Below are positions 1 to 64,000 of a stretch of 64,000 nucleotides of DNA, piece after piece; within the stretch, counting starts at the first letter, position 1, and each line of letters opens with the position of its first letter. The stretch is taken from positions 459 to 64,458 of the forward strand of contig JAUYEE010000330.1 of NCBI GenBank assembly GCA_030691545.1. Reading direction: 5' to 3'. A program made the position numbers and the translations under genes. The DNA is from a bacterium (lineage in GTDB: Bacteria; Auribacterota; JABMQX01). The notes under the pieces were generated by a model, which was not told where the DNA came from, made no database searches, and worked only from the letters and a program-made list of their open reading frames with translations.

Positions 1-1
1 C

Positions 2-889
2 ATTTCCGGAAAACCCTGCGGCGCCCGTGAGCTTCTCGTCTCCAGCACTTCTAACAGCCTCTCCGTGAACGGGAAAACCTATCCGGGCAACTTGCGGATT
101 CTCGCACGGAACAGCGGGCTTCTTGTGGTCAACCTGGTGAACCTCGGCACGTATCTGAAAGCCGTTGTTCCCTCTGAGATGCTCCCCACCTGGCCGGAAG
201 AAGCGCTGAAGGCTCAAGCGGTTGTGTCTCGCTCGTTCGTCCTTCACCACGCGTTCCGAAACGACGCGGAAGACTACGACATCACCGCCGACAAGCAGGT
301 GTACAATCCCGAGAAGCGAGACCCCAGAACGGACAGGGCGGTGGATTCCACCGACAATATCGTCTTGTTCTACAGGGGCGAGCTTCTGCTGCCGTTTTTC
401 TCGACGTGCTGCGGCGGTTTCACTGAATACGCCGCGAACGTCTGGGATACGAAGGATGTTTTCCCGTCGCCGGTCAAGTGCCCCTTCTGCCGGGATGCGC
501 CGGACTACCGATGGCAGGCGAGGATGTCCTTGGATGAATTTCAGGAGAAGCTCCGGTCCGCAGGCGTCGCCTCGGCTCGCTCCGTCGCCGTTCACAGCCG
601 CAGCACCTCCGGCGAGAGAATCACTGCGCTGCGTATCGAGTCGGACACGGGGCAGAGCATCATCAAGATCAACCGGTTTCGATTGCTGATGGGGCCGAAC
701 GTGATTCGCAGCGGCTTGTTCGATATTCAGGTGGACGGCGGTTACATCACGTTTCGCGGGCGCGGCTGGGGGCATGGGGTCGGCATGTGCCAGCGAGGCG
801 CCAAGGTTCTCGCCGAGAGAGGCAAGTCGTTCAAGGGAATCCTGGACCACTATTTCCCCGGCGCGAGAACAAAAAAACTTTCTGGGTAA
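2..889 (+). CDS. SpoIID/LytB-domain protein, 5'-partial (reading frame is open to the window edge)
   Basis: Frame is open from nt 2 with no stop. Contains the hallmark SpoIID motif GHGVGMCQRGA and a VVPSEM...WPEEALKAQAVVSRSF segment. Confidence 0.65.
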   Translation: MSGKPCGARELLVSSTSNSLSVNGKTYPGNLRILARNSGLLVVNLVNLGTYLKAVVPSEMLPTWPEEALKAQAVVSRSFVLHHAFRNDAEDYDITADKQVYNPEKRDPRTDRAVDSTDNIVLFYRGELLLPFFSTCCGGFTEYAANVWDTKDVFPSPVKCPFCRDAPDYRWQARMSLDEFQEKLRSAGVASARSVAVHSRSTSGERITALRIESDTGQSIIKINRFRLLMGPNVIRSGLFDIQVDGGYITFRGRGWGHGVGMCQRGAKVLAERGKSFKGILDHYFPGARTKKLSG

Positions 890-1408
890 AATTCCACATG
901 GAAGAGGAAGTGAGGCAGCAGGGGCGACAATGAGGGCATCGGTCGGGATGACCTAATCTCCTGAAATATGGCGGATTACCGAAAGAGCATGGTGGTGAAT
1001 ATGGCGCAGGCTGCGGCGCGGTACAGATTTTGCAGCTTGCACAACATCTCCTGCCGCCGTGCGTTAGAAAAAAAGGTCTTGAAAACGACGGGAAGCGTGC
1101 TATTATGTTAGATGGCTGTTAGAGATGTGTTCGTGCAGCATGTGCCAGTTCGGTCACATCGCCGCTAAGTTGGTTGCTGCACGCTGCCGGGCGCACTTAT
1201 TTCAGTTTTCCTTTTTGTGCTGCGGCTCGTGGGAAATCCGGCGGGTTGCCCGCGGGCTGAGGGAAGGATAGGCACCGCTGGGATGTTGAGCCGCGGGGGT
1301 GCCTTTAGCTTCTCAGGGCTTCGTGCCGCCGGAGGATAACCCCTGAGGGCTGGAATTGCAGGAGATTCGGCGGCCGATAGTACATAAGAAACAGAGGGGC
1401 GTTGTGAG

Positions 1409-2059
1409 ATGAAGTTGGCACAAAGCGACAGAAAAGGTTTTACGCTGATTGAGCTGCTGGTGGTCATCGGCATCATCGGCGTGCTGGCGGCGATTATTCT
1501 GCCAGCGATGCAGTCGGCAAGGGAAAAGGCTCGCACGGCGACGTGCCTGAACAACCTCCACCAGATTGGGCTTGCCCTCCAGCAGTACACGAACGACTTC
1601 AGCGGTCTTTTGCCGCACGAGGACGACAAGGACCCCCCGAATAGCTGCTGGTATTACCTGATAGACCCCTACCTCGAAACGCGGGGGCTTGAGGACGCAG
1701 AAATCAACGAGGTCAAACTGTGTCCGGGCGTCGCCAAAGGTAAGGTCACTCGCCCGGAGTCGTATAAGATGAACAGTATGCTCGAGACATCGGAGGAGCC
1801 GTTCCGGAACATTGCGACGCTCCTTCAGCCCTCTGCGACCGTGTGCATCTTTGATGCAGAGACGCAGGGCCCGCTCGTGAAGTTCAAGGGCAAGTGGGAG
1901 AATTTTGCGAAGAGGCACCAGAACGGAGGCAACGCTCTCTTCCTCGACTGGCATGTCAGATGGTACTCGCAACAACATGTCAAATCCGACGCGAAGAGCA
2001 ACACGCCGAGCATCGTCTGGGTTCCCCCCGATAGAGAACTGGACAGCCGAGGCAGATAA
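1409..2059 (+). CDS. Prepilin-type N-terminal cleavage/methylation domain protein (DUF1559-like pseudopilin)
   Basis: N-terminus [25 protein letters not shown] is a class III signal/pseudopilin. C-terminus has an H-X9-D(G)-like segment ([13 protein letters not shown]) typical of planctomycete DUF1559 proteins. Confidence 0.8.
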
Positions 2060-2293
2060 CACAACGAAGTGGCACGGGCTTCCAGCCCGTGAAACATGGG
2101 CAAGATGCCCATGCCACCTCAGAACAGACTCGTTGGCTTTGAACACGAATCGCGCGTGACAGGTTAGGGGTCGGGGGTCAGATGAGAGGTCGGTCATAGG
2201 CCCACCGTGAGCTCCGAAAACGGTGGGTTACCAATATGGGGTCCCAGGCCAACAGGATTGTCCCTGGGGCACGAGAGGCACAGGAAGGAACCT

Positions 2294-3088
2294 ATGTCCA
2301 CGACGTTTAGCAGGAGCGAGAGGAAATACCTTCCAGGGAACCAACGGTATCATCTCACGCTGAACACGGTGAAGAAGTTCGTGCCGGTGTACATGTTCGA
2401 GAAGAACAAGCCGGTCACCAATGTCCGGACCATATATTTCGACAACGACAATTTTGACACGTACTACGACTGGCTGAACAGGGAGCCCATTCGGTACAAG
2501 GTTCGCTACAGGGAGTATGGCTACGACGGGAAGTTTTCCGACGACCTGTGGATGGAACTGAAAATCAAGAACCACGCGATTTCCCAGAAGAAGCGGTTCA
2601 AGCTCAAGCGGCAGCACTTAGAGAAGTTTACCGCTGGTGAGGATGTTCTGAAAGAGGTGCTCCGAGAGAACAAGAAGAACCGTGACATCGTGGACGCATA
2701 CACGCGAATCCAGTCCCATATTGTCAGCCACCGCCTCCGCCCCATCCTTGCGATGGAGTACAGCCGCGTCTCCTTCCAGCCGTGCGAAGACAGCGACGTG
2801 AGGATTACGGTGGACAAAGACATCGTGATGCGAAACCTCTTGAACGGTGAAGTCGTTAAGGACGGATGCATTGTGCTCGAGACGAAAGTCTCCGGCCCCC
2901 GGGCGCCTCTTTGGCTGAATGACATGATGGAAGAACTCGGCACCACCCAGGACGTTCGCTTCTCGAAGTTCGCTTCGGGGGTGCAACGACTCTTTTTCCG
3001 CCAGCAGGTGTGCGGCCTCACGGAACTCGGCGAGCCGTCAACCTCGGAGCAGATGTCACCCGCTGCCGCGAAGGCGGGGGGTAAATAG
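2294..3088 (+). CDS. VTC-domain (CYTH-like polyphosphate-polymerase-type) protein
   Basis: ERKYLP...RTIYFDNDNFDTYYDWL...RYKVRYREYG...LWMELKIKNH pattern matches the VTC domain. An AGGAAGGA RBS precedes the ATG at 2294; the ORF-track start at 2207 is probably an N-terminal over-extension. Confidence 0.5.
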   Translation: MSTTFSRSERKYLPGNQRYHLTLNTVKKFVPVYMFEKNKPVTNVRTIYFDNDNFDTYYDWLNREPIRYKVRYREYGYDGKFSDDLWMELKIKNHAISQKKRFKLKRQHLEKFTAGEDVLKEVLRENKKNRDIVDAYTRIQSHIVSHRLRPILAMEYSRVSFQPCEDSDVRITVDKDIVMRNLLNGEVVKDGCIVLETKVSGPRAPLWLNDMMEELGTTQDVRFSKFASGVQRLFFRQQVCGLTELGEPSTSEQMSPAAAKAGGK

Positions 3089-3127
3089 CTCTACTGGCTC
3101 GCCTTCCTCTGCGACCACGGAGTAGCG

Positions 3128-3865
3128 GTGCCAAAACAGGCAGTGTTTTTCATCTTGGTCGGTTACGCAATCTCTCTTACCCTCGCCTGTGGGTTCGTTC
3201 TTCTTCCGTCTAGTTCCGCGCAAACCTACACTGAAACTCCCACCGGGGTCGAGCACGCGGGCCTTTCCCCATCCGACGAGGACCAAGCCCGCGATGCAAC
3301 GCGCCTTTTCCAGGAGATGCTCAATCGGCTCAATTCCTCGCAAACACCGTCGGAGCCTCCACAGGAGGAGGTCCTTCCGCAAAATGCGCTTGCGAGATTC
3401 GAGGCCTACCTCCGGGAGAATCGGAGCGAGTGGTACGTCGTCCTGACGCAACTCGCCCTGGCGGCGGCCTTAGGGCTGATCCTGGCGCTCGTGTACCGCG
3501 TCTCCTACACCGGGAAAAAGAAGAAATACAGTCGCTCCATGATGCAGAGCCAGGTGCTCCTTGCCATCGGCGGGGCGTTCATCTGGGTTCTCGTGGCCAA
3601 CTTCCTTGTTCGGGCGTTCGGCCTGGCGGGAATGGTCGGCCTCATCCGGTACAGGACGCCCGTTCGCGACCCTAAGGACAACGTGATGGTTTTCCTGTCC
3701 ATGGGGGTTGGCATGGCCTGCGGCCTCGTCCAGGTCACAGCAGCGCTAGTGGCGACGGGCTTCCTTTCCCTCGTCCTCATGGCCATGCACGAATTCGGTT
3801 TCGGGAAGAAGAAAAAGGCAGCGGAATCAAAATCTTCGTCCGAGGAACCGGACGCCGAGGACTGA
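3128..3865 (+). CDS. Polytopic membrane protein, DUF4956-like (frequent VTC partner)
   Basis: Several hydrophobic helices and K/E-rich termini. Adjacency to a VTC-domain gene is the usual pairing for DUF4956. Confidence 0.4.
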   Translation: MPKQAVFFILVGYAISLTLACGFVLLPSSSAQTYTETPTGVEHAGLSPSDEDQARDATRLFQEMLNRLNSSQTPSEPPQEEVLPQNALARFEAYLRENRSEWYVVLTQLALAAALGLILALVYRVSYTGKKKKYSRSMMQSQVLLAIGGAFIWVLVANFLVRAFGLAGMVGLIRYRTPVRDPKDNVMVFLSMGVGMACGLVQVTAALVATGFLSLVLMAMHEFGFGKKKKAAESKSSSEEPDAED

Positions 3866-3968
3866 CCGGCGCTCGTCTTGCCATCTGCCGCGCATTGACT
3901 TGTCCCTTCCATTCTGCTATACGGTGACGCGACAATCGGTCGTTACCCAGTCGCCACTGGGGGGTGAA

Positions 3969-6647
3969 ATGGCGCCGTTTTCTCAAAGACTACTTTTCTT
4001 GAGTGCCTTCGTCTCTTCATTCATCGGACGGAGCTTACCTGGGCATGGACTTTCAGCCAACCCCGCTCGAGTGCCGGATGGCCCAGCGAACGAGGACCGA
4101 TTCGTATTCGTGGTGGAGTCCGATTGTGGGCGCGGCGGCGCTTATAACCTCGCCCTGAATCCTGATGCGTCCCGCCTGTATGTCGTCGGCGAATCCTCCT
4201 GGCTCGACATTCTCGACATCACAGACCCGTCCGCGATCCGCTCCGTCAATCAATCGCATGTGGACGGGCTGCCGTACGGTTCGGATGGCGAGTTCGGCAT
4301 TGCTTACGACCCCTTCTTCCAGAGGCTCGTCGCAGGAGGAGGCGCCGGGAGGAAGGTGCACCTGTTCGATGTCAGGGGCGACCAGTTGCGAGTCCTCGAC
4401 GCGGCTTATCCGCCGGAGCGACAGTTTCCGGCGGCGAATTTCCCTCCACTGATCGCGTCGCCTCCGATATTCGTGAAGGGAGGAAATGCCGTTGCCGTCG
4501 CGATGCTGACAGGCGGTTCAGCGGACGACCCGTCATCCGGGCAAAAGGTTTACTTCGGCGAGGGAATCACGCTTCTCTCCAGTGACCCGTTCACAGGAAA
4601 GATGTCCGTGGTTGATGAGGGAATCGGCGGCCTCTCGGCAGTCTATGGCCACGCTTACGACGCGAGGCGGGACATGTTGTGGTGCGGGGGAGGCGACGGC
4701 GCCGAGGCGGTGCTCGACTTCTCTAGCAGCGCCCTCTCCGAATGCCGCTGTTGGGCCGGCCCCCTCGACGAGGAAGGACCCCGCATTTCCCCCGATGTGC
4801 TCACTCGCGACGGGAGATGGCTTATCGAGCGAATCACGTCGCGCTTCCCGGCGAACGACTGGTCACTGCGCATCCGGCAGATCGAAGCCGCGAACGGCGA
4901 GTACTCGCTCTGGAACGCCGACATGCCAACGGACGGCGCCTCCCCTCGCCTTCTCGGCTCAGCCCCGGCTAACTGGAACAGCCACGCCGCTCCTTCGAGG
5001 CCCCTGTTGCCCTGTGTCCTCACCCACGACGAAACACGCCTCCTGACCGCGGAATCCGGGGGAAACGAGCTTCTCATCCTCGATATCACCGATAAAACCG
5101 CCTCTCCGCAATTCCTCTTTTCCGCAAACGTTGGAGACGGAGAGGAAATCCAATCCATCAAGGGTCACCGCAACCGGTTCTACGTTTCCCTCAAATCCGG
5201 CAGGATTCGCGTTTACCAATGGGGGTATGTCCAAAAACCCGATCCGCCGTCGGGTCTTTCCGCCGTCGCGTCCCCCACTGACCAGAGCATATTCCTCTCC
5301 TGGACGGCGCCATTGACGGGTGTTCCGCCGGTAGGCTACAACGTCTATCGCCGCACAGCCGAGATCTCCTTCAAGAAAGTCGCCTCCGTATCCGAAACCC
5401 AATGGACGGACGCGGCGACTGCGGAAGGCGAAACGTATTTCTATGCAGTACGCTCCTGCGCCCCGCAATACGGCCCCGTCGAAAGCGACGATTCCCCGGA
5501 AGTTCAGGCCACCACTGCCAGTGGCATTCCTCCGGTGAAGGTCCTCGGCCTCGCTGCCGCGCCGACTCTCGCGGGAATCATCCTGACCTGGCAACGCAAT
5601 CCGGAAGACGACGTCACGGGCTATCTCGTCTATCGCCGGACAGAAGGTGCCCTATTCGAGAAAATTACCCCCTCGCCCGTCGCCGAGGCGCGCTTCCTCG
5701 ATTTGGACCTGCTCGGCGGTGCGGACTACTCCTACTACGTCACGGCCGCGGATAGTCTATCCGAAGGACTGCCATCGGATGCGGTCACTGCCACGCCTGC
5801 CGACCGGACCGACAACCTCCTCCTCAACCCGGGAGCCGAGGAGCAGTGCACGCGAGGATGGGTCAATGCCAGCTCGATTCCTGCCCCCGACCCCGCGAAC
5901 CGTTATTCCTTTCACAACGACCTCTTCATCGGCGTCACGGACGCCTGTAGCGCCGAAGGGCAATGGGCTTTCTGGGCCGACCAGACGAAGGGAAGATATG
6001 ACCGCGAGACGGACACCTTCGTGGCCGAGACCTACCTCCTTGCCGCGTACCAGGATGTGGACGTAACCCCGTTTTCCAGTTTGATTGAGTCATCCGAAAG
6101 GAACATCGTCGCTGACTGGGGAGGACAAGTTATCCGAACCCCATCTGAACAATCCGCCATCCCCTGCATCGCCATCGAGTTCCTCAACACGCAGCAGACC
6201 GTCCTCGCAAGGCAGGAGCTTTCTTCCGAGAAAATGGGCGAATGGGATAACCTCTCATCCAGCGACCCCGTCCCCGCAGGCACAGTGAGCCTTCGCTTTT
6301 GGATGTTTGCCCAGGAAGTGAAAACCGCCCCCGCCAACGCCGCCTGGGACTCCCTGTCTCTGACTCTCCGCGAGGAACCGCCCCCTCAGCCGCCCGAGGT
6401 CACATTGCTTGCACAGCCGACAGGCATCCTCGTCGTCCTTTCCGTCACAAGTCCTTCGGCAAGCTATCAGATCGAATACACGGACAACCTCCCCGCCGGG
6501 GCGAACGACTGGAAACCCTGCGGCCCGGTCCTCATCGGCAACGGCAGCACCATTCAATGGCTCGACTCCCCTGACGAACCCGCCAATCCGACCAATCCAC
6601 CCGCTCACTCCGTCGAGCGCCGCTTCTACCGCGTCCGCCAGCAGTAA
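3969..6647 (+). CDS. Large secreted protein with beta-propeller-like repeats, fibronectin-III-like repeats and a C-terminal ...RFYRV domain
   Basis: Signal peptide MAPFSQRLLFLSAFVSSFIG. LVIVD-like repeats (LYVVGESSWLDILDITDP). Repeated PxSGLSAVAS...LSWTAP FN3-like units. Ends ERRFYRVRQQ. Confidence 0.5.
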   Translation: MAPFSQRLLFLSAFVSSFIGRSLPGHGLSANPARVPDGPANEDRFVFVVESDCGRGGAYNLALNPDASRLYVVGESSWLDILDITDPSAIRSVNQSHVDGLPYGSDGEFGIAYDPFFQRLVAGGGAGRKVHLFDVRGDQLRVLDAAYPPERQFPAANFPPLIASPPIFVKGGNAVAVAMLTGGSADDPSSGQKVYFGEGITLLSSDPFTGKMSVVDEGIGGLSAVYGHAYDARRDMLWCGGGDGAEAVLDFSSSALSECRCWAGPLDEEGPRISPDVLTRDGRWLIERITSRFPANDWSLRIRQIEAANGEYSLWNADMPTDGASPRLLGSAPANWNSHAAPSRPLLPCVLTHDETRLLTAESGGNELLILDITDKTASPQFLFSANVGDGEEIQSIKGHRNRFYVSLKSGRIRVYQWGYVQKPDPPSGLSAVASPTDQSIFLSWTAPLTGVPPVGYNVYRRTAEISFKKVASVSETQWTDAATAEGETYFYAVRSCAPQYGPVESDDSPEVQATTASGIPPVKVLGLAAAPTLAGIILTWQRNPEDDVTGYLVYRRTEGALFEKITPSPVAEARFLDLDLLGGADYSYYVTAADSLSEGLPSDAVTATPADRTDNLLLNPGAEEQCTRGWVNASSIPAPDPANRYSFHNDLFIGVTDACSAEGQWAFWADQTKGRYDRETDTFVAETYLLAAYQDVDVTPFSSLIESSERNIVADWGGQVIRTPSEQSAIPCIAIEFLNTQQTVLARQELSSEKMGEWDNLSSSDPVPAGTVSLRFWMFAQEVKTAPANAAWDSLSLTLREEPPPQPPEVTLLAQPTGILVVLSVTSPSASYQIEYTDNLPAGANDWKPCGPVLIGNGSTIQWLDSPDEPANPTNPPAHSVERRFYRVRQQ

Positions 6648-6874
6648 GGCTGCGCCGCCCGAGGCACTTTTGGACACTCATCTGAAATGGGCTTCCACCC
6701 TGTTTTGCACCCGGTGGTGCGCATGCCGAAGCCGACTTGAATTGGGCAAAACGCACTGCCGTCCGGGCGGAGACAAGGTCCTCGATCGCCGAAAGGGCGA
6801 AATAGCCTGACGCGAGCCTGGAACGAAGGCGGTCGTTTGTGCCGCCAAAATGCAGCCACACCCGTTCAGGGGGC

Positions 6875-6903
6875 TTGACGCGCCTGCAAGAGAGGGCTAT
6901 ATT
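6875..6903 (+). promoter_or_regulatory. Sigma70-like promoter driving the FMN riboswitch (-35 TTGACG, 17 nt spacer, -10 TATATT)
   Basis: TTGACG at 6875-6880, 17-nt spacer, TATATT at 6898-6903. The riboswitch P1 helix starts about 7 nt downstream. Confidence 0.45.
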
Positions 6904-6907
6904 AGTA

Positions 6908-7033
6908 GCAGATCTTCGGGGCTGGGTGAAATTCCCGGCCGGCGGTCAAGCCCGCGAGTCCTGCCGAGAGGCGGGACTGATCCGGTGAGATTCCGGAGCC
7001 GACAGTGAAAGTCTGGATGGAAGAAGATCTACA
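6908..7033 (+). ncRNA. FMN riboswitch (RFN element) aptamer
   Basis: Conserved RFN blocks are present: CTTCGGGGCTGGGTGAAATTCCCGGCCGGCGGT, AGCCCGCGAG, GATCCGGTGAGATTCCGGAGCCGACAGTGAAAGTCTGGATGGAAGAAG. P1 pairs AGATCTTC (6910-6917) with GAAGATCT (7023-7030). It lies directly upstream of ribBA and ribH. Confidence 0.85.
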
Positions 7034-7053
7034 AAAATGAGTTTGCCATTGTG

Positions 7054-7090
7054 AAAGCCCCGAAGGTCACCCTTTTGGGGCTTTTGGTTT
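7054..7090 (+). terminator. Intrinsic terminator of the riboswitch expression platform
   Basis: AAAGCCCC...GGGGCTTT stem followed by TGGTTT. Position between aptamer and ribBA implies transcription-attenuation control. Confidence 0.6.
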
Positions 7091-7169
7091 AGCACACGGA
7101 TTCACAAGTACTACCACGTACGGGAAACCGAGCGCCTGTTTTTGACAGGATCAACAGGATGGACAGGAT

Positions 7170-8375
7170 TTGAAGACAAAGACGGAAGTACTTAGTGTTG
7201 AGGAAGTTGTCGAGGATTTTAAGGCTGGGAAGATCGTGATCGTCGTGGATGATGAGGATCGCGAGAATGAGGGCGATTTCATCATGGCGGCGGAGAAGGT
7301 GACTCCCCAGGCCATCAATTTCATGGCGAAGCACGGCAGAGGGCTGATCTGTCTTCCGACGACGAAAGAGCGATTGGAGGAGTTGGATTTGCCGTTGATG
7401 GTGGATCGCGTAACGGCTCTCCACGGGACGGCGTTCACGGTGACAATTGACGCGAAGGAAGGGACCACAACGGGGATTTCGGCAGCCGATCGCGCCAAAA
7501 CGATCAAGCGGTTTACGGAGCCGGACGCGAAGCCGGAGGATTTCGCTCGGCCGGGGCACGTGAACCCGATCCGGGCGATGGAGGGGGGCGTGCTGCGTCG
7601 GTCGGGGCACACGGAGGCGGCTGTGGATTTGGCGAAACTGGCGGGGCTATTTCCGGCGGGAGTCTTGTGCGAGATCATGGACGAGGATGGAACGATGGCT
7701 CGGATGCCGGCGCTGATGAAGCTCGCGGAGGAGCACGGTCTAAGAATCGTGACGACAGCGGCTTTGATTGATTATCGGCGAAAGAGAGAGAAGCTGGTCA
7801 GGAAAGTCACCGAGGCGGATTTGCCGACGGCGTACGGTCGCTTCCGGCTGCACCTGTATGAGAGCCTACTGGATGGCGACGAGTACCTGGCGCTCGTCAT
7901 GGGGGAGATTTCGGGCGAGGAGAGCATCTTAGTCAGGCCGCATTGTCAGTGCTTGACGGGAGATGTGTTCCGCTCGGAGAGGTGCGATTGCGGGCCGCAG
8001 CTCGAGAAAGCAATGAAGATGATTGCGGGCGAGGGGAAGGGAGTAATTCTCTACATTCCGCATGAGGGGAGAGGGATCGGCTTGGTGAACAAAATCAGGG
8101 CGTACACGTTGCAGGATAAAGGGTTGGACACGGTCGAGGCGAATCTCGAGTTGGGATTCAAGCCGGATATGCGAGAGTACGGCGTGGGCGCCCAGGTGCT
8201 GTACGACTTAGGGTTGAGAAAGATTCGGCTGTTGACGAACAATCCGAGCAAGTATGTGGGGCTACAAGGATATGGTTTGGAGATTGTGGAGCGAGTGCCG
8301 ATTACGGTTCGCCCAACGAAGTACAATGAGAGATACTTGCAGGTGAAAAAAGAGAAGATGGGGCACGTGCTCTGA
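7170..8375 (+). CDS. ribBA: Bifunctional 3,4-dihydroxy-2-butanone-4-phosphate synthase / GTP cyclohydrolase II
   Basis: RibB N-half ([22 protein letters not shown]...) and RibA C-half ([21 protein letters not shown]...[18 protein letters not shown]). TTG start at 7170. Confidence 0.95.
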
Positions 8376-8439
8376 AGCCAGGGAAGATTTGTTAGACAGG
8401 ATAACAGGATTAGCAGGATGGTTTCTTAGGAGGGATGTT

Positions 8440-8910
8440 ATGAGTAAGACGTACGAAGGGAAGCTGGTTGCGGATGGAAAGAAGTTTGGGATTGTGGTGA
8501 GCCGGTTCAATGATTTCATCTCGAAGGAGTTGTTGGCCGGAGCGATGGATGCGCTGATGCGGCATGGCGCAAAGGAAAAGGACGTGGAGACCGCCTGGGT
8601 GCCCGGATGCTTCGAGATTCCGGCGGCAGCAAAGATTATGGCGGAATCGGGGAAGTACCATGCGGTGGTCTGCCTCGGGGCAGTGATTCGCGGGGGGACG
8701 CCGCATTTCAATTACATCGCCGCCGAGGTTTCTAAGGGAGTCGCACAGGTGGGGCTGCAATCGGGGGTGCCTACGATTTTCGGCGTCATCACCACCGATA
8801 CGATCGAGCAGGCCATCGAAAGAGCTGGCACAAAAGCCGGAAACAAAGGATTCGACGCGGCCATGGCGGCAATCGAGATGGCGAATTTGTACGAGGCCCT
8901 GAAGGCATAG
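8440..8910 (+). CDS. ribH: 6,7-dimethyl-8-ribityllumazine synthase
   Basis: MSKTYEGKL...[12 protein letters not shown]...[15 protein letters not shown] is canonical RibH. AGGAGG RBS before ATG 8440; the ORF-track start at 8389 is probably over-extended. Confidence 0.9.
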
Positions 8911-9215
8911 GAGGATAGTCCCTCTGGCAGGATTGTAGCCCTCCCGGTTGCTGAGTTTCTTCGTTCGGAAGGATTCTGTTAGCCGCTGCGGACGAGCAGG
9001 TTTGGAGCGATTCCGCGTCTCAAACAGACCTCCAGCGATTCTTCAGGAGGTCTCGCTCGTCGCTTTTCAAAGCCATGACTTCGTATCAGACCAAAAACTC
9101 CTTGATTCCACGGAGGTCTTGGCCTATTTTTGCAGAAGAGAGAAGGCTCACAGTGAGCCGAGGTTGAACTGAAACAAACAGGTAGTCGTAACCGAAAAAA
9201 GAAGGGGAACTGCTG

Positions 9216-9830
9216 ATGAGAAAGTGGTCAGTGTGGTTGCTTGTAACTGGGTTGTTCTCTATTGGTCTCGTCTCTTTGGGCGCCGCCGAGCGGGAGGCTG
9301 AGAAGCCAGCGACTGTGGTGGAGCCAGCGGAAGAGCCGCCGTCCGATCTCGTCGTCCCGGCGAAAGTCCTGGTTAACGCGAAGGTCGTGGATTGGCAGGA
9401 ACTTCTGAAGTTCCTACCCAAGACCCCGGAGGGCTGGAGAGCACAGAAACCCACGGGGAAAATCCAGAAGCTCGGGCCCTTCGCCGTTTCCGAGGTGAGG
9501 CAGGTGTTCCTCAAGGGAGGACAGAGGATCGAGTTCATTCTCGAGGACCTCGGAAGCAATAACCCTTATGTCTTCCGCAAGGAGGCATGGCAGCCTCTCG
9601 AAAAGAAGACCGAAGAGGCTGTCTCCAAGAAAATCATGCTGGGTGAGACGCCGGCGGAGTTGAGCATTCTCGAGAAAACACGGCAGGCTCTCGTATTCCT
9701 CGTGTTTGAGAAGAGAATTCAGTTGAACGTCAGCGGGACGGCGATGACCGAAGGGGAAGTCCTCATCGAGCTTGCCAAGCAGATTGATTTCAAGGAGTTG
9801 AAGAAGACCCTGGACGAGAAGTCCAAATAG
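9216..9830 (+). CDS. Hypothetical secreted protein
   Basis: Signal peptide MRKWSVWLLVTGLFSIGLVSLGAA. No recognisable domain. Confidence 0.4.
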   Translation: MRKWSVWLLVTGLFSIGLVSLGAAEREAEKPATVVEPAEEPPSDLVVPAKVLVNAKVVDWQELLKFLPKTPEGWRAQKPTGKIQKLGPFAVSEVRQVFLKGGQRIEFILEDLGSNNPYVFRKEAWQPLEKKTEEAVSKKIMLGETPAELSILEKTRQALVFLVFEKRIQLNVSGTAMTEGEVLIELAKQIDFKELKKTLDEKSK

Positions 9831-10124
9831 CGAGGACAAGATGACCGCAATCTCGGGCGGCGACGAAGGGCTTGATAGGGAGGTAGGTTAGACAGAGGTG
9901 TCGGGGCGACTCTGTCTCTCCTGAGATGCCGCCCGGTGCGAGCTCGACGCGAGTTGGGAAAGGTGTAGGGTCCGGAGTTTTCGTCTATCCGCGGCGGGGG
10001 GGACGCAAGGACAGACAGCTAAAGACCTCCTCAAGAATCTCAGCGAGAGGGCCAAAGGGTCCCCCAGTGTGGATGCGGATGGTGAAACAATTCGCAGCGA
10101 GAGCGTTCGAAACAAGGGCAACTT

Positions 10125-10964
10125 ATGGAACCGCAAAACGAGGAAATAGAGAGAGTCTGCTTCAACTGCAACTGGTTCTTCCCGGACACCGTGAAAGAAG
10201 CCACCGAATTCGGCGTCTGCTTGAACGACAAAGAATTTGAGCCGTTCATTGATGAACTGCTGGAGAACTCCAACTACGCTTGCTGCAAGGAGCTGGTATC
10301 GCGGAAAAAATTCCATGGCATGCGTGAAGCATGCGATGAATTCTCCGAAGTAGAGACAGGAGAGGTTACCGAGCTTCCAGACGACAAGGAGTTTGAGCGG
10401 GCAGTTAAGTCAGCGGCCAAAAAGGGTCAGCTTGACCTAGAAACCCTCCAGCAATTGATCCTCGAGGAGCAACTTCGGAAGATAGACTGGGCGCAGGTTC
10501 CAATTGACGAGCAGCGAGAGAAGTTGAAGAGTCCACAAAGGGAAGACCAGAGCGCGGCGATAAAGAGTCTTGGCTTTTTGATCTGCCAAAGGAACAAGGC
10601 GGCTTTTGAGGAGCTGTTCCGCTTTGCTCGCGAGTTGCCCCCTTTGACGAGCATCGAGGACGTGCATTTCCGAATAGACATTCTTATGCAGCTTAAGAAT
10701 TGGAGGCCCGTTTCGGTGCTCGCCCCTTTTCTGATTGACGAGCTGAACAACACCCCGTCGAGCAATACCACCAGGCAATGGATTTCGGAGGTTTTGAAAG
10801 TGCTTTCGCGCTGTCCGGCGGGAAAGGTCCGAAAGCCGCTCACGAAGATGCTAAAAGAAAAGCGATTTTCCTATAAGTTCAAGCGCAAGATTAAAGAGTT
10901 GTTATGGGAGTTGAGTGGCCGTCCACGGGAGTTCTGGTCAGATGACGATTTGGAGGAGTTTTGA
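10125..10964 (+). CDS. Hypothetical protein (N-terminal CxxC, helical repeats)
   Basis: Long ORF with coding-like composition. No family recognised. Confidence 0.35.
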   Translation: MEPQNEEIERVCFNCNWFFPDTVKEATEFGVCLNDKEFEPFIDELLENSNYACCKELVSRKKFHGMREACDEFSEVETGEVTELPDDKEFERAVKSAAKKGQLDLETLQQLILEEQLRKIDWAQVPIDEQREKLKSPQREDQSAAIKSLGFLICQRNKAAFEELFRFARELPPLTSIEDVHFRIDILMQLKNWRPVSVLAPFLIDELNNTPSSNTTRQWISEVLKVLSRCPAGKVRKPLTKMLKEKRFSYKFKRKIKELLWELSGRPREFWSDDDLEEF

Positions 10965-11069
10965 GCGGTCTGAGCGGGGAGAGAGCGCCACTCTGCGACA
11001 TGCACCCCGCTACGGCCCCGTTGCAGGGGCGCTCAGGTTGCGATTGAGGTTCACGGTTTCTGCCGCAGG

Positions 11070-11306
11070 ATGGTAGGCTTTGACATGGGTAAGTTTCTTG
11101 TGGTTATGGAGAAGGGCGAAAGGAGCTACGGGGCTTACTCCCCCGACCTGCTGGGTTGTGTCGCGGTGGGAGCTACGAAGGAGGAGGCCGAAGAGAAGAT
11201 GTACGAAGCCATCACCTTCCATCTGGAAGGGCTTCGTGAGGAAGGCTTGCCTATCCCGGAAGGCGAAAGCGTGGGCGAGTATATTGTAGTTCCAGAGACC
11301 GTGTAG
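11070..11306 (+). CDS. HicB-like (UPF0150) antitoxin-domain protein, no adjacent HicA
   Basis: FLVVMEKGERSYGAYSPDLLGCVAVGATKEEAEEKMYEAITFHLE matches the HicB N-terminal fold motif. Confidence 0.5.
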   Translation: MVGFDMGKFLVVMEKGERSYGAYSPDLLGCVAVGATKEEAEEKMYEAITFHLEGLREEGLPIPEGESVGEYIVVPETV

Positions 11307-11516
11307 TTGGCGGTCTATTCTGGCGTGGGTGATAGTGCGAGTGCTTTGATCAAACTGAAAGTCCCCAGGCTGCACAAGGGGATGATTCTAAAGCTCGATC
11401 TCGGGACGCAGTCGAAATGTATTCTGGCCGCGCTAGGCGGGGAAGTAGCGGTGCCCTGTAACCTGCAAACCGCTATAGCAGGGCTGAATTCCCGATTGAG
11501 GTTCTTAGCTACGGCC

Positions 11517-11660
11517 GGGGAACCAGGAGGGAAAGCGTTGAGTTCCGGGTCTCATGCAATGGAGTGTTGTGAACCCGGTCAGGACCGGAAGGTAGCAGCC
11601 GTAAGCAATTCCTCCATGTGCCGTGAGGCAACCTGGAAGGAGCAGACTCTCCTGGGAAAC
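11517..11660 (+). ncRNA. ffs: Signal recognition particle RNA (4.5S/ffs), domain IV core; 5' extent uncertain
   Basis: CCCGGUCAGGACCGGAAGGUAGCAGCC matches the universal SRP RNA helix-8 motif (GGUCAGGUCCGGAAGGAAGCAGCC). A closing helix pairs CCAGGAGGG with CUCUCCUGG. Position immediately upstream of dnaX-ybaB-recR is the classical ffs location. Confidence 0.7.
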
Positions 11661-11926
11661 CGTCCGTAAGCGGAGCCGATTGAGGGTGCGCGGCCAATCC
11701 TATAATTGGGCGAATTAGGCGGTCGATGTGACAGTAGATATGGGCGCGGCTGTATTAGCGTTGCTTGCCCTAATGGGCGCCGTTTGTGTCGCCGGCATCT
11801 TGCCCCCCTTCTGAGGGCGAGACGCCCTCAGGACAGCCGCCGAGACGGCGGCGTTACACCGGGAGTTCTGCCTCGCAAATACAGCTACACCAGCAGATAT
11901 GAAGAAGTGTTCGGTTCGATGAGGAG

Positions 11927-12220
11927 ATGGAGAAAATGACCGTGGCAGAGAGGATCCTTCAGCAGGTCACCAGGTTGCCGGAGCCTTTGCAGGCTGAAGT
12001 GCTCGACTTCGTGGAATATCTTCAGTCGAAAGTGGGGCCGGTCAGGGCGTCCGGCGAGGAGGAAGCCTGGCAGGCTATGTCTCTTTCTCAGGCGACGCGG
12101 GGAATGGAGTCGGAGCCGTCCCCTTACTCCGCGGAGGATCTCAAGGGACACGTCGAGCGTGCGGCCCCGATTTTTTCAAGACAGACCTCAGGGAACGCGG
12201 ACAGCGCGGAGAGAGAATAG
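11927..12220 (+). CDS. Small DUF2281-like (addiction-module-antitoxin-like) protein, no toxin partner
   Basis: MTVAERILQQVTRLPEPLQAEVLDFVEYLQSK resembles the CHP02574/DUF2281 family. Its stop is 4 nt before dnaX. Confidence 0.35.
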   Translation: MEKMTVAERILQQVTRLPEPLQAEVLDFVEYLQSKVGPVRASGEEEAWQAMSLSQATRGMESEPSPYSAEDLKGHVERAAPIFSRQTSGNADSAERE

Positions 12221-12223
12221 AGA

Positions 12224-13876
12224 GTGGCGAAGGGAGAGAGTACATATCAGGTTTTAGCACGGAAGTGGAGGCCGCAGACCTTTGAGGAGGTCGTCGGGCA
12301 GGAGGGGACTGTCCAGGCGCTGAAGAACGCCATCAAGATGGGGCGGATCGCTCACGCGTACCTTTTCTCCGGTCCGCGGGGAATCGGCAAGACGACTATC
12401 GCCAGGCTCTTGTCAAAGGCGCTGAACTGCGAGAAGGGGCCGACACCGGATTTCTGCGGGAAATGCGCGCCGTGCCGGGAGATAACGTCGGGAATCAGCG
12501 TGGACGTCCTGGAGATTGACGGGGCCTCGAACCGGGGGATTGACGACGTGAAGGAGCTGCGCGAGCACGTGCGGTATATGCCCAGCGGAAGCCGTTTCAA
12601 GATATACATCATTGACGAAGTGCACATGCTCACGCGAGAGGCGTTCAACGCGCTCCTGAAAACGCTTGAAGAACCCCCCGCTCACGTGAAGTTCATTTTC
12701 GCGACGACGGAACCGCACAAGATGCCTGCGACGATTCTCTCACGATGCCAGCGGTTTGAGCTGCGGCGGCTCTCGGTTGAAAGAATAGTCGCGCGGTTAA
12801 AAAAAATCGCCGAATCGGAGGGGATCGAGATAGAAGACGAGGCATTGCTGGCGATCGCTCGTCGAGCCGAAGGGGCCATGCGGGACGCGGAATCCATCCT
12901 CGACCAGGTGATTTCCTACTGCGGGAAGAAGATTCAGGCTGATAGCGTAACTTCGCTCCTCGGGCTTGTCGGGACGGACACGTTCTACGAGATTGACCGG
13001 GCGATCCTTGAGGGGAACATGGAGGCAGTCTTGCGGGTCGCCGCGGGCATTTTCCGCGAAGGAAAGCACGTTCAGCATTTTGTTGACGAACTGATCGAGC
13101 ATTACCGTCAGATGCTCATCGCGAAAGCGACGGCGGAACCGGGTAAAATCCTCGAGGTCTCGGCGGATGAACTGAAGCGCCTTTCCGAGACGGCGGAAAA
13201 CTTCTCGGAAGAGCAGTTACTCCATGCGATAGACCTTCTCGCGGAGGCCCAAATGAAACTGACGTGGCCCGGCTCGCAGCAGATTGTGCTGGAGGTCGCC
13301 CTCGTGCAGCTTCTCCGTTCGCGGGACCGGATTTCGATTGACGATTTAATCAAGAAGCTGGATGAAGTCCAGCCGAAGGGCGGCGGAGGAGGCCTGTCGC
13401 CGGAGGATGTCGGCGTGAACATCGGTGGGCAAGCTTCGGCGCAGCCGGACCTTTTCTCATCGGCGAGCGGGAGCGCGATGGTCAAGGAGTCGCCGCTCAC
13501 TACGCTTTCCGCGGATGAAGCGAAGGACTTCGGCAAGGTCTGGGATAAAGTAATGGGGGTGCTTGGTCGAACGCGTCCGAGCCTGAAAGGCAACCTAACT
13601 TTCGGTCGGGTGATGAACTTTGAAAACGGAGTATTGACGCTTGGCTTTGACCGAGGGCACACGTTCCACAGGACTCGAGTTGCTGACAAGGAAAACCGGA
13701 AAATGCTCGAGGGCCTGGTGAGCGAGACGCTCGGAAGCCAGGTCCGCCTGGAGGTCGAGGAGACAACGCAGCCGCTTCCTGCCAGCGCGGCGACTGAGGA
13801 AAATGTGGAAGAGATTCCCGTCGTGAAGAACGCTCTGGAGATTTTCGGCGGGAAAGTGGTTAAACGAGGGAGATGA
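12224..13876 (+). CDS. dnaX: DNA polymerase III subunits gamma/tau
   Basis: KWRPQTFEEVVGQE, Walker A GPRGIGKTT, zinc module CGKCAPC, DEVHML. GTG start. Confidence 0.95.
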   Translation: MAKGESTYQVLARKWRPQTFEEVVGQEGTVQALKNAIKMGRIAHAYLFSGPRGIGKTTIARLLSKALNCEKGPTPDFCGKCAPCREITSGISVDVLEIDGASNRGIDDVKELREHVRYMPSGSRFKIYIIDEVHMLTREAFNALLKTLEEPPAHVKFIFATTEPHKMPATILSRCQRFELRRLSVERIVARLKKIAESEGIEIEDEALLAIARRAEGAMRDAESILDQVISYCGKKIQADSVTSLLGLVGTDTFYEIDRAILEGNMEAVLRVAAGIFREGKHVQHFVDELIEHYRQMLIAKATAEPGKILEVSADELKRLSETAENFSEEQLLHAIDLLAEAQMKLTWPGSQQIVLEVALVQLLRSRDRISIDDLIKKLDEVQPKGGGGGLSPEDVGVNIGGQASAQPDLFSSASGSAMVKESPLTTLSADEAKDFGKVWDKVMGVLGRTRPSLKGNLTFGRVMNFENGVLTLGFDRGHTFHRTRVADKENRKMLEGLVSETLGSQVRLEVEETTQPLPASAATEENVEEIPVVKNALEIFGGKVVKRGR

Positions 13877-13880
13877 AGCA

Positions 13881-14207
13881 ATGGGCACCGGATTCGGAAA
13901 GTTCATCAAGCAGACGAAGATGATGAAGGAGAGCCTCGAGAAGATGCAGCAGGAGATGGAGACCCGCGAGGTCGAGGCGTCCGCGGGCGGCGGGGCCGTG
14001 AAGGCGACTGCCCGCGGTGATGGCAGGCTCGTCTCGGTCAAGATAGACCCCGAGGTGGTTAAGTCGGGAGACGTGGAGATGCTCGAGGACCTGATTCTGA
14101 CCGCGGCGAACCAGGCTTTGGAGAAGGCGACAAAGCTCGACACGTCGGAATTGGACAAAATCAGCGGCGACCTCGGGATTCTGGGAAAGCTCGGCCTGGG
14201 AGGGTGA
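13881..14207 (+). CDS. ybaB: Nucleoid-associated protein YbaB/EbfC
   Basis: Small helical protein (MMKESLEKMQQEMETREVEASAGGGAVKAT...) in the conserved dnaX-ybaB-recR position. Confidence 0.85.
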   Translation: MGTGFGKFIKQTKMMKESLEKMQQEMETREVEASAGGGAVKATARGDGRLVSVKIDPEVVKSGDVEMLEDLILTAANQALEKATKLDTSELDKISGDLGILGKLGLGG

Positions 14208-14363
14208 AAAGGAATATTCTTGACAGGATGAACAGGATAGACAGGATTTTTAGGCATCGCCCAGCCGTTTCTGTGGCGATTGTACTGTGATCCTGTCTAA
14301 GAATATGTTCTGGATTTCGAGACCTCCTGTGTTCGGCGTGCTGACGAGAATAGGCTGTGAAAC

Positions 14364-14972
14364 ATGGAGTTTCCAAGAAGTTTGCAGGCGCTGATCGCGG
14401 AATTTAAGAGGCTGCCGGGCGTCGGCGAGAAGAGCGCGCGGCGGTATGCCTTTCACGTTCTCGAGAGCGGCGGGAAGAGCATGGGTGAGGCGATTGAGGC
14501 GGTCGGGACGAAGCTCCGGCGATGCGATACGTGCAGTGGGCTTTCCGAAGGCCCGTTGTGCAACATTTGTTCGGATGAGAGGCGGGATCACACCTCCATC
14601 TGCGTCGTCGAGAATTTCAAGGACGTGTATCGCATCGAGGAGACAAAGCAATTCAACGGGGTCTATCATGTCCTTGGCGGATTGGTTTCACCGATAGAGG
14701 GGATCGGACCCGAAGCCCTGCGGATTGGAGAATTGGTCGAGCGAGTGAAAGCCGGCGGAATCAACGAGGTCGTTCTGGCGACGGGCTCGTCCGTCGAGGG
14801 AGACGCGACCTGTCTGTACATCGCGAAGCTCCTGAAACCGTTCGGAGTGAAGCTTACGCGGTTGGCGGCGGGTCTCCCCGTCGGCGGCGAGATAGAGTCC
14901 GCCGACCCGAATACGCTGAGCCGCGCTGTGGCCGGAAGGACGGCGTTCAGCACGCCTGATGGCGAGCCATAG
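14364..14972 (+). CDS. recR: Recombination protein RecR
   Basis: HhH (LPGVGEKSARR), C4 zinc finger (CDTCSG...CNIC) and Toprim (ICVVE...) elements. Confidence 0.95.
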   Translation: MEFPRSLQALIAEFKRLPGVGEKSARRYAFHVLESGGKSMGEAIEAVGTKLRRCDTCSGLSEGPLCNICSDERRDHTSICVVENFKDVYRIEETKQFNGVYHVLGGLVSPIEGIGPEALRIGELVERVKAGGINEVVLATGSSVEGDATCLYIAKLLKPFGVKLTRLAAGLPVGGEIESADPNTLSRAVAGRTAFSTPDGEP

Positions 14973-15013
14973 GCGGAAAGAGCAGAGCGTCAGAACAGAA
15001 GGAAAAAGAAAAG

Positions 15014-15691
15014 ATGAACAGGATACTGAGAGAGGAAATAATGAGGCATTTCGGTCTGTTTATTGGGCTTTGGGCGACTTTCGTGATTGGAGTCGCGTTT
15101 TGTGACGAGAAGCTCGGCGATTTCAAGGAAAAGGCGCTGGATGTGATGGAGAAGACGCGGCCGGCGATCGAGTCGGCGGCGTTCAAGGATTTGCGCGAGA
15201 TGTTCAAGGAGAAAGGGGTTGTCCTGCGATTCCTGACCGACGGCGCCTATACGGCGAAGTACGTGAACGCGAAGGATAAGAAGGAGTATTTCCTTACGGC
15301 GGTTCCCATGGTATCGAATTTCCCGGAGGCGGCGCCGCCGCTGCCCGCGCTCATCTTCTCGAACGGCGAGGAGTTCCGTTCGGGCTGGCTTCAAGGGGGG
15401 AAGAATCAGAGGGGGGATCTCGTCTGCGTCTTGCAGGGGACGGATGGAAAACTCATCGCGTACGCGAAGACAATTGAGATGCTGAAGGAGCCGCCGCTGC
15501 CGGTTCCGGGGGGAGAGGCGGCCATCGCCATCAGCCAGAATCCGGAAAAGGACGATGTGATTCTCATCCTCTGCCGCAGCCCGTACGCGGCAAAGAAGGA
15601 GGACGAGAAAGAATACCTGGCGGTGATTTTCTATTCCGGCGACCTCACGTGGGAGAAGTTCTCGGAGCCGCAGCAGGGGGACGAGAAGTAG
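15014..15691 (+). CDS. Hypothetical membrane-anchored/secreted protein
   Basis: N-terminal hydrophobic segment. No family recognised. Confidence 0.35.
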   Translation: MNRILREEIMRHFGLFIGLWATFVIGVAFCDEKLGDFKEKALDVMEKTRPAIESAAFKDLREMFKEKGVVLRFLTDGAYTAKYVNAKDKKEYFLTAVPMVSNFPEAAPPLPALIFSNGEEFRSGWLQGGKNQRGDLVCVLQGTDGKLIAYAKTIEMLKEPPLPVPGGEAAIAISQNPEKDDVILILCRSPYAAKKEDEKEYLAVIFYSGDLTWEKFSEPQQGDEK

Positions 15692-16284
15692 GCGGGGTCA
15701 AGGCGGCCAGATTGGGGGATCGCGTCTTGTGGGGCCCTATTTCGGCCCGCGGGGGCTTTGCTCCTTGTCAGAAAGCACAAACATCTTGGGCCTGGCCAAG
15801 TTGCTCTTGTCTTGCCCCAACGGTGTCAGCTTCTGGAGCCGTCTCCGGCAACAACATTGAGACGGCGCCGCAGGTCTGGCATTCTCCTTCCCCAATGGCA
15901 TCCTGTCCCGACTGAACCTCTTCCGTCGAAGCGCGTTGTCTGGTATAATTTCTGATGTGGCGAACGGATTGGTTGCGATGGCGTTACAGGCGTGTCTTCC
16001 GGAGGTTCCGCTCAAGAAAGGTGGAACAATCGCGCCCACCCAGCGGTCATTACTGAGGAGGATCCTCGCAATCGTTAGAAGCCTCGGCGCCCCTGGCCGA
16101 GGGGGCCTGCAGGTCTCCCTGCGCACGAGCATAATCGGATGACCCGGGCGCAATTCCGCTTGGGCTGACGGGCAGGCTTAGCGTCTTAGCGAGGAAGGAG
16201 AGAGAGGAATCCTCACGCTAAGACGCTAAGACGCAAAGAAAGGCGCTCTGAACCTGGCGAGCGGCGCCGGATAGAAATGAGCTT

Positions 16285-17181
16285 ATGGGCGAAGAAAAGG
16301 ATAAGAAAAGTTTCTTAGACCCGCAGATTCTGATGACGCTGTCCGGGATGGAGCTGAAGGCCCGGATGGTGGTCGAGGGGGTGGTGTCGGGTCTGCACAA
16401 AAGCCCCTACCAGGGATTCAGCGTGGAGTTTGCGGAGCACCGCGAGTACACCCAGGGCGACGAAATTAAGCACATTGACTGGCAGGTGTACGCGAAGTCG
16501 GATAGGCTCTACGTGAAGCGGTATGAGGAAGAGACGAACCTGCGGTGTTACATCTTGTTGGATTCGAGCGGGTCTATGGGGTATCGCTCGGACGGGATGT
16601 CGAAGTTGGAATACGGGGCGCACTTAGCGGCCGCGCTGACGTACTTGATGCTGAGGCAGCAGGATTCGGTCGGATTGGTGACGTTCGATGAGGCGATTCG
16701 GCGGTACATTCCCCCGAGGAACAGCCCCCGGCACCTCAAGATTATCGTCGAGGAACTCGAGGGGCTGAAGCCGGGGAACAAGACGATGGTCTCCAACATC
16801 TTCCACGACCTCGCAGAGCGAGTGCATCGGCGGGGGCTGGTCATCGTGATTTCGGACTTGTTTGATGATCCGGATGAGATTCTGGTGAGTCTCCAGCACT
16901 TCCGTCACAAGAAGCACGAAGTGATTGTGTTTCATCTGCTGGACCCGTCCGAACTGCTGTTTCCTTTCGAGCGGATGACGCTCTTTCGGGGGCTGGAGGA
17001 CGGACGGCGGGTTCTGACCGAGCCGGCGACTCTGCGGAAAAGGTACTTACAGCAGTTATATGCGTTCGTTGACAAGCTGAAGAAAGGATGCCGGGATAAC
17101 CGGATAGACTATTTTCAGATAAGCACGGATGAGAATTTCGGGCGCGCGCTGACGCGGTATCTCGGCACGAGGCGAAAGTGA
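16285..17181 (+). CDS. DUF58 domain protein (MoxR-associated vWA-like)
   Basis: GFSVEFAEHREYTQGDEIKHIDWQVYAKSDRLYVKRYEEET...ILLDSSGSMGY is the DUF58 signature. Confidence 0.8.
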   Translation: MGEEKDKKSFLDPQILMTLSGMELKARMVVEGVVSGLHKSPYQGFSVEFAEHREYTQGDEIKHIDWQVYAKSDRLYVKRYEEETNLRCYILLDSSGSMGYRSDGMSKLEYGAHLAAALTYLMLRQQDSVGLVTFDEAIRRYIPPRNSPRHLKIIVEELEGLKPGNKTMVSNIFHDLAERVHRRGLVIVISDLFDDPDEILVSLQHFRHKKHEVIVFHLLDPSELLFPFERMTLFRGLEDGRRVLTEPATLRKRYLQQLYAFVDKLKKGCRDNRIDYFQISTDENFGRALTRYLGTRRK

Positions 17182-17365
17182 TTCGGTTTTGGGGTGTGGG
17201 GGTTGGGGGTTCGGGATTCGGGTGTTGGGCGGTACAGTCCCGTTGAGGTAACGCCGCCGTCTCGGCGGCACTCTCGAGGGCGTCTCGCCCTCGGAATCGG
17301 GGGCAAGATGCCCCCGAGACAGCCGGCAAGATGCCGGCGGTACAGCAGGAGATGGTAAAACCGCG

Positions 17366-19681
17366 ATGTTTGGTTTGAGCTTTTTCAATCCCGCCCTCTT
17401 ATGGGGGCTTGGAGCCGCCGCAATTCCAATCCTGATTCACCTGTATAACCGCCGGCGCTTCCGGACGGTGGCGTGGGCGGCGATGGAGTTCCTTGTCTCG
17501 TCGAGCAAGCTGACCGCAAGACGGCTGAAGCTCCTCCAACTGCTGCTTCTCCTGACGAGGATGGGAATTGTCTCGCTCCTCGTGGTGGGGGTGGCGAGGC
17601 CGTTCCTGACGGGCGGATTCCTCGGTGGGCCCCTCGGGAAATCAAAAACCTCGGCGGTCATCATTCTCGACAACTCTTATAGTATGGGACTGAGGGAAGG
17701 GAACGAGACGGTGTTCGATGCGGCGAAAAAGGCGGCAGGGGAAGTGGTCTCGAGTTTTCGGCACGGCGATTCCCTGACGCTCATTTTGATGGGCGAGCGG
17801 CCGCGCGTGGTGACGGAAGGGAATCCATCCCCGGAACGGGTGAAAAAGCTGATTGAGACCTCCGAGCTATCGGACGAAAAAACCGATATTCTCGCCTCCC
17901 TCCGCAAGGGCCTGGAGGTTCTCGACGGCGAGAAGAACACACAGAAGGAGTTGTTCTTAGTCACGGACTGCCAGCAGAACGGCTGGTCCGTCGCGAACAT
18001 TGCGGGCTGGGACAGTGTTGACAAATTGATGCAGGATGCGGAGGTCAAACATAGAATCTACGTGCTGGACGTATCCGCCCGCCCCGGCGAAAACGCGATG
18101 CTCAGTTCCGTGAGGTTACCGGCGTATCCGTGCGGGGTCGGGAAGCGGTACATCGTCGAAGCGACCGCCGCGACGACCGCGGAAAAGCCAGCGGGGCGGC
18201 CGGTCTTTACGCTTTGTCTTGACAAGGAAGGGAACGAGGTGGCGAGAACCGAGGGGAGCGAGTTCAAGGACGGAACCTCGACGGGGCGTCTAATTTTCTC
18301 GGTGGGTTCGCCCGGGTTCCATTGGGGAAAGATTTCCATTCAACCCGACCGGCTGGAGGCGGACAACACACGTTATTTCGTCGTGAAGGCAAAGGACTCG
18401 GTGCCGGTTCTGTGTGTTGACGGGGTAGGCTCGCTGGACGAATTTGAAAGCGGAATCGCGTACATGGTGTATGCGCTGGCTCCGGAAAAAGGTCTGGAAG
18501 GAGTGGACGACATCGCGAACGTGCTGGAACCGAAAGTCGTTAACGTGGAGCAGCTCTGGGAGGAGGAGCTGGCTCGGTATGAGGTCATCGTGCTGTCGAG
18601 CGTAGGAGTCCTGTCCGTGAGGATGCACGACGCGCTGACAGATTTTGTGACACAGGGGGGAGCGCTGATGATTTTTCTGGGGGACAAAGTTGATCCGCTG
18701 GAATATTCGGAGCGATATGCCTCCTCAGCCCCGCCCAAGGCGGGGTTCTTGCCCTGTGCGTTGGGCTCCGCGAAAGGAACCGTTCCGGGAGCAGATGAGA
18801 AAGAAGCTGGCGGCGAAACCGTGCGCATCTCGGAGGTTGACTTTGGACATCCGGCGATGGCAGCGTTTCGGGACGGCGCGGGCGGCGACGTGACGACGGC
18901 TAAGTTCTACCGATACTTTCCCACGAGTCCAGACACGATGAACCCGGACATTCAGGTTCTGGCGAGGTTCAGCGATGGTTCGCCTTACATTGTTGAGAGA
19001 AAGCTCGGGCGAGGCAAAACGATTCTGTTCACGTCAAGTTGCGATGTGAAGTGGTCCAACATGTCGCTGAAGCCGGTCTTTCTGCCGCTGGTGCATCGGC
19101 TCGCGTACTACCTGGTGAGTGGGGCGGACGAACGATACAACCTGACGGTCGGGGAGAGAATGGCCGTGCCATTGGATGCGGAAGAAGCGTCGTCCCCGGC
19201 GGAGATTGTTACCCCTCCCGGAGGCGTTTTCAAAGTCATGGCCAGCATGCCACCGCTGGGGTCAGGGGTCAGGGATCAGGGATCAGGGGAAGAGGGTGGG
19301 CTGCAAGCGGAACCCTTCGTCTCGTTCGAGGAAACGAGTGTCTCCGGCATTTATACTTTGAACACCGCGGCCGTTCCTGGAGGCGGCGGAACAAGCGCGC
19401 CCGGACAGCCCGGCCTGGGTGAGCCTGCCCGATCAGGGAGAGTCCGCTATTTCGCCCTCAATGTGGATACCGCCGAGAGCGATGTTACCGCTCTGGCGCA
19501 GGACGGCATCCGGCGGCTCATCCGCTCGGGGGAGATGAAGTACGTGCAAACCGAAACCGGAACAATGGAGCGCATCGAGGAAATGCGCCACGGGAAGGAA
19601 ATCTGGAGATACTTCCTCGTGGGAGTCCTCTGTTTTCTGGTCGTAGAGTCGCTGTTGGCGCGGAAGATTGATAAAGGGTGA
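17366..19681 (+). CDS. BatA-like aerotolerance-regulator N-domain / vWA membrane protein
   Basis: N-terminus LLWGLGAAAIPILIHLYNRRR, vWA MIDAS (AVIILDNSYSMG), C-terminal TM. Confidence 0.7.
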   Translation: MFGLSFFNPALLWGLGAAAIPILIHLYNRRRFRTVAWAAMEFLVSSSKLTARRLKLLQLLLLLTRMGIVSLLVVGVARPFLTGGFLGGPLGKSKTSAVIILDNSYSMGLREGNETVFDAAKKAAGEVVSSFRHGDSLTLILMGERPRVVTEGNPSPERVKKLIETSELSDEKTDILASLRKGLEVLDGEKNTQKELFLVTDCQQNGWSVANIAGWDSVDKLMQDAEVKHRIYVLDVSARPGENAMLSSVRLPAYPCGVGKRYIVEATAATTAEKPAGRPVFTLCLDKEGNEVARTEGSEFKDGTSTGRLIFSVGSPGFHWGKISIQPDRLEADNTRYFVVKAKDSVPVLCVDGVGSLDEFESGIAYMVYALAPEKGLEGVDDIANVLEPKVVNVEQLWEEELARYEVIVLSSVGVLSVRMHDALTDFVTQGGALMIFLGDKVDPLEYSERYASSAPPKAGFLPCALGSAKGTVPGADEKEAGGETVRISEVDFGHPAMAAFRDGAGGDVTTAKFYRYFPTSPDTMNPDIQVLARFSDGSPYIVERKLGRGKTILFTSSCDVKWSNMSLKPVFLPLVHRLAYYLVSGADERYNLTVGERMAVPLDAEEASSPAEIVTPPGGVFKVMASMPPLGSGVRDQGSGEEGGLQAEPFVSFEETSVSGIYTLNTAAVPGGGGTSAPGQPGLGEPARSGRVRYFALNVDTAESDVTALAQDGIRRLIRSGEMKYVQTETGTMERIEEMRHGKEIWRYFLVGVLCFLVVESLLARKIDKG

Positions 19682-19799
19682 TTTCGGATTGGGAATCTGC
19701 TTGGTGTCTTCGTGCCTTGGTGGTTAGCTGCTTGGGGTCCTTACCACGAAGGACACGAAGGGCACGAAGAGAGAAAAGCGCGAAGGGCGCAGACGGCAG

Positions 19800-22289
19800 A
19801 TGTTCTGGAACGGTACAGGAGCGTTTTTAGGAATCATGCACAGGATGCCCATGCTGCTTTCGGTCGAAGAGGGTGAATCGCGGTTTGCCCTGGGAACGCC
19901 GCTTGGGATGGCGACGGTCGCGGTGGTCATGGGAGTGGCGGCGGTGATGATTCTGTTCCTGTACGGGCGAGACCTGAGAACAAAAAGAGCCGGGAGGAAA
20001 GCGATTCTGTGGGGACTGCGACTCCTGGGACTGGCGTGCCTGGCGATTGTGCTTTTAGAGCCGACCCTGGCGTGGAAGCGGACTCTGCGCGAGGAGGTGA
20101 GTGTGGCAGTGTTCGTGGATGCGTCGGCGAGCATGGGCTTGTCCGATAAGTTGAAGGATGCCGAGGCGCGATTCGCCATCGCGAGGAGACATAACCTCCT
20201 GACGGAGGACCAGTTGCGGGCGGCAGAAGGTGGGAAAGCGAAAGCGGAAGTTCTGACCGAACAGCAGAACAAGGTCATAGACAATCTGAAGCGGATGGAA
20301 ATCGTCTCCGATTTCCTGAAGTGGCAGAATCGCGAGTTCCTGCGTCGCCTGGGGGAAAACGTAAATGTGAAGCTCTCCCGGTTTGGGGCAGGGGTGGAGG
20401 AGGTTTCCGAGGAGGCGCTGGTCGGGAATCCGGGTCTGGGCGACAAGTTAGTGCTGGAGGAAGGCGCCGGAGGGGGGGTAACGGACATTTCGGCGGCGTT
20501 GGGAGAGGTCGAGAAGCTGACGGCGAGCGAGCGGATGGCGGCGGCGGTCCTAATCACAGACGGCGACTGGAACAGCGGAAAGGACCCCGTCGCGGCGGCG
20601 AGCAAGTTGCAGGCGCTGGGGATTCCGGTGTTCTGCGTCGGCGTGGGGAATCCGGATGAAGTGATGGACATCGAGGTGGCGGATATAAAAGCCAAGAAGT
20701 CCGTTTACCTCAAGGACGCGGTAGCCGTGGCGGCGGAGGTGAGATGGAGCGGCTACGGGGACAAGACGGTTTCGGTGATTCTGAGGCAGGGGGAGGACGT
20801 TTTGCAGGAGAAGAAGGTGGAACTGGGGTCGGGGGTCGGGGGTCGGGGATCGGGGTCTCAGACGGTGGGGCTGCAATTCGTCCCGACGAAGGTTGGAGTA
20901 GCTGTCTGCACGGTCGAGATTCAACCAGAAGCCGATGAGCTCCGCAAGGACAACAACCAGAGGACGTTCGAGGTGGAGGTGACGCGAGCGAGGAAGAAGG
21001 TCCTCCTCGTCGAGAAGTTTCCGAGGTGGGAATGGCGATTCCTGAAAAACGCGATTTACCTTGACCCGGATTTTGACCTCACGACGATTCTGTTCAACGG
21101 CGTGGGGCGTCCCTCCGAGGGCGATTTCTATATCACTTCCTTCCCGACGACGAAGAGGGAGCTTTATGAGTTCGAGGTAATTATATTTGGCGACGTGCCG
21201 GCGATGGAATTTACGCCGGAGCAGTTGCAGTTGGTGGCTTCGTACGTGGATGAAAAAGGGGCGCCGTTCATCATGATTTCGGGGGAGGAGTATGCGCCGT
21301 GGAGCTACAAGGGGACAGAGATCGAGAAGCTGCTGCCGGTCATCCTGGACGACAGTCCCCGTGGGAAAACCGGTGTGTATTTCGGTGAGGGCTTCAACAT
21401 AGAGTTGACGGCGGAGGGATGGAACAGCCCCATGATGCTCCTGTCCGACGTGCCCGAGGACAATGACCGGGTGTGGATGAACCTGCCGCCGTTTTACTGG
21501 TGCGCCTCGGTGGAAAGGGCGAAGCCGGGAGCAACGGTTCTGGCGACTCATCCCTTCCTTTCGAACCCCGTGTCGCGGGGGAAGTTGCCGCTCATCGCCA
21601 CGCAGCACTACGGGAACGGCAAGACGATGATTGTGAATATTGATAGTACGTGGCGATGGCGGCTCGAGTATGGGGATATCGTGCATTACCGCTTCTGGGG
21701 GAACGTGTTGCGGTGGATGATCGCCACTCCCCTCGAGGGAAAAGGAAAGTACGTGACGCTCTCCTGCGACAAGGAGACGTATCGGGTCGGCGACACGGCG
21801 ACGATTGATGCGAGGGTCGCAGACAAGGAATATTACCCGTTCAACAAGGGACAGGTCTTTGTGGAGGTCACGGACCCCTTCGGAAAAAACGAGAGGCTGC
21901 CGATGGAAATGACCGACGCGAAAAGAGGAACCTATCAGGCGAAATACCCGATTCGGGCGTCGGGCGTGTACCGAATTCAAAGCGTGGTACCAAGTCTGGG
22001 GGAGGAGGGATTCCAGGCGGCAATCAAGGTCTCCGGCGAGTCGGTGTCCCTCGAGCGGAACAGCTTGCAGATGAACAGGGAAGTCTTGGAGCGGATTGCC
22101 GCGAAAACCGGCGGGAGTTTTCATACGATTGAGACGGCGGCTGCGATCACCGATGAAATCCCTTCCGTGCAACGGGAGTTCAGTGAAGTGAAGCTCAGGA
22201 GTCTGTGGGACAGTTCCTACGCGATTGTTGCTTTTGTGGGCATTATGACCCTGGAGTGGTTTCTGAGAAAGAGGAAAGGGTATGTCTGA
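19800..22289 (+). CDS. vWA-domain membrane protein (BatB-like)
   Basis: TM segments then VSVAVFVDASASMG, a MIDAS-like motif. Large C-terminal domain. Confidence 0.6.
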   Translation: MFWNGTGAFLGIMHRMPMLLSVEEGESRFALGTPLGMATVAVVMGVAAVMILFLYGRDLRTKRAGRKAILWGLRLLGLACLAIVLLEPTLAWKRTLREEVSVAVFVDASASMGLSDKLKDAEARFAIARRHNLLTEDQLRAAEGGKAKAEVLTEQQNKVIDNLKRMEIVSDFLKWQNREFLRRLGENVNVKLSRFGAGVEEVSEEALVGNPGLGDKLVLEEGAGGGVTDISAALGEVEKLTASERMAAAVLITDGDWNSGKDPVAAASKLQALGIPVFCVGVGNPDEVMDIEVADIKAKKSVYLKDAVAVAAEVRWSGYGDKTVSVILRQGEDVLQEKKVELGSGVGGRGSGSQTVGLQFVPTKVGVAVCTVEIQPEADELRKDNNQRTFEVEVTRARKKVLLVEKFPRWEWRFLKNAIYLDPDFDLTTILFNGVGRPSEGDFYITSFPTTKRELYEFEVIIFGDVPAMEFTPEQLQLVASYVDEKGAPFIMISGEEYAPWSYKGTEIEKLLPVILDDSPRGKTGVYFGEGFNIELTAEGWNSPMMLLSDVPEDNDRVWMNLPPFYWCASVERAKPGATVLATHPFLSNPVSRGKLPLIATQHYGNGKTMIVNIDSTWRWRLEYGDIVHYRFWGNVLRWMIATPLEGKGKYVTLSCDKETYRVGDTATIDARVADKEYYPFNKGQVFVEVTDPFGKNERLPMEMTDAKRGTYQAKYPIRASGVYRIQSVVPSLGEEGFQAAIKVSGESVSLERNSLQMNREVLERIAAKTGGSFHTIETAAAITDEIPSVQREFSEVKLRSLWDSSYAIVAFVGIMTLEWFLRKRKGYV

Positions 22290-22375
22290 GAGAAGTAGCG
22301 CAGGCGTCTCGCCTGCATGCTGCAAGCCGGAGGCTTGCGCCACATCATTCTGCGTTACCCCGAAGGAGAACAACC

Positions 22376-25300
22376 ATGGCTAACGGCGCCGAGACATGGG
22401 CACGGCATCTCCCGCGAGACCTTGTCGCGCGGTTCACAGCCGCGAGGAGGCGCGTCCGGAAGGTGATTCTGGTCAAGGGCGGGTCGCTAGTGGTGTTCGC
22501 GGCATGTCTGAGTTTTGGCTTGAGCGTCATTCTCGACAGGCTTTTCTTTCTCCGGTCGCCGTACCGGATGGCGCTTTTCCTGGGGAGCATCGCGGCCATC
22601 AGCCTGTTCCTGGTGAGGTTTCTCTTGGTTCCGTTGTCGCGGAGGCTCTCCGCGAGACGCATCGCGCAGGGCATGGAGGAGAAGCACCCGGAGTTGGGGG
22701 ATATGTTGCTGAGCGCGGTGGAGCTTTCGGAGCAACTGGAGACGGGCGAAACCTACACCTCGAAGCAACTCGTCGGAGCGGTTTCGGAAGAGACGGCGAG
22801 ACGCGCGAGGGGGATTGATTTTCGCTCTATTCTGCCGTTCTCGTCTGTCCGCAGGGCCCTGGTGGGAACGCTGGCGGTTGTGTGTGCCGTGGGAGTGTAC
22901 TGCTACCTCCGCCCGATGGTGGCTGAGAACGTGCTGCGGCGGTTACTTTTCCCGTACTCAGGCCCCCCTCCTCTGACGTTCACTCAGTTGAAGGTGACGC
23001 CGGGGAATGCTCTCGTCCTGACAGGCACAGACGTGGAGATCAAGGCGATAGCAACTGGGAAGGTGCCGAGGAGAGCGTTTCTGTATTTACAGGGAGGAGG
23101 GGGTCAGGGGCCAGGGGTCGGGGGCCAGGGGGAAGGAGGCTGGGATAAGAAGGTGCTCCGAGGCAAAACGAAAGGAGAATTCCAATACCGCCTGAGCGAG
23201 GTGCTTCGTCCGATAAGCTACCGGTTGAAAGCCGGCGATGCCCGGTCGGAAACGTACACTATTTCGGTTACAGAGGCGCCGGTCATCGTGGGGATTGAGG
23301 TGGACTACACCTACCCGGACTACACCGCACGCCCGCCGGAGAGAAGGGCTGGCAGCGGAGATGTAGCTGCGGTCCGGGGGACCAAGGTGAGGATCGCGGC
23401 GAAGGCAAACAAACCCTTGAAGATGGCTCAGGTTCGTTTTGGGGACGAGACGCAAAGCCTCGTCTTCGTTCGGGACGAGACGATTCGGTCGCAGGAGTTC
23501 GAAATCAAGAAGGATGAGTCCTATTCGTTCCATCTCGTGGACACGCATGGTTTCGCGAACACCGAGGCGATAACCTATGGCATCCGGGCGCTCGAGGACA
23601 GGCCCCCCGTTGTCGGGGTTCGCAGTCCAGACAAGTATTCCGATGCGACGCCGGACGCGGCGGTGAACGTGGCGTTCCGGGCCGCGGACGACTTCGGAAT
23701 CGAGAAGGTGTGGTTGGAGTATTCCATCTCCGGCGCGGAGTTGAAGGAGGAGAAGGATAAGGTCGCGGGCGACGAAAAGAAAGGGACGTTGCCGATTGAG
23801 ATTCCCGCTCGCGGGAAAACCGAAGTCGAGGCTGAGTACCCGCTTTCCCTGTCGGAATTGAGGCCGAAGGTCGGGGAGGTCGTCGTGTTCCGTGTGGTAG
23901 CTGAGGACAAGAATGTTCTAAGCGGCCCGGGTCGAGGGGTGTCCTCGGAGCACACCATCCGAATCATCTCGAGCGAGAGTTCCCTTCGCAAGATCGAGCA
24001 AGAGCAACAGGACCTGGAACGGCGACTCCAGCGGCTGATCAACCAGCAGAGGGAGAACAAGAAGATAGTGGACAACCTGACTGCGGCTGTTCGCGGAAAA
24101 GAGTCCCCGGGCGAGGGGGAAAAGAAGTCCCTCGAAGAGGCGAAATCGGTGCAGCGGCAGATCGAAGAAGCCGGCCGGCAATTAGCGAAGGATTTCGCCA
24201 GTACGCTGGAGAAGATGAGACAAAGCCCGATCATCCAGGTGCGCAGCATTATCGAGATGGCGGACATCACGGGGGCCCTGGAAGGCCTTTCAGCCGCAGA
24301 AATGCCCGCGGCGACGAAGAAGGCTTCCGAAGCCGCCGGAAGTGAGGAGGCAACGGGCAGAGAAAACAAGCTGCGTGAGACATCGAGCTTGCAGGACAAG
24401 ATTATCAAGAAGTTAGAGGAGGCGGGGCGGGAGTTCGCGAAACTGCAAGAGGGGCAGCGGCTGTTGAGCCTGGCGGAGACGGCAAGTCGCTTGGCGAAGG
24501 AGCAGTTGGACGCACGCACGCAGACGGCGGCGGCTTTGCCAGACCTCGCGGGGGTCTTCCCGGAGAAGCTGACGGAAGAGCAGAAGAGAAGGCTGAGGCA
24601 GTTAGTGGAGGAAGAGGAGAAGCTGAGGGAGAAGCTGACGGAGTTTGAGGAGAGGCTTCGCACCTTGAAGAAGCAGTTGGAGTACTCCAAGTCGCCGGAC
24701 GCCCAGATGATTGCGCAGGCGCTGAAACACTTTGAGCAGGGGGCGGACGCCTCGAGCATCCCGCAGAACGTGAGGGAGGCGATTGAGTCGTTGCGCGCGA
24801 ACCATCTCCACAAGGGAATCAACAATCAGACGCAGGCTTACGAGTCTCTGATGCGGCTCGCGCAAGAGTTCGAGCAGGCCCAGAGGCTGAGGCTCCAGGG
24901 TGAATTCGCAAACAGCATTCAGGGGCTGGAGCCGCAGGAATCAGAAATAGACAAGTTGATTGAGATTCAGAAAGCCATCATCGGGCAGACGAAAGAACTG
25001 CCGACGGAGAAGATCGAGGGAGGGGAGCTGCAACGGTTTGAAAAGGTGTCCGCCTCGGAGAAGGACTTGCTGAGGAGGACATCGTCCTTCCGCGCGATCT
25101 TAGAGGAGATATTCGAGAACTTAGTGTTGATCGGGATTGACCCGGTTACACCGCTGAAAGGGGCGGAGGATGCGATGGGAAAAGCTTCCGGCAGCCTGGA
25201 GAAGCTGAAAGCGGAGACGGCGTTGTCAGAGGAAGCGGTATCCCTTCAGAACCTCGAGAAGGCTCGGGAGGAACTCGCGAAAGCCCTGGCGAGGATGATG

Positions 25301-25912
25301 GCCGGCGCCGGTTTGCAGCAGGCGATGCAGGCGATGTCGGCCCTGGAGAAGATGATTCAGGAACAGAAGAAACTCAACGAGGATACAGCGAACCTCGACA
25401 AGGAAAGCAACGAGAAGAAAGAGATGACTGACCCGATGTTGGAGGCACTCCGACAACTCGCGGACCAACAGGCGAGACTCAAGGACAGGGCGAACGCCAT
25501 GCGGAATTATCTGAAGATGATGCTCAAGGCGGGCGAGATGATGGGGGATTCCGAGAACAAGCTGAGAAACAGGCAGACCGGGCAGCAGACCCAGCAGGTA
25601 CAGGGGCAAATCTTAGAGTTGTTGATGCAAATGCTGGTCAAACTCCAGATGGATGCCAGTGCCATGGCCCAAGCAGCGGGGCTTCCTGGGAGCAGCGCGA
25701 CAGGCGCCCACGGCGGAGTGGTCACAGAACCGATTTTGACGCGGGTTCCGGAGTCAACGGATGACCGGTGGTCGAAGCTGCCGCCGCGGATGAAGCAGGA
25801 ACTCTTAGAGGCCTGGACCGAGAAGTTCTCGCCGGAGTTTCGGGAAATGATTGCCCTGTACTACAAACGGCTTTCGGGCGGCCCGCCGGGAGAGGGAGCG
25901 AATTCGCCTTGA
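22376..25912 (+). CDS. Very large membrane-anchored coiled-coil protein
   Basis: TM helices near the N-terminus and a long Q/E/K/L-rich coiled coil. AAGGAG RBS before ATG 22376; the ORF-track start at 22205 overlaps the previous gene. Confidence 0.5.
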   Translation: MANGAETWARHLPRDLVARFTAARRRVRKVILVKGGSLVVFAACLSFGLSVILDRLFFLRSPYRMALFLGSIAAISLFLVRFLLVPLSRRLSARRIAQGMEEKHPELGDMLLSAVELSEQLETGETYTSKQLVGAVSEETARRARGIDFRSILPFSSVRRALVGTLAVVCAVGVYCYLRPMVAENVLRRLLFPYSGPPPLTFTQLKVTPGNALVLTGTDVEIKAIATGKVPRRAFLYLQGGGGQGPGVGGQGEGGWDKKVLRGKTKGEFQYRLSEVLRPISYRLKAGDARSETYTISVTEAPVIVGIEVDYTYPDYTARPPERRAGSGDVAAVRGTKVRIAAKANKPLKMAQVRFGDETQSLVFVRDETIRSQEFEIKKDESYSFHLVDTHGFANTEAITYGIRALEDRPPVVGVRSPDKYSDATPDAAVNVAFRAADDFGIEKVWLEYSISGAELKEEKDKVAGDEKKGTLPIEIPARGKTEVEAEYPLSLSELRPKVGEVVVFRVVAEDKNVLSGPGRGVSSEHTIRIISSESSLRKIEQEQQDLERRLQRLINQQRENKKIVDNLTAAVRGKESPGEGEKKSLEEAKSVQRQIEEAGRQLAKDFASTLEKMRQSPIIQVRSIIEMADITGALEGLSAAEMPAATKKASEAAGSEEATGRENKLRETSSLQDKIIKKLEEAGREFAKLQEGQRLLSLAETASRLAKEQLDARTQTAAALPDLAGVFPEKLTEEQKRRLRQLVEEEEKLREKLTEFEERLRTLKKQLEYSKSPDAQMIAQALKHFEQGADASSIPQNVREAIESLRANHLHKGINNQTQAYESLMRLAQEFEQAQRLRLQGEFANSIQGLEPQESEIDKLIEIQKAIIGQTKELPTEKIEGGELQRFEKVSASEKDLLRRTSSFRAILEEIFENLVLIGIDPVTPLKGAEDAMGKASGSLEKLKAETALSEEAVSLQNLEKAREELAKALARMMAGAGLQQAMQAMSALEKMIQEQKKLNEDTANLDKESNEKKEMTDPMLEALRQLADQQARLKDRANAMRNYLKMMLKAGEMMGDSENKLRNRQTGQQTQQVQGQILELLMQMLVKLQMDASAMAQAAGLPGSSATGAHGGVVTEPILTRVPESTDDRWSKLPPRMKQELLEAWTEKFSPEFREMIALYYKRLSGGPPGEGANSP

Positions 25913-25968
25913 AAGACGCTCCACGGACTCACCACAAAGAGACAAAGACGCTAAGCAGATAGACGCAG

Positions 25969-27108
25969 ATGAACATGGGCGAAACCACAAAGGACGCGAA
26001 GGGCGGGTTTAGGGGTTGGGGGATAGGGTTTGGCGACCCGGAATGCCCAATTCACGGTCCTCTACTCCCGAAACCCGAAACGCCATACCCCAAACCCGAA
26101 ACCCCGACCCCAAACCCCCGACCTGTCGCGGCGGTTGTGACAGCGTTGGCGGTTCTGGTCTGCCTCGCCGTGCAGGCGCCGAACGGATGGGGGGCCTTGT
26201 CCGCCGAGGCGAAGCAGGCGGTCGAGAAGGGACTCGATTATCTGGCGAAAACGCAGGGGTCGGACGGCTCGTGGCCGGACCACTACGGGAAAAGCCCGGC
26301 GGTTGTGGGGCTGGCGGCACTTGCGTTCATGGCTCACGGAGAAATGCCGGGCAGAGGGAAATACAAAGAGACGCTGGAGAGGGCGATTGACTACATCCTA
26401 AAACAGTCGCAGGAAAACGGGTTGATTGCCCGACCGGGAAGTCAGCCGATGTATGACCATGGCTTCGCGACGCTGGCGCTGGCGGAAGCATACGGCATGT
26501 CCAAAAGGAAGGACCTGGAGGTCGCACTTCTGCGAGCCGTGCGGCTGATCGAGCGTGTCCAGAACCTGCGCGGAGGATGGCGCTACCAGCCCCGGCCGGC
26601 AGACGACGACGTCACGGTGACGGGCTGCCAGTTGATGGCTCTGCGCGCCGCAAGGAACGCGGGCGTGAACGTCCAGAGCCTCGTTGTCCGGAGAGGGGTG
26701 GACTACATCAAGTCGTGCGCGTGTGCGGACGGCGGGTTCGCGTATCAGCCGGGAGGGTCGTCGGGGAAGGCAAGGACGGGCATAGGTGTTCTTCTGCTCC
26801 AGTTGCTTGGCGAAAGCGAATCGGCGCTTGTGGGCAAGGGAGCCGAGTATCTTGCCCAGAATCCCCTGCGTCCCGGGGAGACCTATTACTATTACGGGCT
26901 CTATTACTGCACGCAGGCCATGTTCCAGAAGGGGGGGGAATCCTGGCAGTCCTGGCGGAAGGAGGTTCTGGAAACCGTGGTCTCAACTCAAGTCGCGGAC
27001 GGGAGCTGGCCGAAGCAAGGCAGCGAGGGCGGCGATACGTATGCGGTGGCGATGGCGATCCTTGCCCTCGAGGTCGAATGGAAGTTACTCCCGATCTACC
27101 AGCGGTGA
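25969..27108 (+). CDS. Prenyltransferase / squalene-cyclase-like repeat (alpha-alpha toroid) protein
   Basis: Repeated DGSWPD / GGWRYQ / DGGFAYQ / DGSWPKQ motifs typical of the terpene cyclase/mutase repeat family. N-terminal Pro/Thr-rich linker. Confidence 0.65.
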   Translation: MNMGETTKDAKGGFRGWGIGFGDPECPIHGPLLPKPETPYPKPETPTPNPRPVAAVVTALAVLVCLAVQAPNGWGALSAEAKQAVEKGLDYLAKTQGSDGSWPDHYGKSPAVVGLAALAFMAHGEMPGRGKYKETLERAIDYILKQSQENGLIARPGSQPMYDHGFATLALAEAYGMSKRKDLEVALLRAVRLIERVQNLRGGWRYQPRPADDDVTVTGCQLMALRAARNAGVNVQSLVVRRGVDYIKSCACADGGFAYQPGGSSGKARTGIGVLLLQLLGESESALVGKGAEYLAQNPLRPGETYYYYGLYYCTQAMFQKGGESWQSWRKEVLETVVSTQVADGSWPKQGSEGGDTYAVAMAILALEVEWKLLPIYQR

Positions 27109-27199
27109 CACAGCCCGCCCGGCTGAACACGGATGGAACCACGAAGGACACGAAGATTGGAATTTGCGGGCGAGACGCCTGCGGTACTCGAGCACCAAG

Positions 27200-28711
27200 A
27201 TGACGCGTGACAGGATGATGAGAATTGCTGCGGGATGGATAGCTATCTGGCTTATCCTGAGCACCTTCTGTCTATACGGGCAGGCTTTTGCCGCGAGGGT
27301 CCCTCCGCCGCGAAGGGCGAGGCTTATCGCCCGCGCAAGTCCTGAGGAACCTTACTCGGCAGGTTATTACCCCTGGCCAAAGAACAGCGAAAAGCAGAAA
27401 ACGGAGTGGGACACCCTTCACCTGCGAAACGAGGACAAGGTGTCCGGGACGATCGAGCGAATCGCTGAAGGAGTGGCGGTGCTGCGGTCGGAGTTTTTGG
27501 CGGAGCCGATGCGAATACCGCTGAAAAATGTTCATGAGATTGGGTTCAAGGATAGAGTCGAAGAATCTTCTCGGCGGCAGGCGAAGGTGATTTTTGCGAA
27601 CGGGGACTCCTTGAGCGTTGATGTGACAGGATACGACGGGGAACGACTGACGGTGACGACTGATTTTGACCCGGAACGCCGGATAGGCAGGGAATACGTG
27701 TCGGGAATTATTTTCGAGCGAGACGCTCGTGTGGTGTACAGGGCAGACTTCGAGGACGGAAACTCTGCGGGATTCAAAAGCACAAGCGGAGAGTGGACGG
27801 CGTCGCGGGGCACGTTTGGCCCCTCGGAGGAAACAGAGTGGACCGGCGCCCACCTGAGACTTCGGCAGGAAGGGCACGTCAGGTACAGGTGGACGCAGAG
27901 CGAGGAGGACAATCGCGGGACGGAAGCGTGGCTCTCGTTTTTCGCCCGGCACTTCGACCACTACGCCCCGGGCGAAGCGTACCAGGTAAGGTCATCGCCG
28001 TTCAGCGTGACCCTTTACCGGACAATCCAAAACAACGCGCAGCATGTTGCGACGTTCGGTCTCTCAGAGAGGAAAAGCACACGGCGCTTCGAGGTGGAGC
28101 ACGATTCGCGGACGGGCTTGTTCCGTCTCAAGGTGGATGGGGAAGAACTCACGGCGGGGGTGTTTGCGTCGCCGATCCCGCGAGGAGAGTACGTCGTGCT
28201 CGGCGCACAGGCGAAGCACCGCTTTGACGATATTGTGATCGAGCAGGTCAGTGAAGCGGTTTTGCCCGAGGAGGGAGACGCGGCTGACCTCAAGGATTGC
28301 GTTCTGCTGACGAACGGAGACCGTCTCTCAGGAAAGGTCATTGCGCTTTCGGAAGGAAAGGCGAGGATCGAGACGGGCTACTCCGGGGGAACAACGGAGA
28401 TGCCAGTCACGGAGATTTCAGCGGTGCGGTTCGGTGGATCGGTTGAAACCGAGACCGCGGAACTGCCCGTCGTGCTTTTCCGGAATGGAGACCGGCTGAG
28501 CGCCGAGGTGGTTGGGTATGCCTTGCCGGACCCCGTAGCGCAGGCGTCTCGCCTGCAAACAAGGATGGCGGGCTCCTTGCGAGTGAAGAGTCTGTGCCTG
28601 GGAGAGCTCGAACTGGACGTGAAGAGCGTGTCCTCGGTGGATTTCGGCGGTGAGGAAGAGAATGCCGCGCCTTTTCCAGGCTCGTGGGAACCGGAGGCAG
28701 GGGATTCGTGA
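27200..28711 (+). CDS. Secreted protein, paralog 1 of a three-gene tandem family
   Basis: Signal peptide. Recurring NGD(S/R/K/I)(L/I)xG(E/K)V motifs (FANGDSLSVDVTGY, LTNGDRLSGKVIAL, LFRNGDRLSAEVVGY) shared with the next two genes. Confidence 0.5.
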   Translation: MTRDRMMRIAAGWIAIWLILSTFCLYGQAFAARVPPPRRARLIARASPEEPYSAGYYPWPKNSEKQKTEWDTLHLRNEDKVSGTIERIAEGVAVLRSEFLAEPMRIPLKNVHEIGFKDRVEESSRRQAKVIFANGDSLSVDVTGYDGERLTVTTDFDPERRIGREYVSGIIFERDARVVYRADFEDGNSAGFKSTSGEWTASRGTFGPSEETEWTGAHLRLRQEGHVRYRWTQSEEDNRGTEAWLSFFARHFDHYAPGEAYQVRSSPFSVTLYRTIQNNAQHVATFGLSERKSTRRFEVEHDSRTGLFRLKVDGEELTAGVFASPIPRGEYVVLGAQAKHRFDDIVIEQVSEAVLPEEGDAADLKDCVLLTNGDRLSGKVIALSEGKARIETGYSGGTTEMPVTEISAVRFGGSVETETAELPVVLFRNGDRLSAEVVGYALPDPVAQASRLQTRMAGSLRVKSLCLGELELDVKSVSSVDFGGEEENAAPFPGSWEPEAGDS

Positions 28712-28773
28712 AAAAGTGTGCCCTCGGATCGGGCGGGACCGTATCATCCTGAACCCTGTGCGCGCTTCTCAGA

Positions 28774-30315
28774 GTGATTTCCATGGTTCGGCGAATGACA
28801 GAAAAAGCACGTAGCATCCCCTCAGCGTGGGCTCGCCCCGTAGCGCAGGCGTCTCGCCTGCAAATTCCGACGGCGCCCCGCCCGAAAGCATGGGCATTTC
28901 TTTTTGTGATGTGCGTGCTGTCGCCGGCATCGGCGCCGATTGCTCATCGAATGGAAAGGGAGTTCATCCCGGTGCCGGAAGGGGCGGGACAGGTCTCGGG
29001 GAGTTTCGAGAAACTGCCTCTGGAGGACGAACGGGACAGGGACGAAATCGTTCTGAAGAATGGAGATTCTCTTTCCGGGGAAGTGACCGGGATTCGTGGC
29101 GGAACCGTGTACTTTCACGCCGATATGGCGGAGGGGGAGATCAAGGCGACTTTCGCCAGTCTGAAAATCGCGTCTTTCAGGAAAAAAACGCAACGTGAGG
29201 GCCCAACCGTCGAGAACGCAGACACACGCCGTGGCACGGGCTTCCCGCCCGTGAGCGGGGAGGTCGCTCTGGTGGAAGGGGGGCGGTTTGGCGCGACGAT
29301 TCATCGGATGGAAGGATTGCCCGAGGGCGACGGCCCGAAAGATCGCTTATTCTTCTCGCCAGCTCCCTCCCCCGACTCGACTGAGATGTCGCTGGGACTG
29401 GACAAGATTGCGTCCGTCGCCTTCAGCCGCGAACCCCTGGTTCTTCTGAAAGCGGACTTCTCAGCCGCGAATTCCTCGCCATTCACAGCGAACGAAGGGG
29501 AATGGGTCGTGTACGACGGGCGATTCTTGCAGAGCGACCCGAGTCAGCACAATGCAACAGCCTACGTGCGGGTGAAACAGCAGGGCCTTATGCAGTACTC
29601 GTGGACGTTGCATAAGACAGATTGGGGGCATGCAGGCGTGTACATCTTAGCTTCGGAACAGAAGCCCGGAAATGGGAGCCAGGGATACCGAATTCATCTG
29701 GAACACGGTCGCCTTGTCTTGTACAAGGTGGAGGAAGGGGGAGAGAGCCAGGGTTTCTGGTGTCCGGTCGCACCGGGAATGACAACAGCGCGGATCGAAG
29801 TGCTATACAACTGCCCGGCGCGAAGAATCCAGATATGGCTCGATGGACGGCAGGTCGCGCACCTCAGCGACATCGGTTCCCCTGTGCAAGCCGGAGACTA
29901 CGTGGTCCTTCTAACGGTGGGACGAGCAGCATTTGACGATGTGCGGGTTGAGCAGCTCGGCGGGGATGCGACCGTAGCAGAAGAGGAGGCGGGAAAGGAC
30001 GTGGTGGTCCTCAGCAACGGGGATAGAATTGCCGGGGAAGTCGTGGAGATTTCGAAGGACAAGGTGGTTGTTGCGCGAGCGTTGCCCGCCCGTTCAGGGC
30101 CCGAGAATCTCGCGATGGACCGCGGCAAGATGCTGCGAGTGGTATTCGGCGGGCGGACATGTATCCCGGTGAAGCGGTCGAGTATCGTTTTCTGGGATGA
30201 AACCCGACTCGAAGGGGACGTAGGCTCGCTTGAGAATGACATTGTCGAAGTGCAGAATCCGGTGCTGGGCCGCGTTCGGTTTCGCGCGGCGGCTGTAAAA
30301 TGCATTCTCTTTTAA
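28774..30315 (+). CDS. Secreted protein, paralog 2 (5' end uncertain; the track's N-terminal extension contains a hairpin repeat)
   Basis: Hydrophobic signal-like segment (KAWAFLFVMCVLSPASAPIA) and the shared motifs LKNGDSLSGEVTGI, VLSNGDRIAGEVVEI. Confidence 0.45.
   Translation: MISMVRRMTEKARSIPSAWARPVAQASRLQIPTAPRPKAWAFLFVMCVLSPASAPIAHRMEREFIPVPEGAGQVSGSFEKLPLEDERDRDEIVLKNGDSLSGEVTGIRGGTVYFHADMAEGEIKATFASLKIASFRKKTQREGPTVENADTRRGTGFPPVSGEVALVEGGRFGATIHRMEGLPEGDGPKDRLFFSPAPSPDSTEMSLGLDKIASVAFSREPLVLLKADFSAANSSPFTANEGEWVVYDGRFLQSDPSQHNATAYVRVKQQGLMQYSWTLHKTDWGHAGVYILASEQKPGNGSQGYRIHLEHGRLVLYKVEEGGESQGFWCPVAPGMTTARIEVLYNCPARRIQIWLDGRQVAHLSDIGSPVQAGDYVVLLTVGRAAFDDVRVEQLGGDATVAEEEAGKDVVVLSNGDRIAGEVVEISKDKVVVARALPARSGPENLAMDRGKMLRVVFGGRTCIPVKRSSIVFWDETRLEGDVGSLENDIVEVQNPVLGRVRFRAAAVKCILF
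28836..28865. repeat. Palindromic element CCCCGTAGCGCAGGCGTCTCGCCTGCAAAT (type copy; other copies listed in findings)
   Basis: The identical 30-mer recurs reverse-complemented at 32385-32414. The core hairpin is GCAGGCG-TCT-CGCCTGC. Confidence 0.8.
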
Positions 30316-30494
30316 GGACGGACACCAAACCACAAAGACACCATGGAGGAACCGCAGCCAGCCCGTGGGCGAGTCAAGGGCGATACAGAGATGCCGCATC
30401 TTCTTCGCGGCGAACTGCCTGCTAACGACCGCGGCCAGGGAGAACGCGGAGAGCGTTCAGAATCTCGAATACGGTTAGGGGTCCGAGGAGCAAA

Positions 30495-31985
30495 GTGAGA
30501 AATCTCGCACTGTTTGTTAGTTGCGCCGCGATTCTTCTTTCCCTCGCGGGTACGTGCGGCGGACAGACGCGACTCCCCCAAGGCGTCACAGTCCAGCGCG
30601 TCGCGCCGGAAGAAGAGGTGAACCAGGACTACGTGCGTTTCGCGAACGGAGACATCCTTACAGGGGAGGTCTGGGAAATTGCCGACGGAGAGGTGCGGAT
30701 CATGCCGGAGATGGCGGGCCTGCCCGCGCTCGCGCGCAAGCCTCGGACTGGGCCCAGCGCACCGTGCGCGCTTCCGGGCGGCGCCGGCCCGAACGGCCAG
30801 GGCCTGCCCGCATTGGCGCGGCTGAACGGGCAGGGGAGGTCTGTGGCGATTCCGGTCGAGGCGGTGAAGGAGGTCGTCTTCAAGGACAACGAAAAGCGCA
30901 GCCCTTTCGCGGCTGAGCGACTGGTATTGGTGAACGGCGAATCGCTGCCCGCGAGGGTCATCGGAGTGCGCGAAGGCAAAATCGTCGCGCAGTTGCCATG
31001 CGTAACGCCGCCCCGCCCTGCGGGGCACCCTTCCTTGAACCAGGTGGAAATCAGCGTCGCCGACGTGGCGGCGATAGGCTTCTACCGAAAGGAGGAGACT
31101 CTCGCGGAGGAAGGGTTTGCCTCGGGGCTTCCGCCAACGATGCGCTTCGAGGGGGGACGATGGTGCATCCAGAACGGGTGGCTTCTCCAGACAATTTCGC
31201 AGGCGACGGAAAGTTTCGCCTCTCTGCCGCTGAGCCAGACGGGTGTGGTGGCGTACGAGTGGACCGTTAACACGACGGTCGGGCGCAGCACCGGTCTGTA
31301 TTTCATGGCGAGCGACCCGGGGCTATCTCAGAAAAGGGCTTATTTTGTCAGAGTTCTGAGGAATTACGTTTACCTGTACTTGCGTACGGACAACCAAGAG
31401 GTTTACTGCGGGAGCTACCGGATTTCTCTTTACAGAAGCCGCAACGAGGTACGCTTGACCTGTGATTCCGATCACGGGCTTATCGAGGCGAGCATAGACG
31501 GTTCGCAGGTGGGGCGCTGGCTTTCGTCAGTTCCGATCAAGATGGGGAAGTATGTGGTTTTCCGAGCGGATGGTCGGGCGGCATTCGATGATTTCAGGAT
31601 CGTTCAGAAGGCGGGCGCCGCGCGACCCGATGTGAAGGGTGAGCGAGAGGAAGGCACTATCCTGCGGCTGGTCAATGGGGATAAGATATTGGGGAAGATG
31701 ACCGGAATTTCGGACAGCCTTGTATCGTTCTCCTTGGGAGAAGGACAACCCGCATTCGACCTCGAAAAGGACAGGCTGCTGTACGTTCGCTTTGACCGGG
31801 AGGTGAGCAATCCGCCGGTTGCAGTGGCGGGAACAGTCGTGGTCAAGACGCAGAGCGACGACAGGATTTCGGGAGAACTGGTTTGGCTTAACAAAGATGG
31901 AGCCCGGATAAAGTCGGGTCTGGCTGGAACGCTCGACCTTCCCCGGGAGGATGTGAAAAGAGTGATATTCAGGGAGTTCCCGTGA
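30495..31985 (+). CDS. Secreted protein, paralog 3
   Basis: Signal peptide MRNLALFVSCAAILLSLAGTCGG. Motifs FANGDILTGEVWEI, LVNGDKILGKMTGI. Confidence 0.5.
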   Translation: MRNLALFVSCAAILLSLAGTCGGQTRLPQGVTVQRVAPEEEVNQDYVRFANGDILTGEVWEIADGEVRIMPEMAGLPALARKPRTGPSAPCALPGGAGPNGQGLPALARLNGQGRSVAIPVEAVKEVVFKDNEKRSPFAAERLVLVNGESLPARVIGVREGKIVAQLPCVTPPRPAGHPSLNQVEISVADVAAIGFYRKEETLAEEGFASGLPPTMRFEGGRWCIQNGWLLQTISQATESFASLPLSQTGVVAYEWTVNTTVGRSTGLYFMASDPGLSQKRAYFVRVLRNYVYLYLRTDNQEVYCGSYRISLYRSRNEVRLTCDSDHGLIEASIDGSQVGRWLSSVPIKMGKYVVFRADGRAAFDDFRIVQKAGAARPDVKGEREEGTILRLVNGDKILGKMTGISDSLVSFSLGEGQPAFDLEKDRLLYVRFDREVSNPPVAVAGTVVVKTQSDDRISGELVWLNKDGARIKSGLAGTLDLPREDVKRVIFREFP

Positions 31986-34201
31986 AAGAGCGTATTCTCG
32001 AATTGCTTTCTTCAAAAGACTACGTGCTGATGACGCGAAACGCTATCAGCGAGGCGCTATTGTTGAAAAAGGGGGAGCGGCTGGAGCTGCGAAGAGCGCT
32101 GAAGGAGCTGATGGCGGAGGGGAGAGTGATTCGGACAGACCGTCGCCGGTATTCCCTCGTCGCGCAACACCGGAGTCCCGGTCCCCAAGCCCGGACCCGC
32201 GACGCAGGCAGGTTGGCGGCGGGGGTGCTCAAGGGGCATCCGCGGGGTTTTGGCTTTGTGATTCCCGATGATAAGTCCATCGCCGACATCTATATTCATC
32301 GTGAGAACATGTCCACAGCGCTCGATGGAGACAAGGTCCTCGTGCGGCTGTTTTCGCCATACGGAAGGGGGGAACACCGGAATTTGCAGGCGAGACGCCT
32401 GCGCTACGGGGCGGGTCGCGGCGAAAGGCGGGGCCCGGAAGGAGAGATTGTCGAGGTCGTCGAGCGGTCGAATAAGGAAATTGTGGGCGAACTCCGGCAA
32501 AGCGGGCACTTTTACTACGTCATGCCGGAGAATCGGGGCATTTTCCAGGACATCTACATCAGCCCGGAGGATTTGAAAGGGGCGAAAGTCGGCGACCGGG
32601 TTGTGACGAAAATAACGGAGTGGGAGTCGAAGCACCTCAACCCCGAAGGAACTATCGTAAAGGTCCTCGGGGACAGCGAGGACTGGCGGACGGATTTGGC
32701 GTCCGTGATGATACGGTTCGGGTATCGGCGGACGTTCCCGGCGGAGACGAACGCGGAGGCAGCGGCCGTGCCGGATGAAATCGGCGAGGAAGAGCTTGCG
32801 AGGAGGAGAGACCTCCGCGGACAGGCCACCTTCACCGTTGACCCGGAGGACGCGAAGGATTTCGATGATGCGATCAGCCTGGAGAGAATCGAGAAGGGCG
32901 GATGGCTTCTGTCGGTTTCCATCGCCGATGTAGCGTACTATGTGAAAGAGGAATCAGAGCTTGATCTGGAGGCTCGCCGGAGAGGCAACAGCGTCTATTT
33001 GCTCAACGATGTCGTTCCGATGCTTCCACGGCGGCTTTCGAGCGACCTGTGCAGCCTGAAAGAAGGATGTGACCGGCTGACGAAGACGGTGGCGATGTCT
33101 TTCAGCAAGCAGGGCGTTCTGAAAGAGTACGAGATATTCGATTCGGTGATTACCTGCAAGCACCGGTTTAGTTTCAAGGAGGTCAACGAGGTTCTGGGCC
33201 AGGAGAGAGAGTCTCCACACAAGGAAATCTTGGAAGAGATGGTGGAGCTGGCGCGAGTTCTTCGCGGGCGGAGAGTTGACCGGGGCGCAGTTGTCTTCGA
33301 CATGCCGGAAGCCAAAGTGGCGTTCGGCGATGACGGCAGCATCGCGGGCGTCGAGGCGGTTCGCCAGGGACAATCGGAGAGCCTGATCGAGGAATTCATG
33401 CTGGCGGCGAATGAGACTGTCGCAAGGCATCTGCGAAGGCACAGAACGCCGACGATTTACCGGGTTCATGACGAGCCGGACAGCGCCAAAATGGAGGAGT
33501 TTTGCCAGGTTGCGAGGGCGTTCGGCTACAAGTTGCCGAAGTTCCCCTCGCGGGAGGACGTGAATCGGGTTATCGCGGAGGCTCAGGGAAGAGCGGAATC
33601 GTACCTGGTTAACCTCGCCTTCCTTCGTTCGCTGAAGATGGCTGAGTATTCCGTGAAAAACCGGGGGCATTACGGTCTGGCGTCAAAGAACTACCTCCAT
33701 TTCACGTCGCCGATTCGCCGCTATCCGGACTTAGTGGTGCATCGCTGCCTCGATTCGTTGAGGGACGGCGCCGGGAAGCCCGAACGTCCAGGGAGAGAGG
33801 CCCCCGAGAAGGAAGGGCTGGCGGAGATCGCCGCAAACTGCTCGGAAACCGAGCGCCGGGCGGATGCCGCAGAGAGAGAAGTTGTCGAGGCGGCGACGTT
33901 GCGGTATCTTCAAGGGATATACCGGCGCGAGCCGGGGCGACTGTTCCGGGGCGTGGTCACGGACGTCTCGCGGTACGAGATCACCGTGTTCCTGCCGGAA
34001 TTTCTGATTGACGGGAGCATTCGACTGAAGTCGCTGGTTGGGGACTTTTACCGATATGATCGAAAATCAGCAAAGCTGACTGGCGTGCGCACGCGAAGAA
34101 CGTTCCAGAAAGGGCAGCTTGTCAAGGTCACCGTGCGGGGGGTGGATGTCATTCGCAAAGAGCTCGAGCTGGAGCTCGTGAGCGGTTGGCGCCCACGATG
34201 A
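31982..34201 (+). CDS. rnr: Ribonuclease R
   Basis: N-terminal HTH, cold-shock-like GHPRGFGFV, RNB catalytic core (VTIDPEDAKDFDDAIS), C-terminal S1-like domain. Confidence 0.9.
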   Translation: MKERILELLSSKDYVLMTRNAISEALLLKKGERLELRRALKELMAEGRVIRTDRRRYSLVAQHRSPGPQARTRDAGRLAAGVLKGHPRGFGFVIPDDKSIADIYIHRENMSTALDGDKVLVRLFSPYGRGEHRNLQARRLRYGAGRGERRGPEGEIVEVVERSNKEIVGELRQSGHFYYVMPENRGIFQDIYISPEDLKGAKVGDRVVTKITEWESKHLNPEGTIVKVLGDSEDWRTDLASVMIRFGYRRTFPAETNAEAAAVPDEIGEEELARRRDLRGQATFTVDPEDAKDFDDAISLERIEKGGWLLSVSIADVAYYVKEESELDLEARRRGNSVYLLNDVVPMLPRRLSSDLCSLKEGCDRLTKTVAMSFSKQGVLKEYEIFDSVITCKHRFSFKEVNEVLGQERESPHKEILEEMVELARVLRGRRVDRGAVVFDMPEAKVAFGDDGSIAGVEAVRQGQSESLIEEFMLAANETVARHLRRHRTPTIYRVHDEPDSAKMEEFCQVARAFGYKLPKFPSREDVNRVIAEAQGRAESYLVNLAFLRSLKMAEYSVKNRGHYGLASKNYLHFTSPIRRYPDLVVHRCLDSLRDGAGKPERPGREAPEKEGLAEIAANCSETERRADAAEREVVEAATLRYLQGIYRREPGRLFRGVVTDVSRYEITVFLPEFLIDGSIRLKSLVGDFYRYDRKSAKLTGVRTRRTFQKGQLVKVTVRGVDVIRKELELELVSGWRPR

Positions 34202-34204
34202 GAT

Positions 34205-34300
34205 TGCCCTGTGATGCTTCGTGTGCTTCGTGCGCTTCGTGGTGAAGGGGGCCGCTTTTCTCATCACGAAGGACGCGAAGGGCACGAAGAGAGAAAGGCA
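34205..34300. repeat. Inverted array of CTTCGTG / CACGAAG 9-mer repeats (type copy)
   Basis: GCTTCGTGTGCTTCGTGCGCTTCGTGG ... CACGAAGGACGCGAAGGGCACGAAGAGAGAAA. Similar arrays occur at 19700-19790, 25925-25995, 27130-27160, 43800-44040, 45130-45190 and 51300-51420. Confidence 0.75.
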
Positions 34301-34308
34301 CAAAGACT

Positions 34309-35565
34309 ATGAGGGAATTTCCTGAGTTAACAGAAAAGGCGAGAAGGGCGAAAGAAGCATCGAAAAAGCTCGCCGTCCTCTCGACTCAGGCCAAGGACGC
34401 GGCGCTCGAGGCGGTGGCGGATATCCTCCAAAGAAACATGGAGAGCGTCCTCGCGGAGAATCGAAAGGACGTGGCGGCCGCGAGAGAATCGGGGATGAAG
34501 GAATCGCTCGTTGACCGGCTCGAGCTGAATGAGAAGAAGATGGCGGGAATCGTTGAGGGTGTGCGGGGGGTGATGATGCTGCCGGACCCGGTCGGAAGCA
34601 GCGAAGCGGCGTGGGTGCGTCCGAACGGGCTACGCATCACGCAGGTGCGCGTCCCCTTCGGCGTGATTGGAATCATCTACGAGTCGCGTCCGAATGTGAC
34701 GGTGGACACGTTCGCCCTCGCGCTGAAAAGCGGCAATGCGATTTTGCTGAGAGGAAGCCGAAGCGCCATCAACACGAACATTGAACTGGTTCGATTGATG
34801 AGGGAGGCGCTGCGGGGGACGGAGGTTCCTGTGGACGCCGTGGCGTTGGTGGAATCCATGGACCGGGAGGTCGTGGACGCGATGCTGAAGCTCAAGCAAT
34901 ACATTGACCTTGTCATTCCGCGAGGCGGACAAGGGTTGATAGATATGGTCGTCGAAAAAACCACCATCCCCGTCATCGAGACAGGGGTGGGGAACTGCCA
35001 CGTCTTCGTGGACGCGTCCGCGGACCTGGAGATGGCGAAGCGAGTGGTCATCAACGCGAAATGCCAGAGGCCAGGGGTGTGCAACGCGATGGAGACGCTC
35101 CTTGTTCATAGCGACCTCTCGGAGACCTTTCTTCCGGAGATGATTCGTGAACTGAAGGAGAATGGGGTGGAGGTCCGGGGCTGCGAACGAACAAGGCAAG
35201 TGGCGCCCGACGTTAAAGAGGCGACAGAAGAAGACTGGGTAACCGAGTACCTCGACCTGATTTTAGCGGTGAAGGTCGTGGAGGATGTCCGAGAAGCCAT
35301 CGCCCATATTACGAGGTACGGCTCAAGCCATTCGGAAGCTATCCTTTCCAATGACTATAGGAATATCTGCCGGTTCACTTCCGAGGTGGACGCAGCGGCG
35401 GTTTATGTGAATGCCTCGACGCGGTTCACGGACGGCGGGGAGTTCGGGTTCGGTGCGGAAATGGGAATCAGCACCCAGAAGCTGCACGTCCGGGGTCCGG
35501 TTGGGCTGCAACACCTGACAACTTTCAAATACGTCACTTATGGCCACGGGCAAGTGAGGGACTGA
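34309..35565 (+). CDS. proA: Gamma-glutamyl phosphate reductase
   Basis: ALDH-fold with typical ProA blocks (GVIGIIYESRPNVT..., NASTRFTDGGEFGFGAE). Confidence 0.9.
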   Translation: MREFPELTEKARRAKEASKKLAVLSTQAKDAALEAVADILQRNMESVLAENRKDVAAARESGMKESLVDRLELNEKKMAGIVEGVRGVMMLPDPVGSSEAAWVRPNGLRITQVRVPFGVIGIIYESRPNVTVDTFALALKSGNAILLRGSRSAINTNIELVRLMREALRGTEVPVDAVALVESMDREVVDAMLKLKQYIDLVIPRGGQGLIDMVVEKTTIPVIETGVGNCHVFVDASADLEMAKRVVINAKCQRPGVCNAMETLLVHSDLSETFLPEMIRELKENGVEVRGCERTRQVAPDVKEATEEDWVTEYLDLILAVKVVEDVREAIAHITRYGSSHSEAILSNDYRNICRFTSEVDAAAVYVNASTRFTDGGEFGFGAEMGISTQKLHVRGPVGLQHLTTFKYVTYGHGQVRD

Positions 35566-35862
35566 GCGAAGGCTGTGGTCCGCAGCGCCTGAATCCGGGA
35601 CATGCGCCGCGCGGAGGCGTGGCGGGGTCCGCCGAACTGTAGACGCGGCATCTTGCCCCGGATGGGCGGTGCTGGAAGCCACTTCTACTGACGTGGCCCC
35701 GCGATGCTCCTCCTTCCCGAAGCTTTCGCGGCCTGGCCTGACGTGATATACTACGCTTACGTCCGCTTGGCAGTAAGCACTTGAGCTTCCCAGGGCGCAC
35801 ACAGCGGACGGCGCCAGGTGGCCGGTTCTCAAGCCCCAACCAGCGACGCAAGGAGGTGGACG

Positions 35863-38814
35863 ATGTTCTGCCCAAAATGTGGCAGCCTGCTGCAGACGGG
35901 CGCTCAACACTGTCCGGGATGTGGGACAAGCCTCGAGGAGGCCTTTTCAGAAGCCGGGCCGGAAAAGGGCAAAAAGAAGCAGTCTAAGAAGGAAAAAGCC
36001 GCAGCAGAGGTGCTTGCACAGGAGCAGCGCCTGAGGCACGCGGAGGTACTCAGGCAGCAAGCCGAACCATTGAAGTTGAGAGGAACTGAACCCGTACCAA
36101 AAGCGAAAACGACGCAAGAGCAAGAAAAAACTGAGCCACAAGAGGAAACCCACGAGGAGTGGAAAGTCAGGTTCAAGGACGGGACGGTCTTCGCTCCTGT
36201 GAACTACGACACCCTGATGGAGTGGTTCAAATCAGGGCAAATTGATCAAGAAACCCCGGTCGCCAGGAACGCCCTTACCGCCGAATGGGTGCCCTTCAAA
36301 GATACGAAGGAGTCTGTCACAGCCCAGGCGAAGAAAGAAGGAGAGCAACTTTTCTGTACGAGCTGCGGTGCAGCGTGGCCCGTTGGGACGAAGTTCTGCA
36401 CGAAGTGCGGCACAAACATCGAGACCGGCGAGAAGATCGGAGGGGTCGGCGAAAAGCGCCCTGAGACGGTAAAGCGCCGGGGCAAAACACTTGCGCCCGC
36501 CGCGGCGCCGCAGACACCGGCGCCGGCGCCAGCGCCCGCCGCAGAAGTCTTCGAGGCGCAGGAGGTTGCAGAAGCAGAAGTGGCGGTTGAGGCGCCTGTG
36601 GAGGCAGAGGTTCCCGAAGCCCTCGCGCCTGAGGCGGCCCCGAGGAAAGGAAAGAGAAAGGTTGTGATGGCGGCGGCGGTGCTGGCGGTGGTTGTGGCGG
36701 CGTTGGCGGTGCTCGCCCCCGACCGGATGTCGGGCGTTCTCGATAAGGTCAAGGGGCTTGTGGGCGTGAAGCGAACGAAGCCGTCGGAAGCGCCACCTTC
36801 CCGGGCGGGAGCAGTCAGGGATGAGCGGTCGGTGGTTGAGTCTCTCCGGGGACACATCACCAGCGTTCTCGGAACAGTTCCTTTTTCGGGGCAACGGCGG
36901 GCGGATTTTGACGACGGTGCTGACGGTGTCCTGAAGATGGCCGCCGAGGAATTCTCGGACACCGAAAAGCTCGGCGAGTTTGCAGCGGCTCTAACGTCCG
37001 GGGAATTGCGCAAAGCCCGGAGTCTCCTCGAAGATGAAAAGGAGCAGGCGGGGACGGACTACGAGACCCCCGCCATAGACGCGATGCTCGCGAGCGTCGA
37101 GATTCTGCTCGGAGAGAAAAGCGGCCTGGAACTTCTCGGGAAAGCTATGAGCGATCCGGACGTCGCGCAAGCGGCGGCGAGCTTTTGCCGGGGAGCCGTC
37201 GAGGGATGCCTCGACAAGTTATTGCCGGAGCTGGGCAAGAAAGACCCGTGGGGGGCCGCCGCGGAGATTCTCGGAGCGAACAAGGACAGCATCACAGACG
37301 AGTTCCTTGCCCGACACGCGGGGCAGGCGCTTGCGGGGATGGCGACATTGCACGCGCTCACTGGCGAGTCCGCGTCCGGCCGTAGCGCAGGCGTCTCGCC
37401 TGCAGATCCCCGTGGGGCAGGCAAACCGAAAGGAATTCGGACAAAGGCGTTTCTGAGGTTTTTCAGCAGGGGAAATCCTTCGGTGCAGGCGGCACTGGTT
37501 GAGTTAGGACAGAGCCAGCCCAGGAAGGGCAGTGCTCTGCTGAAGAACGAGCCCCTGCGAGTGGCGTATGCCCTGCGGCTGATCTCCGAGCGGACGGAAG
37601 GGAACAATGGCAAGGAAGATGAGCTTCTTGACCTGTTGAAAGAAGGGATAGTCTCCCACCCGCAGAACGCCTTCTACCATTACGCTCTGGCGGCGGCGTA
37701 CTTCCTCGAAAATAAGGTGGATGAAGCTGCGCGCGAACTCGCGGCGGCGAACGAAAAGCCAATGTACGACGATTTCCGGGAGGAACGAGCTGGCGGCATG
37801 GTGGACATCCTGGACACCCTTGCCCCCTGCACGGCGGCGGCGATGGAGGCGTCCTCAGCTCATCTTTCCGCGCTGGCAAAAGGCTCTCGCGGCTATCTTG
37901 ATGCGATCGGGTCGTATCTCCGCGTCGGAAGAAGGCAGGAGGCTTTTCAGATGCTCGGCGAGTGGCGGAAGGCGTGCGAAAGGCTGCGGGCAGAAGCCTC
38001 GTCTTTGCCCGAAGTCGCGGCGATGGTCAGTGCCGCCGTTCCGGCAATGGCAATAGAAGCGGACTACTACAGGAGGGACGGCGACCAGGTCGGGGCGTGG
38101 CGAGTGCGAAAGGCGTTTATGGAGGCGGAGAGAGCCGCGATGGCGGTCAACTACGGAGCCACGTACGGACCGACCGCGGTTGTTTTTGTGAAGGAGGTTT
38201 TTTCGGAAAAGGGATATGAAGAGGAATTCCTGGCGACGGCTCCGCGAGAAGTGCTTGCGGGCGTTCTTTCAAAGGCGAGCGAGCGACTGGATGCGCTCTT
38301 GAAGCAGGACCCGGCAAGCGTGGCGCTGCCCGCGGCGAACCTCCAAGACCCCTATTTTGCCCAGGCGAAGCAGGCACTCGACCAGCGGAGCTTCGAGCGT
38401 GCATTCGATTATGGTTATGCGTGCCTGGCGCGCAACCCGGGCCACCTCTGGGCGTTCAAGGTGATGGAGGAAGCGGTGAAGAACACGAGCATCGCCGCCG
38501 AACTCGAGGGGCCGCGTCCCGTTCCCTATTTAGTTGTTGCGAAGAGGGATGCCAACACGCCCGTCGCGAAGCGAGTCATGTACGACATTCAGGTTGCGAG
38601 GGGCACAACGAAAGAGGAAGCGGTCGCCACGGTCCGGACGGCGCTCCAGGGATTCCTCCGCCGGGAGAAGCCGGATGCGGTTCGTATCTGCCTTCTGCGT
38701 GAGGGAAGCCAGATTCCTTTTGTGACCCTCGACTGGGCGCCGGGAGGAGACTGGGACAAAGCCCACACCGGCACACCGGACTCCGAGTTTAGGGAAAGAC
38801 TCACTGCGTTGTGA
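35863..38814 (+). CDS. Large zinc-ribbon / GYF-like (DUF4339-like) / TM / helical-repeat protein
   Basis: Two CxxC-x-CxxC ribbons (CPKCGSLL...CPGCG and CTSCGAAW...CTKCG), a WKVRFKDGTVFAPVNYDTLMEWFKSGQI GYF-like module, an Ala/Pro-rich linker and a TM helix. AAGGAGGTGGA RBS before ATG 35863. Confidence 0.5.
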   Translation: MFCPKCGSLLQTGAQHCPGCGTSLEEAFSEAGPEKGKKKQSKKEKAAAEVLAQEQRLRHAEVLRQQAEPLKLRGTEPVPKAKTTQEQEKTEPQEETHEEWKVRFKDGTVFAPVNYDTLMEWFKSGQIDQETPVARNALTAEWVPFKDTKESVTAQAKKEGEQLFCTSCGAAWPVGTKFCTKCGTNIETGEKIGGVGEKRPETVKRRGKTLAPAAAPQTPAPAPAPAAEVFEAQEVAEAEVAVEAPVEAEVPEALAPEAAPRKGKRKVVMAAAVLAVVVAALAVLAPDRMSGVLDKVKGLVGVKRTKPSEAPPSRAGAVRDERSVVESLRGHITSVLGTVPFSGQRRADFDDGADGVLKMAAEEFSDTEKLGEFAAALTSGELRKARSLLEDEKEQAGTDYETPAIDAMLASVEILLGEKSGLELLGKAMSDPDVAQAAASFCRGAVEGCLDKLLPELGKKDPWGAAAEILGANKDSITDEFLARHAGQALAGMATLHALTGESASGRSAGVSPADPRGAGKPKGIRTKAFLRFFSRGNPSVQAALVELGQSQPRKGSALLKNEPLRVAYALRLISERTEGNNGKEDELLDLLKEGIVSHPQNAFYHYALAAAYFLENKVDEAARELAAANEKPMYDDFREERAGGMVDILDTLAPCTAAAMEASSAHLSALAKGSRGYLDAIGSYLRVGRRQEAFQMLGEWRKACERLRAEASSLPEVAAMVSAAVPAMAIEADYYRRDGDQVGAWRVRKAFMEAERAAMAVNYGATYGPTAVVFVKEVFSEKGYEEEFLATAPREVLAGVLSKASERLDALLKQDPASVALPAANLQDPYFAQAKQALDQRSFERAFDYGYACLARNPGHLWAFKVMEEAVKNTSIAAELEGPRPVPYLVVAKRDANTPVAKRVMYDIQVARGTTKEEAVATVRTALQGFLRREKPDAVRICLLREGSQIPFVTLDWAPGGDWDKAHTGTPDSEFRERLTAL

Positions 38815-38927
38815 TAGCCAGCCCATATGCGTGGCCGCGGGCCGCGTCCTTGCACAGGCTGTGTCAAGACAACTCGCTGTCCCGGAATGCAGAACTGAGA
38901 CTTTCCTTTTCAAGAAGCGCGGGTAAT

Positions 38928-40049
38928 ATGCGGAGTGTGATCGAAAATGCGAAGAACGTTGCCGTGAAGGTGGGGAGTTCTGTCCTGACGAACCTAGATG
39001 GGAAGATCAACCACGACGTGCTGAGCAACATTGTTTCGCAGGTCAACTGGCTGATCGAAGGCGGGCGGAAGGTGACAATCGTATCGTCCGGGGCGAGAAG
39101 CGCGGGATTCGGTAGAGTCGGAAGGTGGGCGGACAAAGCCGACATGAAATTCAAGCAGGCCCTGTGCTCGGTCGGCCAGGTCGAGCTGATGAAAGAATAC
39201 GAGGCGAACTTCGCCGCGTTCGGGAGAAATGTCGGACAGTTGCTTCTCACGCACGAGGACTTCGACGACCGGCTGCGCTACCTCAACATCCGCAACACGT
39301 TGCTGACGCTGATAGAAGGCGGAATTGTCCCGATTATCAACGAAAACGACACAGTCAGCACGGATGAAATCAAGATCGGCGACAACGATTATCTTTCCGC
39401 GCTCGTCGCAATTGCCTGGGGAGCGGATTTGCTGGTTATTCTGACCAACATTGATGGTGTCCATAAGGCTGACCCCACCACGAACAGGCAGGCGGAGCTT
39501 CTGCAACGGATTGAGAACATAGATGATTTTGTCACACCTGGGAAAGGACGCAAAAGCGTCTGGGGCACCGGCGGCATTGCCACGAAGGTTGACGCGGCCC
39601 GGAAAGTCGCCATGATGAACATCCCGACGTTAATTCTGAACGGGACGAGGAAAGATGTCATTATCAAAGCGGCCTTGGGAAAAGATGCAAGGGGCACGTT
39701 GATTCTACCCTCAGGCAAGGGCTTCCAGAGCCGGAAGCGCTGGCTTGCGGTCGGTAAGCGGGTCAAGGGAAAGCTGGTGGTGGACGAGGGGGCGGAAGCA
39801 GCTCTCCGCCGGGGCGGCAAGAGCCTCCTTTCGGTGGGTGTGAAGAAAGTGGAAGGGCGATTCAAACCGGGGGACCTGGTCTCGATCGTGTCCATGAATC
39901 AGGGCCTTATCGGGAAAGGCTTGGTGGAGTACAATAGCGAAGAACTCCAGAAGATCGCCGGCGCAAAAGTTGGCGACATCGAGAGAATCCTCGGCCAGAA
40001 GACCTCCGATGAGGTGATTCATAGAGACAATATGGTCATTCTGGGATGA
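38928..40049 (+). CDS. proB: Glutamate 5-kinase
   Basis: VAVKVGSSVLT... amino-acid-kinase fold with C-terminal PUA domain. Confidence 0.9.
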   Translation: MRSVIENAKNVAVKVGSSVLTNLDGKINHDVLSNIVSQVNWLIEGGRKVTIVSSGARSAGFGRVGRWADKADMKFKQALCSVGQVELMKEYEANFAAFGRNVGQLLLTHEDFDDRLRYLNIRNTLLTLIEGGIVPIINENDTVSTDEIKIGDNDYLSALVAIAWGADLLVILTNIDGVHKADPTTNRQAELLQRIENIDDFVTPGKGRKSVWGTGGIATKVDAARKVAMMNIPTLILNGTRKDVIIKAALGKDARGTLILPSGKGFQSRKRWLAVGKRVKGKLVVDEGAEAALRRGGKSLLSVGVKKVEGRFKPGDLVSIVSMNQGLIGKGLVEYNSEELQKIAGAKVGDIERILGQKTSDEVIHRDNMVILG

Positions 40050-40053
40050 GACG

Positions 40054-40869
40054 ATGCTTGAGAAAGGAAAGAAAATGCGACTGGGCATAATCGGCGTGGG
40101 AAACATTGGAGAGATTTTCGCGGAGCGGCTCGGTAAGGAGGGACATGAGCTCTGCGCGTACGATGTTCGGGCAGAACGGCTTAAGGAGACGGCGAGAACC
40201 CACCGCTTCAAGCAAGCGAAAAGCAACGCAGAGGTAGTCCATGTTTCGGAAGTGGTCGTCGTTGCGGTCAAACCGCAGACCTTCCCGTCCCTCGCGGAGG
40301 AGCTGAAGAAGTCGCCTTTTGCGGAGAGGCTCTTCATAAGCGTTCTGGCAGGAATTCCGACGGGGAAATACGAGGAGGCGCTGCCAGGAATCAAGGTGAT
40401 TCGGATTATGCCGAATCTCGCCATCAAGATCGGAAAAGGTGTCATCGGGCTGGCGTGCGGCAAGAACGTGAGCGAAGAGGAAGAAGCACAGGCGGAGGAA
40501 CTGCTGCGTCCGCTCGGCATGGTGGAGCGAGTTGCCGAGTCGAAGATGGACGCGGTGACCGCCGTGAGCGGTAGCGGGGCCGGGTATGTCTTCGCCATCA
40601 TCGAGGCGTTGGCGGAGGCGGGCGTTCGGCTCGGATTGGACTATTCGCAAGCCCTGAGAATGGTGGCGCAGACCATGGCCGGAAGCGCGGAACTGCTTCT
40701 GGCGATAGGAGGTCATCCGGCGGAGCTAAAAAACAGGGTCACTTCGCCGGGCGGAACGACGATCGAAGGTTTGTTTGTTATGGAAAAAGGAGGAGTGAAG
40801 GGAATTCTGATGGACGCCGTGGCAGCCGCTTACCGGCGGGCGAAAGAACTGGCGTCCGTCGCCCGGTGA
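40054..40869 (+). CDS. proC: Pyrroline-5-carboxylate reductase
   Basis: Rossmann motif IGVGNIGE and P5CR C-terminal dimerisation domain. Confidence 0.85.
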   Translation: MLEKGKKMRLGIIGVGNIGEIFAERLGKEGHELCAYDVRAERLKETARTHRFKQAKSNAEVVHVSEVVVVAVKPQTFPSLAEELKKSPFAERLFISVLAGIPTGKYEEALPGIKVIRIMPNLAIKIGKGVIGLACGKNVSEEEEAQAEELLRPLGMVERVAESKMDAVTAVSGSGAGYVFAIIEALAEAGVRLGLDYSQALRMVAQTMAGSAELLLAIGGHPAELKNRVTSPGGTTIEGLFVMEKGGVKGILMDAVAAAYRRAKELASVAR

Positions 40870-40951
40870 ATAAACTGGCGGATCAGGCGTCTAAATTAAA
40901 GAAAAGGAACAGGAATTGCATCGTCTGGCGCAATAGATGGAGGATAGAACC

Positions 40952-41239
40952 ATGAAGAAGTTGGTTCTCGGTGCTGTTCTGGCAGGCACGTTGCTTTTCG
41001 CGCTCGTGCCGTCGGCGAACGCTCAGTATTACGGTCGCAGGAGTTACTACCGGCCGCCGTACCGAGGATACGTGTACCAGCACAGGTACTATGTGCCGCG
41101 GCCCTATTACCGCCCGTACCGTTGGTATCCGAGATCCTACTACTATCCGGGATACTACCAGTCCTATTATCCGCGGTACTACTATCCGCCGGCGCCGACC
41201 TATTACGGGCCGGGATGGGGCGTGTCGGTCTGGTGGTAA
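40952..41239 (+). CDS. Small secreted Tyr/Arg/Pro-rich low-complexity protein
   Basis: Signal peptide MKKLVLGAVLAGTLLFALVPSANA, then YYGRRSYYRPPYRGYVYQHRYYVPRPYYRPYRWYPRSYYYPGYYQSYYPRYYYPP. GGAGGA RBS before ATG 40952. Confidence 0.45.
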   Translation: MKKLVLGAVLAGTLLFALVPSANAQYYGRRSYYRPPYRGYVYQHRYYVPRPYYRPYRWYPRSYYYPGYYQSYYPRYYYPPAPTYYGPGWGVSVWW

Positions 41240-41430
41240 GCGGCGCCTTCTGACGCGGGTTGACGAAGCGCCGGAAGACCTCTCATTCGGAGGGAAACAG
41301 AGGTCAACGCCGCGCGGCGTTGGAGAAGGTCGCATGCGGCGTCGTAAGGTTCTGGCCCCAATGGGTCTGTTGAGGGCGCAAATGTGCGCCCTTTTTGTTC
41401 TCTATGCATGCCCCTGCCCGTGGAAGGGTC

Positions 41431-42561
41431 CTACTCGATGCCGGTCTCGTATATCCTGTACTTCTTGTAGGCAATCCCCCCGGCCCTCTCGAGCGCTTTG
41501 TTGATGAGGACATTGTCCTCGAGGGTCCATGACATTTCGGCGGTGTTGTAGCCCGCTCGAAGGACGGCGCGGGCGGTTTCGGTGATGAGGAGGGCGGCGA
41601 GACCGCGCTTCTGGAACTCCGGTCGGATGGCCAGGAGAATGACACGGACCTGCTCGGCTTTTCGGAGCGCGCGGAGGAACGAGATGAAGCGAAATGGGAA
41701 AAGCTTTCCGTTGACTCGCTTAAAAGCAGGGGAAACGTCGGGGAGCGTCAGCGAGAAGCCCGCGGGCACACCGTTTACCTCGAGAATCAGGACAAGCTGA
41801 GGATTGACGATGGGCTTGAATTGTCGGACCGTGTGGTCGAATTCGGCTTGGGTCATGGGGACGAATCCCCAGTTCGCGCTCCACGACGCGTTGTAGATTT
41901 CCCGAATGCGCTCCGTTTCTTCGCTCCAGGCCTTCATGTTCACATTCCGCACGCGGACATCCTTGCGCTCGCTGAAGAGTTTCACCAGCGGCTCGTATTT
42001 CTCCCAGACGAAGAGGTCCTCCCTGATGAGGTAGGCGTGAAGGTCCTTCGCTTTGTGGAGTCCGCAACTCTCGGCGAATTCAAGGTAATATTCCGGGGTG
42101 TAGGGCATCATCGTAACGGGCGACTTGTCGAATCCTTCGAGGAGGAAGCCGCAGACTTCATTGGTGGAGAAGTTCATCGGACCCCGCATGGAGGTCATGC
42201 CCCTTTCCCGCAGCCACCGGGCGGCTGTCTCATAGAGCTTCTGCGCGGCAGTGAGGTCGGGAAGGCATTCGAAGAAACCGAAAAAACCGACGCGGTCTTT
42301 GTAGAACTGGTTGTGGCTTCTGTTGATGAGGGCGGCGATCCGCCCGAGAGGCTCGCCTCCTTTGAGGGCAAGGAAGAGCTGCACCTCACTGTGCTCGTAG
42401 AAAGGATTTTTTCGTGGATCGAAGCGGTGGAGTTCGTCGCGGATCAGAGGGGGGACCCAAAGAGGACTTGCGCGATACACGTTCCAGGGGAATTTGATGA
42501 ACGTTTTGAGGGCGCGGTTGTCCTGAACGGGCCGGATGAAAACTGCTTCCCCATTCGTCAT
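41431..42561 (-). CDS. GNAT-like acyltransferase (candidate bacterial ceramide synthase-like)
   Basis: About 376 aa with an acyl-CoA N-acyltransferase-like pattern. Translationally coupled (4-nt overlap) to the upstream alpha-oxoamine synthase gene. Confidence 0.45.
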   Translation of the reverse strand: MTNGEAVFIRPVQDNRALKTFIKFPWNVYRASPLWVPPLIRDELHRFDPRKNPFYEHSEVQLFLALKGGEPLGRIAALINRSHNQFYKDRVGFFGFFECLPDLTAAQKLYETAARWLRERGMTSMRGPMNFSTNEVCGFLLEGFDKSPVTMMPYTPEYYLEFAESCGLHKAKDLHAYLIREDLFVWEKYEPLVKLFSERKDVRVRNVNMKAWSEETERIREIYNASWSANWGFVPMTQAEFDHTVRQFKPIVNPQLVLILEVNGVPAGFSLTLPDVSPAFKRVNGKLFPFRFISFLRALRKAEQVRVILLAIRPEFQKRGLAALLITETARAVLRAGYNTAEMSWTLEDNVLINKALERAGGIAYKKYRIYETGIE

Positions 42562-43739
42562 ATCAACCCGAACTCTTTGCCGACTTTCTCAAACACCTCG
42601 AGCACCTGATCGAGCTCCTCGTCGGTATGGGTCGCCATGTAACTGGTTCGAATCAGGCTTTCCCCCGGGGGGACGGCCGGGGTAATGATGGTATTAGCAT
42701 AGACACCATTGTCGAGCAGCGCCCGCCAGAAACGGAACGTGGCTTCGTTCTCCCCGATCTTGATGGGGATGATGGCTGTCGCAGAGTCGCCGGTGTCAAA
42801 GCCGAGGGCGTCGAATTCCTTTTTCATGCGGGTGTAGATGTCCGTGAGGCGCGCTCGGCGCTCCGGCTCGTTCTCGATGATGTCAAGGGCGGCAAGGGCG
42901 GCGGCGACAGCGGGCGGAGGCATACTGGCGCTGAAAATCAGCGTCCGGCAGTTGTGCTTGAGGTAGTGGATTACGGATTCTTCACCGGCCAGGAAACCGC
43001 CGAGGGAGGCGAAGGATTTGCTGAAGGTGCCCATGACGAGGTCCACGTCATCCTCGAGTCCGAAGTGGCTGGCAGTTCCGTCACCGTGTTTGCCGATAAC
43101 TCCGATGGCATGGGCGTCATCCACGAGGATTCTTGAGGAGTACTTCTTTGCCACTCGGACAAGGTCGGGAAGGTTCACAATGTCGCCGCCGATGCTGAAG
43201 ACACCATCCACCGCGATGAGTTTGCCGCCGTTGTTGTCACTTTCGCGGAGGATTCTGTCCAGGTCCTCCATGTCATTGTGCTTGAACTTATAGACCTTTC
43301 CGAAGCACAGGCGTGTCCCTTCAACGATGCTGGCGTGGTCCTCCCGGTCTATGTAAACCGCGTCGCCCCGGCCGACCAGTGTGGAAATGCCGCCGAGGTT
43401 TGTCTGGAAACCCGTGCTGAACACCAGGGCAGCCTGTTTGTGCATGAACGCGGCGAGGCGTCTCTCCAGCTCGACGTGAATGTCGAGGTTCCCGTTGAGA
43501 AAACGAGAGCCGGTGCATCCGGAGCCATATTTCTTGATTGCTTCGATAGCGGCTTGGGTGACTTTCGGGTGGGTAGTGAGGCCCAAGTAGTTGTTGGAGC
43601 CAATCATGATGACTTTTCTGCCGTCAATGATGGCTTTCGTCCCGAGGCTGGATTCGACTTCCGAGAAGAACGGATAAAGCCCGGCGGCCATTGCTTCCCG
43701 GGCAACAGTGTAGTTGCGGCACTTTTCAAAGAGGTCCAT
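42558..43739 (-). CDS. PLP-dependent alpha-oxoamine synthase (serine palmitoyltransferase / BioF / Kbl family)
   Basis: SNNYLGL, the GSRFLNG motif, AALVFSTGFQTN, DDAHAIG, and the PLP-lysine region GTFSKSFASLGG. Confidence 0.85.
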   Translation of the reverse strand: MDLFEKCRNYTVAREAMAAGLYPFFSEVESSLGTKAIIDGRKVIMIGSNNYLGLTTHPKVTQAAIEAIKKYGSGCTGSRFLNGNLDIHVELERRLAAFMHKQAALVFSTGFQTNLGGISTLVGRGDAVYIDREDHASIVEGTRLCFGKVYKFKHNDMEDLDRILRESDNNGGKLIAVDGVFSIGGDIVNLPDLVRVAKKYSSRILVDDAHAIGVIGKHGDGTASHFGLEDDVDLVMGTFSKSFASLGGFLAGEESVIHYLKHNCRTLIFSASMPPPAVAAALAALDIIENEPERRARLTDIYTRMKKEFDALGFDTGDSATAIIPIKIGENEATFRFWRALLDNGVYANTIITPAVPPGESLIRTSYMATHTDEELDQVLEVFEKVGKEFGLI

Positions 43740-44083
43740 GCTGTCTCCGGGTTGGGATTTTGATATTGCTGTTCTTCAGATGAAAAGCTATTCTCGCCAC
43801 GGCAAATCGCCCTGTGCTTCGACCTTTGTGTCTTTGTGCCTTTGTGGCAACGGTCCGAAGCATCTAACCACGAGGACACGAAGGCACCGAATCCGCTCCA
43901 CGACGATATTGCCGAGGCCAGGCCCAAAAACTGCCCGATGTGGGAAAGTTTTTGCCGAAACGCTACGAAAAACGGCGGGAATTGTAAACAAATTTATTCC
44001 GGCCCGCTTCGTGTGTCTTCGTCTCTTCGTGGTTGGGGCCTCGGGTCCCCACGCACTGGACACGGACACACACGGACACACAC

Positions 44084-45061
44084 ATGAAAGCGCTCGTGAC
44101 GGGAGCAACTGGTTTTGTTGGCAGCCATCTCGTCGAGGAACTGGTCCAGCGAGGGCATGAGGTTCACTGTCTCGTCCGTCGGACCAGCAACCTCCAATGG
44201 CTGAAGGGGTTGCCCGTGCGGTTGGTTTATGGAGACGTCGCCTCAAAGGAGTCCCTGGGAGCAGCCGTTGCAGGGAAGGACTACATTTATCACGTCGCGG
44301 GGGTGATTCAAGGAAAAAGCCAGTGGGCATTTGACCGCGCCAACTTCTTCGGGACGGTCAACCTGCTGAGAGCGTGCTGGAGATACAACGCCGGCGTGAG
44401 GAGGTTTGTGCTGGTCAGCAGCCTCAGCGCCGGGGGACCGAGCGGGCGAAGGCGACCTGTCCGGGAAGAAGACCCACCGCGGCCGATATCCCTTTACGGA
44501 AAAAGTAAATGGAAGGCGGAACAGGCCGCAGGGGAGTTCATCGGGCGATTCCCTCTGACAATTGTGCGGCCGCCAGCGATCTTCGGTCCACGAGACCGCG
44601 GCATGTACCCGTTTTTCAAAGCTCTGAAAAAGGGTATCGTCGTCCGTGTCGCGGGAGAGAGGAAAGCCAACTTCGTTTATGTGAAGGACGTGGTGGCAGG
44701 GACAATTCTTGCCGGGGAAGCGGAAGTGGCTATCGGGCAAACGTATTACATTGCGGGTGAACGGGCGTACACGTGGCGGGAATTCGCACAGACGGCGGCT
44801 CGCGTGGCAGGGCAAGCGGTCAGGGAGATCGTCGTCCCGGCACGAGTAGTACGCGCGGTCGGGGTGTTCAACAGCGTTGCGGCGGCGTTAACCGGGAAGG
44901 CGAGGATGCTCGACTGGCAAAAGTCCCGGGAGATTCTGCAACCGTACTGGTTGTGTGACACCTCGAAGGCGAAGAGGGAATTGGGGTATCAGCCAACGTA
45001 CTCATTGGAGCAAGGTCTGACCGAAACGATTCGGTGGTACGAGGAAGAAGGTTGGCTGTGA
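44084..45061 (+). CDS. NAD-dependent epimerase/dehydratase-family reductase
   Basis: MKALVTGATGFVGSHLVEEL Rossmann start, YxxxK-type extended SDR fold. Confidence 0.85.
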   Translation: MKALVTGATGFVGSHLVEELVQRGHEVHCLVRRTSNLQWLKGLPVRLVYGDVASKESLGAAVAGKDYIYHVAGVIQGKSQWAFDRANFFGTVNLLRACWRYNAGVRRFVLVSSLSAGGPSGRRRPVREEDPPRPISLYGKSKWKAEQAAGEFIGRFPLTIVRPPAIFGPRDRGMYPFFKALKKGIVVRVAGERKANFVYVKDVVAGTILAGEAEVAIGQTYYIAGERAYTWREFAQTAARVAGQAVREIVVPARVVRAVGVFNSVAAALTGKARMLDWQKSREILQPYWLCDTSKAKRELGYQPTYSLEQGLTETIRWYEEEGWL

Positions 45062-45261
45062 GGACTGCACGCTACGATATTTGTGATGCAGGCTTCCAGC
45101 CTGCCGCCGCGGGAGGATCCCGCCGGGAAGGCTCTCTCTTGCATCCCTTCGTGTCTTCGTGCCTCTTCGTGTTTCTTCGTGGTCGCCTCTTTTCTCCTCC
45201 CTTTTCCATCCTTGCCATAGAGACACAAGGGCACACAGCAGGGCAGGGTGTTGCGTGCTCC

Positions 45262-48200
45262 CTACTCCGACACCACCCGGTAGAACCGTGAGGAGCTGTC
45301 AGGAGGGAGACTGCCTGTCCAGGTGGTGGCGATGATAGGCCACGTCGTCCCCTCCACATTGGTCCAGGACCCAGCAGTCAGGTCATCGCTGCATTGGACG
45401 ACGTAGTATCCGGTTCCAAATCTGCCCCAGGAAAAAGTCACCCGTCCATCGTGGAGAATCTCCAGCGAACGAATCTTGTCCTCAACGGGTTTCCCGGAGA
45501 CAATGATCCTGTCCACCGCCCACCAGAAATCGTGATGTGTATTGTGAAAGCGCCAACGGAATCGGACCCGTTTGCCGTCCGCGAGAGTGGCGATATCGAA
45601 CGTCAAAGGCTCCGCGGAACTCAGGTCTCCGAAGGAGCGGTCGCGCTGGAAGATGGTCAGCCAGTCGGACCAGAGTCCGGTCTGAGGATGATAGGTGGAA
45701 ATGTCGAAATCCGTCGTCTGGAGGTCGCCCTCCTCGTCTCCCTCATGGATGTTGATGTGGCTGGAGAATTCGACCGAGACTGCGCTGTATGCGGAGCAGT
45801 TGATGGCAGGCGAGACAAGTTCCTCGTCGAGGAAAGTGTCTGGCGCGAAGTCGCCGTTGGAGACCATGTAGTTGCTGCTCATTCCGGGGAGGTCCGGGCC
45901 GGGCTGGCCCCAGGCTGTGGTGAGGACTTCGCCCTGGGTGTTCCACAACTGCCAGGCGCCGTCCGAGGGAGTCGCTGAGGTGACTGTCCAGCCGCCCGCG
46001 GACTGGACTTCATCGGTTTCCGCATAACGTTCGAAGTCCTCTCCGAAGATGACGTTTCGCCCCTCGAGGGACCAATCGTAGCCAAGAGCCATGTAATCAT
46101 AATCGGCACTTCCAGACGTCAGTTTCATTCTCAGGACATGAATGCCTTTCCCTGAGAAGAAAGGCTGGAGGGAAAAAGAAGTCCAGTCTCTCCAGCCGCC
46201 GGGGGTGTTGTACGTGAGGTCGCCGACGGGCTCTTCGTCCCAAGAGAACTCGAGAGTGGCACTGGCGGCGCCGCTGGTCGCACCTCGATAGACAAGCTTG
46301 ACATATCCGGCGACGGGAACATCGAATGTGTATCGCCACCAGTCGCCCGGGGTAGAGTAGCCCATGAACCAGCCGCTGGAGTCCTCGCCGGGCCGAATGT
46401 CCACGGCATCCTGGGGGCGGTAGGTGTTGCTGCGAGACGCGCTCTGGTAGAAATAGTCCACATCTGGGGCGAGGTTGTTTGTGTCCGAAGCTTCCACGGC
46501 GGACGGAGCCGCGGGTCCGCCGGGGAAATGCCCGCCGCCATAGTTGTAATCCTCAGCTTCCCGGATTTCCACGAGAGGAGCAGTTTGGGGAAAGGTGCTT
46601 GGAGCGGATTCGATGGGGCCCCGCGCGCCCGCCGGGTTTTCCGCAGTTACCCTGTAAACGTAGGAGACGCCGGGCCGGATGGTCCGGTCAAAGAAGGGGG
46701 TCTGGGGTTGGGGGTCTGGGGTCGGTGGGAGGGGGCCGGGAATTTCGGTCCACGTGATGCCGTCGGTACTGCGATAGACGTGATAGGCAATGACGTTTTC
46801 GTCGGGACTGGCAGTCCAGGAGACAATTGCGCCGTCAAGCATCTCAACGCCAACTGAGGACGGAGCAGCGGGAAGGGGGTAAAGGGTCGCGGGACCAAGG
46901 ATGTCTTGATTTGCTTCACTCCCGTAAGAAAGATACCCGCTGAAGTTCGCGGGCGACGATAAACCCTTCGGAATACCGAGCACGTAGGTGATGGCGCGGC
47001 TCGAGACCTTGCCCCCGGAGAACGTCCAGACCAGCCGGCCCGGAACGGAGGCGTCAGCCCCGGCGGGATCAAGGACAGCGATGTTTCCCCCGGTGAAAGT
47101 CTCCGTCACGACGAGGGTGGCGGGTCGGGAAGGGGTGTTGACGTCAATGTGGAGAGATACGGCGGATGTCGAACCCGGTGTGTAGTGAGAGGCAAGCTGC
47201 CGCGTGCAGACGATAGCGGGCGCCGGGAGGCTCTCCGCCGGGCCGAGCTCCGTGGACCAGTCCTCCGGGACATGCCCGGCGCCGGGCTGATACAGCAGAA
47301 TGCGGTCTATCCGGTAACCGTCCTCCCGGCAACGGATGTTAAGAGTGTAGGAGCCGGGCTGAGGAAAAACCAACGGTTCCGATGCCGGCCCCGGGCACCA
47401 CGCCCACCGGTTATAATTTTCTGCGTTGTCAAATTGGGAGATGACCGCGTTGCCGTTGATGCCGATTCGGCACGAGTTGTTTGTCGTTCCGTCGTGCCCG
47501 CGCCCATGCGGCACATATCGCCGAATTTTCAAGTAATACGTGCCCGCGTGCCGCAGTTCCACGTCGTAGCTGATCTCCGCGCCATTCTCCCAGTTCCGTA
47601 TGTTTGCGATGCCAGGAATGTCGGGGACCTCGACGTAGGTTGGGTCGCCCTCGAAAACCTGATAGGAGCCGCGGTCATCCCCATTGCGGTTGATGAAGGT
47701 GTAATTCTCGGCTTCGATGACGATGAGTCCGGACTTTTCCATGTGCGCCATGGTATTTACGACACTCCTCACAGAGACCGTGACTGTGTCAGTGCGGATG
47801 CTGTTCAGAGTGCCCAATTCATCGTCAACGGTGAGCTGGAAGATGAGGTCCTCGGAGAACGTCGCTACAGACGGGGCAGTAAAGGCGGGTCGAGGAGAAG
47901 AGGCTTCTGACAGGACGACGGAAGGCCCGCTGATTTGCCTCCAGTTGTAGGTGAGGCTGCCGGAAGTCGTCCGGGAACGTGTGCCGTCGAGCTGGGCGAT
48001 GCTGCCCTCGCGGGCGGCAAAGTCCGCGCCGGCGTCGGCTTTCGTGGCGATGTTGCGAATGATAATTTGGACTTCATCGTTTTTTTCATCGGTTCCGTCG
48101 CTGGCGGTGACAGTGAATCTCAGAAGGGTGTCTGAAGCGACGCCCGGAGCGACGAACGAGGCCAGGGGCGACTCCGCGTTGTCAATGGTGACGGCGGGAA

Positions 48201-50118
48201 GACCGTCCACCTGTCGCCAGCCGTAATTCATAATCGGCCCGCGAGTCGAGAAAGAGTAGCTGGCGTCGAGGACAGCGACGCTTCGTTCGTCAACCGCCCG
48301 ATCGAGGCCGTACACAACGAGCGGGTCGCGCTTCTGGTTGCCATAAACCTCCAGCTCCGCGACCGAGGTGAACCCGGCGACTCCTCCCGGGTAGCCGTAG
48401 AGCCGGACGCCCCGCGCTCGCACGGTTTGGAATGCAATATCGAAACGCGAGTAAGCCGTGCGTCCGAGTCGGGAGTCGGTGAAATCGTAAGGAGGAGAGA
48501 TCGCGACGTTCGGCGCCTCTTCCCAGGTGACGCCGTCTTCAGTGAACTGAACCGTGAGGTTAGTCCACCACCCTCCATCGTCGAAATGCATCCCTTCGTA
48601 ATAGACAATTTGGTCGAGGTACAGCGGCTCAGACCACAGGTAGCCGAACCAGTCTTCGTCGAGAGTCTCGTAGCCGTCGAAGGTGTCATAATTTTCGAGG
48701 AGGATTCCATTATTAATGGCGTTGAGGTTCTTCACACCCCCGCCGGTGGGGGAGCTGACGAGGGCGATTGGGATGGCGTCGGGCCGACGAGCGAGGTTGG
48801 GCATGGCGGTGACGGACACCTCGTTTGAAAGGGGTCCCTCGTGCGGGGGAAACGAGTTTTTTCCCGCGACCCGATAGTAATAGGTGACCCCCTCCTCAAG
48901 GAACCTGTCCTCGGCTGACGTGCCGCCGACGAAGGGCCGGATAGTCTGAAAGGAGGACATCGTGCCGTCGGGCAGTTGCTCGGCCCTCTTGACAACATAG
49001 CCATCGGCGTCGGGGATTGATCCCCAGTGAAGTGTCACGGAAAGGTGACCGACTTCCGCGGTGAGGTTGAGGGGAGGAACCGTCGGCGGATTTGTCGCTC
49101 TCACAGTGACAGTGGTGATGTCAGAATCCCAGCCAGTGGGGCCGGAGATGATCAGTCGGAAGGTCAAGATGACGGCAATGTCGAGGGGGGGCGCGACAAA
49201 TGGAGCGATGGACTGATCCGGGGCGCTGAGGATGACCTCCGGCTCATCGCCAACCATCACCTGTTCCCAGTGATAGGTATCGGGGTTCCACGAGCGGGTC
49301 CCATCCAGGAGAACTGTGTCTCCCTCATAGACTGTCTGGTCCGGCGGAGCGATCGCGACCGTGGATGCCTCAAGCTCCGGGATATGGAAGTTGCCAAATG
49401 TGGCCGTTGCGAGGACGCCGCTGACGTGGCTCGTCAAACAGATACCGACGTAAACCGGATTGGTCATGGCGAGCGAGTGGGTATTTTGGAAGGGGCGTTC
49501 CCAAGTTTCCCCGTCGTCGCTCCACCAGCCGGTGAACTCATTTCCGTTGCGGACGATTCGCAGCCAGATGGGGTATATGATGGGATTGCCGGGTTCGGAT
49601 TGTCCCGTCCAGGAAGCTAGAGAATTCGCCTTGTCTCTCCACTGGAACGCGACGCCATTGTCGCGGGTGGCAACGAGGTAAACGTCCTTGGAGCCGGGGG
49701 TGAGGTCCTGGCGAACCATGATGCCGGCTTTCGACCAGGAATGGGGCCAGCGCCCCTCAGGGTTGTCCACTCTCACGGAGACGGAGAAATCGCCGGACAT
49801 CTCGACGTAGAGGAAACGGAAATCGTCCTGGCTATCCCAGATGTCGTGTCCGTTGGCGGTTACGGTGTAGGTGTCGGTGAGCGGCTCATAGACGGTTGTG
49901 CCGGGAGTGGAGTCCCGGCCGAGAATGTCCGCGGACGTGAAAGGATACTCCACCCCCACGCTCACGGAGGTGAGGAGAAGGAACGACAAAATGCTCAGCG
50001 GTACGTGCGCCCGCACGGCACAATCCCTCGGTTCGGCGACAGGCTTTTTCTGATAAGAGTCATCCGGAGACGCGACAGGTGCGAAGGCGCGCCCACCGAC
50101 GATAGGGCGAAGCTCCAC
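45262..50118 (-). CDS. Giant secreted multi-domain protein (FN3/PKD-like repeats, carbohydrate-binding-like modules, C-terminal ...RFYRV domain)
   Basis: 1618-aa ORF, N-terminal signal-like region, many Ig-like repeats. Ends SSRFYRVVSE, like the 3969-6647 gene. Confidence 0.6.
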   Translation of the reverse strand: MELRPIVGGRAFAPVASPDDSYQKKPVAEPRDCAVRAHVPLSILSFLLLTSVSVGVEYPFTSADILGRDSTPGTTVYEPLTDTYTVTANGHDIWDSQDDFRFLYVEMSGDFSVSVRVDNPEGRWPHSWSKAGIMVRQDLTPGSKDVYLVATRDNGVAFQWRDKANSLASWTGQSEPGNPIIYPIWLRIVRNGNEFTGWWSDDGETWERPFQNTHSLAMTNPVYVGICLTSHVSGVLATATFGNFHIPELEASTVAIAPPDQTVYEGDTVLLDGTRSWNPDTYHWEQVMVGDEPEVILSAPDQSIAPFVAPPLDIAVILTFRLIISGPTGWDSDITTVTVRATNPPTVPPLNLTAEVGHLSVTLHWGSIPDADGYVVKRAEQLPDGTMSSFQTIRPFVGGTSAEDRFLEEGVTYYYRVAGKNSFPPHEGPLSNEVSVTAMPNLARRPDAIPIALVSSPTGGGVKNLNAINNGILLENYDTFDGYETLDEDWFGYLWSEPLYLDQIVYYEGMHFDDGGWWTNLTVQFTEDGVTWEEAPNVAISPPYDFTDSRLGRTAYSRFDIAFQTVRARGVRLYGYPGGVAGFTSVAELEVYGNQKRDPLVVYGLDRAVDERSVAVLDASYSFSTRGPIMNYGWRQVDGLPAVTIDNAESPLASFVAPGVASDTLLRFTVTASDGTDEKNDEVQIIIRNIATKADAGADFAAREGSIAQLDGTRSRTTSGSLTYNWRQISGPSVVLSEASSPRPAFTAPSVATFSEDLIFQLTVDDELGTLNSIRTDTVTVSVRSVVNTMAHMEKSGLIVIEAENYTFINRNGDDRGSYQVFEGDPTYVEVPDIPGIANIRNWENGAEISYDVELRHAGTYYLKIRRYVPHGRGHDGTTNNSCRIGINGNAVISQFDNAENYNRWAWCPGPASEPLVFPQPGSYTLNIRCREDGYRIDRILLYQPGAGHVPEDWSTELGPAESLPAPAIVCTRQLASHYTPGSTSAVSLHIDVNTPSRPATLVVTETFTGGNIAVLDPAGADASVPGRLVWTFSGGKVSSRAITYVLGIPKGLSSPANFSGYLSYGSEANQDILGPATLYPLPAAPSSVGVEMLDGAIVSWTASPDENVIAYHVYRSTDGITWTEIPGPLPPTPDPQPQTPFFDRTIRPGVSYVYRVTAENPAGARGPIESAPSTFPQTAPLVEIREAEDYNYGGGHFPGGPAAPSAVEASDTNNLAPDVDYFYQSASRSNTYRPQDAVDIRPGEDSSGWFMGYSTPGDWWRYTFDVPVAGYVKLVYRGATSGAASATLEFSWDEEPVGDLTYNTPGGWRDWTSFSLQPFFSGKGIHVLRMKLTSGSADYDYMALGYDWSLEGRNVIFGEDFERYAETDEVQSAGGWTVTSATPSDGAWQLWNTQGEVLTTAWGQPGPDLPGMSSNYMVSNGDFAPDTFLDEELVSPAINCSAYSAVSVEFSSHINIHEGDEEGDLQTTDFDISTYHPQTGLWSDWLTIFQRDRSFGDLSSAEPLTFDIATLADGKRVRFRWRFHNTHHDFWWAVDRIIVSGKPVEDKIRSLEILHDGRVTFSWGRFGTGYYVVQCSDDLTAGSWTNVEGTTWPIIATTWTGSLPPDSSSRFYRVVSE

Positions 50119-50251
50119 AACCCCTCTGCGCTGCCAGGCGCGTCACATTTGCCTCGCAACTCTGTGCTTCCTTATCTATTATACCAGAAACGGAGAGAAA
50201 ACGGCAGTGGGTCTTGGACCGAACCGCCGCGGCGACTGACGGGGGAGTTCG

Positions 50252-51283
50252 TCACACGACTCGCCTGACAAGGACGGTGAATGCCTCACGGGGGATATCA
50301 ACGAGAATCTGTCGGATGTCCGCCTCGTTGAAGTTTGCTTTTTTCAATGCTGGGATGAAGTCCGTGAAAAGCGTAGTGAACGGACGGAAATTGCCGCCGC
50401 GAGGTTCGCCGACCGAGTACCAACCAGCGTCGTGGGACACGAGGACCCGGTTCAGGACGCCTCGGTCTTTCATGGCGTTCACTTGCTCGACGCAGGTCGC
50501 GATACTGTTCGGGCCGACGTTGTCAATCTCGATCCAGGCTCCGGCTCTTGCGGCCGCAACTCGCGTCTCCACGTCCCAGCCGTTCTGCGCGTGAACCCAG
50601 ACGAACGCGCTGGCGTCCACCCCCTCTTCGCGAAGTACCTCCAATTCATTAAGCCCCGCTTCCGTTCCGCCGGTGTGAGAGGCGATGGTCAAACCGGTTT
50701 TCAGATGCGTGCGCGCCGCGGCTCGCACAAGCTTTCGGTCAATTTCCGAGAGCTTTCCCGAGTCCACGCCAATCTTGATGAAGCCGGGACGGATGCCCGT
50801 GCCTTCGATTCCCTCCTGCCATTCTCGCACCCACCGAGCGGCGAGTTGCTCGGCAGTCTCCTCGTGTGCATGCTTCGGGACGAACTTGTCATTCGCCGCT
50901 CCGTAGTAGCCCGTGTTGGTCATAACGTGCATCCCTGTCTCTGTGGATAATCTCTTCAACAGCTTGACATCTCGCCCGAGGTAGGCGGGCGTGCACTCGA
51001 CAAAAGACCGACAGCCGAGCTTTTCGATCTGTTCGAGAAATGGCAGAATCACCTCGAACGCCTCGTCCGCGTGGTAGCGATCCGGGCTGATTTTGTCGGC
51101 CCCAATGAAATCAACGAGGACATGCTCGTGCGGCAGTGTGACGCCCATCTCCTCAGGCGAAATCGGGCCCAGGACGGCCATCACGTTTCCCTCGTGGGGC
51201 AGAGATTCCGCGCCGGCAGCTCGCGTAGCAATACTACCGAGACACGCCGTGCCAATCGTTCGAAGGAAACTCCGTCTATTCAT
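50252..51283 (-). CDS. Phosphotriesterase-family (PTE/Php) metal-dependent hydrolase, Tat-signal
   Basis: Tat motif MNRRSFLRTIG. Metal ligands GVTLPHEHVLVDF. TIM-barrel PTE-like blocks. Confidence 0.8.
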   Translation of the reverse strand: MNRRSFLRTIGTACLGSIATRAAGAESLPHEGNVMAVLGPISPEEMGVTLPHEHVLVDFIGADKISPDRYHADEAFEVILPFLEQIEKLGCRSFVECTPAYLGRDVKLLKRLSTETGMHVMTNTGYYGAANDKFVPKHAHEETAEQLAARWVREWQEGIEGTGIRPGFIKIGVDSGKLSEIDRKLVRAAARTHLKTGLTIASHTGGTEAGLNELEVLREEGVDASAFVWVHAQNGWDVETRVAAARAGAWIEIDNVGPNSIATCVEQVNAMKDRGVLNRVLVSHDAGWYSVGEPRGGNFRPFTTLFTDFIPALKKANFNEADIRQILVDIPREAFTVLVRRVV

Positions 51284-51677
51284 TCTCTCGAAACCCTCCT
51301 GTTTCTATGTGTCCTGTCGAAACGAGCTTTTCGTGAAGACCCCTTTGCGTGCTTTGCGCCTTCGCGAGAGGTTCCCCTGCGCCTTTTCTCTCACGCCAAG
51401 ACGCGAAGAGAATTTCGACAGGATTCACAGGATTCTCACGACTGTGAAAATCATCCTGTCCATCCTGCTATCCTGTCCACGTCTTCCTCCGTGGCGTCTT
51501 TGCGCCTTTGCGCGAGGCGATCGTATCTTCCATCTCTGCGTTCTCTGCGCCCTCTGCGGTGAATCCTCCGCACAGAAAACTCTTGGGTTCGCTCATCAAT
51601 CATACTATCTTACCTTGAAAACTTGTGGGACTACTTTCCGGTTTCGTTTTTTAGCTGCTTCATGGAAAGGGAATCGA

Positions 51678-53063
51678 ATGAGTCGAGGAGAAACACGACG
51701 CGAGTTTTTATCGCAAATGGCAGGATTGGCCGCGTTGACGGCTGCTGGCTCAATCGCTGAGCCTGCCGAGAGGAGCGAGCCTCGCCGGCCGAGTATCGTT
51801 TTAGTCATCGCTGACGACTTAGGCTATGGCGACCTCGGCTGCTACGGTTGTCCGGATATTCGCACGCCGGTCATTGACAAACTGGCGTCGCAGGGCGTGC
51901 GATTCACGAGTTTCTATGCGAATGGTCCGGAATGTACGCCAACGCGAGCAGCCCTCATGACCGGGCGCTATCAGCAGCGCATCGGAGGACTCGAATGCGC
52001 CATCGGAACCGGAAACGTCGGCCGTTATGACGACGCGATCCGACTCGCCGAGAAACACGAGCTTGGTCTCCCTGTCGACGAAAAGTCCATCGCGCGAATG
52101 CTGAAGGATGCCGGTTACGCGACCGGACTTTGCGGGAAATGGCATCTCGGTTACGAGCCGAAGTTCTCCCCTCTCAAGCACGGGTTCGACCATTTCTTCG
52201 GCGTGCTCGGAGGAACCGCGGATTATTTCCATCACACCGAGCCGCAGGGCGATCCCATGCTCTATCTCAACGATAAGCCCGTCCAACGTGAGGGATACCT
52301 TACGGACCTGATTACGCAGGAAGGGGTCGGGTTCATCAAGAGACACAGAATCGTTGGGTTCTTCCTCGACGTCTCCTACACCGCCCCGCATAGCCCGTAC
52401 CAGCGACCCGGCGACAAAAAAGACAAGCCCGTGCCTCAGGCAGACTGGGATGTCGGGACGCGAGAGGACTACGCGGCTATGACGGAACACATGGACAAGG
52501 GCGTCGGGGAGATTTTAGCGGCGCTCGAGGAAGCGGGCGTCGCGGACAACACCGTCGTGATTTTCATCAGCGACAACGGCGGCACGGACAAGGGGCGAAA
52601 CGCTCCCTTCTCCGGTAACAAAGGAGGTCTCTTTGAGGGCGGGATACGCGTTCCGTGCATCGTCCGCTGGCCCGGAGTCATGCCCGCAGGAGCCGAGTCA
52701 AACCATCTCGCCATAACGATGGATCTGACAGCATCCATCGCCCGGATAGCCGGAGTCTCTCCGCCCGAAAACCGACCGTTCGACGGAGTTGACATTCTTC
52801 GACAAATCGAGCGAGAGCGAATCCCGTCTGAACGAAGGCTTTTCTGGCGAGCGCGACGCGGCGAACGAACCTGGCGAGCCGTCCGCAAGGGCTCCCTCAA
52901 GTACATCACGCGAAAAGACGGCGATAAGCTCGACGAATTCCTCTTCGACCTCGACCTTGACCCGCAGGAAAAGACCAACCTCCTTTCCGACCGAAAACCC
53001 GACGCCGAAAGCCTCAAACACCCTCTCGCAAACTGGGAATCCGAGGTTCAATGTCAACGATGA
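51678..53063 (+). CDS. Sulfatase (formylglycine-dependent), Tat-signal
   Basis: Tat motif SRGETRREFL. Signature CTPTRAALMTGRY (C-x-P-x-R) and GKWHLG. Confidence 0.9.
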   Translation: MSRGETRREFLSQMAGLAALTAAGSIAEPAERSEPRRPSIVLVIADDLGYGDLGCYGCPDIRTPVIDKLASQGVRFTSFYANGPECTPTRAALMTGRYQQRIGGLECAIGTGNVGRYDDAIRLAEKHELGLPVDEKSIARMLKDAGYATGLCGKWHLGYEPKFSPLKHGFDHFFGVLGGTADYFHHTEPQGDPMLYLNDKPVQREGYLTDLITQEGVGFIKRHRIVGFFLDVSYTAPHSPYQRPGDKKDKPVPQADWDVGTREDYAAMTEHMDKGVGEILAALEEAGVADNTVVIFISDNGGTDKGRNAPFSGNKGGLFEGGIRVPCIVRWPGVMPAGAESNHLAITMDLTASIARIAGVSPPENRPFDGVDILRQIERERIPSERRLFWRARRGERTWRAVRKGSLKYITRKDGDKLDEFLFDLDLDPQEKTNLLSDRKPDAESLKHPLANWESEVQCQR

Positions 53064-53116
53064 AGCAAGCAGTGCCGGCCGAACATTCCGACATGGTGCG
53101 AGGCCTTGAAACTCGC

Positions 53117-53145
53117 TTGACATTTGAGGTTTTTCCGAGATAACA
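53117..53145 (+). promoter_or_regulatory. Candidate promoter of the accessory four-gene island
   Basis: Perfect TTGACA (53117-53122), 17-nt spacer, ATAACA. Confidence 0.3.
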
Positions 53146-53214
53146 TGTGAATGGGTGATATTTCTCGGGACGTGAGGTGCTGAACGTGGCTGTCAAAGGT
53201 CCCCAAGACGACCC

Positions 53215-54147
53215 TTGGCCAAGGATAGATACATGGGTCTGGCAGCGTTAGTCCCTATCAATCGAGAATTTGTTCTGCGGAAATGCGCTTTGTTTCAGGA
53301 TGTGCACTTGTGGCCTCTCCGGCAAGAGTTAGATCCGGAACGCTGGCTGAGTAATTTTCTTCCTTCCGAGATCGATCACGCCGTCCACCTTCTGAACGCC
53401 TTCATGTACTTTAGCCGGGAGGTTATGAACCAGATGATGATCGCCGCTTTTCAGGGATTAAGTCACCTCCAGTGGTGGGGGAACGAGCCGTACATAAGCT
53501 CTCGTGCTGGGTGGCGATCATTCGTGGACAGCGTACTTATCACCTGCGTCACAGGAGAGCGCCCCAGCGACACGGACAGCGGGCACCATTTCCAAAGGAT
53601 GGCTCGGCAGGTTCTCGGGATTCCGGAACAGCGCATTTTGAGCCCTGAGGACACCCTTAGGGAGATTCTGAACCATGGACCTCGGTGCGTGGTCTTTGTT
53701 GATGATTTTGTGGGTTCTGGGAGGCAGTTCAGGACAACGTGGGCGCGCGACGTCGCCGTGACTAAGTCCGCATCGATCTCGTTCCAGAAGGTGGCGTCAA
53801 TCATGCCCGACAACAGGTTCTTTTATTGCCCCCTCATATGTACTCGTCACGGCGAGAGGGTGGTCCGAAACAAGTGCCCCGAAGTCGAGGTTTGTCCGGC
53901 ACACTTCCTAGAGCCCGAATATGGTGCCCTCTCGCCCGACAGCTTCGTTTGGCCCGATCATCTTCGCGCCTCGGCATACACCTTTCTTGAACAGGCAAGC
54001 GCTCGCGCCGGGATTGCCGACACTGAATGGCGAGGTATTGATGACCTTGGCTTGGTGCTCGCGTTCGAGCATAGTGTTCCGGACGCAGCCCTGAAAATGA
54101 TATATTGGGAGAAGAACAACTGGAAACCGCTGGTCAGGAGAAAATGA
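53215..54147 (+). CDS. Phosphoribosyltransferase-like protein (island gene 1)
   Basis: VVFVDDFVGSGRQF resembles the PRPP-binding motif of type-I PRTases. The rest is unrecognised. TTG at 53215 or ATG at 53233. Confidence 0.4.
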   Translation: MAKDRYMGLAALVPINREFVLRKCALFQDVHLWPLRQELDPERWLSNFLPSEIDHAVHLLNAFMYFSREVMNQMMIAAFQGLSHLQWWGNEPYISSRAGWRSFVDSVLITCVTGERPSDTDSGHHFQRMARQVLGIPEQRILSPEDTLREILNHGPRCVVFVDDFVGSGRQFRTTWARDVAVTKSASISFQKVASIMPDNRFFYCPLICTRHGERVVRNKCPEVEVCPAHFLEPEYGALSPDSFVWPDHLRASAYTFLEQASARAGIADTEWRGIDDLGLVLAFEHSVPDAALKMIYWEKNNWKPLVRRK

Positions 54148-56063
54148 GCAAGCAACCGCGCCCGCTAACAGCTGTGGAACAGGTTAGCCGGTGGTTCGGC
54201 AGCTTCAAGGCCGAATGGCTCAGGGAGCAGATGTACGATCTGTTTACAGAGCCTTCGTATTTTCCGGAAGTCACCTCCCCCCGTCCGTGCGTGCTGTTGG
54301 GGGGCCGAGGAACCGGCAAGACGACGGTGCTCCGCTGCATGTCCTACGAAGGCCGTTTCGCCTTGACGGGCGAGGCAATCGATGGCGTGCCAAAGTGGCC
54401 GTACTATGGCTTCTACCTGCGAGTGAATACGAACAGGGTCACAGCTTTCAGTGGCCCTGAGCTGACGGACGAAAGGTGGACGCGTGCATTCGGGCATTAT
54501 TTTAACCTCGTCCTGTGCACGCTTGTCTTTCGTTTCTTGGAGTGGTATCAGCTGCGCTGTCCCCAATCGGACTCGCTGAAGCCGAACGACTGCGCCGAGG
54601 TCGCGGCGAGTCTGCATCTAGGAGATTTGACGACCCTGCGTGATTTGCTGGCAGGTGCTCGTCGGGCATTGGTGGACTTCGAAGCATGCCTAAACAACGT
54701 GGCCGAGGGAAAACTGCCGCCACTTTCCATGCAGGGCGCCCCGCTCGATGCCCTCTTCGAGGCCTTGCCTCGCCTGCCGGACTTTGTCCACAAGACGTTT
54801 TTCTTTCTGATCGACGAATATGAGAACTTCCTTGATTACCAGCAGCGTGTCGTTAACACTCTCATAAAGCATTCCGGAGAGGCCTACACTTTCAAGGTGG
54901 GGGTCAGAGAGCTTGGTTGGCGGTGCCGCACCACGCTAAACGAAAACGAGCAACTGATCCATCCCGCAGACTATGAGCGCATCCATATCCAGGAGAAGTT
55001 GGATGGCGAGCCTTTCGTCAAACTGGCGCTTCAAGTATGTAATGAGCGAATAAAGAGATTGCGTATCCCAAGAAAACGTGTACCGAACCTCGAACAGCTT
55101 TTGCCTCCCCTCGACGAAGACGAGGAAGCGGAGTTACTTGATGAGGGCAGCGGAAAGTTAGAGGCGGCCGCACGGGAGCTGTCTCGAGCCGTCCCGCCGG
55201 AAGACTCCCCTCTGCTTCAGACACTGACCCCGCTTCAAAAGTACTTCTTGCTCTGTTGGTCGCAAGGCAAGGCGATGCCGCTGGAGCAGGTCTGGCGGCA
55301 GTTCCTGGACTCCACGGTCGAGCACGAAACGCGGTACATGAATTACAAGCACTCGATATTGTATACGTTACGACGCGGCAAGCGAGGCATCCAGAAGTAT
55401 TACAGCGGGTGGAGGGTATTTACCCAGTTGGCCGCATGCAATATCAGATACTTCTTGGAGCTCGTCGTGCAGAGCCTTCTGACCGCCCTCGAACACACTG
55501 GCCGGCTTGACAAGCCCATTTCGGCCAAGATTCAAACGCTCGCTGCTCAGGCTGTGGGCAAGAAGAATCTGTCTGAGCTCGAAGGCCTGAGTGTCTACGG
55601 GGGGCAGCTGACGAAACTGCTGTTGGGCTTGGGCCGGGTTTTTCAGACCATGGCCTCTGAACCACTCGGTCACGCACCGGAGGTAAATCAGTTCCACCTT
55701 GTGGACGGTGACCCACTGTACAGTGAGACCAAGACCGGCACTGATCAACCTGACGAAGTTGAATGTCTCTTGACATCCGCCGTGATGCACCTTGCTCTCC
55801 TGCGAAGTCCAGGAAGTAAGCTGGCAGACGAGACAGAGACTAAGGACTACGACTACATGATTCACCCTATTTTCAGCCCCTTCTTCGTTTTCAGCCACCG
55901 GCGCAAGAGGAAGATGTCTCTGAGGCGCGATCAGCTGCTGGGCCTCGTACACCATCCCAAAAAGACGATCCGGGAAATACTCGCGGCCCAGAACCGCGCG
56001 ACCGAGGACCCCTTGCCGGAGCAGTTATTGATGTTCCAAGGCTACTACGATGCCGATTCGTGA
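54144..56063 (+). CDS. P-loop NTPase (island gene 2)
   Basis: Walker A GGRGTGKTT. Walker-B-like FFFLIDEYENF about 190 aa later. ATGA start/stop overlap with gene 1. Confidence 0.6.
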   Translation: MSKQPRPLTAVEQVSRWFGSFKAEWLREQMYDLFTEPSYFPEVTSPRPCVLLGGRGTGKTTVLRCMSYEGRFALTGEAIDGVPKWPYYGFYLRVNTNRVTAFSGPELTDERWTRAFGHYFNLVLCTLVFRFLEWYQLRCPQSDSLKPNDCAEVAASLHLGDLTTLRDLLAGARRALVDFEACLNNVAEGKLPPLSMQGAPLDALFEALPRLPDFVHKTFFFLIDEYENFLDYQQRVVNTLIKHSGEAYTFKVGVRELGWRCRTTLNENEQLIHPADYERIHIQEKLDGEPFVKLALQVCNERIKRLRIPRKRVPNLEQLLPPLDEDEEAELLDEGSGKLEAAARELSRAVPPEDSPLLQTLTPLQKYFLLCWSQGKAMPLEQVWRQFLDSTVEHETRYMNYKHSILYTLRRGKRGIQKYYSGWRVFTQLAACNIRYFLELVVQSLLTALEHTGRLDKPISAKIQTLAAQAVGKKNLSELEGLSVYGGQLTKLLLGLGRVFQTMASEPLGHAPEVNQFHLVDGDPLYSETKTGTDQPDEVECLLTSAVMHLALLRSPGSKLADETETKDYDYMIHPIFSPFFVFSHRRKRKMSLRRDQLLGLVHHPKKTIREILAAQNRATEDPLPEQLLMFQGYYDADS

Positions 56064-56988
56064 CCATCCCCTCCCGACGCGTTGCTACGACCGAGTGGAA
56101 CGTTTCTCTCCAGAAATCGGGAGCGCGTACGTTTTCGGCAGGTCCGTTGAGGACAGGAGCGCGCATGTCGAGAAATGGACAGAACGTGGCGAGAGTGTGC
56201 AGTTCGTCCAAATTCTGGATGAAACACGCAATTCCTTTAGGATGGCGATCGCCGGGTGTTCGCAAGAAGTGCTTCTGAGGAGCAGCTCCCGACTGGCGGC
56301 TTTTTGGTCGAGTATTGACAGGCCGATGTGCTACCTCGATATCACCGGTTTGCCTCATCACATCTGGGCTCCTCTACTCCGCTCAGGATTGAGCGCCTGC
56401 CGGCGACTGGCCGCCGTGTACGTCGAACCGGCCGACTATCAGCTGAGCCCGGTCCCAACAGAGGGCGAGATTTTCGACCTCAGCGAAAAAATATCTGGCA
56501 TCGCCCCGATCCCTGGGTTTGCTTCGCTGACCGAGCCCGCTGACGAACGCGTATGCTTCGTTCCCTTATTGGGATTCGAGGGTATCCGCTTTGCGTATTT
56601 GGTTGAGCAGGTGCAGCCTCCAGGCGAGAGAATAATCCCCGTTATTGGCGTACCCGGATTTCGTCCCGAGTATCCTTTTCACGCCTTCCAGGCCAATATG
56701 TCAGTCCTCAAGGAGACCCAGGCTTGGAAGAGCGTGCGTTATGCCAGAGCCAACTGCCCTTTCAGCCTGTTCTACCTGTTGGAGGACATCGCAGAGCAGT
56801 ATCCGGAGCACCAGCTCAAGATCGCTCCCATTGGCACGAAACCGCATGCTTTGGGTGCCGTGCTGTTTGCCGCCACTAGCCGACGGCCGGTTGAACTCAT
56901 ATATGATCACCCCATTCGGAAGGCGAAGCGCACCAAGGACACGGGGCGGTTATTTGTATATTTCGTGTCGGCATTCGCTCAAGGGTGA
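56050..56988 (+). CDS. Hypothetical protein (island gene 3)
   Basis: Overlaps gene 2 by 14 nt. No family recognised. Confidence 0.4.
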   Translation: MPIRDHPLPTRCYDRVERFSPEIGSAYVFGRSVEDRSAHVEKWTERGESVQFVQILDETRNSFRMAIAGCSQEVLLRSSSRLAAFWSSIDRPMCYLDITGLPHHIWAPLLRSGLSACRRLAAVYVEPADYQLSPVPTEGEIFDLSEKISGIAPIPGFASLTEPADERVCFVPLLGFEGIRFAYLVEQVQPPGERIIPVIGVPGFRPEYPFHAFQANMSVLKETQAWKSVRYARANCPFSLFYLLEDIAEQYPEHQLKIAPIGTKPHALGAVLFAATSRRPVELIYDHPIRKAKRTKDTGRLFVYFVSAFAQG

Positions 56989-57007
56989 CATCCACCTGGA
57001 GCAGACA

Positions 57008-58102
57008 ATGGACCGGTTCTACACACCGCCGCAGCTTGCAGAAAAAGTGGTGCGAATGGCGTGCTCCGATGCACTGCCAGAACGGGTCGCCGACTTTGCT
57101 GCCGGCAGTGGCGGTTTGCTGCACGCAGCACTTACTCGGTGGCCGGGAGCGGAGATCGTCGCAACGGATATCGACCGGCAAGCCGTCGAGCACCTTCGCC
57201 GCTCAAATGCAACGTGGCGCGTCGGCAAATGCGACTTCCTCAACCGAAATTCGCGGGCGCGCTGTCGTGTCCTCTCTGAGATAAGGGGCGGTGTCCCCTT
57301 GGTTTTGCTAAACCCTCCTTTTTCGTGTCGCGGCGGCAGGCGATGGTCAGCCGGGCTGAATGGCACCGGTGTTCGCGTCAGCAAGGCATTAGCATTCGTA
57401 ATAACGGCAATATCATACCTGGCTCCCGAAGGGCAGATCGTCGCCATTCTTCCGGCAGGGACCGTGAGAAGCGATGGGGATCGGAGGGCCTGGGAACTGT
57501 TACGGGCGATTTGTTGCTGCAAGTCGGCAGCGATGGACGGGCGTAAGACCTTCGCGGGTTGCTACCCTCAGACTATCATAGTACGCTTGAAGCTACGCTC
57601 CCGCCATGTGCGGCTGGAAAAAGTCCGTCTGTGGCGCAGCGCATATGTGAAGGCAACCAAAGCGACCACAGTCTCCATCATACGGGGGACATTTCAGATG
57701 CACACCTTGCAGAGATACCGATCATCAAGCTCCGTGCCGCTACTCCACACCACTAGCCTTGACAGAACTGAGGTTGTCGCCCCGCGGGTGCGGGTGAGCA
57801 CGTCCAGAAGGAAAGTGAGAGGTCCCGCAGTCCTGTTGCCCAGAGTAGGACAGCCCGACCCGGCCAAAATCTGCCTTTACATGAAAAAGGAGCCTGTCGC
57901 GCTGTCGGACTGCGTGCTGGCTTTGCGCTGCACCACGTGCGCTGACGCCCGTTCGGTACGACAGGTGTTGCTCAAGAACTGGGGTGTCCTCGAAACACTT
58001 TACGGTGGTACATGCGCTCGATACATAACGATAATGCGTTTGACAAACCTGCTTGAATCCTGTGGATTGTCCGTTACGAGCGCCTCATCTGATCGGTCAT
58101 GA
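57008..58102 (+). CDS. N6-adenine DNA methyltransferase, gamma class (island gene 4)
   Basis: FYTPPQLAEKVV, motif I DFAAGSGGLL, motif IV LLNPPFS. GGAG RBS 8 nt before ATG 57008. Confidence 0.75.
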   Translation: MDRFYTPPQLAEKVVRMACSDALPERVADFAAGSGGLLHAALTRWPGAEIVATDIDRQAVEHLRRSNATWRVGKCDFLNRNSRARCRVLSEIRGGVPLVLLNPPFSCRGGRRWSAGLNGTGVRVSKALAFVITAISYLAPEGQIVAILPAGTVRSDGDRRAWELLRAICCCKSAAMDGRKTFAGCYPQTIIVRLKLRSRHVRLEKVRLWRSAYVKATKATTVSIIRGTFQMHTLQRYRSSSSVPLLHTTSLDRTEVVAPRVRVSTSRRKVRGPAVLLPRVGQPDPAKICLYMKKEPVALSDCVLALRCTTCADARSVRQVLLKNWGVLETLYGGTCARYITIMRLTNLLESCGLSVTSASSDRS

Positions 58103-58194
58103 GAAGCAGGGGGGGCCGGTACAGCGCCCAGCCGAAGAGCTCGTGAATCTGAGTCACCGTCACGCGGATTCCGCGTCTGCTCACAGTGAGGCGG

Positions 58195-58536
58195 CTATTT
58201 TGCCTGCATGATGCAGTCGCGGGTGAGGGCGGCGAGTTCGGGGCCGTGGGTTTCGGAGGAGCGGAGGTCGCGGGGGACTTTCTCGTTCATCAAGTCCACC
58301 ACCTGTTTCGCGAGGTAGAGGTTGTCCCTCGATAGCTCGATGAATTTCCTCGGCACGATCACCCGTGAGGAGAGCTCTTCGCCAGCCCGCACCACCGCTA
58401 AAATCGTAGCCCTGCCTGCCCGCAGGCGCGCAAAGTCCAATCCGGGGTCCAAGTGGGTTGTGCGCGGCAATGCCGTGTCGGGTTGGCACAGCCAGAGGGC
58501 AACGCGCAGGGGACCCGGTCGAGCCAAATCATCCAA
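58195..58536 (-). CDS. Hypothetical small protein
   Basis: ORF only. No family recognised. Confidence 0.25.
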   Translation of the reverse strand: MDDLARPGPLRVALWLCQPDTALPRTTHLDPGLDFARLRAGRATILAVVRAGEELSSRVIVPRKFIELSRDNLYLAKQVVDLMNEKVPRDLRSSETHGPELAALTRDCIMQAK

Positions 58537-58659
58537 GCCCCGAACGGGCGCAATAGTCCAATGCCACTGTGATAGAGCCGCATCCCCTGAATTCTACCAC
58601 TATCGCTCGGCGCGGCTACAGATGAGTGGCAACAGTGGAAGCCGGGCCATAGTTGGCCG

Positions 58660-58796
58660 TACCGCCGGCATCTTGCCGGCTGTCTGGGGGGCATCTTGCC
58701 CCCCATTGAGGTGCTCCGCGCTGAAGCGAGTGGCTGTGGCCATCGCCTTCTGAGGGCGGGACGCCCTCAGGACAGCCGCCGAGACGGCGGCGTTAC
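58660..58796. repeat. Cluster of GC-rich triloop hairpins (GCCGGCA-TCT-TGCCGGC, GGGGGCA-TCT-TGCCCCC, TGAGGGCG-GGA-CGCCCTCA, GCCGCCG-AGA-CGGCGGC)
   Basis: The same composite element recurs at 11788-11857 and, inverted, at 17247-17345. Confidence 0.8.
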
Positions 58797-58852
58797 CTCT
58801 CGCAAGCCCCCCATTGAGATGCCAACGACCCACTGAAACGTAGCCACACGCA

Positions 58853-60355
58853 CTATCGCTCGGTGCGCGTGGCGAGTTTCTGGGGTTGGATGCGGGGAGA
58901 ATGCGCTCCGCAACTCTCGGCGTTGGTCTCCTCGGCTTGCGGACTCGGGTAGAAGCCGAACTGGCGAAGGAGCTTCAACTTCGGCAGGACATTGTTCTCC
59001 AGGTCAATGTGGAAGAAGCCGGGGAAAACATCGGGGTTGTCCATGATGAGGCGGAAGTAGGACTCGTAGCGTTCCGGGATCTCCACATTGCCGCCGTGGC
59101 AGACTTCGTGCCCCGTGAAAACGAATTCCGGGAGGAGGTACGGGCAGAATTCGAGTTGAGCTTTGCCCGCGTATTCCCTGTAGATTTCCGTCTGGGGCAG
59201 AAGCGAAAGGAGGCTCGGCAGGACCCGGGCGCCCATCATCCGGAACGAGACCATCTGGAAGAGCGACTGGTTGAAGTCCTCCATCGTCTCGAACGGAAAG
59301 CCCCACACGAAAAACGCGTCCACTCTCGGGAAAATCTCGACGGCTTTCGGAATCAGGTCGAGGCTTTCGGCTGCCGTAAATCCTTTCTTGATTCGTTTCA
59401 GCACGGCATCGGAGCCGGACTCGATGCCGAAGCGCAGCTCGATGCAGCCGCTGTCGGCCATCGCTCGCATCATCTCCACGTCCGTCAGGTTGACCCGCCC
59501 AAAAGCTTTCCACTCGACGTCAAGCCCGGACGCTTGTAGCTCGCGGCAGAAGTTCATTACCTGGCGCTTGCCCGAAACGAAAAACTCATCCTGAAAAAGG
59601 AAGAGGTCCACTCCGGCTTCGCGTTGCAGCAGCTTCATCTCCTCCACGATGTTCTTCGGGCTTCGGAAATGGCTCTCCAGGTTCCAGACCGGCGCCACCG
59701 AGCAAAATGTGCAGGGATACGGGCAGCCGCGGCTGGTCATCATCCCGTAGCCAGCGTATTGCTTGAGGTCAATCTTCGTGAACGCGGGGAAAGGAATCGT
59801 GTCGAGGTCCTGAATCCTATCGCGGTCGGGGTTGTGATGAACCGAGCCGTTGCTTCGGTAAGAGATGCCCTTGATTGTTGACAGGTTGTTCCCATTGCGC
59901 AGGACATCGAGCAAGTCAGGGCCGGTGAGCTCTCCTTCACCCCGACAAATCACATCCACCCACGGGAATAGGCGTAGGATTCTGTCCTCGACAGACTTTG
60001 TGCCGACCCCGCCCAGCACGAGAGTTCTGTCAGGATACCTTTCTCGAAGCGCCTTCATCGCCATGATGGTGAACGGCAGAAGATTCGCCATGCACGACAA
60101 CCCAATCACCGGCGCCGGGTCGTCGAGGAGCGACAGAAACGCATTCATGTCGAACGGATCATCCGCCGGGCACAGTTGGTAATCGCGGAAATCCACCGCG
60201 AACCCGGCGTTCTCCAACGCCCGACTGAGATAGAGGCAACCCAGCGGCACGTGGAGCTCTCGTTCGATCTCCTCGCCGTACCGCATGAACAGCATATTCA
60301 GATTGACCAGTGTTATATCCGATGGCATTGGACTCTGCATCCTCCTTCGCCGCAA
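58853..60355 (-). CDS. B12-binding-domain radical SAM protein
   Basis: N-terminal cobalamin-binding Rossmann-like domain, then the radical-SAM cluster motif CPYPCTFC (CxxxCxxC). Confidence 0.85.
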   Translation of the reverse strand: MRRRRMQSPMPSDITLVNLNMLFMRYGEEIERELHVPLGCLYLSRALENAGFAVDFRDYQLCPADDPFDMNAFLSLLDDPAPVIGLSCMANLLPFTIMAMKALRERYPDRTLVLGGVGTKSVEDRILRLFPWVDVICRGEGELTGPDLLDVLRNGNNLSTIKGISYRSNGSVHHNPDRDRIQDLDTIPFPAFTKIDLKQYAGYGMMTSRGCPYPCTFCSVAPVWNLESHFRSPKNIVEEMKLLQREAGVDLFLFQDEFFVSGKRQVMNFCRELQASGLDVEWKAFGRVNLTDVEMMRAMADSGCIELRFGIESGSDAVLKRIKKGFTAAESLDLIPKAVEIFPRVDAFFVWGFPFETMEDFNQSLFQMVSFRMMGARVLPSLLSLLPQTEIYREYAGKAQLEFCPYLLPEFVFTGHEVCHGGNVEIPERYESYFRLIMDNPDVFPGFFHIDLENNVLPKLKLLRQFGFYPSPQAEETNAESCGAHSPRIQPQKLATRTER

Positions 60356-60364
60356 CAGGCGAGA

Positions 60365-60922
60365 CTAACCTTCCGATTTCACATCCTCAGCGGCCTGTTC
60401 CTTCGGTTTCGGACGGTCCGGGCGAATGCCCCTGACCACTTCGTCATCGTCCGAAGCCTGTTCCTTCTCCTCGACCTGAGTCTCCGCCGCCGGTTTCTCG
60501 TCCTCCGGCCGGTCGGGCCGGGTACCCTTCACTTCTTCTCCATCGTCATCACGACAGCCCAGAGTGCTCGCCCCCAGCGCTGCCAACATGACAGCCGCCG
60601 CTCTGCCGAGAAACGCCCTTCGGCTCGTCTCGCTGACCTTCGTATTGGCGATAATCGCCTCCAGTTGGCCCCTTGGGACCGCGTTGAGCATCAGAACCTC
60701 CGCCGGACCAAGTTCCAGCTCGATCTCCTTCGCCGCCTCCGAACGTTTCTCAACCAGCAGGTTCCTGAATTCAGCGTCAACCGAAGCCTTCTTCACGAGG
60801 ACCTCGATCCCCCGCGGAATGTCCCCGAGACTCTTACCGGACCCCGGCGGCCTCGCCCCAACAATCGTCGTCCTCACCGCCTCCTGCTCCGGTGTTCTTC
60901 CCTTGTGCTCTTTCCTCGCCAT
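60365..60922 (-). CDS. NHLP-leader-like small protein with internal Tat-like hydrophobic segment and acidic tail (paralog A)
   Basis: GGAGGA RBS then ATG. Conserved IPRGIEVLVKKASVDAEFRNLLVEKRSEAAKEIELELGPAE resembles the nitrile-hydratase-type leader (AKAWxDxEFKxxLLxNPKAAIxKELGVELPE). Then SRRAFLGRAAAVMLAALGASTLGC and a D/E/P-rich tail. Confidence 0.5.
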   Translation of the reverse strand: MARKEHKGRTPEQEAVRTTIVGARPPGSGKSLGDIPRGIEVLVKKASVDAEFRNLLVEKRSEAAKEIELELGPAEVLMLNAVPRGQLEAIIANTKVSETSRRAFLGRAAAVMLAALGASTLGCRDDDGEEVKGTRPDRPEDEKPAAETQVEEKEQASDDDEVVRGIRPDRPKPKEQAAEDVKSEG

Positions 60923-60963
60923 GGCTGTTCCTCCGGTTCCATCCATTCGTTTTCTAGTTTTAC

Positions 60964-61431
60964 TCAAGCGTCCGGATCTGGTTCGGTGTCTTTGTCTGCC
61001 GGAGCTTCGATCTGCGACTTCGAGGCATTTACTTCGTCCGGCCGGATACCGCCGCATCCGTTGCAGCCCATCGTTCCAGTTCCCAATGCTGCCAGCATAA
61101 CGGCGGCCACCTTGCCGAGAAACACTGCCCTGCTCTTCCAGCTCACCTTGGTGTGGGCGATAATCGCTTCGAGTTGGCCTCTCGGCACATTGTTGAGCAT
61201 GAAGACCTCTGCCGCATCCAGCTCCAGCTCGATCTCCTTCGCCGCCTCCGAACGCTTCTCAACCACCAGCTTCTTGAATTCAGCATCAACCGAAGCCTTC
61301 TTCACCAACACCTCAATCCCCCGCGGAATGTCTCCGATGCTCTTTCCAGAACCCGGCGGCCTCGCCCCAACAATCGTTGTCCTCACCGCCTCCTGTTCCG
61401 CCGGCCTTCGCCCAGCTTTGTCAATTTTCAT
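60964..61431 (-). CDS. Paralog B of the same family
   Basis: Nucleotide identity to paralog A across the conserved domain looks about 85-90 percent by eye. Tail is NGCGGIRPDEVNASKSQIEAPADKDTEPDPDA. GAGGAGG RBS. Confidence 0.5.
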   Translation of the reverse strand: MKIDKAGRRPAEQEAVRTTIVGARPPGSGKSIGDIPRGIEVLVKKASVDAEFKKLVVEKRSEAAKEIELELDAAEVFMLNNVPRGQLEAIIAHTKVSWKSRAVFLGKVAAVMLAALGTGTMGCNGCGGIRPDEVNASKSQIEAPADKDTEPDPDA

Positions 61432-61552
61432 AGTTCGCTTTCCTCCTCGCCGCTCCACCAGTTCATTGGCAGATTGGCAATTTGCCTGCCATTGGCTGAC
61501 GGAAGGATGAATTGAGTGATACGCCTCTCTCCGTCAACGGGCGGCTTCTCTC

Positions 61553-62263
61553 CTACTTCCTCCATCGCAGGTTGCTTTTGAATGGCTCGCCGACAAATAC
61601 GTCCTCGAGGGTAGGACCCTTTCCCCAGCCCGAATACCGACGGTCTTGTGTCCACGCGTATACTATGCCATCAGACCGCAGTCGCTTGCCAACGTAAGGC
61701 GTTGCAGCCGCGATGGTGTATTTCGTGCTCCTATCGTATTTTGCGGGCCACGCAACGGCGCACCACGCCTCCTCTCGCAGGGACACATCCTCTGGTGCAT
61801 AGACCTTCACGAGATAGAACTCATGAACCTTCCCCTCGCCTGCTTCCGACCTGAACTCTGTCATATCCTCGCTGACCTGTGACCATCCGAGCTGGTCGGC
61901 CATCGCCAGGATATTGGCGAGAGTCGTGAACTCCGCCTTTCCATCGCCGTCCTCGTCAAAAATGCACTTATCTCTGAGAGCCAACTGGGCTCTGTGTAGA
62001 GAGACCAGATAGTTCCCCATGTATAGCCTCCGACCCAACGATGTCGGCGTCATCGGCCGCGAAAAGAGAATCACCGCGAGGGCGGTCAACAATATGCCCA
62101 GAACCCATCCCAAGACTCCGGGACGGAACTTGCGATGTCTGGCTTCAATCGGATGCTTGACGTTGGCTCCAGCGTCTTCCCGGAGGGCCATATGCGTACT
62201 CCGGAACTTTCCTTGCGCCGGCGACAGCGGCGCGCTGGTCATATGCGGTTCCGCGTCATCCAA
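61553..62263 (-). CDS. Single-pass membrane protein with periplasmic domain (DEDGDGKAEF acidic loop)
   Basis: One TM helix (VLGWVLGILLTALAVILF). Sits between paralogs B and C. Confidence 0.4.
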   Translation of the reverse strand: MDDAEPHMTSAPLSPAQGKFRSTHMALREDAGANVKHPIEARHRKFRPGVLGWVLGILLTALAVILFSRPMTPTSLGRRLYMGNYLVSLHRAQLALRDKCIFDEDGDGKAEFTTLANILAMADQLGWSQVSEDMTEFRSEAGEGKVHEFYLVKVYAPEDVSLREEAWCAVAWPAKYDRSTKYTIAAATPYVGKRLRSDGIVYAWTQDRRYSGWGKGPTLEDVFVGEPFKSNLRWRK

Positions 62264-62278
62264 CGGACCCTGTTTTCC

Positions 62279-62767
62279 TCAGCTCTCCGAATCCGGGCCG
62301 GACTCGTCGTCTGCGGGGGCTTCGAGTTCTCGCTTGGCGGCGAAGTCGCGGTCCGGGTCAATGCCCTTACCGCAGCCTGTGGGAAGCGTTATTGTGCCGA
62401 GAGCGGTGAGCATGACCGCCGCGGTTCTCCCAAGAAACGCCGCTCGGTGTTTCCAGTTCACCTTCGTCCGCGCGATAATCCCCTCGAGCTGCTCTTTCGG
62501 CACGGTCGTGAGAATCATCCGTTCGGCGGAATGGAGATCGAGATCAATCTCTCGCGCAGCGTCGGCCCGCTTCTCGATCAGAAGCTGTTTGAATGCAGGG
62601 TCAACGGAGGCTTTCTTGACGAGGACTTCGATGCCGCGAGGAATGCTTGCCGGACTTGTCTCCGCGGACAGTGGATGTTTGGTGGAGGCAGCGCGGCGCG
62701 CCGCTTTGTTTCCGACGGGCGCGCGGTCCGTCTCCTTCCGAGAAGTTCGACGTTTCAGCTTATCCAT
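62279..62767 (-). CDS. Paralog C of the same family
   Basis: IPRGIEVLVKKASVDPAFKQLLIEKRADAAREIDLDL...HRAAFLGRTAAVMLTALGTITLPTGC plus an acidic tail. GAGGGAGGG RBS before the ATG. Confidence 0.5.
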   Translation of the reverse strand: MDKLKRRTSRKETDRAPVGNKAARRAASTKHPLSAETSPASIPRGIEVLVKKASVDPAFKQLLIEKRADAAREIDLDLHSAERMILTTVPKEQLEGIIARTKVNWKHRAAFLGRTAAVMLTALGTITLPTGCGKGIDPDRDFAAKRELEAPADDESGPDSES

Positions 62768-64000
62768 AGTCCCTCCCTCAAATGTAGTTCCAACCTGTTT
62801 CCAACATAGCACATTTCTAAAACAAGTCAATACTGTACATGGGAGAAGGGTGTGGCTACGGATGATGGGGCGACGGATGAATCCGCTCATCGAGAAGCCC
62901 GGCTAAAGCCGGCTCCGGCAAACAAGGTTCGCTTCTCCCATACCACCGCCTGAAGACGGTGGCTAAAGTGGGATGCCGGCTAAAGCCCGGCAAGCCAGGG
63001 CGACGTTTAGGCCGAGTCGCGGGGACCCGGACCGTCTTGTACGGCAGGTGACTGGATTTGCGAAAGTCCGTACTCAGGGGTGCGAAAGAGTGCTGCCCGC
63101 CTGACGCCAATCTTCAGGGGAGCGCTTCGGCACGTGGGTTGTGGGAGGAAGAATGAAGGCGCCCAAGAGCAATCTACGGGCGCCTCATGAAGTAGCGCGG
63201 GAGGGGAAAGGCACTGTATTGTTTTGCCTTCCTGCCAATCACATTCCTTCAGCCCAACGTCAAGCTGTGAGTTTCTCTGACTTTGGCCTTCATGCTGAAG
63301 TTGCCTTCCTGATCCGTTCTGCCTTTCCTCTCCCGCAAGTTGCCTTCGGCGCGGTTCCAGCAGCATTTGCCGGTCGGCTGGGGGTGAAAGCCCGTGTCTA
63401 AGGCTCTGAGTGCGCACCCGTTTTCTCCAGCAACCCGCTGCGGGATTGGTTCGCGCGGCCCGGCACATACCGGGGCCTAAGGGCGGCACGAGCGGCATCT
63501 CTCCCTCGCCGGATGGAGCTGGCCCCCGGCCGCGAATAATGCGGCCTTGCCCGTTCGGGTCCCACCGTTGGTCTGCGAGCCGCTCGTTCGTGGCAGTCGC
63601 CGGAACGCACCGCTTCACTCACGATCGGAAACGTCGGTCGCAGCTTGGCTGACCGCGCGAACCACATCCCGCGCCGAAAATGTCAAAGAACAGTACGTAG
63701 AAAAAGCGTCCTATGCTGCTCAGTGCTCCCCAGTTGGGCATGACGTCGCCGGGGGGGTTCGGGGGGTGTAAATTCGACGTTATGAGCACCAGTAGCATAG
63801 GAACGTGTGTGAGGTGTACAACAAGCGTGCCAAGGGAAGGATGGGGAAACAGATGCAGGTGACATATCTCCTAACCGTTGGCGGGTCAATTCATTAAAAA
63901 GCGAGATTCTGTCTCTTGGCTCAGCCCTCCGGGGTGACCGCAGGTTCTTCTCGCTCCGGGGCGCAGAATTTTTTCAACAAGAGCGCTGTGAAAACTCGGC

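Follow-up and report, generated by a model that had tools for sequence, protein, structure and literature searches.

Three GC-rich clusters of triloop hairpins in the 64-kb window, by which we mean the whole stretch of DNA that was analysed, are very probably non-autonomous mobile repeats of the GTAG-tagged REP type. The repeated unit is a module of about 47 nt with two hairpins, and each cluster is a doublet of such modules. This conclusion draws on the anatomy of the copies, their number in public data, an insertion polymorphism among close relatives, covariation in all four stems, and the adjacency of RAYT genes to the same modules in other genomes. Two of the three copies carry a further layer. 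Each of them forms part of a larger element that has terminal inverted repeats and is flanked by target duplications.

Anatomy and setting of the composites

That one composite occurs at three sites of the window was the core of the original prediction, and the sequence bears it out. The repeat finder aligns 11807-11857 with 58746-58796 (copy 1 with copy 3, family D5) at 98% over 51 nt, and 17245-17346 (copy 2) matches both of these in inverted orientation over 52-55 nt at 87-94%. A profile search of the window found no fourth composite.

Each composite is an inverted pair of two-hairpin modules. A module consists of a GTA(A/C)C tag, a 7-bp stem with a TCT loop, the linker TGTC, and an 8-9-bp stem with another TCT loop. 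On the strand that carries the TCT loops, GTA(A/C/G)C stands before every first hairpin, and TGTC and the second hairpin come after it, a fixed tandem in which the first hairpin has a GTAR tag and the second a GTCY tag. Module A is GTACC-GCCGGCAtctTGCCGGC-TGTC-TGGGGGGCAtctTGCCCCCCA and module B is GTAAC-GCCGCCGtctCGGCGGC-TGTC-CTGAGGGCGtctCGCCCTCAG. In each composite an A and a B meet at their tails, so that the tags point outward. This build, two inverted two-hairpin modules with GTAAC and GTACC tags on the outside, had escaped the original prediction. The doublets come in two sizes, a short form of 96 nt and a long form of 138 nt that has a conserved 44-nt spacer. The parts of the three copies are as follows.

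11791-11857, no strand: copy 1, a degenerate doublet (sequence, repeat finder, hairpin census)
11791-11808: copy 1, remnant of module A, GCCGGCATCTTGCCCCCC; its two hairpins are fused, and it has neither tag nor spacer
11811-11857, minus strand: copy 1, intact module B; hairpin 11811-11831, GACA, hairpin 11836-11852, tag GTTAC 11853-11857
17248-17343, no strand: copy 2, a bare short-form doublet of 96 nt (sequence, hairpin census)
17248-17293, plus strand: copy 2, module B; tag GTAAC 17248-17252, hairpin 17253-17269, linker ACTCT, hairpin 17275-17293
17297-17343, minus strand: copy 2, module A, after a 3-nt spacer; hairpin 17297-17317, GACA, hairpin 17322-17338, tag GGTAC 17339-17343
58659-58796, no strand: copy 3, a long-form doublet of 138 nt (sequence, single-stranded DNA fold)
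58659-58705, plus strand: copy 3, module A; tag GTACC 58659-58663, hairpin 58664-58680, TGTC, hairpin 58685-58705
58706-58749: copy 3, conserved spacer of 44 nt
58750-58796, minus strand: copy 3, module B; hairpin 58750-58770 (GGA loop), GACA, hairpin 58775-58791, tag GTTAC 58792-58796

Copy 1 has the form of copy 3 minus the 44-nt spacer and the A tag, and with the A hairpins fused. The fusion arose by a deletion between their shared CATCTTGCC. At copy 1 the original prediction needs a correction, in that GCCGGCA-TCT-TGCCCCC (11791-11808) is this fusion of the first two hairpins and not itself a hairpin. The loops were all said to be TCT or AGA, which fails for the one copy 3 hairpin with a GGA loop (CGGGACG), and the loop context given as CG.AGA.CG is found alongside CA.AGA.TG.

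All three composites lie outside coding sequence, after or between genes. Copy 1 has the SRP RNA (11428-11693) on one side and on the other a DUF2281 ORF, which lies upstream of dnaX. Copy 2 separates two genes of one strand, a DUF58 gene (16285-17181) and a BatA/VWA gene (17366-19681). Copy 3 is between a methyltransferase-like gene (56645-58102, plus strand) and a B12-binding radical-SAM gene (58853-60355, minus strand), which are convergent. The window also has six single elements of the form GTAGC-GCAGGCGtctCGCCTGC-AAATTCC. The tags of these single elements are GTAG while those of the composites are GTAA or GTAC, and this departure from the canonical GTAG is a point against our explanation. 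In other respects the palindromes have the properties by which REPs are recognized, with stems of 7-9 bp, 3-nt loops and an unpaired GTAG-type tag at the foot of the stem. The tag stands one base from the stem and the inverted dimers are tagged outward, so the prediction of a REP- or BIME-like family was sound.

Could chance, or the low complexity of GC-rich sequence, account for the similarity? The window has a G+C content of 58-60% and many short repeats, so the question is a fair one. The tag-plus-hairpin pattern GTAVCGCMGSCRTCTYGSCKGC has 10 matches in the window and none in 100 shuffles. Hairpins with an AGA or TCT loop and a 7-bp stem with at most one mismatch occur 21 times, where dinucleotide shuffles give 3.2 +/- 2.0; perfect hairpins with a stem of at least 6 bp and a 3-nt loop number 41, and 16 of those have an AGA or TCT loop. 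Matches of 51-55 nt among the three copies and near-identical composites in independent assemblies are also against it. We reject chance on the shuffle comparisons and on the short and long forms found at other flanks, and consider it vanishingly improbable.

The doublet folds as four local hairpins

Copy 2 folds in two quite different ways depending on the nucleic acid. As single-stranded DNA it forms four local hairpins (-41.7 kcal/mol, z -6.7), and as RNA the fold of lowest energy is a single long, imperfect hairpin (-69.9 kcal/mol, z -6.0). Covariation in 22 doublets from different sites supports the four local hairpins and not the single long one. In the four-hairpin structure 96.8% of cells are paired and 12 pairs have changes on both sides. 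Its covariation score is 0.256 versus 0.102 in shuffles, a value that none of 500 shuffles equalled, and the signal collapses when the partners are slid. The long inter-arm hairpin has no covariation, with a score of 0.086 versus 0.094 in shuffles and 437 of 500 shuffles scoring as high. Covariation in the palindromes is the mark of selection for hairpins, in DNA or RNA alike; the two are not distinguishable here because the stem mismatches have no strand bias (46 G.T versus 33 A.C).

This bears on what the doublet should be called. It is made of two inverted REPs with a short spacer that form one replicating unit, as in a REPIN, and it could be equated with an HH hetero-dimer, a REPIN or a BIME. 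The single long hairpin of a REPIN is rejected, however: the arms differ in sequence, there is no inter-arm covariation and the single-stranded DNA fold is local. HH hetero-dimer or BIME-like cluster is the better name because that REPIN criterion fails.

Insertion polymorphism among close relatives

Contigs of close relatives were recovered via their RNase R and BatA proteins, and they polarize the insertion of copy 2. The window and L122 have a 108-nt segment (17238-17345, plus strand), made up of a 12-nt leader AGTCCCGTTGAG and the doublet, that L123 and L245 lack. A 10-nt direct repeat, GGCGGTACAG, bounds the segment at 17228-17237 and 17336-17345. At the empty sites ...TTGGGCGGTAC is followed directly by GGGAGGAGG in L123 and by TGGAGGAGG in L245; the common form is TTGGGCGGTAC followed by GGAGGAGG, and the 108 extra bases of the window end in GGCGGTAC(AG). 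L122 is about 96% identical to the window in DNA and its copy 2 is unchanged. L123 falls within the window's 90% protein cluster, and L245 is an outgroup with 69% identity in the BatA protein. Since the site is empty in both L123 and the outgroup, the insertion is the derived state. The doublet is the unit of the indel here, and it recurs whole at 28 or more other flanks. The site is also a hot spot, with a degenerate REP in L244 and a MITE-type insertion in L134, which is 93% identical over the end of DUF58. Because a 10-nt direct repeat bounds the indel, it could also be a microhomology-mediated gain or loss instead of the work of a RAYT.

Other places vary as well. RNase R has a 15-aa in-frame insert encoded by a single REP in the window and its three closest relatives, and the insert is absent from the eleven other homologues in the alignment. 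A further in-frame REP of 39 nt is present in L121 and absent from the window. The 486-bp segment that holds copy 1 (11710-12195) is missing from L123, and L122 has other DNA in its place.

Copies 1 and 3 lie inside larger elements

When the flanks are aligned, the long form proves to be the core of a repeat larger than itself, which ends in terminal inverted repeats and is flanked by direct repeats that are different at every site. The original prediction had missed that copies 1 and 3 sit within such elements.

58598-58610, plus strand: direct repeat CACTATCGCTCGG, 13 nt, left flank of the copy 3 element
58611-58850, no strand: MITE-like element of about 240 bp with copy 3 (alignment with L180, L225, L181, L190, L145 and L187)
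58851-58863, plus strand: direct repeat CACTATCGCTCGG, right flank of the copy 3 element
11733-11741: left flank of the copy 1 element, AGTAGATAT
11742-11891, no strand: internally deleted MITE of 150 bp with copy 1, of a sister subfamily; ends GGGCGCGGCTGTATT... and ...AAATACAGCTACACC
11892-11900: right flank of the copy 1 element, AGCAGATAT; 7 of 8 flanking bases identical

The terminal inverted repeats of the copy 3 element are imperfect, CGCGGCTACAGATGAGTGG... and ...CCACTGAAACGTAGCCACACG. The terminal consensus of the family is GGGTGTGGCTACATTTCAGTGG... and ...CCACTTATCTGTAGCCACACCC, with an inverted-repeat consensus of GGGTGTGGCT(AC/GT)ATTT at both ends. The profile match at 58609-58850 has an E-value of 1.3e-73, which is circular in that the window's copy is included in the profile. 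We take the CACTATCGCTCGG repeat to be a target-site duplication, whose length in the other copies is 8 bp. The sister subfamily, which has GTGTGGCTGTATTT ends and a short-type core, is also found in L125, L130, L166, L185 and L233. The relation between copies 1 and 3 was worked out by eye and by profile search, the MAFFT alignment being poor.

In all 13 distinct bona fide copies the flanking 8-mers agree at 7 or more of 8 bases, and every copy has an 8-mer sequence of its own; about 4% of offset controls do as well. Bona fide copies are those confirmed by profile or by eye, with loose regex pairs of inverted repeats left out. Inverted repeats and 8-bp duplications are the marks of a MITE, presumably one moved by a DDE-type transposase. 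HUH/Y1 enzymes such as those of IS200/IS605 are not known to make target duplications of this kind, so copies 1 and 3 reached their present sites as MITEs and not as free doublets. Copy 2 is a bare doublet. The arrival of two of the three copies as MITEs is something we count against our own explanation of the composites. A search of about 1.7 Mb of fetched loci, a small sample, found no pairs of such ends 1-3 kb apart around a transposase ORF that would mark a parent IS. One candidate pair of ends, in L125, was rejected as a parent IS, as it encloses an ordinary 638-aa ORF and a truncated MITE.

Spread of the family

The tag-plus-hairpin pattern in a degenerate form has at least 120 loci in GTDB contigs, which were scanned with one genome per species. 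Most of the matches listed are in Acidobacteriota; others listed are in Planctomycetota, Verrucomicrobiota, Hydrogenedentota, Cyanobacteria, Nitrospirales, Chloroflexota, Abditibacteriales and some Pseudomonadota. The cyanobacterial matches include two isolates, Oscillatoria PCC 10802 and Egbenema. Perfect palindromes make up 130 of the 138 matches listed, where chance would give 1 in 8, and the pattern itself does not demand palindromy. Many of the GTDB matches listed continue with TGTC and CCGAGGGCGtctCGCCCTCGG, which is the identical two-hairpin module. An exact 22-mer of module B has at least 120 loci in JGI metagenomes as well. Among the metagenome loci listed, the short form of 93-97 nt occurs at no fewer than 23 other distinct flanks and the long form of 137-139 nt, with its conserved spacer, at no fewer than 5. 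Confinement of the copies to the window had been named as what would speak against a repeat family, and with so many loci elsewhere in each public scan it clearly fails.

The tags vary. The fetched loci have 426 perfect hairpins, whose tags include GTAG (148), GTAA (109, a count inflated by the search pattern), GTAC (33) and GTGG (12). In many phyla that do not show the MITE ends, tagged hairpins are found singly, as dimers or in arrays.

Adjacency to RAYT genes

RAYT homologues lie within 100 nt of the matches at 4 of the 120 genome loci listed (L005, L014, L097, L118) and at 3 of the 120 metagenome loci listed (L143, L161, L171), where they adjoin module B. They are HUH/Y1 proteins of about 200 aa, some 50% identical to one another (motif filter and tblastn). 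Those of L005, L014, L097 and L161 score 81.8-88.4 bits on NCBIfam NF047646 REP_Tyr_transpos, where the cut-off is 80, and also match Pfam Y1_Tnp; the homologues of L118, L143 and L171 were found by tblastn. Among solved structures the best relative is that of E. coli TnpA-REP (4ER8), with which the HUH and catalytic Tyr regions align. In its motifs NHVH, W(Q/S)REYYDH and Y..NNP and its length of about 210 aa, the family agrees with subclass 2.7 as described by Quentin et al. 2018 (PMC6006769), a subclass in which GT[AG]G-tagged REPs flank the transposase genes. A search with the L161 homologue returned more than 1000 proteins, many of them named RayT by JGI.

On the contig of a Pirellulales MAG (L014) four-hairpin doublets stand on either side of the RAYT gene, built exactly as in the window: GTACC-hairpin-TGTC-hairpin-3 nt-hairpin-TACA-hairpin-GTTAC. 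In L161 a doublet and a module B come before the RAYT gene and three inverted modules come after it. A tblastn search of the window and of about 70 kb of close relatives' contigs found no RAYT, and any cognate RAYT of the source genome is putative. The search for RAYT genes that was proposed with the prediction thus came out negative for the window and positive beside modules at seven loci of other genomes, and this adjacency suggests that the hairpins may indeed be targets of a REP-associated transposase.

A mechanism and its rivals

The analogy of E. coli TnpA-REP and IS200/IS605 suggests how the doublet could move. In single-stranded DNA each palindrome would fold into a hairpin. A RAYT, an HUH/Y1 tyrosine transposase encoded elsewhere in the genome, would recognize hairpin and tag, and by cutting and rejoining the strand it would excise or copy the doublet and insert it without target duplication. 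In copies 1 and 3 the doublet has turned into the core of a MITE bounded by terminal inverted repeats. That MITE spreads by a different route, presumably through a DDE transposase, and leaves 8-bp target duplications.

The other way to look at the clusters is as functional RNA elements under selection, such as 3'-end stabilizers, attenuators or terminators for the SRP RNA, the DUF58-BatA genes and the radical-SAM gene, in which case the repetition would be the reuse of a useful structure and not transposition. The position of all three composites outside genes suits this idea, as does the very stable RNA fold of copy 2, and enterobacterial REPs are reported to act in this way (background in PMC3733652). 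However, close relatives lack copy 2 and the segment with copy 1 although the same genes are present in them. Both orientations occur within one doublet, related units lie in frame inside genes, and the stem mismatches do not favor the RNA strand over its complement. Only the SRP RNA and an FMN riboswitch pass the Rfam thresholds in the window. At the composites no Rfam family is found; the matches there are to miRNA-like hairpins and score 17-24 bits at best, where the thresholds are 40-268. No T/U tract follows any hairpin in any of the three copies, and no terminator-like site was called in the two regions scanned (copies 2 and 3). On these grounds an intrinsic terminator is rejected, and the terminator role allowed for in the original prediction falls with it. 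We therefore regard the RNA explanation as unlikely, though a secondary effect on the RNA of neighboring transcripts would be compatible with mobile repeats.

The presence of MITEs raises a rival of its own. The composite might be just the internal sequence of a MITE with terminal inverted repeats and target duplications moved by a DDE enzyme, with its likeness to REPs and its proximity to RAYT genes incidental and the bare doublets fragments. In its favor, the doublet stands between inverted repeats with 8-bp duplications in copies 1 and 3 and at 11 or more other loci, and there is the MITE-type insertion at copy 2's site in L134. Yet copy 2 itself has no inverted repeats and its 108-nt indel ends exactly at the tag of the doublet. 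Many short-form copies have unrelated flanks right at their tags, RAYT genes are flanked by modules and doublets that lack MITE ends, and tagged hairpins extend to many phyla where such ends are not seen. No parent IS with these ends turned up in the fetched loci. This makes a MITE origin for the whole family very unlikely, more so than the RNA explanation, and mobile REP modules remain our preferred reading.

Implications

REPs are among the most abundant non-coding repeats of bacteria, and nearly all of the mechanistic work on them has been done in Proteobacteria. The insertion polymorphisms between strains about 96% identical in DNA suggest that a RAYT-linked REP system may be active in poorly studied soil and sediment lineages. 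REP units enter genes in frame, as in RNase R, and a MITE can carry a REP doublet. In the annotation of MAGs from PVC, Acidobacteriota and related groups, the family accounts for many 'hypothetical proteins' that are spurious and for many indels specific to strains, and it can be masked with the motif GTAR-C, 7-bp stem, TCY loop.

A bolder proposal is that one REP/RAYT system has spread horizontally over at least 8 phyla and that its doublet has also been captured as the core of a MITE, joining two transposition chemistries. We consider this combined proposal possible but doubtful. If it were true, RAYT and repeats would have been transferred together between phyla, in contrast to the REPs known from Proteobacteria, which are inherited vertically and lineage-specific. 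The element of about 240 bp would then be a substrate both for an HUH/Y1 enzyme, through its single-stranded hairpins, and for a DDE enzyme, through its inverted repeats.

Comparison with known systems

The elements around copies 1 and 3 resemble bacterial MITEs (Correia, ERIC, RUP, Nezha) in their length of 150-300 bp, terminal inverted repeats of about 20 bp, 8-bp target duplications, many sites and lack of an encoded protein. They differ in having as their core a RAYT-type REP doublet that also occurs free and beside RAYT genes, and in that the parent IS was not found in the fetched loci. The composites resemble the BIMEs of E. coli as mosaics of REPs in opposite orientations with short conserved linkers, here TGTC/GACA and the 44-nt spacer. 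In E. coli BIMEs REPs of two types alternate and are bound by IHF or gyrase. The order in the window, two forward and then two reverse, is not a strict alternation, and the sequences are unrelated except for a GTAG-GCCGG start.

REPINs and their RAYTs are said to have been described by Bertels and Rainey in 2011 and by Nunvar et al. in 2010. As in that system (E. coli REPtron/TnpA-REP, 4ER8), the repeated unit here is a doublet of inverted REPs, and the RAYT genes are flanked by inverted REPs and encode proteins with HUH and Tyr motifs that pass REP_Tyr_transpos. The differences are that the arms are unlike and form four separate hairpins instead of the single long hairpin that defines a REPIN, and that the RAYTs resemble subclass 2.7 and not the gammaproteobacterial groups (PMC6006769), with none in the window.

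The closest parallel is the work of Di Nocera, De Gregorio and Rocco 2013 (BMC Genomics 14:522, PMC3733652), who describe GTAG-tagged REPs in Planctomycetes and Verrucomicrobia, including families GTAG-17 to -21 in Opitutus terrae and Rhodopirellula baltica. They report HH, TT and HT dimers, hetero-dimers, conserved spacers in HH dimers, and in-frame intragenic copies, which are most numerous in Opitutus terrae. Their REPs and ours are alike in being short GC-rich stem-loops (stems of 6-9 bp, loops of 2-3 nt) whose 5' GTAG-like tag is unpaired. In both, the dimers are tagged outward (HH) and are often hetero-dimers, the spacer measures 1-5 or 20-100 bp, and the location is between unidirectional or convergent genes or in frame within genes. 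Peptides encoded by O. terrae REPs, for example HGRHARAT, resemble the window's GTGG-CACGGGC hairpins. The window differs in that its unit is a fixed tandem of differently tagged hairpins and in that its sequences are nearly unchanged across many phyla. Its composites also have GTAA and GTAC tags; the definition in PMC3733652 admits the degenerate tags GTRG and GTMG, and an A or C at the fourth position is outside the variants listed there. The hairpin sequences of the window are absent from the supplements of PMC3733652, and a full-text search of the literature for them found no paper.

It is important to see how much of this was known already. The REP class and even its host range are established (PMC3733652), and the window family is a modest variant of it. 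Three features, as far as checked, go beyond what PMC3733652 describes: the fixed two-hairpin module, its near-identity across phyla, and the doublet as the core of a MITE.

Insertion sites among relatives

The SRP RNA gene has an insertion hot spot at its 3' end (window 11694-12223). The window carries a 486-bp insert here, made up of the MITE (a TIR-bounded element with 8-bp target duplications) and a DUF2281 ORF. There is no insert in one close relative, L123 (4683-4688), and a second, L122, has a different insert of 1.46 kb (509-1971) that contains a TIR-domain gene and is bordered by the duplicated 23-nt 3' end of the SRP RNA.

The site 3' of DUF58 (GGGCGGTAC) also varies in its occupant. 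In the window and in L122 it is taken up by the bare doublet. A further relative, L134 (880-1150), has a MITE-type element there and another, L244 (1015-1144), a degenerate REP; in L123 and the outgroup L245 the site is empty.

Window 6650-6863 may contain a third relic of a MITE, one that lacks a REP core. The sequence AAATGCAGCCACACCC (6848-6863), directly upstream of an FMN riboswitch, resembles the MITE right end; we found no clear left end to match it.

Single REPs and REPs inside genes

Single REPs of the form GTAGC-GCAGGCGtctCGCCTGC-AAATTCC occur in the window as follows.

22295-22316
27166-27187, minus strand
28535-28556, within an ORF
28840-28861
32386-32407, minus strand, within RNase R
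37382-37403, within an ORF

The REP at 32386 adds 15 aa in frame to RNase R (GEHRNLQARRLRYGA), and this insert is missing from the aligned homologues other than the three closest. The relative L121 has an additional in-frame 39-nt REP at the spot equivalent to window 33198. In L161 the RAYT (REP-associated tyrosine transposase) gene and the REP modules flanking it lie in frame within a 1392-aa ORF (3587-7765, minus strand) resembling a type IIG restriction-modification enzyme/N6-methyltransferase; a single reading frame stays open across REPs and transposase.

Other repeats of the window

G-rich tracts, (GGGGTC)n/GGGTT type and complements: 17192-17218, 19256-19290, 20823-20857, 23091-23131, 26005-26031, 26077-26123, 46697-46750
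Intergenic short-period repeat TTGACAGGATnnACAGGAT: 7139-7178, 14217-14256, 51412-51451
Intergenic short-period repeat CACGAAGGACACGAAGGGCACGAAG: 19740-19794, 34260-34305
Intergenic short-period repeat, complement GTGTCTTCGTGCC: 19704-19736, 44013-44045, 45151-45183
300-nt direct repeat, three copies (80% and 63% identity): 60555-60854, 61064-61363, 62379-62678
Tagged hairpins of two further families, GTGG-CACGGGC-TTCC(A/C)-GCCCGTG and CATGGGCAAGATGCCCATG: 2068-2091, 2095-2113, 29230-29254, 19831-19854

The G-rich tracts sit at gene boundaries, one of them immediately upstream of copy 2 (the bare doublet), and are kept in relatives, including at the empty site. The short-period motifs are shared with the metagenome loci L146 and L243, both MITE-bearing, which suggests that these organisms are related. 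The 300-nt repeats, in or close to ORFs 60176-61510 and 62019-62906, probably code for repeated protein domains.

In PMC3733652, the O. terrae GTAG-19/20 REP peptides include HGRHARAT, and the two further hairpin families are similar to the GTAG-19/20 peptides described there.

Follow-up and report, generated by a model that had tools for sequence, protein, structure and literature searches.

REPs are regarded as short, non-autonomous hairpin repeats of DNA, occurring singly or as inverted doublets (REPINs), and single-copy RAYTs are held to mobilise them (Di Nocera, De Gregorio & Rocco 2013, PMC3733652). A RAYT, an HUH/Y1 enzyme related to the TnpA of IS200/IS605, is thought to copy REPs in trans and would recognise, in single-stranded DNA, the hairpin and the GTAG head attached to it. 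The 2013 survey splits REPs into GTAG- and CGTC-tagged super-families, records GTAG repeats from Proteobacteria, Cyanobacteria, Chloroflexi and the PVC superphylum, describes RAYT 'REPtrons', gives the usual REP position as just downstream of genes, and, in its account of the CGTC class, assigns those families no dedicated transposase (Di Nocera et al. 2013); GTAG REPs, REPINs and RAYT systems have also been treated by Nunvar et al. (2010) and Bertels and Rainey (2011, PMC3116915). In-frame GTAG REPs within genes were reported in the same survey from a handful of cultured species, being most numerous in Opitutus terrae, and its Additional file 3 names dozens of genes with intragenic repeats, among them hrpA, uvrA, dnaE2 and a ligase gene, and peptides such as GTGVPPV and HGRDARAT (Di Nocera et al. 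2013). The phenomenon is thus already published for this repeat class; the window analysed here, a 64-kb stretch of DNA, adds a host lineage and a new or differently represented family member.

We regard the element in this window as a GTAG-tagged REP of the RAYT-associated class, mobile and with intragenic copies that are tolerated passengers, a reading to which we give a probability of roughly 85%. According to the mechanism we propose, a RAYT would move the element on single-stranded DNA, new copies would land anywhere, selection would filter those falling inside genes, and the survivors would be near-neutral passengers.

Anatomy and placement of the repeat

The 23-mer GTAGCGCAGGCGTCTCGCCTGCA is present at six sites in the window, five exact and one with two mismatches (Table 1), and all six fall within 15 kb; three copies are certainly intragenic, one is uncertain and two are intergenic. 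None of 100 dinucleotide-preserving shuffles matched GTAGCGCAGGCGTCTCGCCTGCA or the hairpin core, the number expected by chance being zero. The original prediction of six hairpin copies was therefore borne out, its coordinates being right within about 10 nt, and the same holds for its placing of the copies at 22291 and 27165 between genes, the latter as a variant: the vWA stop codon precedes the former, and the latter lies 57 nt past the stop of a prenyltransferase-like gene and ends 12 nt ahead of the likely ATG of paralog-1 (27200). The copies have identical placement in the independent assemblies L119, L120 and L148 of close relatives, and an assembly artefact was rejected for this reason.

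The unit measures 23-36 nt and consists of an unpaired GTAGC head, a 7-bp stem (GCAGGCG/CGCCTGC) and a TCT loop of 3 nt, the full unit of this lineage being (CGCCCC)GTAGC-GCAGGCG-TCT-CGCCTGC-A(AATTCCG). Folded as single-stranded DNA, it reaches -8.6 kcal/mol (z = -2.75). The GTAG head is kept in five of the six copies, with GTAC in the remaining one, and the 36-nt sequence CGCCCCGTAGCGCAGGCGTCTCGCCTGCAAATTCCG at 28834-28869 recurs inverted at 32378-32413 with no differences. REPs are recognised by a GTAG head joined to a short GC-rich hairpin, and on these grounds the element is assigned to them. Most copies in the window are singlets; only copy 1 has a partner hairpin, of a different stem, with which it forms an inverted, heads-outward, REPIN-like heterodimer whose two hairpins fold at -17.4 kcal/mol (z -3.0). 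Intrinsic (Rho-independent) terminators were rejected as an identity for the elements, since the tails (AAATTCC, AAACAAG, AGATCCC, ATGCTGC) are devoid of a T-run.

Sister families of similar design and other stems share the window, namely GTAAC-GCCGCCG-TCT-CGGCGGC, GTACC-GCCGGCA-TCT-TGCCGGC and GTGG-CACGGGC-TTCCC-GCCCGTG, both inside genes and in intergenic clusters (Table 1); GTAG or GTGG heads are likewise found among sister families. The RNA genes of the window comprise an SRP RNA and an FMN riboswitch only, without rRNA.

Table 1. Coordinates of the repeat copies, their host genes, insertion sites and sister-family hairpins in the window
Feature	Position	Strand	Description
REP copy 1	22295..22317	+	Intergenic; begins 6 nt past vWA gene stop codon; GTAGC-GCAGGCG-TCT-CGCCTGC-A
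Copy-1 partner hairpin	22322..22343	-	Stem differs: GTGGC-GCAAGCC-TCC-GGCTTGC on minus strand
REP copy 2	27165..27187	-	Variant, 2 mismatches (GTACC, CGCCCGC); intergenic
REP copy 3	core 28535-28557	+	Inside paralog-1 CDS
REP copy 4	28834..28869, core 28840-28862	+	5' end of paralog-2 ORF
REP copy 5	core 32385-32407	- (inverted)	Inside rnr
REP copy 6	core 37382-37404	+	Inside 998-aa zinc-ribbon protein gene
Paralog-1 gene	about 27200-28711		CDS of a secreted protein
Paralog-1 insertion	28523..28567	+	45 nt in frame, LPDPVAQASRLQTRM; carries copy 3; absent from L123
rnr gene	31982-34201		Full RNase R: OB_RNB, CSD2, RNB and S1 matches
rnr site-1 insertion	32369..32413	-	45 nt = 15 codons, GEHRNLQARRLRYGA on gene strand; carries copy 5
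RNase R peptide across repeat junction			GEHRNLQARRLRYGAGR
rnr empty site 2	33194..33217	+	GTT CTG GGC CAG GAG AGA GAG TCT; coordinates estimated from alignment codon positions, not from the sequence itself
998-aa protein gene	35818-38814		Zinc-ribbon protein
998-aa protein insertion	37372..37413	+	About 42 nt (~14 residues) in frame, ASGRSAGVSPADPR; carries copy 6
Paralog-2 sister REP insertion	29218..29247	+	30 nt in frame; GTGG-CACGGGC-TTCCC-GCCCGTG; peptide RGTGFPPV; no L123 counterpart
Paralog-3 REP-like hairpin insertion	30996..31028	+	33 nt in frame; GTAAC-GCC-GCCCCGC-CCT-GCGGGGC; absent in L123
Intergenic cluster	17245..17346		Four sister-family hairpins; GTAAC-GCCGCCG-TCT-CGGCGGC ... 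GCCGGCA-AGA-TGCCGGC-GGTAC; BIME- or REPIN-like
Similar intergenic clusters	2064-2113, 11779-11857, 58656-58799		Sister families
Single hairpin	45088-45104

In-frame copies in host genes and their fate

The reading frame runs through the repeats at 28535, 32385 and 37382 into conserved protein sequence and Pfam domains on either side, and these copies are, to judge from the alignments, lineage-specific in-frame insertions in real genes. For RNase R, 18 sequences were aligned and a codon alignment was added: the 15 extra codons are common to the window, P0001 (96-98% identity), P0002 and P0003 (83%), and are absent from 11 orthologues at 64-73% identity and from three more distant ones (P0004-P0016, P0022), with the blocks DGDKVLVR and EGEIVEVVER around the insert conserved and the frame unbroken. 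In an AlphaFold2 model (mean pLDDT 77.6), residues 126-150 have pLDDT values below 50 and no secondary structure; because they sit between the predicted strands 118-123 and 153-161, the insert is placed in a loop, modelled as disordered, inside the first cold-shock/OB domain. The claim that an inverted copy lies inside rnr thus stood, and the linker between the HTH and cold-shock domains, to which it had been attributed, has to be replaced by this loop; a check on a predicted structure had been proposed for exactly such sites.

In paralog-1 the insertion lies in the C-terminal part, its 15 extra codons are missing from the syntenic orthologue L123, and both the sequence 3' of it, GSLRVKSLCLGELELDV, and the C-terminal 40 residues align with L123 in the same frame. 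The insert of the 998-aa protein is shared with P0121 and P0122 (89-92% identity) and absent in P0123-P0133, the segment GRSAGVSPAD being missing from nine homologues at 48-59% identity. The copies asserted for the coding sequences of these two genes are accordingly real insertions, with the frame continuing on both sides; where the same peptides in distant relatives had been named as counter-evidence, the orthologues of RNase R, paralog-1 and the 998-aa protein turned out to be without the segments. The position of copy 4 in the 5' part of the paralog-2 ORF was also given correctly, and its coding status is conditional: it reads PVAQASRLQIP if translation begins at 28774-28795 and is part of the 5' untranslated region otherwise. 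No in-frame start codon is found from the repeat to the hydrophobic signal segment, which makes the upstream start, and with it a coding copy at 28840, plausible, albeit unproven.

The encoded peptides, predicted as PVAQASRLQ, NLQARRLRYG and RSAGVSPAD, are as written, and they come from different frames of the element: PVAQASRLQ from +1, SAGVSPA from +3 and NLQARRLRY from -1. One DNA is therefore read in three frames or orientations by different genes, which makes it an inserted DNA repeat and not a protein module. Five of the six reading frames across the element are open, the sole stop (in +2) being the TAG of the GTAG head, which agrees with the frame-keeping in either orientation that had been anticipated. 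Surviving intragenic copies would then be those whose length is divisible by three (here 45, 45 and about 42 nt in the window, and 39 nt at a second rnr site in relatives), whose frame is among the five without a stop, and whose site is a loop or linker where the protein tolerates extra residues; translation would turn them into segments of 13-15 amino acids in which Ala, Gly, Ser, Pro and Arg are abundant.

The second site of rnr, which follows KEVNEVLG, differs in occupancy among relatives: it holds a 39-nt REP insertion in L120, L121 and L122 and is empty in the window and in the outgroup L123. The L120 copy, SAGVSPAHSHGPA (39 nt), is perfect and + oriented, those of L121 and L122 having one and three mismatches, respectively. 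L120 is a close relative, with an RNase R (P0001) that is 96-98% identical to that of the window and DNA that is 96-99% identical in the shared region. No target duplication is seen when filled and empty sites are compared, the boundaries being ambiguous by a few bases. Divergence between the window and L120 peaks around this site, where a single 500-nt bin contains 61 differences if the 39-nt gap is counted, so that the presence or absence of the copy may reflect recombination with an insert-free allele instead of clean excision or insertion.

The fate of the copy at rnr site 1 is different. Its 36 nt carry no change in the window, L119, L120 and L148, against about eight changes expected under neutrality in the window lineage, whereas 9 of the 36 positions are changed in the orthologous copy of L121 and 12 in that of L122, corresponding to a loss of 25-33% of positions; four-fold degenerate sites of rnr are 35% different between these lineages (JC 0.48). 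A perfect copy alongside decayed sister copies is not what neutral passengers alone would lead one to expect. Hairpin selection, re-copying or gene conversion, or re-insertion could account for it, and we record it as unexplained. Between the window and L120, the extra conservation of the copies relative to their flanks is not significant (0 differences in ~205 nt versus ~1.4%). A comparable pattern is seen in DnaE of three Verrucomicrobiota, where a doublet at the same site has two almost identical arms and a completely different spacer, with 41-45% of four-fold sites different; it should be noted that the loci were picked by an exact match to one arm, which biases the conservation of that arm. 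Furthermore, dinG carries a complete in-frame REPIN-RAYT-REPIN cassette. Because the perfect rnr copy, the conserved dnaE arms and the dinG cassette point in this direction, active maintenance of intragenic REP and REPIN copies, by cis selection in mRNA or DNA or by RAYT-dependent re-copying, is possible, and we put it forward tentatively. If true, a vertically inherited replicator would find long-term 'safe harbours' in housekeeping proteins.

The conservation also hints at a role of the elements as RNA or DNA hairpins. Taken further, the repeats would be selected cis elements that serve the host even within genes, through stabilisation of mRNA 3' ends, attenuation of transcription or translation, or binding of gyrase or IHF, an explanation that we consider rather unlikely. 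It would suit the intergenic copies, which lie just past stop codons or between co-directional genes, as REPs usually do (Di Nocera et al. 2013), and it draws on the unchanged rnr site 1 and on the near-identity of the DnaE arms. The lack of a T-run, however, removes the terminator function, the unrelated host genes and the loop sites argue against a gene-specific role, and the conservation is equally explicable by re-copying, gene conversion or repeated insertion at a hot spot, quite apart from the selection bias towards one DnaE arm. Such a role would, moreover, be compatible with a transposon origin.

Distribution in other genomes and the RAYT connection

Further copies, the existence of which had been proposed as a check, are abundant: an exact 22-mer was found at no fewer than (at least) 118 genome loci in many phyla in a scan with one genome per species, and a 25-mer at 105 metagenome loci, only L148 among the latter belonging to the lineage of the window; the lineage-specific 31-mer CCGTAGCGCAGGCGTCTCGCCTGCAAATTCC gave no match in the metagenome scan. 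Among the matches listed, the hosts of the 22-mer include Verrucomicrobiota, Hydrogenedentota, Planctomycetota, Cyanobacteria, Acidobacteriota, Nitrospirota and Armatimonadota, in addition to Betaproteobacteria, Gammaproteobacteria and one Bathyarchaeia MAG, and several MAGs hold many loci. GTAG is present in 134/134 copies of the genome loci, having been required by the search. Of 110 copies from other genomes among the matches listed, 60 have an inverted partner no more than 90 nt away, making them REPIN doublets; a frequent layout is GTAGCGCAGGCGTCTCGCCTGC, a spacer and GCAGGCG[AG]GACGCCTGCGCTAC, inverted with the heads outward as in a REPIN.

By a crude measure, applied among the matches listed to copies at least 300 nt from the locus end, 46 of 110 copies (42%) lie in frames without a stop for 80 codons or more to either side, compared with 62% of random positions in the same loci; the equally crude figures for the metagenome set are 35% versus 62%. 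Nine of these ORFs, again among the matches listed, are real multi-domain proteins in which Pfam domains flank or span the repeat: DnaE (twice, in the HHH_6 domain), aconitase, RecJ (DHH domain), GlmS, MetH (linker), GcvP, DsbD (linker) and hydantoinase B (HyuB). In-frame REP insertion is thus widespread in metagenome-scale data, the same 22-mer occurring in dnaE, aconitase, recJ, metH, glmS, gcvP, dsbD and rnr.

A RAYT association was observed outside the window. The Verrucomicrobiota MAG L086 contains a RAYT-type gene with HUH and Tyr motifs, found by a regular expression for the HUH...Y motif after phmmer and flanked on both sides by repeat doublets (2832/2904 and 3543/3606). The gene matches NCBIfam NF047646 (REP-associated tyrosine transposase) with an E value of 2.7e-17 and 63 bits, under the equivalog cutoff of 80, and Pfam Y1_Tnp marginally (22.9 vs 23 bits). 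Its homologues number over 2,000, many of them named RayT by JGI, and stem from Verrucomicrobiota, Planctomycetota, Hydrogenedentota, Kiritimatiellia and Victivallales; in L128 and L129, RAYT homologues are bordered by sister repeats of the form GTAG-N4GGCG-TCY-CGCCN4. A phmmer search with E. coli RayT (NC_000913) against all ORFs of the window and the 118 loci gave no match, a profile of 120 RAYT homologues found none in the 64-kb window or the syntenic loci and no further one in the REP loci, and a PDB sequence search with the L086 RAYT segment returned chance matches only.

Several of these results count against mobilisation by a RAYT: none is present in the window or the syntenic loci, the NCBIfam match of the L086 gene is below the cutoff and its Y1_Tnp match marginal, the copies in the window are mostly singlets, and the one difference in presence and absence, at rnr site 2, lies in a stretch of raised divergence. 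The hairpins might instead spread or become homogenised without a dedicated transposase, for instance by template switching at replication forks or by gene conversion, with the RAYT link being incidental in this lineage. The missing RAYT, the singlets, the identity of two copies over 36 nt and the precedent of the CGTC class (Di Nocera et al. 2013) would fit such a process. We nevertheless consider it improbable: the window covers 64 kb of genome and RAYTs are typically single-copy according to published abstracts, the conserved GTAG head outside the stem points to recognition by a protein, and the repeat flanks a RAYT-family gene in L086.

It is very improbable that the intragenic copies in general result from over-extension of ORFs in GC-rich DNA, with the true genes starting after or ending before the repeats. 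Such an error does occur at 27165, which precedes the likely start codon at 27200 and was included in a gene by one gene caller (L120 gene 5170-6801), and the copy at 28840 is ambiguous, in line with the caution on gene starts given for N-terminal copies by Di Nocera et al. (2013). At 28535, 32385 and 37382, however, the conserved protein sequence and Pfam domains on both sides refute it, and the nine genes of other genomes have the same in-frame continuity. A functional protein motif of ancient origin has next to no chance of being the reason for the shared peptides, since nothing more than the recurrence of PVAQASRLQ and SAGVSPA would recommend this reading, and it is refuted by the identity at DNA level, the unrelated peptides from three frames or orientations, the intergenic copies and the alignments, in which all more distant orthologues are without the segment.

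Consequences and comparison with known systems

For annotation, the GTAG-tagged REP accounts for one kind of short lineage-specific insertion that interrupts otherwise conserved proteins in uncultured PVC-like and Hydrogenedentota-like bacteria. Such segments are repeat DNA and not domain innovations; they mislead start-codon calling and yield apparent gene fusions. Whether populations of REPs and REPINs are maintained or merely tolerated could be approached through the unequal decay of orthologous copies. Specialist follow-up is merited by the breadth of occurrence across MAGs, by the preserved orthologous intragenic copies (rnr site 1, dnaE) and by the dinG cassette.

As for known systems, the element has in common with MITEs (Correia/NEMIS, ERIC, Nezha) that small non-autonomous repeats lie in or beside genes. 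MITEs usually come with target-site duplications. Their size is given as 70-300 bp and their terminal inverted repeats as IS-derived (Di Nocera et al. 2013). A MITE was rejected on account of the 39-45 nt insert, the single hairpin, the asymmetric GTAG head and the absence of a visible duplication at filled versus empty sites.

RPE-1 is roughly 100-150 bp long, several times the length of this element. With the Rickettsia palindromic elements (Ogata et al. 2000, 2002, as presented by Di Nocera et al. 2013) our element shares palindromic in-frame inserts that leave genes open and presumably functional, unrelated host proteins, tolerant sites and lineage-specific insertion. The original prediction of RPE behaviour was in this respect correct, whereas membership in the RPE family was rejected: going by published descriptions, the element is set apart by its 23-36 nt, a terminal GTAG instead of CGTC tag, the link to RAYTs and a host other than Rickettsia. 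This classification follows Di Nocera et al. (2013), who equate RPE-4 and RPE-6 with CGTC REPs. A literature search joining REP with RPE phrases found no paper.

Compared with published GTAG REPs, the host lineage is uncultured (its RNase R is 46-49% identical to the nearest named protein, from Verrucomicrobiota), the copies in the window are mostly singlets, and half of the focal-family copies are intragenic. Neither the focal-family peptides (AGVSPA, AQASRL, GETPAL and related ones) nor the stem appear in the supplementary text of Di Nocera et al. (2013). In other respects the agreement with GTAG REPs, as that survey characterises them, is close: a 5' GT[AG]G tag, a GC-rich stem of 6-9 bp and a loop of 2-3 nt, together with inverted dimers. 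GTAG REPs are further marked by many scattered copies from several families in one genome, most of them lying shortly past genes, and by a RAYT-family gene flanked by repeats; the six focal copies within 15 kb, the sister families clustered in intergenic DNA and the flanked RAYT-family gene of other genomes may correspond to these traits. The intragenic GTAG-17 to -20 repeats of Opitutus terrae likewise form a sizeable in-frame minority in genes of known proteins, adding 7-30 residues, the known host genes include replication and repair genes as here, and the RGTGFPPV peptide of paralog-2 in the window resembles the GTGVPPV peptides of GTAG-19 from Opitutus terrae (Di Nocera et al. 2013).

In-frame insertions in rnr and the neighbouring paralogs

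At site 1 of rnr (window 32369-32413), the common 45-nt insertion is perfect in the window lineage, and 9 and 12 of 36 positions have been lost in the sister lineages L121 and L122, respectively; about 8 neutral changes would be expected per lineage, as estimated from four-fold sites. Two further inserts in rnr (see table below) are both disordered in the predicted RNase R structure, and their examination for a REP hairpin revealed no clear one.

Insertions are likewise found in the neighbouring secreted-protein genes. The one in paralog-1 is present in the close relative L120, whose RNase R is 96-98% identical to that of the window, and is absent from the window and from the more distant syntenic relative L123: it is a further recent indel. 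In L123, with a 73% identical RNase R, there is no focal repeat across 22 kb; the paralog-3 insertion of this relative looks like a REPIN (inverted REP doublet) from another family. Long hairpins are also formed by the two adjacent paralog-3 inserts of the window, each of which has GLPALAR in its translation; they may represent an additional, duplicated palindromic repeat family.

Features of the window and of loci from other genomes (L numbers)
Feature	Location	Size or score	Remarks
FMN riboswitch	window 6908-7032	116.2 bits	
SRP RNA, large bacterial type	window 11428-11693	181.9 bits	
Paralog-3 inserts	window 30714-30839	two, 24 and 15 codons	adjacent, in frame, lineage-specific
rnr insert	window 32171-32209	short	RSPGPQARTRDAG in linker between HTH and first cold-shock domain; lineage-specific, in RNase R of this clade
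rnr insert	window 33794-33808	5 codons (short)	PERPG or REAPE, depending on alignment; lineage-specific, in RNase R of this clade
Paralog-1 insertion	L120:5590-5673	84 nt	PARVRAEASAPGEGTERASSGGRGERPG; in frame, strongly structured (-27 kcal/mol)
Paralog-3 insertion	L123:8877-8939	63 nt	in frame; two hairpins, inverted GGAGTGC heads
DnaE genes with REP doublet	L077:3441-7184, L089:4778-7999, L097:3-3308		three Verrucomicrobiota MAGs
DinG-type helicase frame	L086:1407-4289 (+)	961 codons without stop	Verrucomicrobiota MAG SPRUCE 541, JBEKSU010000031.1

Other motifs and features of the window

Another dispersed motif consists of tandem CACGAAGG(A/G)CACGAAG units (19740-19794, 25984-26001, 27138-27155 and 34260-34305; reverse complement at 19700, 43824 and 45147), which precede the starts of several genes (the vWA gene, the prenyltransferase-like gene, paralog-1 and proA) by no more than about 100 nt or lie just within them; a regulatory or leader role may be considered. 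A REP cluster (11779-11857) directly follows the SRP RNA gene, and all six focal copies lie inside 22-37.5 kb. The GC skew is constantly positive (0.08-0.24) over about 40 kb (8001-50000), and the long high-GC3 ORFs of the examined 17-40 kb stretch are on the plus strand.

REP insertions in dnaE and dinG of other genomes

A single exact copy of the bacterial 22-mer of the focal repeat lies at 476-497 of L042, a contig assigned to an archaeal bin (Bathyarchaeia MAG, DATKVG010000019.1); mis-binning or horizontal transfer could account for it.

In three dnaE genes, one common site within the HHH_6 domain, ahead of IRFGLAAIKGVG, is occupied by a REP doublet. Both arms are near-identical in the three genes, the similarity of the left arm being biased by locus selection, despite an entirely different 10-nt spacer and four-fold sites which are 41-45% divergent; either the arms are conserved, or the site is a hot spot with repeated insertion.

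In the DinG-type helicase of L086, about 270 in-frame residues are inserted, comprising a REP doublet, a transposase of the RAYT (REP-associated tyrosine transposase) family and a second REP doublet; the frame stays open between the transposase and each half of the helicase. The RAYT homologues P0141, P0197, P0205 and P0213 are on record as fused proteins whose other domains or names are unrelated (Tyr_Deacylase, Methylase_S, HsdR), which suggests either gene-caller read-through from a REP-flanked RAYT into its neighbours or in-frame cassettes in other genes, as in L086. Alignment of the E. coli DinG (6FWR) to the L086 ORF is restricted to residues 43-485 and 757-957.

Follow-up and report, generated by a model that had tools for sequence, protein, structure and literature searches.

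The locus lies within a 64-kb stretch of DNA, referred to here as the window, and comprises three contiguous genes together with a putative promoter region and a possible terminator (Table 1). All three ORFs were found exactly where the preliminary description had placed them, and Pfam searches bear out the families it had named, with matches to Aminotran_1_2 for the alpha-oxoamine synthase (AOS; E=3.5e-62), Acetyltransf_1 for the GNAT protein (E=3.6e-8, C-terminal half only) and Epimerase for the extended SDR (E=9e-36, with 3Beta_HSD also matched). The end of the AOS gene and the beginning of the GNAT gene share 4 nt, ATGA (42558-42561), and because of this overlap it is accurate, at the level of sequence, to describe the two genes as translationally coupled, with the SDR gene transcribed divergently from the AOS gene as had also been proposed. 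The program-made SDR ORF (44033..45061, + strand) opens at a TTG at 44033; the true start is almost certainly the ATG at 44084 (MKALVTGATGFVG...), which matches the position at which all SDR homologues begin and gives the length of the NCBI protein, and the divergent AOS-SDR spacer is therefore 344 bp. The NCBI records are exact matches to the three gene products and carry the generic names "GNAT family N-acetyltransferase", "PLP-dependent aminotransferase family protein" and "NAD-dependent epimerase/dehydratase". Full-length homologues number in the hundreds, at 45-99% identity, and the three genes are real and conserved far beyond chance.

Table 1. Genes and non-coding features of the locus (window coordinates).
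Feature	Position	Strand	Details
GC-rich hairpin, possible bidirectional terminator	41372..41393		terminator scan
GNAT protein, candidate bCerS-like tandem-GNAT N-acyltransferase	41431..42561	-	376 aa; MDP2898910.1
Spt-like alpha-oxoamine synthase (AOS), predicted PLP-dependent serine/acyl-thioester condensing enzyme	42558..43739	-	393 aa; MDP2898911.1
Putative divergent AOS/SDR intergenic (promoter) region	43740..44083		344 bp
CerR-like extended SDR, candidate NAD(P)H-dependent 3-keto reductase	44084..45061	+	325 aa; MDP2898912.1

The spacer between the AOS and SDR genes contains short GT/CA-rich repeats, both direct and inverted, and an Rfam search of it returned no family. Alignment with a relative of 75% identity revealed a block of ~40 nt (~43962-44002; GGAATAAATTTGTTTACAATTCC... 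on the AOS strand) that is near-identical amid otherwise diverged sequence. At the other end of the locus, the hairpin follows the GNAT stop by ~40 nt and separates the GNAT gene from a convergent ORF for a small secreted protein. It could possibly serve as a bidirectional terminator, although promoter and terminator scans of the region returned no more sites than shuffled sequence and the evidence for a terminator is therefore weak. A 150-aa ORF past the end of the GNAT gene (40883-41335, - strand) was considered as a fourth gene of the operon and rejected, as it is Arg-rich, has no family match and runs antisense to a plausible signal-peptide ORF. The trio is flanked by proA/proB/proC and by a gene for a secreted PKD protein, and in relatives the trio is kept while the flanks differ.

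The preliminary description had assigned the AOS to the Spt/BioF/Kbl family, and HMM scores, structure scores and a small NJ tree all indicate that it is of the Spt type. The highest scoring NCBIfam model was SerpalmtaseCFB (NF047600) at 540.3 bits, compared with 385 for bioF and 377 for Kbl, although the AOS falls under the equivalog cutoffs of all three Spt models (540.3 against 640 for NF047600, 413 against 500 for BetaP, and 330 against 670 for AlphaP). These models are built on narrow taxa, and a score below cutoff therefore weakens automatic naming but not functional inference. Among solved structures the best match was the Sphingobacterium Spt (PDB 3a2b/8guh; 448 bits over residues 3-389), followed by Kbl at 264, SulA-type cysteate acyltransferases at 263 and 243, BioF at ~215, ALAS at ~197 and CqsA at 135 bits. 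The closest characterised enzyme is the Sphingobacterium multivorum/Bacteroides Spt (3A2B, 8GUH; BT_0870-type), and the AOS shares ~49% identity with Bacteroides finegoldii Spt and ~38% with Sphingomonas Spt. When aligned to SmSpt, the PLP-site motifs are all retained, with DHASI carrying the stacking His, DDAH the Asp-x-x-His element and TFSKS the Schiff-base Lys. In the NJ tree (numpy NJ) the AOS joins Bacteroides Spt and further AOSs that are linked to a GNAT gene, apart from BioF and Kbl, with moderate bootstrap values of 55-72% for the Spt groupings. Sequence comparison thus places the AOS in the Bacteroidota/Myxococcota-type Spt subgroup and not with the alpha-, beta- or gamma-proteobacterial enzymes.

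The GNAT protein is confidently predicted to adopt a tandem-GNAT fold, while a sequence search of the PDB with this protein gave nothing significant. Along ~97% of its length it shares 35.6% identity with E. coli YghO, its best-annotated homologue, and 34% with Sphingomonas "aca", and 34-36 of 40 family-invariant residues are in common. YghO and "aca" are in turn 44% and 41% identical, respectively, to Caulobacter CC_1154, at 97-98% coverage (PMC9386255 Supplementary Table 2). CC_1154 is the CerS/bCerS of Caulobacter, where it is genetically required. Through these E. coli and Sphingomonas intermediates, the sequence data support membership of the window protein in the bCerS (CC_1154) family, and the resemblance to bCerS that had been suggested for it extends over the full length of the protein. 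The Bacteroides homologue has diverged further, with 29% identity and 22 of the 40 invariant residues, and in E. coli chromosome records YghO was the sole match to the window GNAT. We also observed that Sphingomonas "aca" is an N-acetyltransferase located near spt.

Assignment of the SDR is less direct. The protein has a GxxGxxG Rossmann motif (GATGFVG, residues 6-12) and a Tyr-x-x-x-Lys motif (YGKSK), and its best NCBIfam model is HpnA (TIGR03466), at 162 bits against a cutoff of 368. It is 28-30% identical (around 29%) to proteobacterial CerR-type proteins and ~31% identical to genuine hpnA products from hopanoid clusters; the CerR-type proteins themselves also have HpnA as their best NCBIfam model, and HpnA and proteobacterial CerR both nest inside the same SDR radiation. 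CerR orthology is therefore unsupported by sequence, and since the protein is no closer to CerR than to HpnA, its proposed role rests mainly on conserved neighbourhood. The earlier identification of a CerR-like partner is supported by this neighbourhood and by the match to the E. coli cluster reductase. In two whole E. coli chromosomes the only match at E<=1e-20 was the ECD_02852-type reductase, ~2 kb from yghO, and in Nonomuraea the gene for the best SDR match immediately follows the one for the GNAT match. The SDR translation opens with the Rossmann motif and shows no evident signal peptide, and the same holds for the E. coli and Sphingomonas homologues. Caulobacter CerR has been reported to be periplasmic. 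BT_0972, the characterised 3-KDS reductase of Bacteroides, was rejected as a reference for this protein, as it is a classical Tsc10/FVT1-like SDR and belongs to a different family.

A GTDB scan centred on the GNAT protein listed 80 species genomes from >15 phyla, all of them MAGs and with GNAT identities of <=51%, so that no cultured reference was among the matches listed. A Spt-like AOS lay near the GNAT gene in 56 of the 80 loci listed, and in 46 it directly preceded the GNAT gene in the same orientation. The full AOS-GNAT-SDR trio was present in 41 of these 80 loci, in three layouts, with a further 13 having the AOS upstream of the GNAT gene but not this SDR; neither partner was found near the GNAT gene in 23, and one more had the SDR without the AOS. 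Contiguous trios also occur in Aureispira, where the arrangement is exactly that of the window, and in Rubrobacter, Streptomyces and Nonomuraea. In published work, co-localised Spt, bCerS and CerR genes are the mark of bacteria that produce ceramide (PMC11334938).

Taken with the protein homologies and the 4-nt overlap, both directly observed, this neighbourhood conserved across phyla points to a minimal three-gene module of the Bacteroidota/Myxococcota type that probably makes (dihydro)ceramide. In the proposed pathway the Spt-like AOS would condense L-serine with a long-chain acyl thioester to give 3-ketodihydrosphingosine and CO2, and since no dedicated AcpR or AasR is present, the acyl donor would be either acyl-CoA or a housekeeping acyl-ACP. 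The coupled tandem-GNAT protein, as a bCerS homologue, would then move a second acyl chain from acyl-CoA onto the amine, and the divergent SDR would use NAD(P)H to reduce the C3 ketone and yield dihydroceramide. Acylation may precede reduction or the reverse; the proposal for Caulobacter is that acylation comes first, followed by reduction. Substrates, product and step order are all inferred for the window trio.

The comparison with the Spt/bCerS/CerR set of Caulobacter, which the preliminary description had drawn, is supported by the AOS, GNAT and neighbourhood evidence. Both Caulobacter crescentus (Spt, CC_1162/CCNA_01220; bCerS/CerS, CC_1154/CCNA_01212; CerR, CC_1164/CCNA_01222) and the window have a PLP-dependent AOS, a GNAT protein of ~375-385 aa and an extended SDR starting at GxxGxxG, encoded by clustered genes. 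However, in Caulobacter bCerS is eight genes from spt whereas the window trio is contiguous, and unlike Caulobacter the window has no dedicated AcpR or AasR and no LptF2/G2 paralogues near the trio. The yghO cluster of E. coli (BL21 ECD_02850-02854), which encodes YghO, AasR, Epi, AcpR and Spt, also differs, being of the five-gene, ACP-dependent Rhodobacteria type with flanking LptF/G paralogues and having a BetaP-type Spt (600 bits to SerpalmtaseBetaP). Using E. coli and Sphingomonas queries in tblastn, we found neither AcpR nor AasR/FAAL in the 64-kb window, and because of their absence the locus is not of this five-gene type (Spt+AcpR+AasR+CerR+CerS). The three genes of the window form one compact unit, whereas Bacteroidota carry those for Spt, the bCerS-like protein and the reductase at scattered positions (PMC11334938).

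A variation on the ceramide reading, to which we attach a small probability, is that a deep-branching lineage makes sphingolipids with an ACP-independent, wholly cytoplasmic trio whose ketoreductase is a separately recruited HpnA-like SDR and not a CerR orthologue. If true, bacterial ceramide synthesis would have acquired its reductase step on more than one occasion, with a reaction order or compartment unlike that of the Caulobacter model.

It is unlikely that the trio instead makes another N-acyl amino-lipid, such as a capnine-type sulfonolipid, a 1-deoxy or glycine-derived base, or a diffusible acyl-amino-ketone signal, with the three reactions (condensation, N-acylation, ketoreduction) unchanged but a different amino acid or chain length. 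The AOS enzymes of sulfonolipid and sphingolipid synthesis are homologous with nearly identical active sites (PMC9304779), which, together with the matches to cysteate acyltransferases and CqsA and the sub-cutoff Spt scores given above, lends this some weight, and the Streptomyces trio adjoins a condensation-domain gene, a hint that some lineages may use the module in secondary metabolism. Nevertheless, the score to the Spt structure is nearly double those to the cysteate acyltransferases, and the AOS is accompanied by the GNAT and SDR types that act in ceramide synthesis. The criterion that separates SulA from Spt is Lys281, conserved in SulA (PMC9304779), and the window AOS, like Spt, appears to have Ala at this position (within FSASM, 30 residues after the Schiff-base Lys), as inferred through a gap-free offset. 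SulA and the cysteate acyltransferases represent a homologous AOS with analogous chemistry but a lower match to the window protein.

We consider it very unlikely that only the AOS and GNAT protein belong to a lipid pathway, with the SDR being an HpnA-like nucleotide-sugar or hopanoid-associated epimerase/dehydratase of unrelated role and the ketoreductase encoded elsewhere. Bacteroides does reduce 3-KDS with a classical Tsc10-like SDR (BT_0972; PMC9278070), and this possibility would also suit the HpnA model match, the equal similarity to hpnA products and to CerR-type proteins, and the 13 listed loci without this SDR. However, the HpnA score does not reach half of the cutoff for that family, HpnA is the best model for the proteobacterial CerR-type proteins as well, and the window has no hopanoid genes (shc, hpnC-H) next to the trio. 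The recurrence of the SDR with the AOS-GNAT pair in three arrangements across phyla, and the fact that its sole strong match in E. coli is the reductase of a sphingolipid cluster, likewise tie it to the Spt-bCerS genes. Finally, it is barely credible that the AOS simply serves biotin synthesis (as BioF) or threonine catabolism (as Kbl) beside an incidental GNAT neighbour. It is a member of a generic family, it shares 40-41% identity with Bacillus Kbl and Alicyclobacillus BioF, and JGI pipelines call close homologues "8-amino-7-oxononanoate synthase". However, scores to BioF and Kbl, by HMM and by structure alike, are far below those to Spt, the GNAT gene is overlapped and recurrently adjacent, and the neighbourhood lacks bioA/B/D/C and tdh, the kind of genes with which reference BioF and Kbl genes do share operons.

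The ceramide module is a credible new instance, though an ordinary one, of a known bacterial route. Metagenomic surveys predict Spt-like proteins in ~40 phyla and often find bCerS and CerR genes near them (PMC11334938), and the trio leaves this picture unchanged. Reading the genes as Spt-, bCerS- and CerR-like nonetheless replaces the generic record names with a specific predicted phenotype, the production of ceramide by an uncultured bacterium. The compact, ACP-free trio would also be a convenient cassette for heterologous reconstitution, and could help to decide whether acylation precedes reduction outside Caulobacter. As a separate observation on the source organism, the nearest named matches to its RNase R were from Verrucomicrobiota, at 40-46% identity.

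All three reading frames of the trio were found exactly where the preliminary description had placed them, and the translational coupling that it had claimed is borne out at sequence level by the stop codon of the Spt-like alpha-oxoamine synthase (AOS) gene, which overlaps the start of the bCerS-like GNAT gene as ATGA at 42558-42561. The mechanical ORF of the CerR-like extended SDR opens further upstream than the ATG at 44084, from which translation reads MKALVTGATGFVG..., in agreement with the deposited protein and with the starts of all homologues, leaving a divergent AOS/SDR spacer of 344 bp. The exact proteins have been deposited under generic names on a 136-kb MAG contig, and the locus is a new example, hitherto without sphingolipid annotation, of an already known pathway type. 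In the literature, bacterial ceramide producers are recognised by co-localised genes for Spt, bCerS and CerR, and a metagenomic survey predicted Spt-like proteins in ~40 phyla, among them Verrucomicrobiota, Planctomycetota and Chloroflexota, in many cases with genes for bCerS and CerR nearby (PMC11334938). The source organism's RNase R has a clade of metagenomic relatives at 64-96% identity, with its nearest named matches in Verrucomicrobiota (40-46%).

Coordinates of the trio and of other features in the window
Feature	Position	Strand	Details
VTC-domain protein, then DUF4956 protein	2207-3865	+	polyphosphate-associated pair
FMN riboswitch	6908-7032	+	116 bits; upstream of ribBA and ribH
ribBA, ribH	7170-8910
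SRP RNA, large bacterial type	11428-11693	+	182 bits; followed by dnaX and recR
dnaX, recR	12224-14972
Bat-like operon	16285-25912	+	DUF58, BatA/VWA, VWA/GATase1-like, DUF4175
Alpha-alpha toroid protein	25969-27108		379 aa; prenyltransferase/SQHop-cyclase-C-like; after Bat-like operon
Small ORF	40937-41239	+	100 aa; between proC and GNAT gene
GNAT gene	41431-42561	-	376 aa; MDP2898910
AOS gene	42558-43739	-	393 aa; MDP2898911
Conserved spacer block	43962-44002		~40 nt
SDR mechanical ORF	44033-45061	+	TTG start; MDP2898912 is 325 aa from ATG 44084
Giant secreted protein	45262-50118	-	1618 aa; DUF1349, F5/8-C, PKD, GH115_C, fn3, CBM35; adjoins trio
Defence-like gene island	53215-58102	+	ORFs overlapping or adjacent

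To one side of the trio lie proA, a zinc-ribbon protein gene, proB and proC, and to the other the gene for a large secreted PKD/CBM protein. A 1574-aa homologue of this giant protein likewise adjoins the trio in L001, the 75%-identity relative (9436-14160). The small ORF beside the GNAT gene, which is probably the deposited MDP2898909.1, has a signal peptide followed by a mature part that is extremely rich in Tyr, Arg and Pro (YYGRRSYYRPPYRGYVYQ...), with no Pfam match. Within the AOS/SDR spacer, a block reading GGAATAAATTTGTTTACAATTCC...TTTTTCGTAGC on the AOS strand is near-identical in L001, the rest of the spacer having diverged. Since this block holds a short palindrome and a motif resembling TAnnTTTG, it is a possible promoter or operator. 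GT/CA-rich short repeats, direct and inverted, are present in the spacer too, with ACACGGACAC occurring twice directly before the SDR start.

Using Pfam, only the class I/II aminotransferase fold was recognised in the AOS. The top NCBIfam model was CFB-type serine palmitoyltransferase (540 bits), followed by BetaP Spt (413), a BioF/Kbl-related subfamily (408), bioF (385) and Kbl (377), with no NCBIfam model attaining its equivalog cutoff. Comparison with solved structures gave end-to-end alignment to Sphingobacterium Spt (3A2B and 8GUH; 448 bits), and lower scores for Sphingomonas Spts (~285-299), E. coli Kbl (264), cysteate acyltransferases (263 and 243), BioF (~215) and CqsA (135). The stacking His (DHASI), Asp-x-x-His (DDAHA) and Schiff-base Lys (TFSKS) are all kept. 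A rival reading, in which the trio makes a sulfonolipid or some other related lipid from a different amino acid, is disfavoured by the lead of Spt in these scores and by an active-site marker: SulA differs from Spt there only at Lys281, 30 residues past the Schiff-base Lys, which is Ala in Spt (PMC9304779), and, assuming a gap-free offset, we infer that the FSASM of the AOS puts Ala at this position, as in SmSpt.

In the GNAT protein, Pfam recognised a GNAT domain in residues 217-350 only, and a PDB sequence search gave zero matches. It belongs to a very large, strongly conserved family, with at least 6877 matches among 8000 scored candidates, 45-51% identity across phyla and 40 invariant columns. 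The link to characterised enzymes was made using tblastn against plasmid records, which showed 35.6% identity to E. coli YghO across 98% of the length and 34% identity to a Sphingomonas parapaucimobilis N-acetyltransferase, with 36 and 34 of the 40 invariant residues present, respectively. The neighbours of yghO are fatty acyl-AMP ligase, SDR, ACP and AOS genes; E. coli K-12 lacks this cluster and has a disrupted yghO. The Sphingomonas gene order (SDR, ACP, Spt, ATP-binding protein, LptF, LptG, desaturase, N-acetyltransferase) agrees with S. paucimobilis locus tags DRN02_007875 to DRN02_007910 (PMC9386255). Both yghO/ECD_02850 and DRN02_007910 are listed as 'aca' homologues of Caulobacter CC_1154 (PMC9386255), at 44% and 41% identity, respectively, and 97-98% coverage (PMC9386255 Supplementary Table 2); CC_1154 is CerS, CC_1164 is CerR, and dihydroceramide formation requires both (PMC11324152). 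It is through these two homologues that the window's GNAT protein is linked to the characterised CC_1154.

The SDR is of the extended type (Epimerase, 3Beta_HSD) and carries the motifs GATGFVG and YGKSK. Among NCBIfam models it scores highest with HpnA, a hopanoid-associated sugar epimerase, reaching 162 bits where the cutoff is 368, and HpnA is likewise the top model for the reductases of the E. coli and Sphingomonas clusters. Identity is 28-30% to proteobacterial CerR-type proteins and ~31% to genuine hpnA genes of hopanoid clusters, and in an NJ tree the CerR-type and HpnA groups both fall inside the trio-linked SDR radiation. Since sequence alone is insufficient for CerR orthology, the putative CerR-type assignment is carried by gene context. 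A tblastn search of the plasmid collection served as a within-genome test because whole chromosomes are filed there as plasmids: for each of two E. coli chromosomes, the sole match at E<=1e-20 was a gene (757257-758135) ~2 kb from yghO (760269-761381), and in Nonomuraea the match directly follows the GNAT homologue. An unrelated, HpnA-like role for the SDR is disfavoured by its synteny with AOS-GNAT and by the lack of adjacent hopanoid genes in the window.

The synteny scan used one genome per species and listed 80 GNAT-centred loci, all from MAGs, which span Latescibacterota, Zixibacteria, Ignavibacteria, Gemmatimonadota, Acidobacteriota, Planctomycetota, Verrucomicrobiota, Myxococcota, Bacteroidota, Chloroflexota and others. 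Among these listed loci a Spt-like AOS was present in 56 (directly upstream on the same strand in 46), an SDR in 42, and both in 41. The AOS>GNAT pair and SDR took three layouts, with the SDR divergent upstream, as in the window (19 loci), downstream on the same strand (10) or upstream on the same strand (4). The trio is retained while flanks differ between the 75%- and 49%-identical relatives, and it is contiguous in annotated records of Rubrobacter radiotolerans, Streptomyces sp. NBC_01001 and Aureispira anguillae, the last with a divergent layout identical to that of the window.

Several compared loci showed further arrangements. The Streptomyces and Rubrobacter AOS>GNAT>SDR operons (L096 and L090) lie on large Actinomycetota plasmids and are followed by a condensation-domain protein and an LTA-synthase-family protein, respectively, and a Priestia megaterium plasmid (L087) has a 53%-identical Spt-like AOS beside an acyltransferase and a methyltransferase, without a GNAT or SDR partner. 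In an Archangiaceae MAG (L031, 6358-9689) the SDR sits downstream of the AOS between two bCerS-like GNAT paralogues that are 47% and 41% identical to the window's GNAT protein. Directly after the trio in L003, the 49%-identity relative (9255-14540), are a LolA-like lipoprotein-sorting protein, two MacB/FtsX permeases and an ABC ATPase, which may form a dedicated lipid export system by analogy with the LptF/LptG paralogues that flank the clusters of E. coli and Sphingomonas (L085, L086).

A small NJ tree of AOS proteins was anchored by gene context, with Spt references from Sphingomonas and E. coli (sphingolipid clusters) and from Bacteroides finegoldii (adjoining a DAG-kinase-family gene), BioF references from E. 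coli and Alicyclobacillus (bio operons) and Kbl references from E. coli and Bacillus (beside tdh). The window's AOS fell on the Spt side, grouping with the Bacteroides Spt and further GNAT-linked AOSs, with moderate bootstrap values both for this clade (55%) and for the split of all Spt from BioF/Kbl (72%). That the AOS is a BioF or Kbl is effectively excluded, and no bio or tdh genes lie near the trio in the window.

The earlier reading of the trio as a candidate Spt/bCerS/CerR-type ceramide locus is supported, and a minimal ceramide-backbone module is the best-supported interpretation. The Spt-like AOS would condense serine with a long-chain acyl thioester, the predicted tandem-GNAT bCerS homologue would N-acylate the Spt product and the SDR would reduce the 3-keto group, with acylation and reduction in either order; in Caulobacter the order of N-acylation and ketoreduction is disputed (PMC11087976, PMC11324152). 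As AcpR and AasR homologues are absent from the 64-kb window, the locus fits the Bacteroidota/Myxococcota-type Spt subgroup and not the five-gene Rhodobacteria type (PMC9386255).

Elsewhere in the window, the defence-like island encodes two proteins recognised by PADLOC, a PRTase-CE (PRTase_III-A) and a CARF6-type protein (398 bits), together with an ORC-CDC6-like ATPase (Pfam, 457 bits) and a DNA methyltransferase. The toroid protein is not a full squalene-hopene cyclase, and zero tRNA genes were found across the entire 64 kb. GC skew is strong, sustained and positive from ~8000 to 50000 (~+0.1 to +0.24) and nearly all genes there are on the plus strand; the few on the minus strand include the AOS-GNAT pair and the gene for the PKD protein.

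Follow-up and report, generated by a model that had tools for sequence, protein, structure and literature searches.

A four-gene cassette occupies positions 53233-58102 of the window (the whole 64,000-nucleotide stretch of DNA that we analysed), and its genes, g1 to g4, form one co-inherited, translationally coupled operon. The parts are already catalogued (PF24390, PF24389, CARF6 and N6_Mtase), and the cassette is widespread and horizontally mobile. We consider it probable that it is a self-contained conflict system of the PRTase-CE type, directed against phages or other mobile elements. The most likely reading is methylation-linked abortive infection, in which, by analogy with characterized systems, nucleotide metabolism would be poisoned by a PRTase effector governed by an ATPase and a CARF protein.

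Gene layout and protein families

All four genes lie on the plus strand, with the overlaps and ribosome-binding site claimed in an earlier, sequence-only reading of this DNA. The predicted toxic effector, g1 (53233..54147, 304 aa), shares an ATGA overlap with g2, an ORC/Cdc6-like AAA+ ATPase and predicted sensor or switch (54144..56063, 639 aa). This gene overlaps by 14 nt with g3, a stand-alone CARF6-family protein and predicted nucleotide-ligand sensor (56050..56988, 312 aa). A 19-nt gap, with GGAG at 56998-57001, 6 nt upstream of the ATG, separates g3 from g4, a predicted gamma-class N6-adenine DNA methyltransferase whose C-terminal part resembles a target-recognition domain (57008..58102, 364 aa). 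The sequence AAGGA lies upstream of the g1 ATG, and the length of g1 equals that of its closest homologue; a TTG at 53215 is an alternative start. The motifs that the earlier reading had listed (VVFVDDFVGSGRQF; GGRGTGKTT ... LIDEYENF; DFAAGSGG / NPPF) were found, and the catalytic motifs of the cassette are all intact.

The promoter-like TTGACA-17-ATAACA of that reading, a sigma-70-like candidate, was located at 53117 on the plus strand (53117..53146), where our promoter scanner scored it as TTGACA-18-TAACAT (10/12), the top site within 52.5-59 kb. The site alone is not significant, because three promoter-like sites were observed against 1.8 expected in shuffles. Similarly, a weak terminator-like hairpin with a T-rich tail (58177..58204, plus strand, 75 nt past the g4 stop) is a candidate only, since the number of such sites equals the shuffled expectation. 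The lower GC content reported for the block was correct in direction (56.4% versus 58.7% for the window; 6th percentile among same-size windows, ∼1.9 SD low), but it makes a weak argument for an island; other stretches of the window lie lower. No tRNA gene or integrase was found anywhere in the window, and no direct repeats bracket the cassette there. An Rfam scan of 50-61 kb, with E up to 1, gave no match; on these empty scans the region holds neither a retron ncRNA or riboswitch nor a tRNA gene that could have served for integration. The window copy has no dUTPase, integrase or defence gene as a neighbour.

The g1 protein matches Pfam PF24390 (PRTase-CE) across the full length of the model (1.5e-47), so that its earlier description as PRTase-like stands and the label “unclassified” does not. 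Residues D157, D158, G161, G163 and Q165, which comprise the catalytic DD motif and the GSGxQ PRPP loop, are invariant in homologues, which argues for an active enzyme. Structure predictions covered g1 and g3, and g1 was predicted to adopt a PRTase fold (pLDDT 91). It is homologous to the PRTase effectors of type III-A retrons: the PADLOC PRTase_III-A model matches it at 2.8e-15, and the two share the ..D.xxGSGxQ PRPP loop (VVFVDDFVGSGRQ in g1, similar to the motif VVILTDTIGSGNQ of Retron-Eco11) and a G-x14-P motif. Uracil PRTases were the nearest folds by two methods, with weak similarity (TM 0.26/0.38) and a similarly weak sequence-profile match (E about 0.8). Sequence and profile searches of the PDB with g1 returned nothing significant. 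A housekeeping uracil PRTase identity was rejected on the basis of its lack of an NCBIfam match and its mobile context.

The g2 protein, which has more than 1400 homologues, matches Pfam PF24389 (ORC-CDC6-like) over residues 18-593 (1.6e-136). Its Walker A motif (GGRGTGKTT, G53-T61) and Walker B residues D224/E225 are invariant in 18 homologues; thus, it is indeed a P-loop NTPase, as first read, but once more not an unclassified one. Within the C-terminal ∼300 residues, certain H, D, E and K positions are invariant. The PDB yielded no significant match and no solved relative in sequence and profile searches, and no NCBIfam family matched. ORC/Cdc6 proteins bind DNA. No nuclease or helicase-nuclease family was detected in g1-g3 by Pfam, NCBIfam or PADLOC models.

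What had been labelled an unknown protein, g3, has a CARF fold and belongs to the CARF6 family, which comprises about 980 representative clusters. In a profile search, none of the 150 best-scoring representatives listed had a g3-type CARF6 domain fused to an effector domain. Neither sequence and profile searches of the PDB nor NCBIfam gave g3 a significant match or a family. None of the cassette's four genes makes cyclic oligonucleotides, and no signal synthase (Cas10 Palm, CD-NTase) was found in the cassette or its recurrent neighbours across 80 loci.

The identification of g4 as a gamma-class N6-adenine methylase was borne out by its sequence. It matches Pfam N6_Mtase, as do 34 of 36 family members, and its profile retrieved M.BseCI (4e-15), type I HsdM and M.TaqI from the PDB; its sequence places it among DNA N6-adenine methylases. 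Residues D29, G33, G35, D54 and N102-P103-P104 are invariant. Over its whole length g4 is homologous to a methylase of Klebsiella plasmids whose C-terminus matches HsdS specificity-domain models, and g4 combines the N6-adenine methylase catalytic class with a recognition-domain-like C-terminus.

Distribution and genomic neighbourhood

We compared 80 related loci from 12 bacterial phyla. All four genes are present in 77 of them (73 with a methylase of the window type and 4 with the Klebsiella type), gene order is conserved in 71, and identities to the window proteins correlate across loci (rho 0.65-0.86). The claim that the four genes are one unit is borne out by this co-inheritance. The methylase is a core component, found in 77 of the 78 loci whose cassette is uncut by a contig end; an orphan-methylase reading was rejected, as the linkage holds in 77/80 loci. 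One complete locus (L019) has g1-g3 intact and no recognisable methylase. No fifth gene is conserved across the 80 loci.

The proposal that the block is mobile also held, with cassettes occurring in unrelated genomic contexts, on plasmids and beside integrases or resolvases. The closest relative (72% identity) has gene lengths and overlaps as in the window and unrelated flanks; flanks are unrelated between loci generally, and the phyletic distribution is patchy. Among 141 nearest-neighbour ORFs there were seven phage-type integrases, two resolvases, and AbiE, PD-T4-6 and mad6 genes, with the remaining listed families being singletons. Plasmid copies occur in Moraxella, where the copy on M. osloensis p4 is a five-gene operon, and in Burkholderia. 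Conjugative plasmids of Klebsiella, the source of 128 of 149 matching plasmid records, carry a divergent cassette, which the PADLOC PRTase_III-A model matches at 2.8e-24. In an empty-site test via the neighbouring radical-SAM gene, the contig of the closest relative stopped 105 bp beyond that gene, and more distant relatives of the gene (60-81% identity) lacked both the cassette and the sulfatase side.

About a fifth of cassettes (18/80) adjoin a gene for a dUTP/dCTP-processing enzyme of one of two unrelated folds (PF00692/PF22769 at 15/80 loci, PF08761 at 3/80, plus two further records), and this dUTPase-type gene frequently overlaps g1. Together with the g1 model, which lies closest to uracil PRTases, these neighbours point to pyrimidine deoxynucleotides. 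ThyX was considered as a core part and rejected, as it was found in only four loci, among which neither its distance nor its strand is constant.

Proposed mechanism and alternative explanations

We propose that the methylase would write m6A onto resident DNA, while the g2 ATPase may serve as a switch sensing DNA or an invader and the stand-alone CARF protein may bind a nucleotide ligand and gate the complex. Once released, the PRTase-CE effector would hit the nucleotide supply, either by consuming PRPP or by pyrophosphorolysis of pyrimidine nucleotides; phage replication would halt, probably at a cost to host growth. The dUTPase, dCTP-deaminase-like or dimeric dUTPase added to about a fifth of cassettes probably feeds the effector, since conversion of dUTP to dUMP and PPi would supply both compounds that a uracil-PRTase-type enzyme needs to run in reverse. 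This accessory enzyme may instead buffer the host against a build-up of dUTP.

The block had originally been described as an unclassified defence or R-M-like system. Defence we retain as a better-than-even prospect, “unclassified” falls because g1, g2 and g3 belong to catalogued families, and “R-M-like” probably misdescribes the killing step. Activation of Retron-Eco11 leads to PRPP depletion (PMC12746101), and the toxic moiety of ShosT is a PRTase (PMC11961720). The grouping of g1 with these validated nucleotide-metabolism toxins makes a metabolic output likelier than DNA cleavage. A true R-M-like system, in which g2 or a g1-g3 complex would be a cryptic nuclease or DNA-blocking machine acting on DNA without g4 methylation, with the PRTase-like protein and the CARF protein in regulatory and not effector roles, is improbable. 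The near-obligatory methylase, its grouping with R-M methylases, the DNA-binding character of ORC/Cdc6 proteins and the invariant H, D, E and K in the C-terminal part of g2 all fit such a system; against it, the family models revealed no nuclease domain in g1-g3, the catalytic DD motif and PRPP loop of g1 are invariant, and homologous PRTases are toxic effectors in retron III-A and ShosTA (PMC12746101, PMC11961720). We give similarly little credence to a cassette with no role in immunity, whether a selfish addiction module acting by post-segregational killing or a pyrimidine-salvage and epigenetic cassette carried on mobile elements. Plasmid carriage, adjacent integrases and resolvases, the likeness of the g1 fold to the salvage enzyme uracil PRTase, and neighbours such as dUTPase and ThyX, which are ordinary nucleotide-metabolism enzymes, would suit that explanation. 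However, a CARF sensor, AAA+ switch and methylase are unlike a salvage pathway, g1, for which NCBIfam gave no match, falls in the conflict-effector clade and not with housekeeping UPRT, and the patchy distribution and variable flanks also speak against it; addiction and defence are, moreover, compatible with each other.

A further alternative, unlikely but less so than the last two, concerns what the methylase is for. In this model, g4 would mark the chromosome not as a self-guard but as the source of an alarm: phage-induced degradation of host DNA would free N6-methyl-dAMP, or a related modified nucleotide, which the CARF protein would bind, turning on the PRTase-CE effector. Precedent comes from a sibling system, PUA-Calcineurin-CE-HAD, which is triggered by m6-dAMP from Dam-methylated host DNA (bioRxiv 10.64898/2026.01.15.699771). 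The cassette has a nucleotide sensor without a signal synthase, and locus L019 lost the methylase with g1-g3 intact. The recognition domain of g4 is conserved like its catalytic domain (mean pairwise identity 32.5% versus 34.4%), which fits a fixed specificity over an R-M-style arms race, although ∼33% identity is still compatible with differing specificities. Under the alarm model it is also hard to see what the ORC/Cdc6-like ATPase would do, and we know of no CARF domain that binds a mononucleotide. Combining these elements, we speculate, as a long shot, on a CARF pathway that works independently of CRISPR, responds to a modified or pyrimidine mononucleotide in place of a cyclic oligoadenylate, and has as its output a uracil-PRTase-like enzyme running in reverse. 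In this joint reading, the ligand would be N6-methyl-dAMP from the self-marked chromosome or a uracil-derived nucleotide, and the enzyme, supplied with dUMP and PPi by an accessory dUTPase or dCTP deaminase, would destroy the sole precursor of thymidylate, starving phage DNA synthesis.

If the cassette defends, it would be a widespread immune system, with more than 1400 ATPase homologues, ∼980 CARF clusters, 12 phyla and Klebsiella plasmids to its account, and one uniting DNA methylation, cyclase-free CARF sensing and a nucleotide-metabolism toxin, which are usually separate. It raises a testable question, namely what a CARF domain binds where a cyclic-oligoadenylate synthase is absent. The dUTPase, dCTP-deaminase-like and dimeric-dUTPase neighbours and the uracil-PRTase-like fold narrow the biochemistry to pyrimidine deoxynucleotides and PRPP, and the Klebsiella plasmid variant and the five-gene Moraxella plasmid operon are practical experimental entry points.

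Comparison with known systems

Predicted PRTase-CE systems were reportedly described by Nicastro, Burroughs, Iyer and Aravind (Nucleic Acids Res 2023, 51:11479; PMC10681802). As these systems are represented in Pfam PF24390 and in citing papers, the concept is the same, with g1 corresponding to PF24390 and g2 to PF24389; the cassette has in common with them a PRTase-fold effector that is predicted to target free nucleotides and to be controlled by an NTPase and a sensor. The “CE” denotes conflict effector (bioRxiv 10.64898/2026.01.15.699771). The literature searched, which did not extend to Nicastro 2023, Makarova 2020 (a CARF census) or Burroughs 2015, contained no report of an experiment on the cassette and no description of the four genes together.

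The effector of type III-A retrons, which consist in Retron-Eco11 of a reverse transcriptase, msDNA and a PRTase, is homologous to g1. In contrast to these retrons, the cassette has no RT domain (Pfam) and no ncRNA (Rfam, 50-61 kb), g1 does not carry the C-terminal winged helix of the retron effector, and where retrons use msDNA for control, the cassette has an AAA+ ATPase, a CARF protein and a methylase. ShosTA likewise has a toxic PRTase effector that perturbs nucleotide metabolism. In ShosT, a PPase domain is fused to the PRTase domain; a pyrophosphate-handling partner enzyme assists the PRTase (PMC11961720), conceptually like the dUTPase-type genes beside many cassettes. However, uracil PRTases are nearest to g1, while ShosT was reported to be APRT-like with purines as its target, and ShosTA is a two-gene toxin-antitoxin system with a DNA-binding antitoxin and without a methylase, CARF protein or AAA+ ATPase.

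The CARF/SAVED fold of g3 is found in sensors of type III CRISPR-Cas and CBASS (Can1, Can2, Card1, Csm6; SAVED Cap4, Cap5), but unlike those systems, the cassette and its conserved neighbourhood lack Cas10 and CD-NTase. With BREX, DISARM and MADS the cassette shares a dedicated N6-adenine methylase encoded alongside a P-loop ATPase in one operon, as well as the absence of a classical restriction endonuclease, yet it lacks their defining proteins (PglZ, BrxC, BrxL, DrmA/B, mad1-8). PADLOC gave weak matches of g4 to mad2 (2.4e-13, confined to the methylase core) and of g2 to mad8 (9e-4, confined to the P-loop). It upheld the original view that the cassette matches none of the BREX, DISARM or classical R-M gene sets, and MADS did not match either. 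R-M types I-III have an endonuclease or HsdR/Res subunit, of which family models detected none in g1-g3. PUA-Calcineurin-CE-HAD, the precedent for the alarm model, pairs a nucleotide sensor with a nucleotide-depleting “CE” effector and an auxiliary hydrolase that feeds it, and its trigger is tied to DNA adenine methylation, a logic shared with the cassette (bioRxiv 10.64898/2026.01.15.699771). The folds all differ, with PUA in place of CARF, calcineurin in place of PRTase and HAD in place of dUTPase, and while that system depends on the host Dam methylase, the cassette encodes its own.

Gene layout and family assignment

The four genes of the cassette, g1 to g4, are + strand ORFs coupled as the sequence-only reading had described: g1 (53233-54147; ATG start with AAGGA just before it) meets g2 (54144-56063) in an ATGA overlap, g2 overlaps g3 (56050-56988) by 14 nt, and g4 (57008-58102) follows after a 19-nt gap, with GGAG 6 nt before its ATG. 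Every peptide motif quoted in that reading is present. An alternative g1 start, TTG at 53215, is the upstream, mechanical ORF start. The NCBI annotation of the MAG places the starts of g1, g2 and g3 (Q8Q12_20455, Q8Q12_20460 and Q8Q12_20465; public proteins P0241, P0001 and P0121) at internal codons, so that the annotated proteins have 240, 463 and 263 aa versus 304, 639 and 312 aa for the full ORFs, and g2 as annotated lacks the Walker A motif. The longer ORFs are supported both by homologues and by the coverage of the Pfam models.

The promoter-like TTGACA-17-ATAACA claimed for the block was recovered by sequence scan at 53117 and is the top match across 52.5-59 kb, but the number of matches does not exceed shuffled expectation. 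The claim of lower GC is weakly true: at 56.4% the block is below the window's 58.7% and falls at the 6th percentile among windows of its size, but the window minimum lies elsewhere. We found no tRNA gene, integrase or direct repeats bracketing the cassette in the window.

g1 belongs to Pfam PF24390 'PRTase-CE' (1.5e-47), is matched by the PADLOC retron III-A PRTase models, and carries VVFVDDFVGSGRQ and an invariant G268-x14-P283. g2 belongs to PF24389 'ORC-CDC6-like' (1.6e-136, residues 18-593); the two Pfam families have consecutive accession numbers. g3 matches no Pfam family and is matched along its full length by the PADLOC CARF6 model (4.5e-120). A search of NCBIfam returned no family name for g1, g2 or g3. 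The catalytic half of g4 is N6_Mtase, with invariant motif I (D29, G33, G35), D54 and NPP (102-104). Because a g4-family profile matched M.BseCI (4e-15), type I HsdM subunits, CamA and M.TaqI in the PDB, we place g4 among the DNA N6-adenine methylases. The divergent methylase of Klebsiella plasmid cassettes aligns with g4 along its whole length and has a C-terminus that type I specificity-subunit models recognise; the C-terminal half of g4 is therefore assigned, by homology, as a target-recognition domain.

Between g4 and the B12-binding radical-SAM gene lie 750 bp (58103-58852) whose GC, 63.6%, is higher than anywhere else in the neighbourhood and which have no Pfam-recognisable ORF; they contain two short direct repeats (CACTATCGCTCGG.GCG, spaced 253 bp, and GCCCCCCATTGAG.TGC, spaced 108 bp) and a 9-bp perfect hairpin (~58751-58771). 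The radical-SAM gene (58853-60355, - strand) is preceded by small paralogous ORFs (60365-61057 and 60964-61458, - strand) with the common block RTTIVGARPPGSGKS.GDIPRGIEVLVKKASVDAEF. Its homologues (60-81% identity) in more than 40 metagenome loci (L088-L153) have one to six tandem copies of the small ORF before them, and the arrangement resembles a RiPP-type precursor array accompanied by its maturase.

Co-inheritance and mobility

Homologues in the g2 family number more than 1400. We took 80 loci from GTDB contigs, one genome per species, and determined gene presence and order by tblastn with g1-g4 as queries. By record titles, these loci span 12 phyla (Planctomycetota, Acidobacteriota, Nitrospirota, Myxococcota, Pseudomonadota, Chloroflexota, Actinomycetota, Verrucomicrobiota, Desulfobacterota, Spirochaetota, Bacteroidota and Bacillota). 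All four genes occur in 77 of the 80, 73 with a methylase of the window type and four (L032, L038, L042 and L043) with the Klebsiella type. The order PRTase, ATPase, CARF, methylase holds in 71/80; a window-type methylase lies upstream in three, and contig ends cut two. In Azospirillum sp. TSH64 (L019), g1-g3 homologues are intact, with no recognisable methylase within 8 kb. Decay is suggested for the copy in a Dehalococcoidia locus (L076), where g2 and g3 are matched only in part and a stop codon interrupts the methylase. Protein identities to the window copies correlate locus by locus (Spearman 0.65-0.86). The closest relative (g2 72% identical; proteins of 304, 639, 312 and 367 aa) repeats the window's spacing, with 4-nt and 14-nt overlaps and a 19-nt gap, and is flanked by a C10 peptidase on one side and glycine-cleavage genes on the other.

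Beyond g1-g4, the loci have next to nothing in common. The 141 nearest-neighbour ORFs fall into 126 Pfam families, nearly all singletons among those listed; families seen repeatedly are dUTPase/DCD (14), phage integrase (7), ThyX (3), dimeric dUTPase_2 (3), resolvase (2) and AbiEii (2), to which PADLOC adds AbiEi, PD-T4-6 and mad6. Copies are found on plasmids of Moraxella osloensis and Burkholderia. The divergent cassette, ordered methylase, PRTase-CE, ORC-CDC6-like, CARF6, resides on Klebsiella conjugative plasmids, with Klebsiella accounting for 128 of 149 matching plasmid records; it lies ~3 kb from traI, with its non-methylase genes annotated only as hypothetical proteins. In the K. pneumoniae plasmid OW959907.1 (L086, locus 2216-7267), the leading methylase has 413 aa and an HsdS-like recognition domain. 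Relatives of the window's radical-SAM gene lack the cassette in all of more than 40 metagenome loci. Taken together, the comparative sequence evidence leads us to regard the cassette as a mobile, self-contained unit with the methylase as a core part, not the orphan that the sequence-only reading had allowed for.

The sole 'phage' record with the cassette ('Acinetobacter phage MD-2021a', CAKLQF020000018.1, L085) has efp, cstA, tRNA-Val, threonine dehydratase and other such genes around it; this stretch looks like bacterial chromosome, and the occurrence is probably not viral. On M. osloensis plasmid p4 (L084, locus 1236-4290), ATPase_2-like and NACHT/STAND NTPase genes lie directly upstream of a five-gene dUTPase-plus-cassette operon and adjoin an IS5 transposase; the pair may be another defence system, in which case this mobilizable plasmid would carry a small defence island.

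Accessory enzymes and the predicted mechanism

Trimeric-fold dUTPase genes (PF00692) adjoin the cassette in 14 loci, and L035 has two tandem dCTP-deaminase-like genes (PF22769). The dimeric all-alpha dUTPase (PF08761), of unrelated fold, lies 20-35 nt before g1 in L030, L033 and L078 and 3 nt before it on the Moraxella plasmid (annotated 'dUTP diphosphatase'), and overlaps g1 on an Acinetobacter contig. In total, 18 of 80 loci and two further records have dUTPase-type neighbours, of two unrelated folds with the same chemistry (dNTP -> dNMP + PPi). This swap for a non-homologous fold is good evidence for a functional link. The overlap of the dUTPase gene with a resolvase gene in L055 shows that this dUTPase moves with the element instead of being the host dut gene. 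ThyX (PF02511) occurs in L012, L016, L022 and L060 (there with a dUTPase), 45-1700 bp away from the cassette and with no fixed side or strand; its proximity, functional or coincidental, we treat as unexplained. The window copy lacks dUTPase, dCTP-deaminase-like and ThyX genes.

We propose that g1 would be the effector and g2 an NTP-driven switch, with g3 sensing a ligand and g4 writing a self mark. The role of g1 is assigned because defence PRTases are documented toxic effectors, because g1 matches retron III-A models, and because 'CE' means 'conflict effector' (bioRxiv 10.64898/2026.01.15.699771, citing Nicastro et al. 2023). In Retron-Eco11 (type III-A3), the effector combines the PRPP loop VVILTDTIGSGNQ with a G-x14-PNNxP motif, and its triggering lowers PRPP by about half (PMC12746101); the lethal moiety of ShosT is its PRTase domain, aided by a fused pyrophosphatase (PMC11961720); and PsyrT and Ophion OpnC fall in the same clade (bioRxiv 10.1101/2025.09.30.679545). 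The killing step is thus probably metabolic and not restriction-like. Accessory dUTPase-type enzymes would make dUMP and PPi, exactly what a uracil-PRTase-type reaction would consume in reverse, and they may supply both to g1, in parallel with HAD feeding Calcineurin-CE and the PPase domain driving ShosT. They could equally shield the host from dUTP accumulation.

In a rival, alarm-signal model, methylase-marked DNA would supply the trigger nucleotide for the sensor. The sibling system PUA-Calcineurin-CE-HAD is triggered by m6-dAMP freed from Dam-methylated host DNA, a logic that also fits the cassette's dedicated methylase and its sensor with no synthase, and the g4 recognition domain is conserved like the catalytic domain (32.5% versus 34.4%), unlike in an R-M arms race. 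In another rival reading, the C-terminal half of g2, which is uncharacterised, would hide a cryptic nuclease. The sensor-switch architecture, together with the place of g1 in a conflict-effector clade, speaks against an addiction or salvage module.

Relation to known systems

The 'unclassified defence/R-M-like' label of the sequence-only reading holds in part: the data partly support a real, mobile, four-gene conflict system, but its parts are already catalogued (PF24389, PF24390 and the PADLOC CARF6 models). The PRTase-CE concept was published by Nicastro et al. in 2023, and CARF6 is said to have been defined by the 2020 CARF census. In the literature searched we found no experimental study of the cassette. 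This abundant system poses a clean question: what the CARF ligand is in the absence of a cyclase. The failure to match BREX, DISARM or classical R-M is borne out, and missing hallmark parts set the cassette apart from the known classes considered: it differs from classical R-M in having no recognised endonuclease, from BREX, DISARM and MADS in lacking their signature proteins, from type III CRISPR and CBASS in lacking a synthase, and from retrons in lacking both RT and ncRNA. We rate the window copy as one more example of a kind already known from computational prediction.
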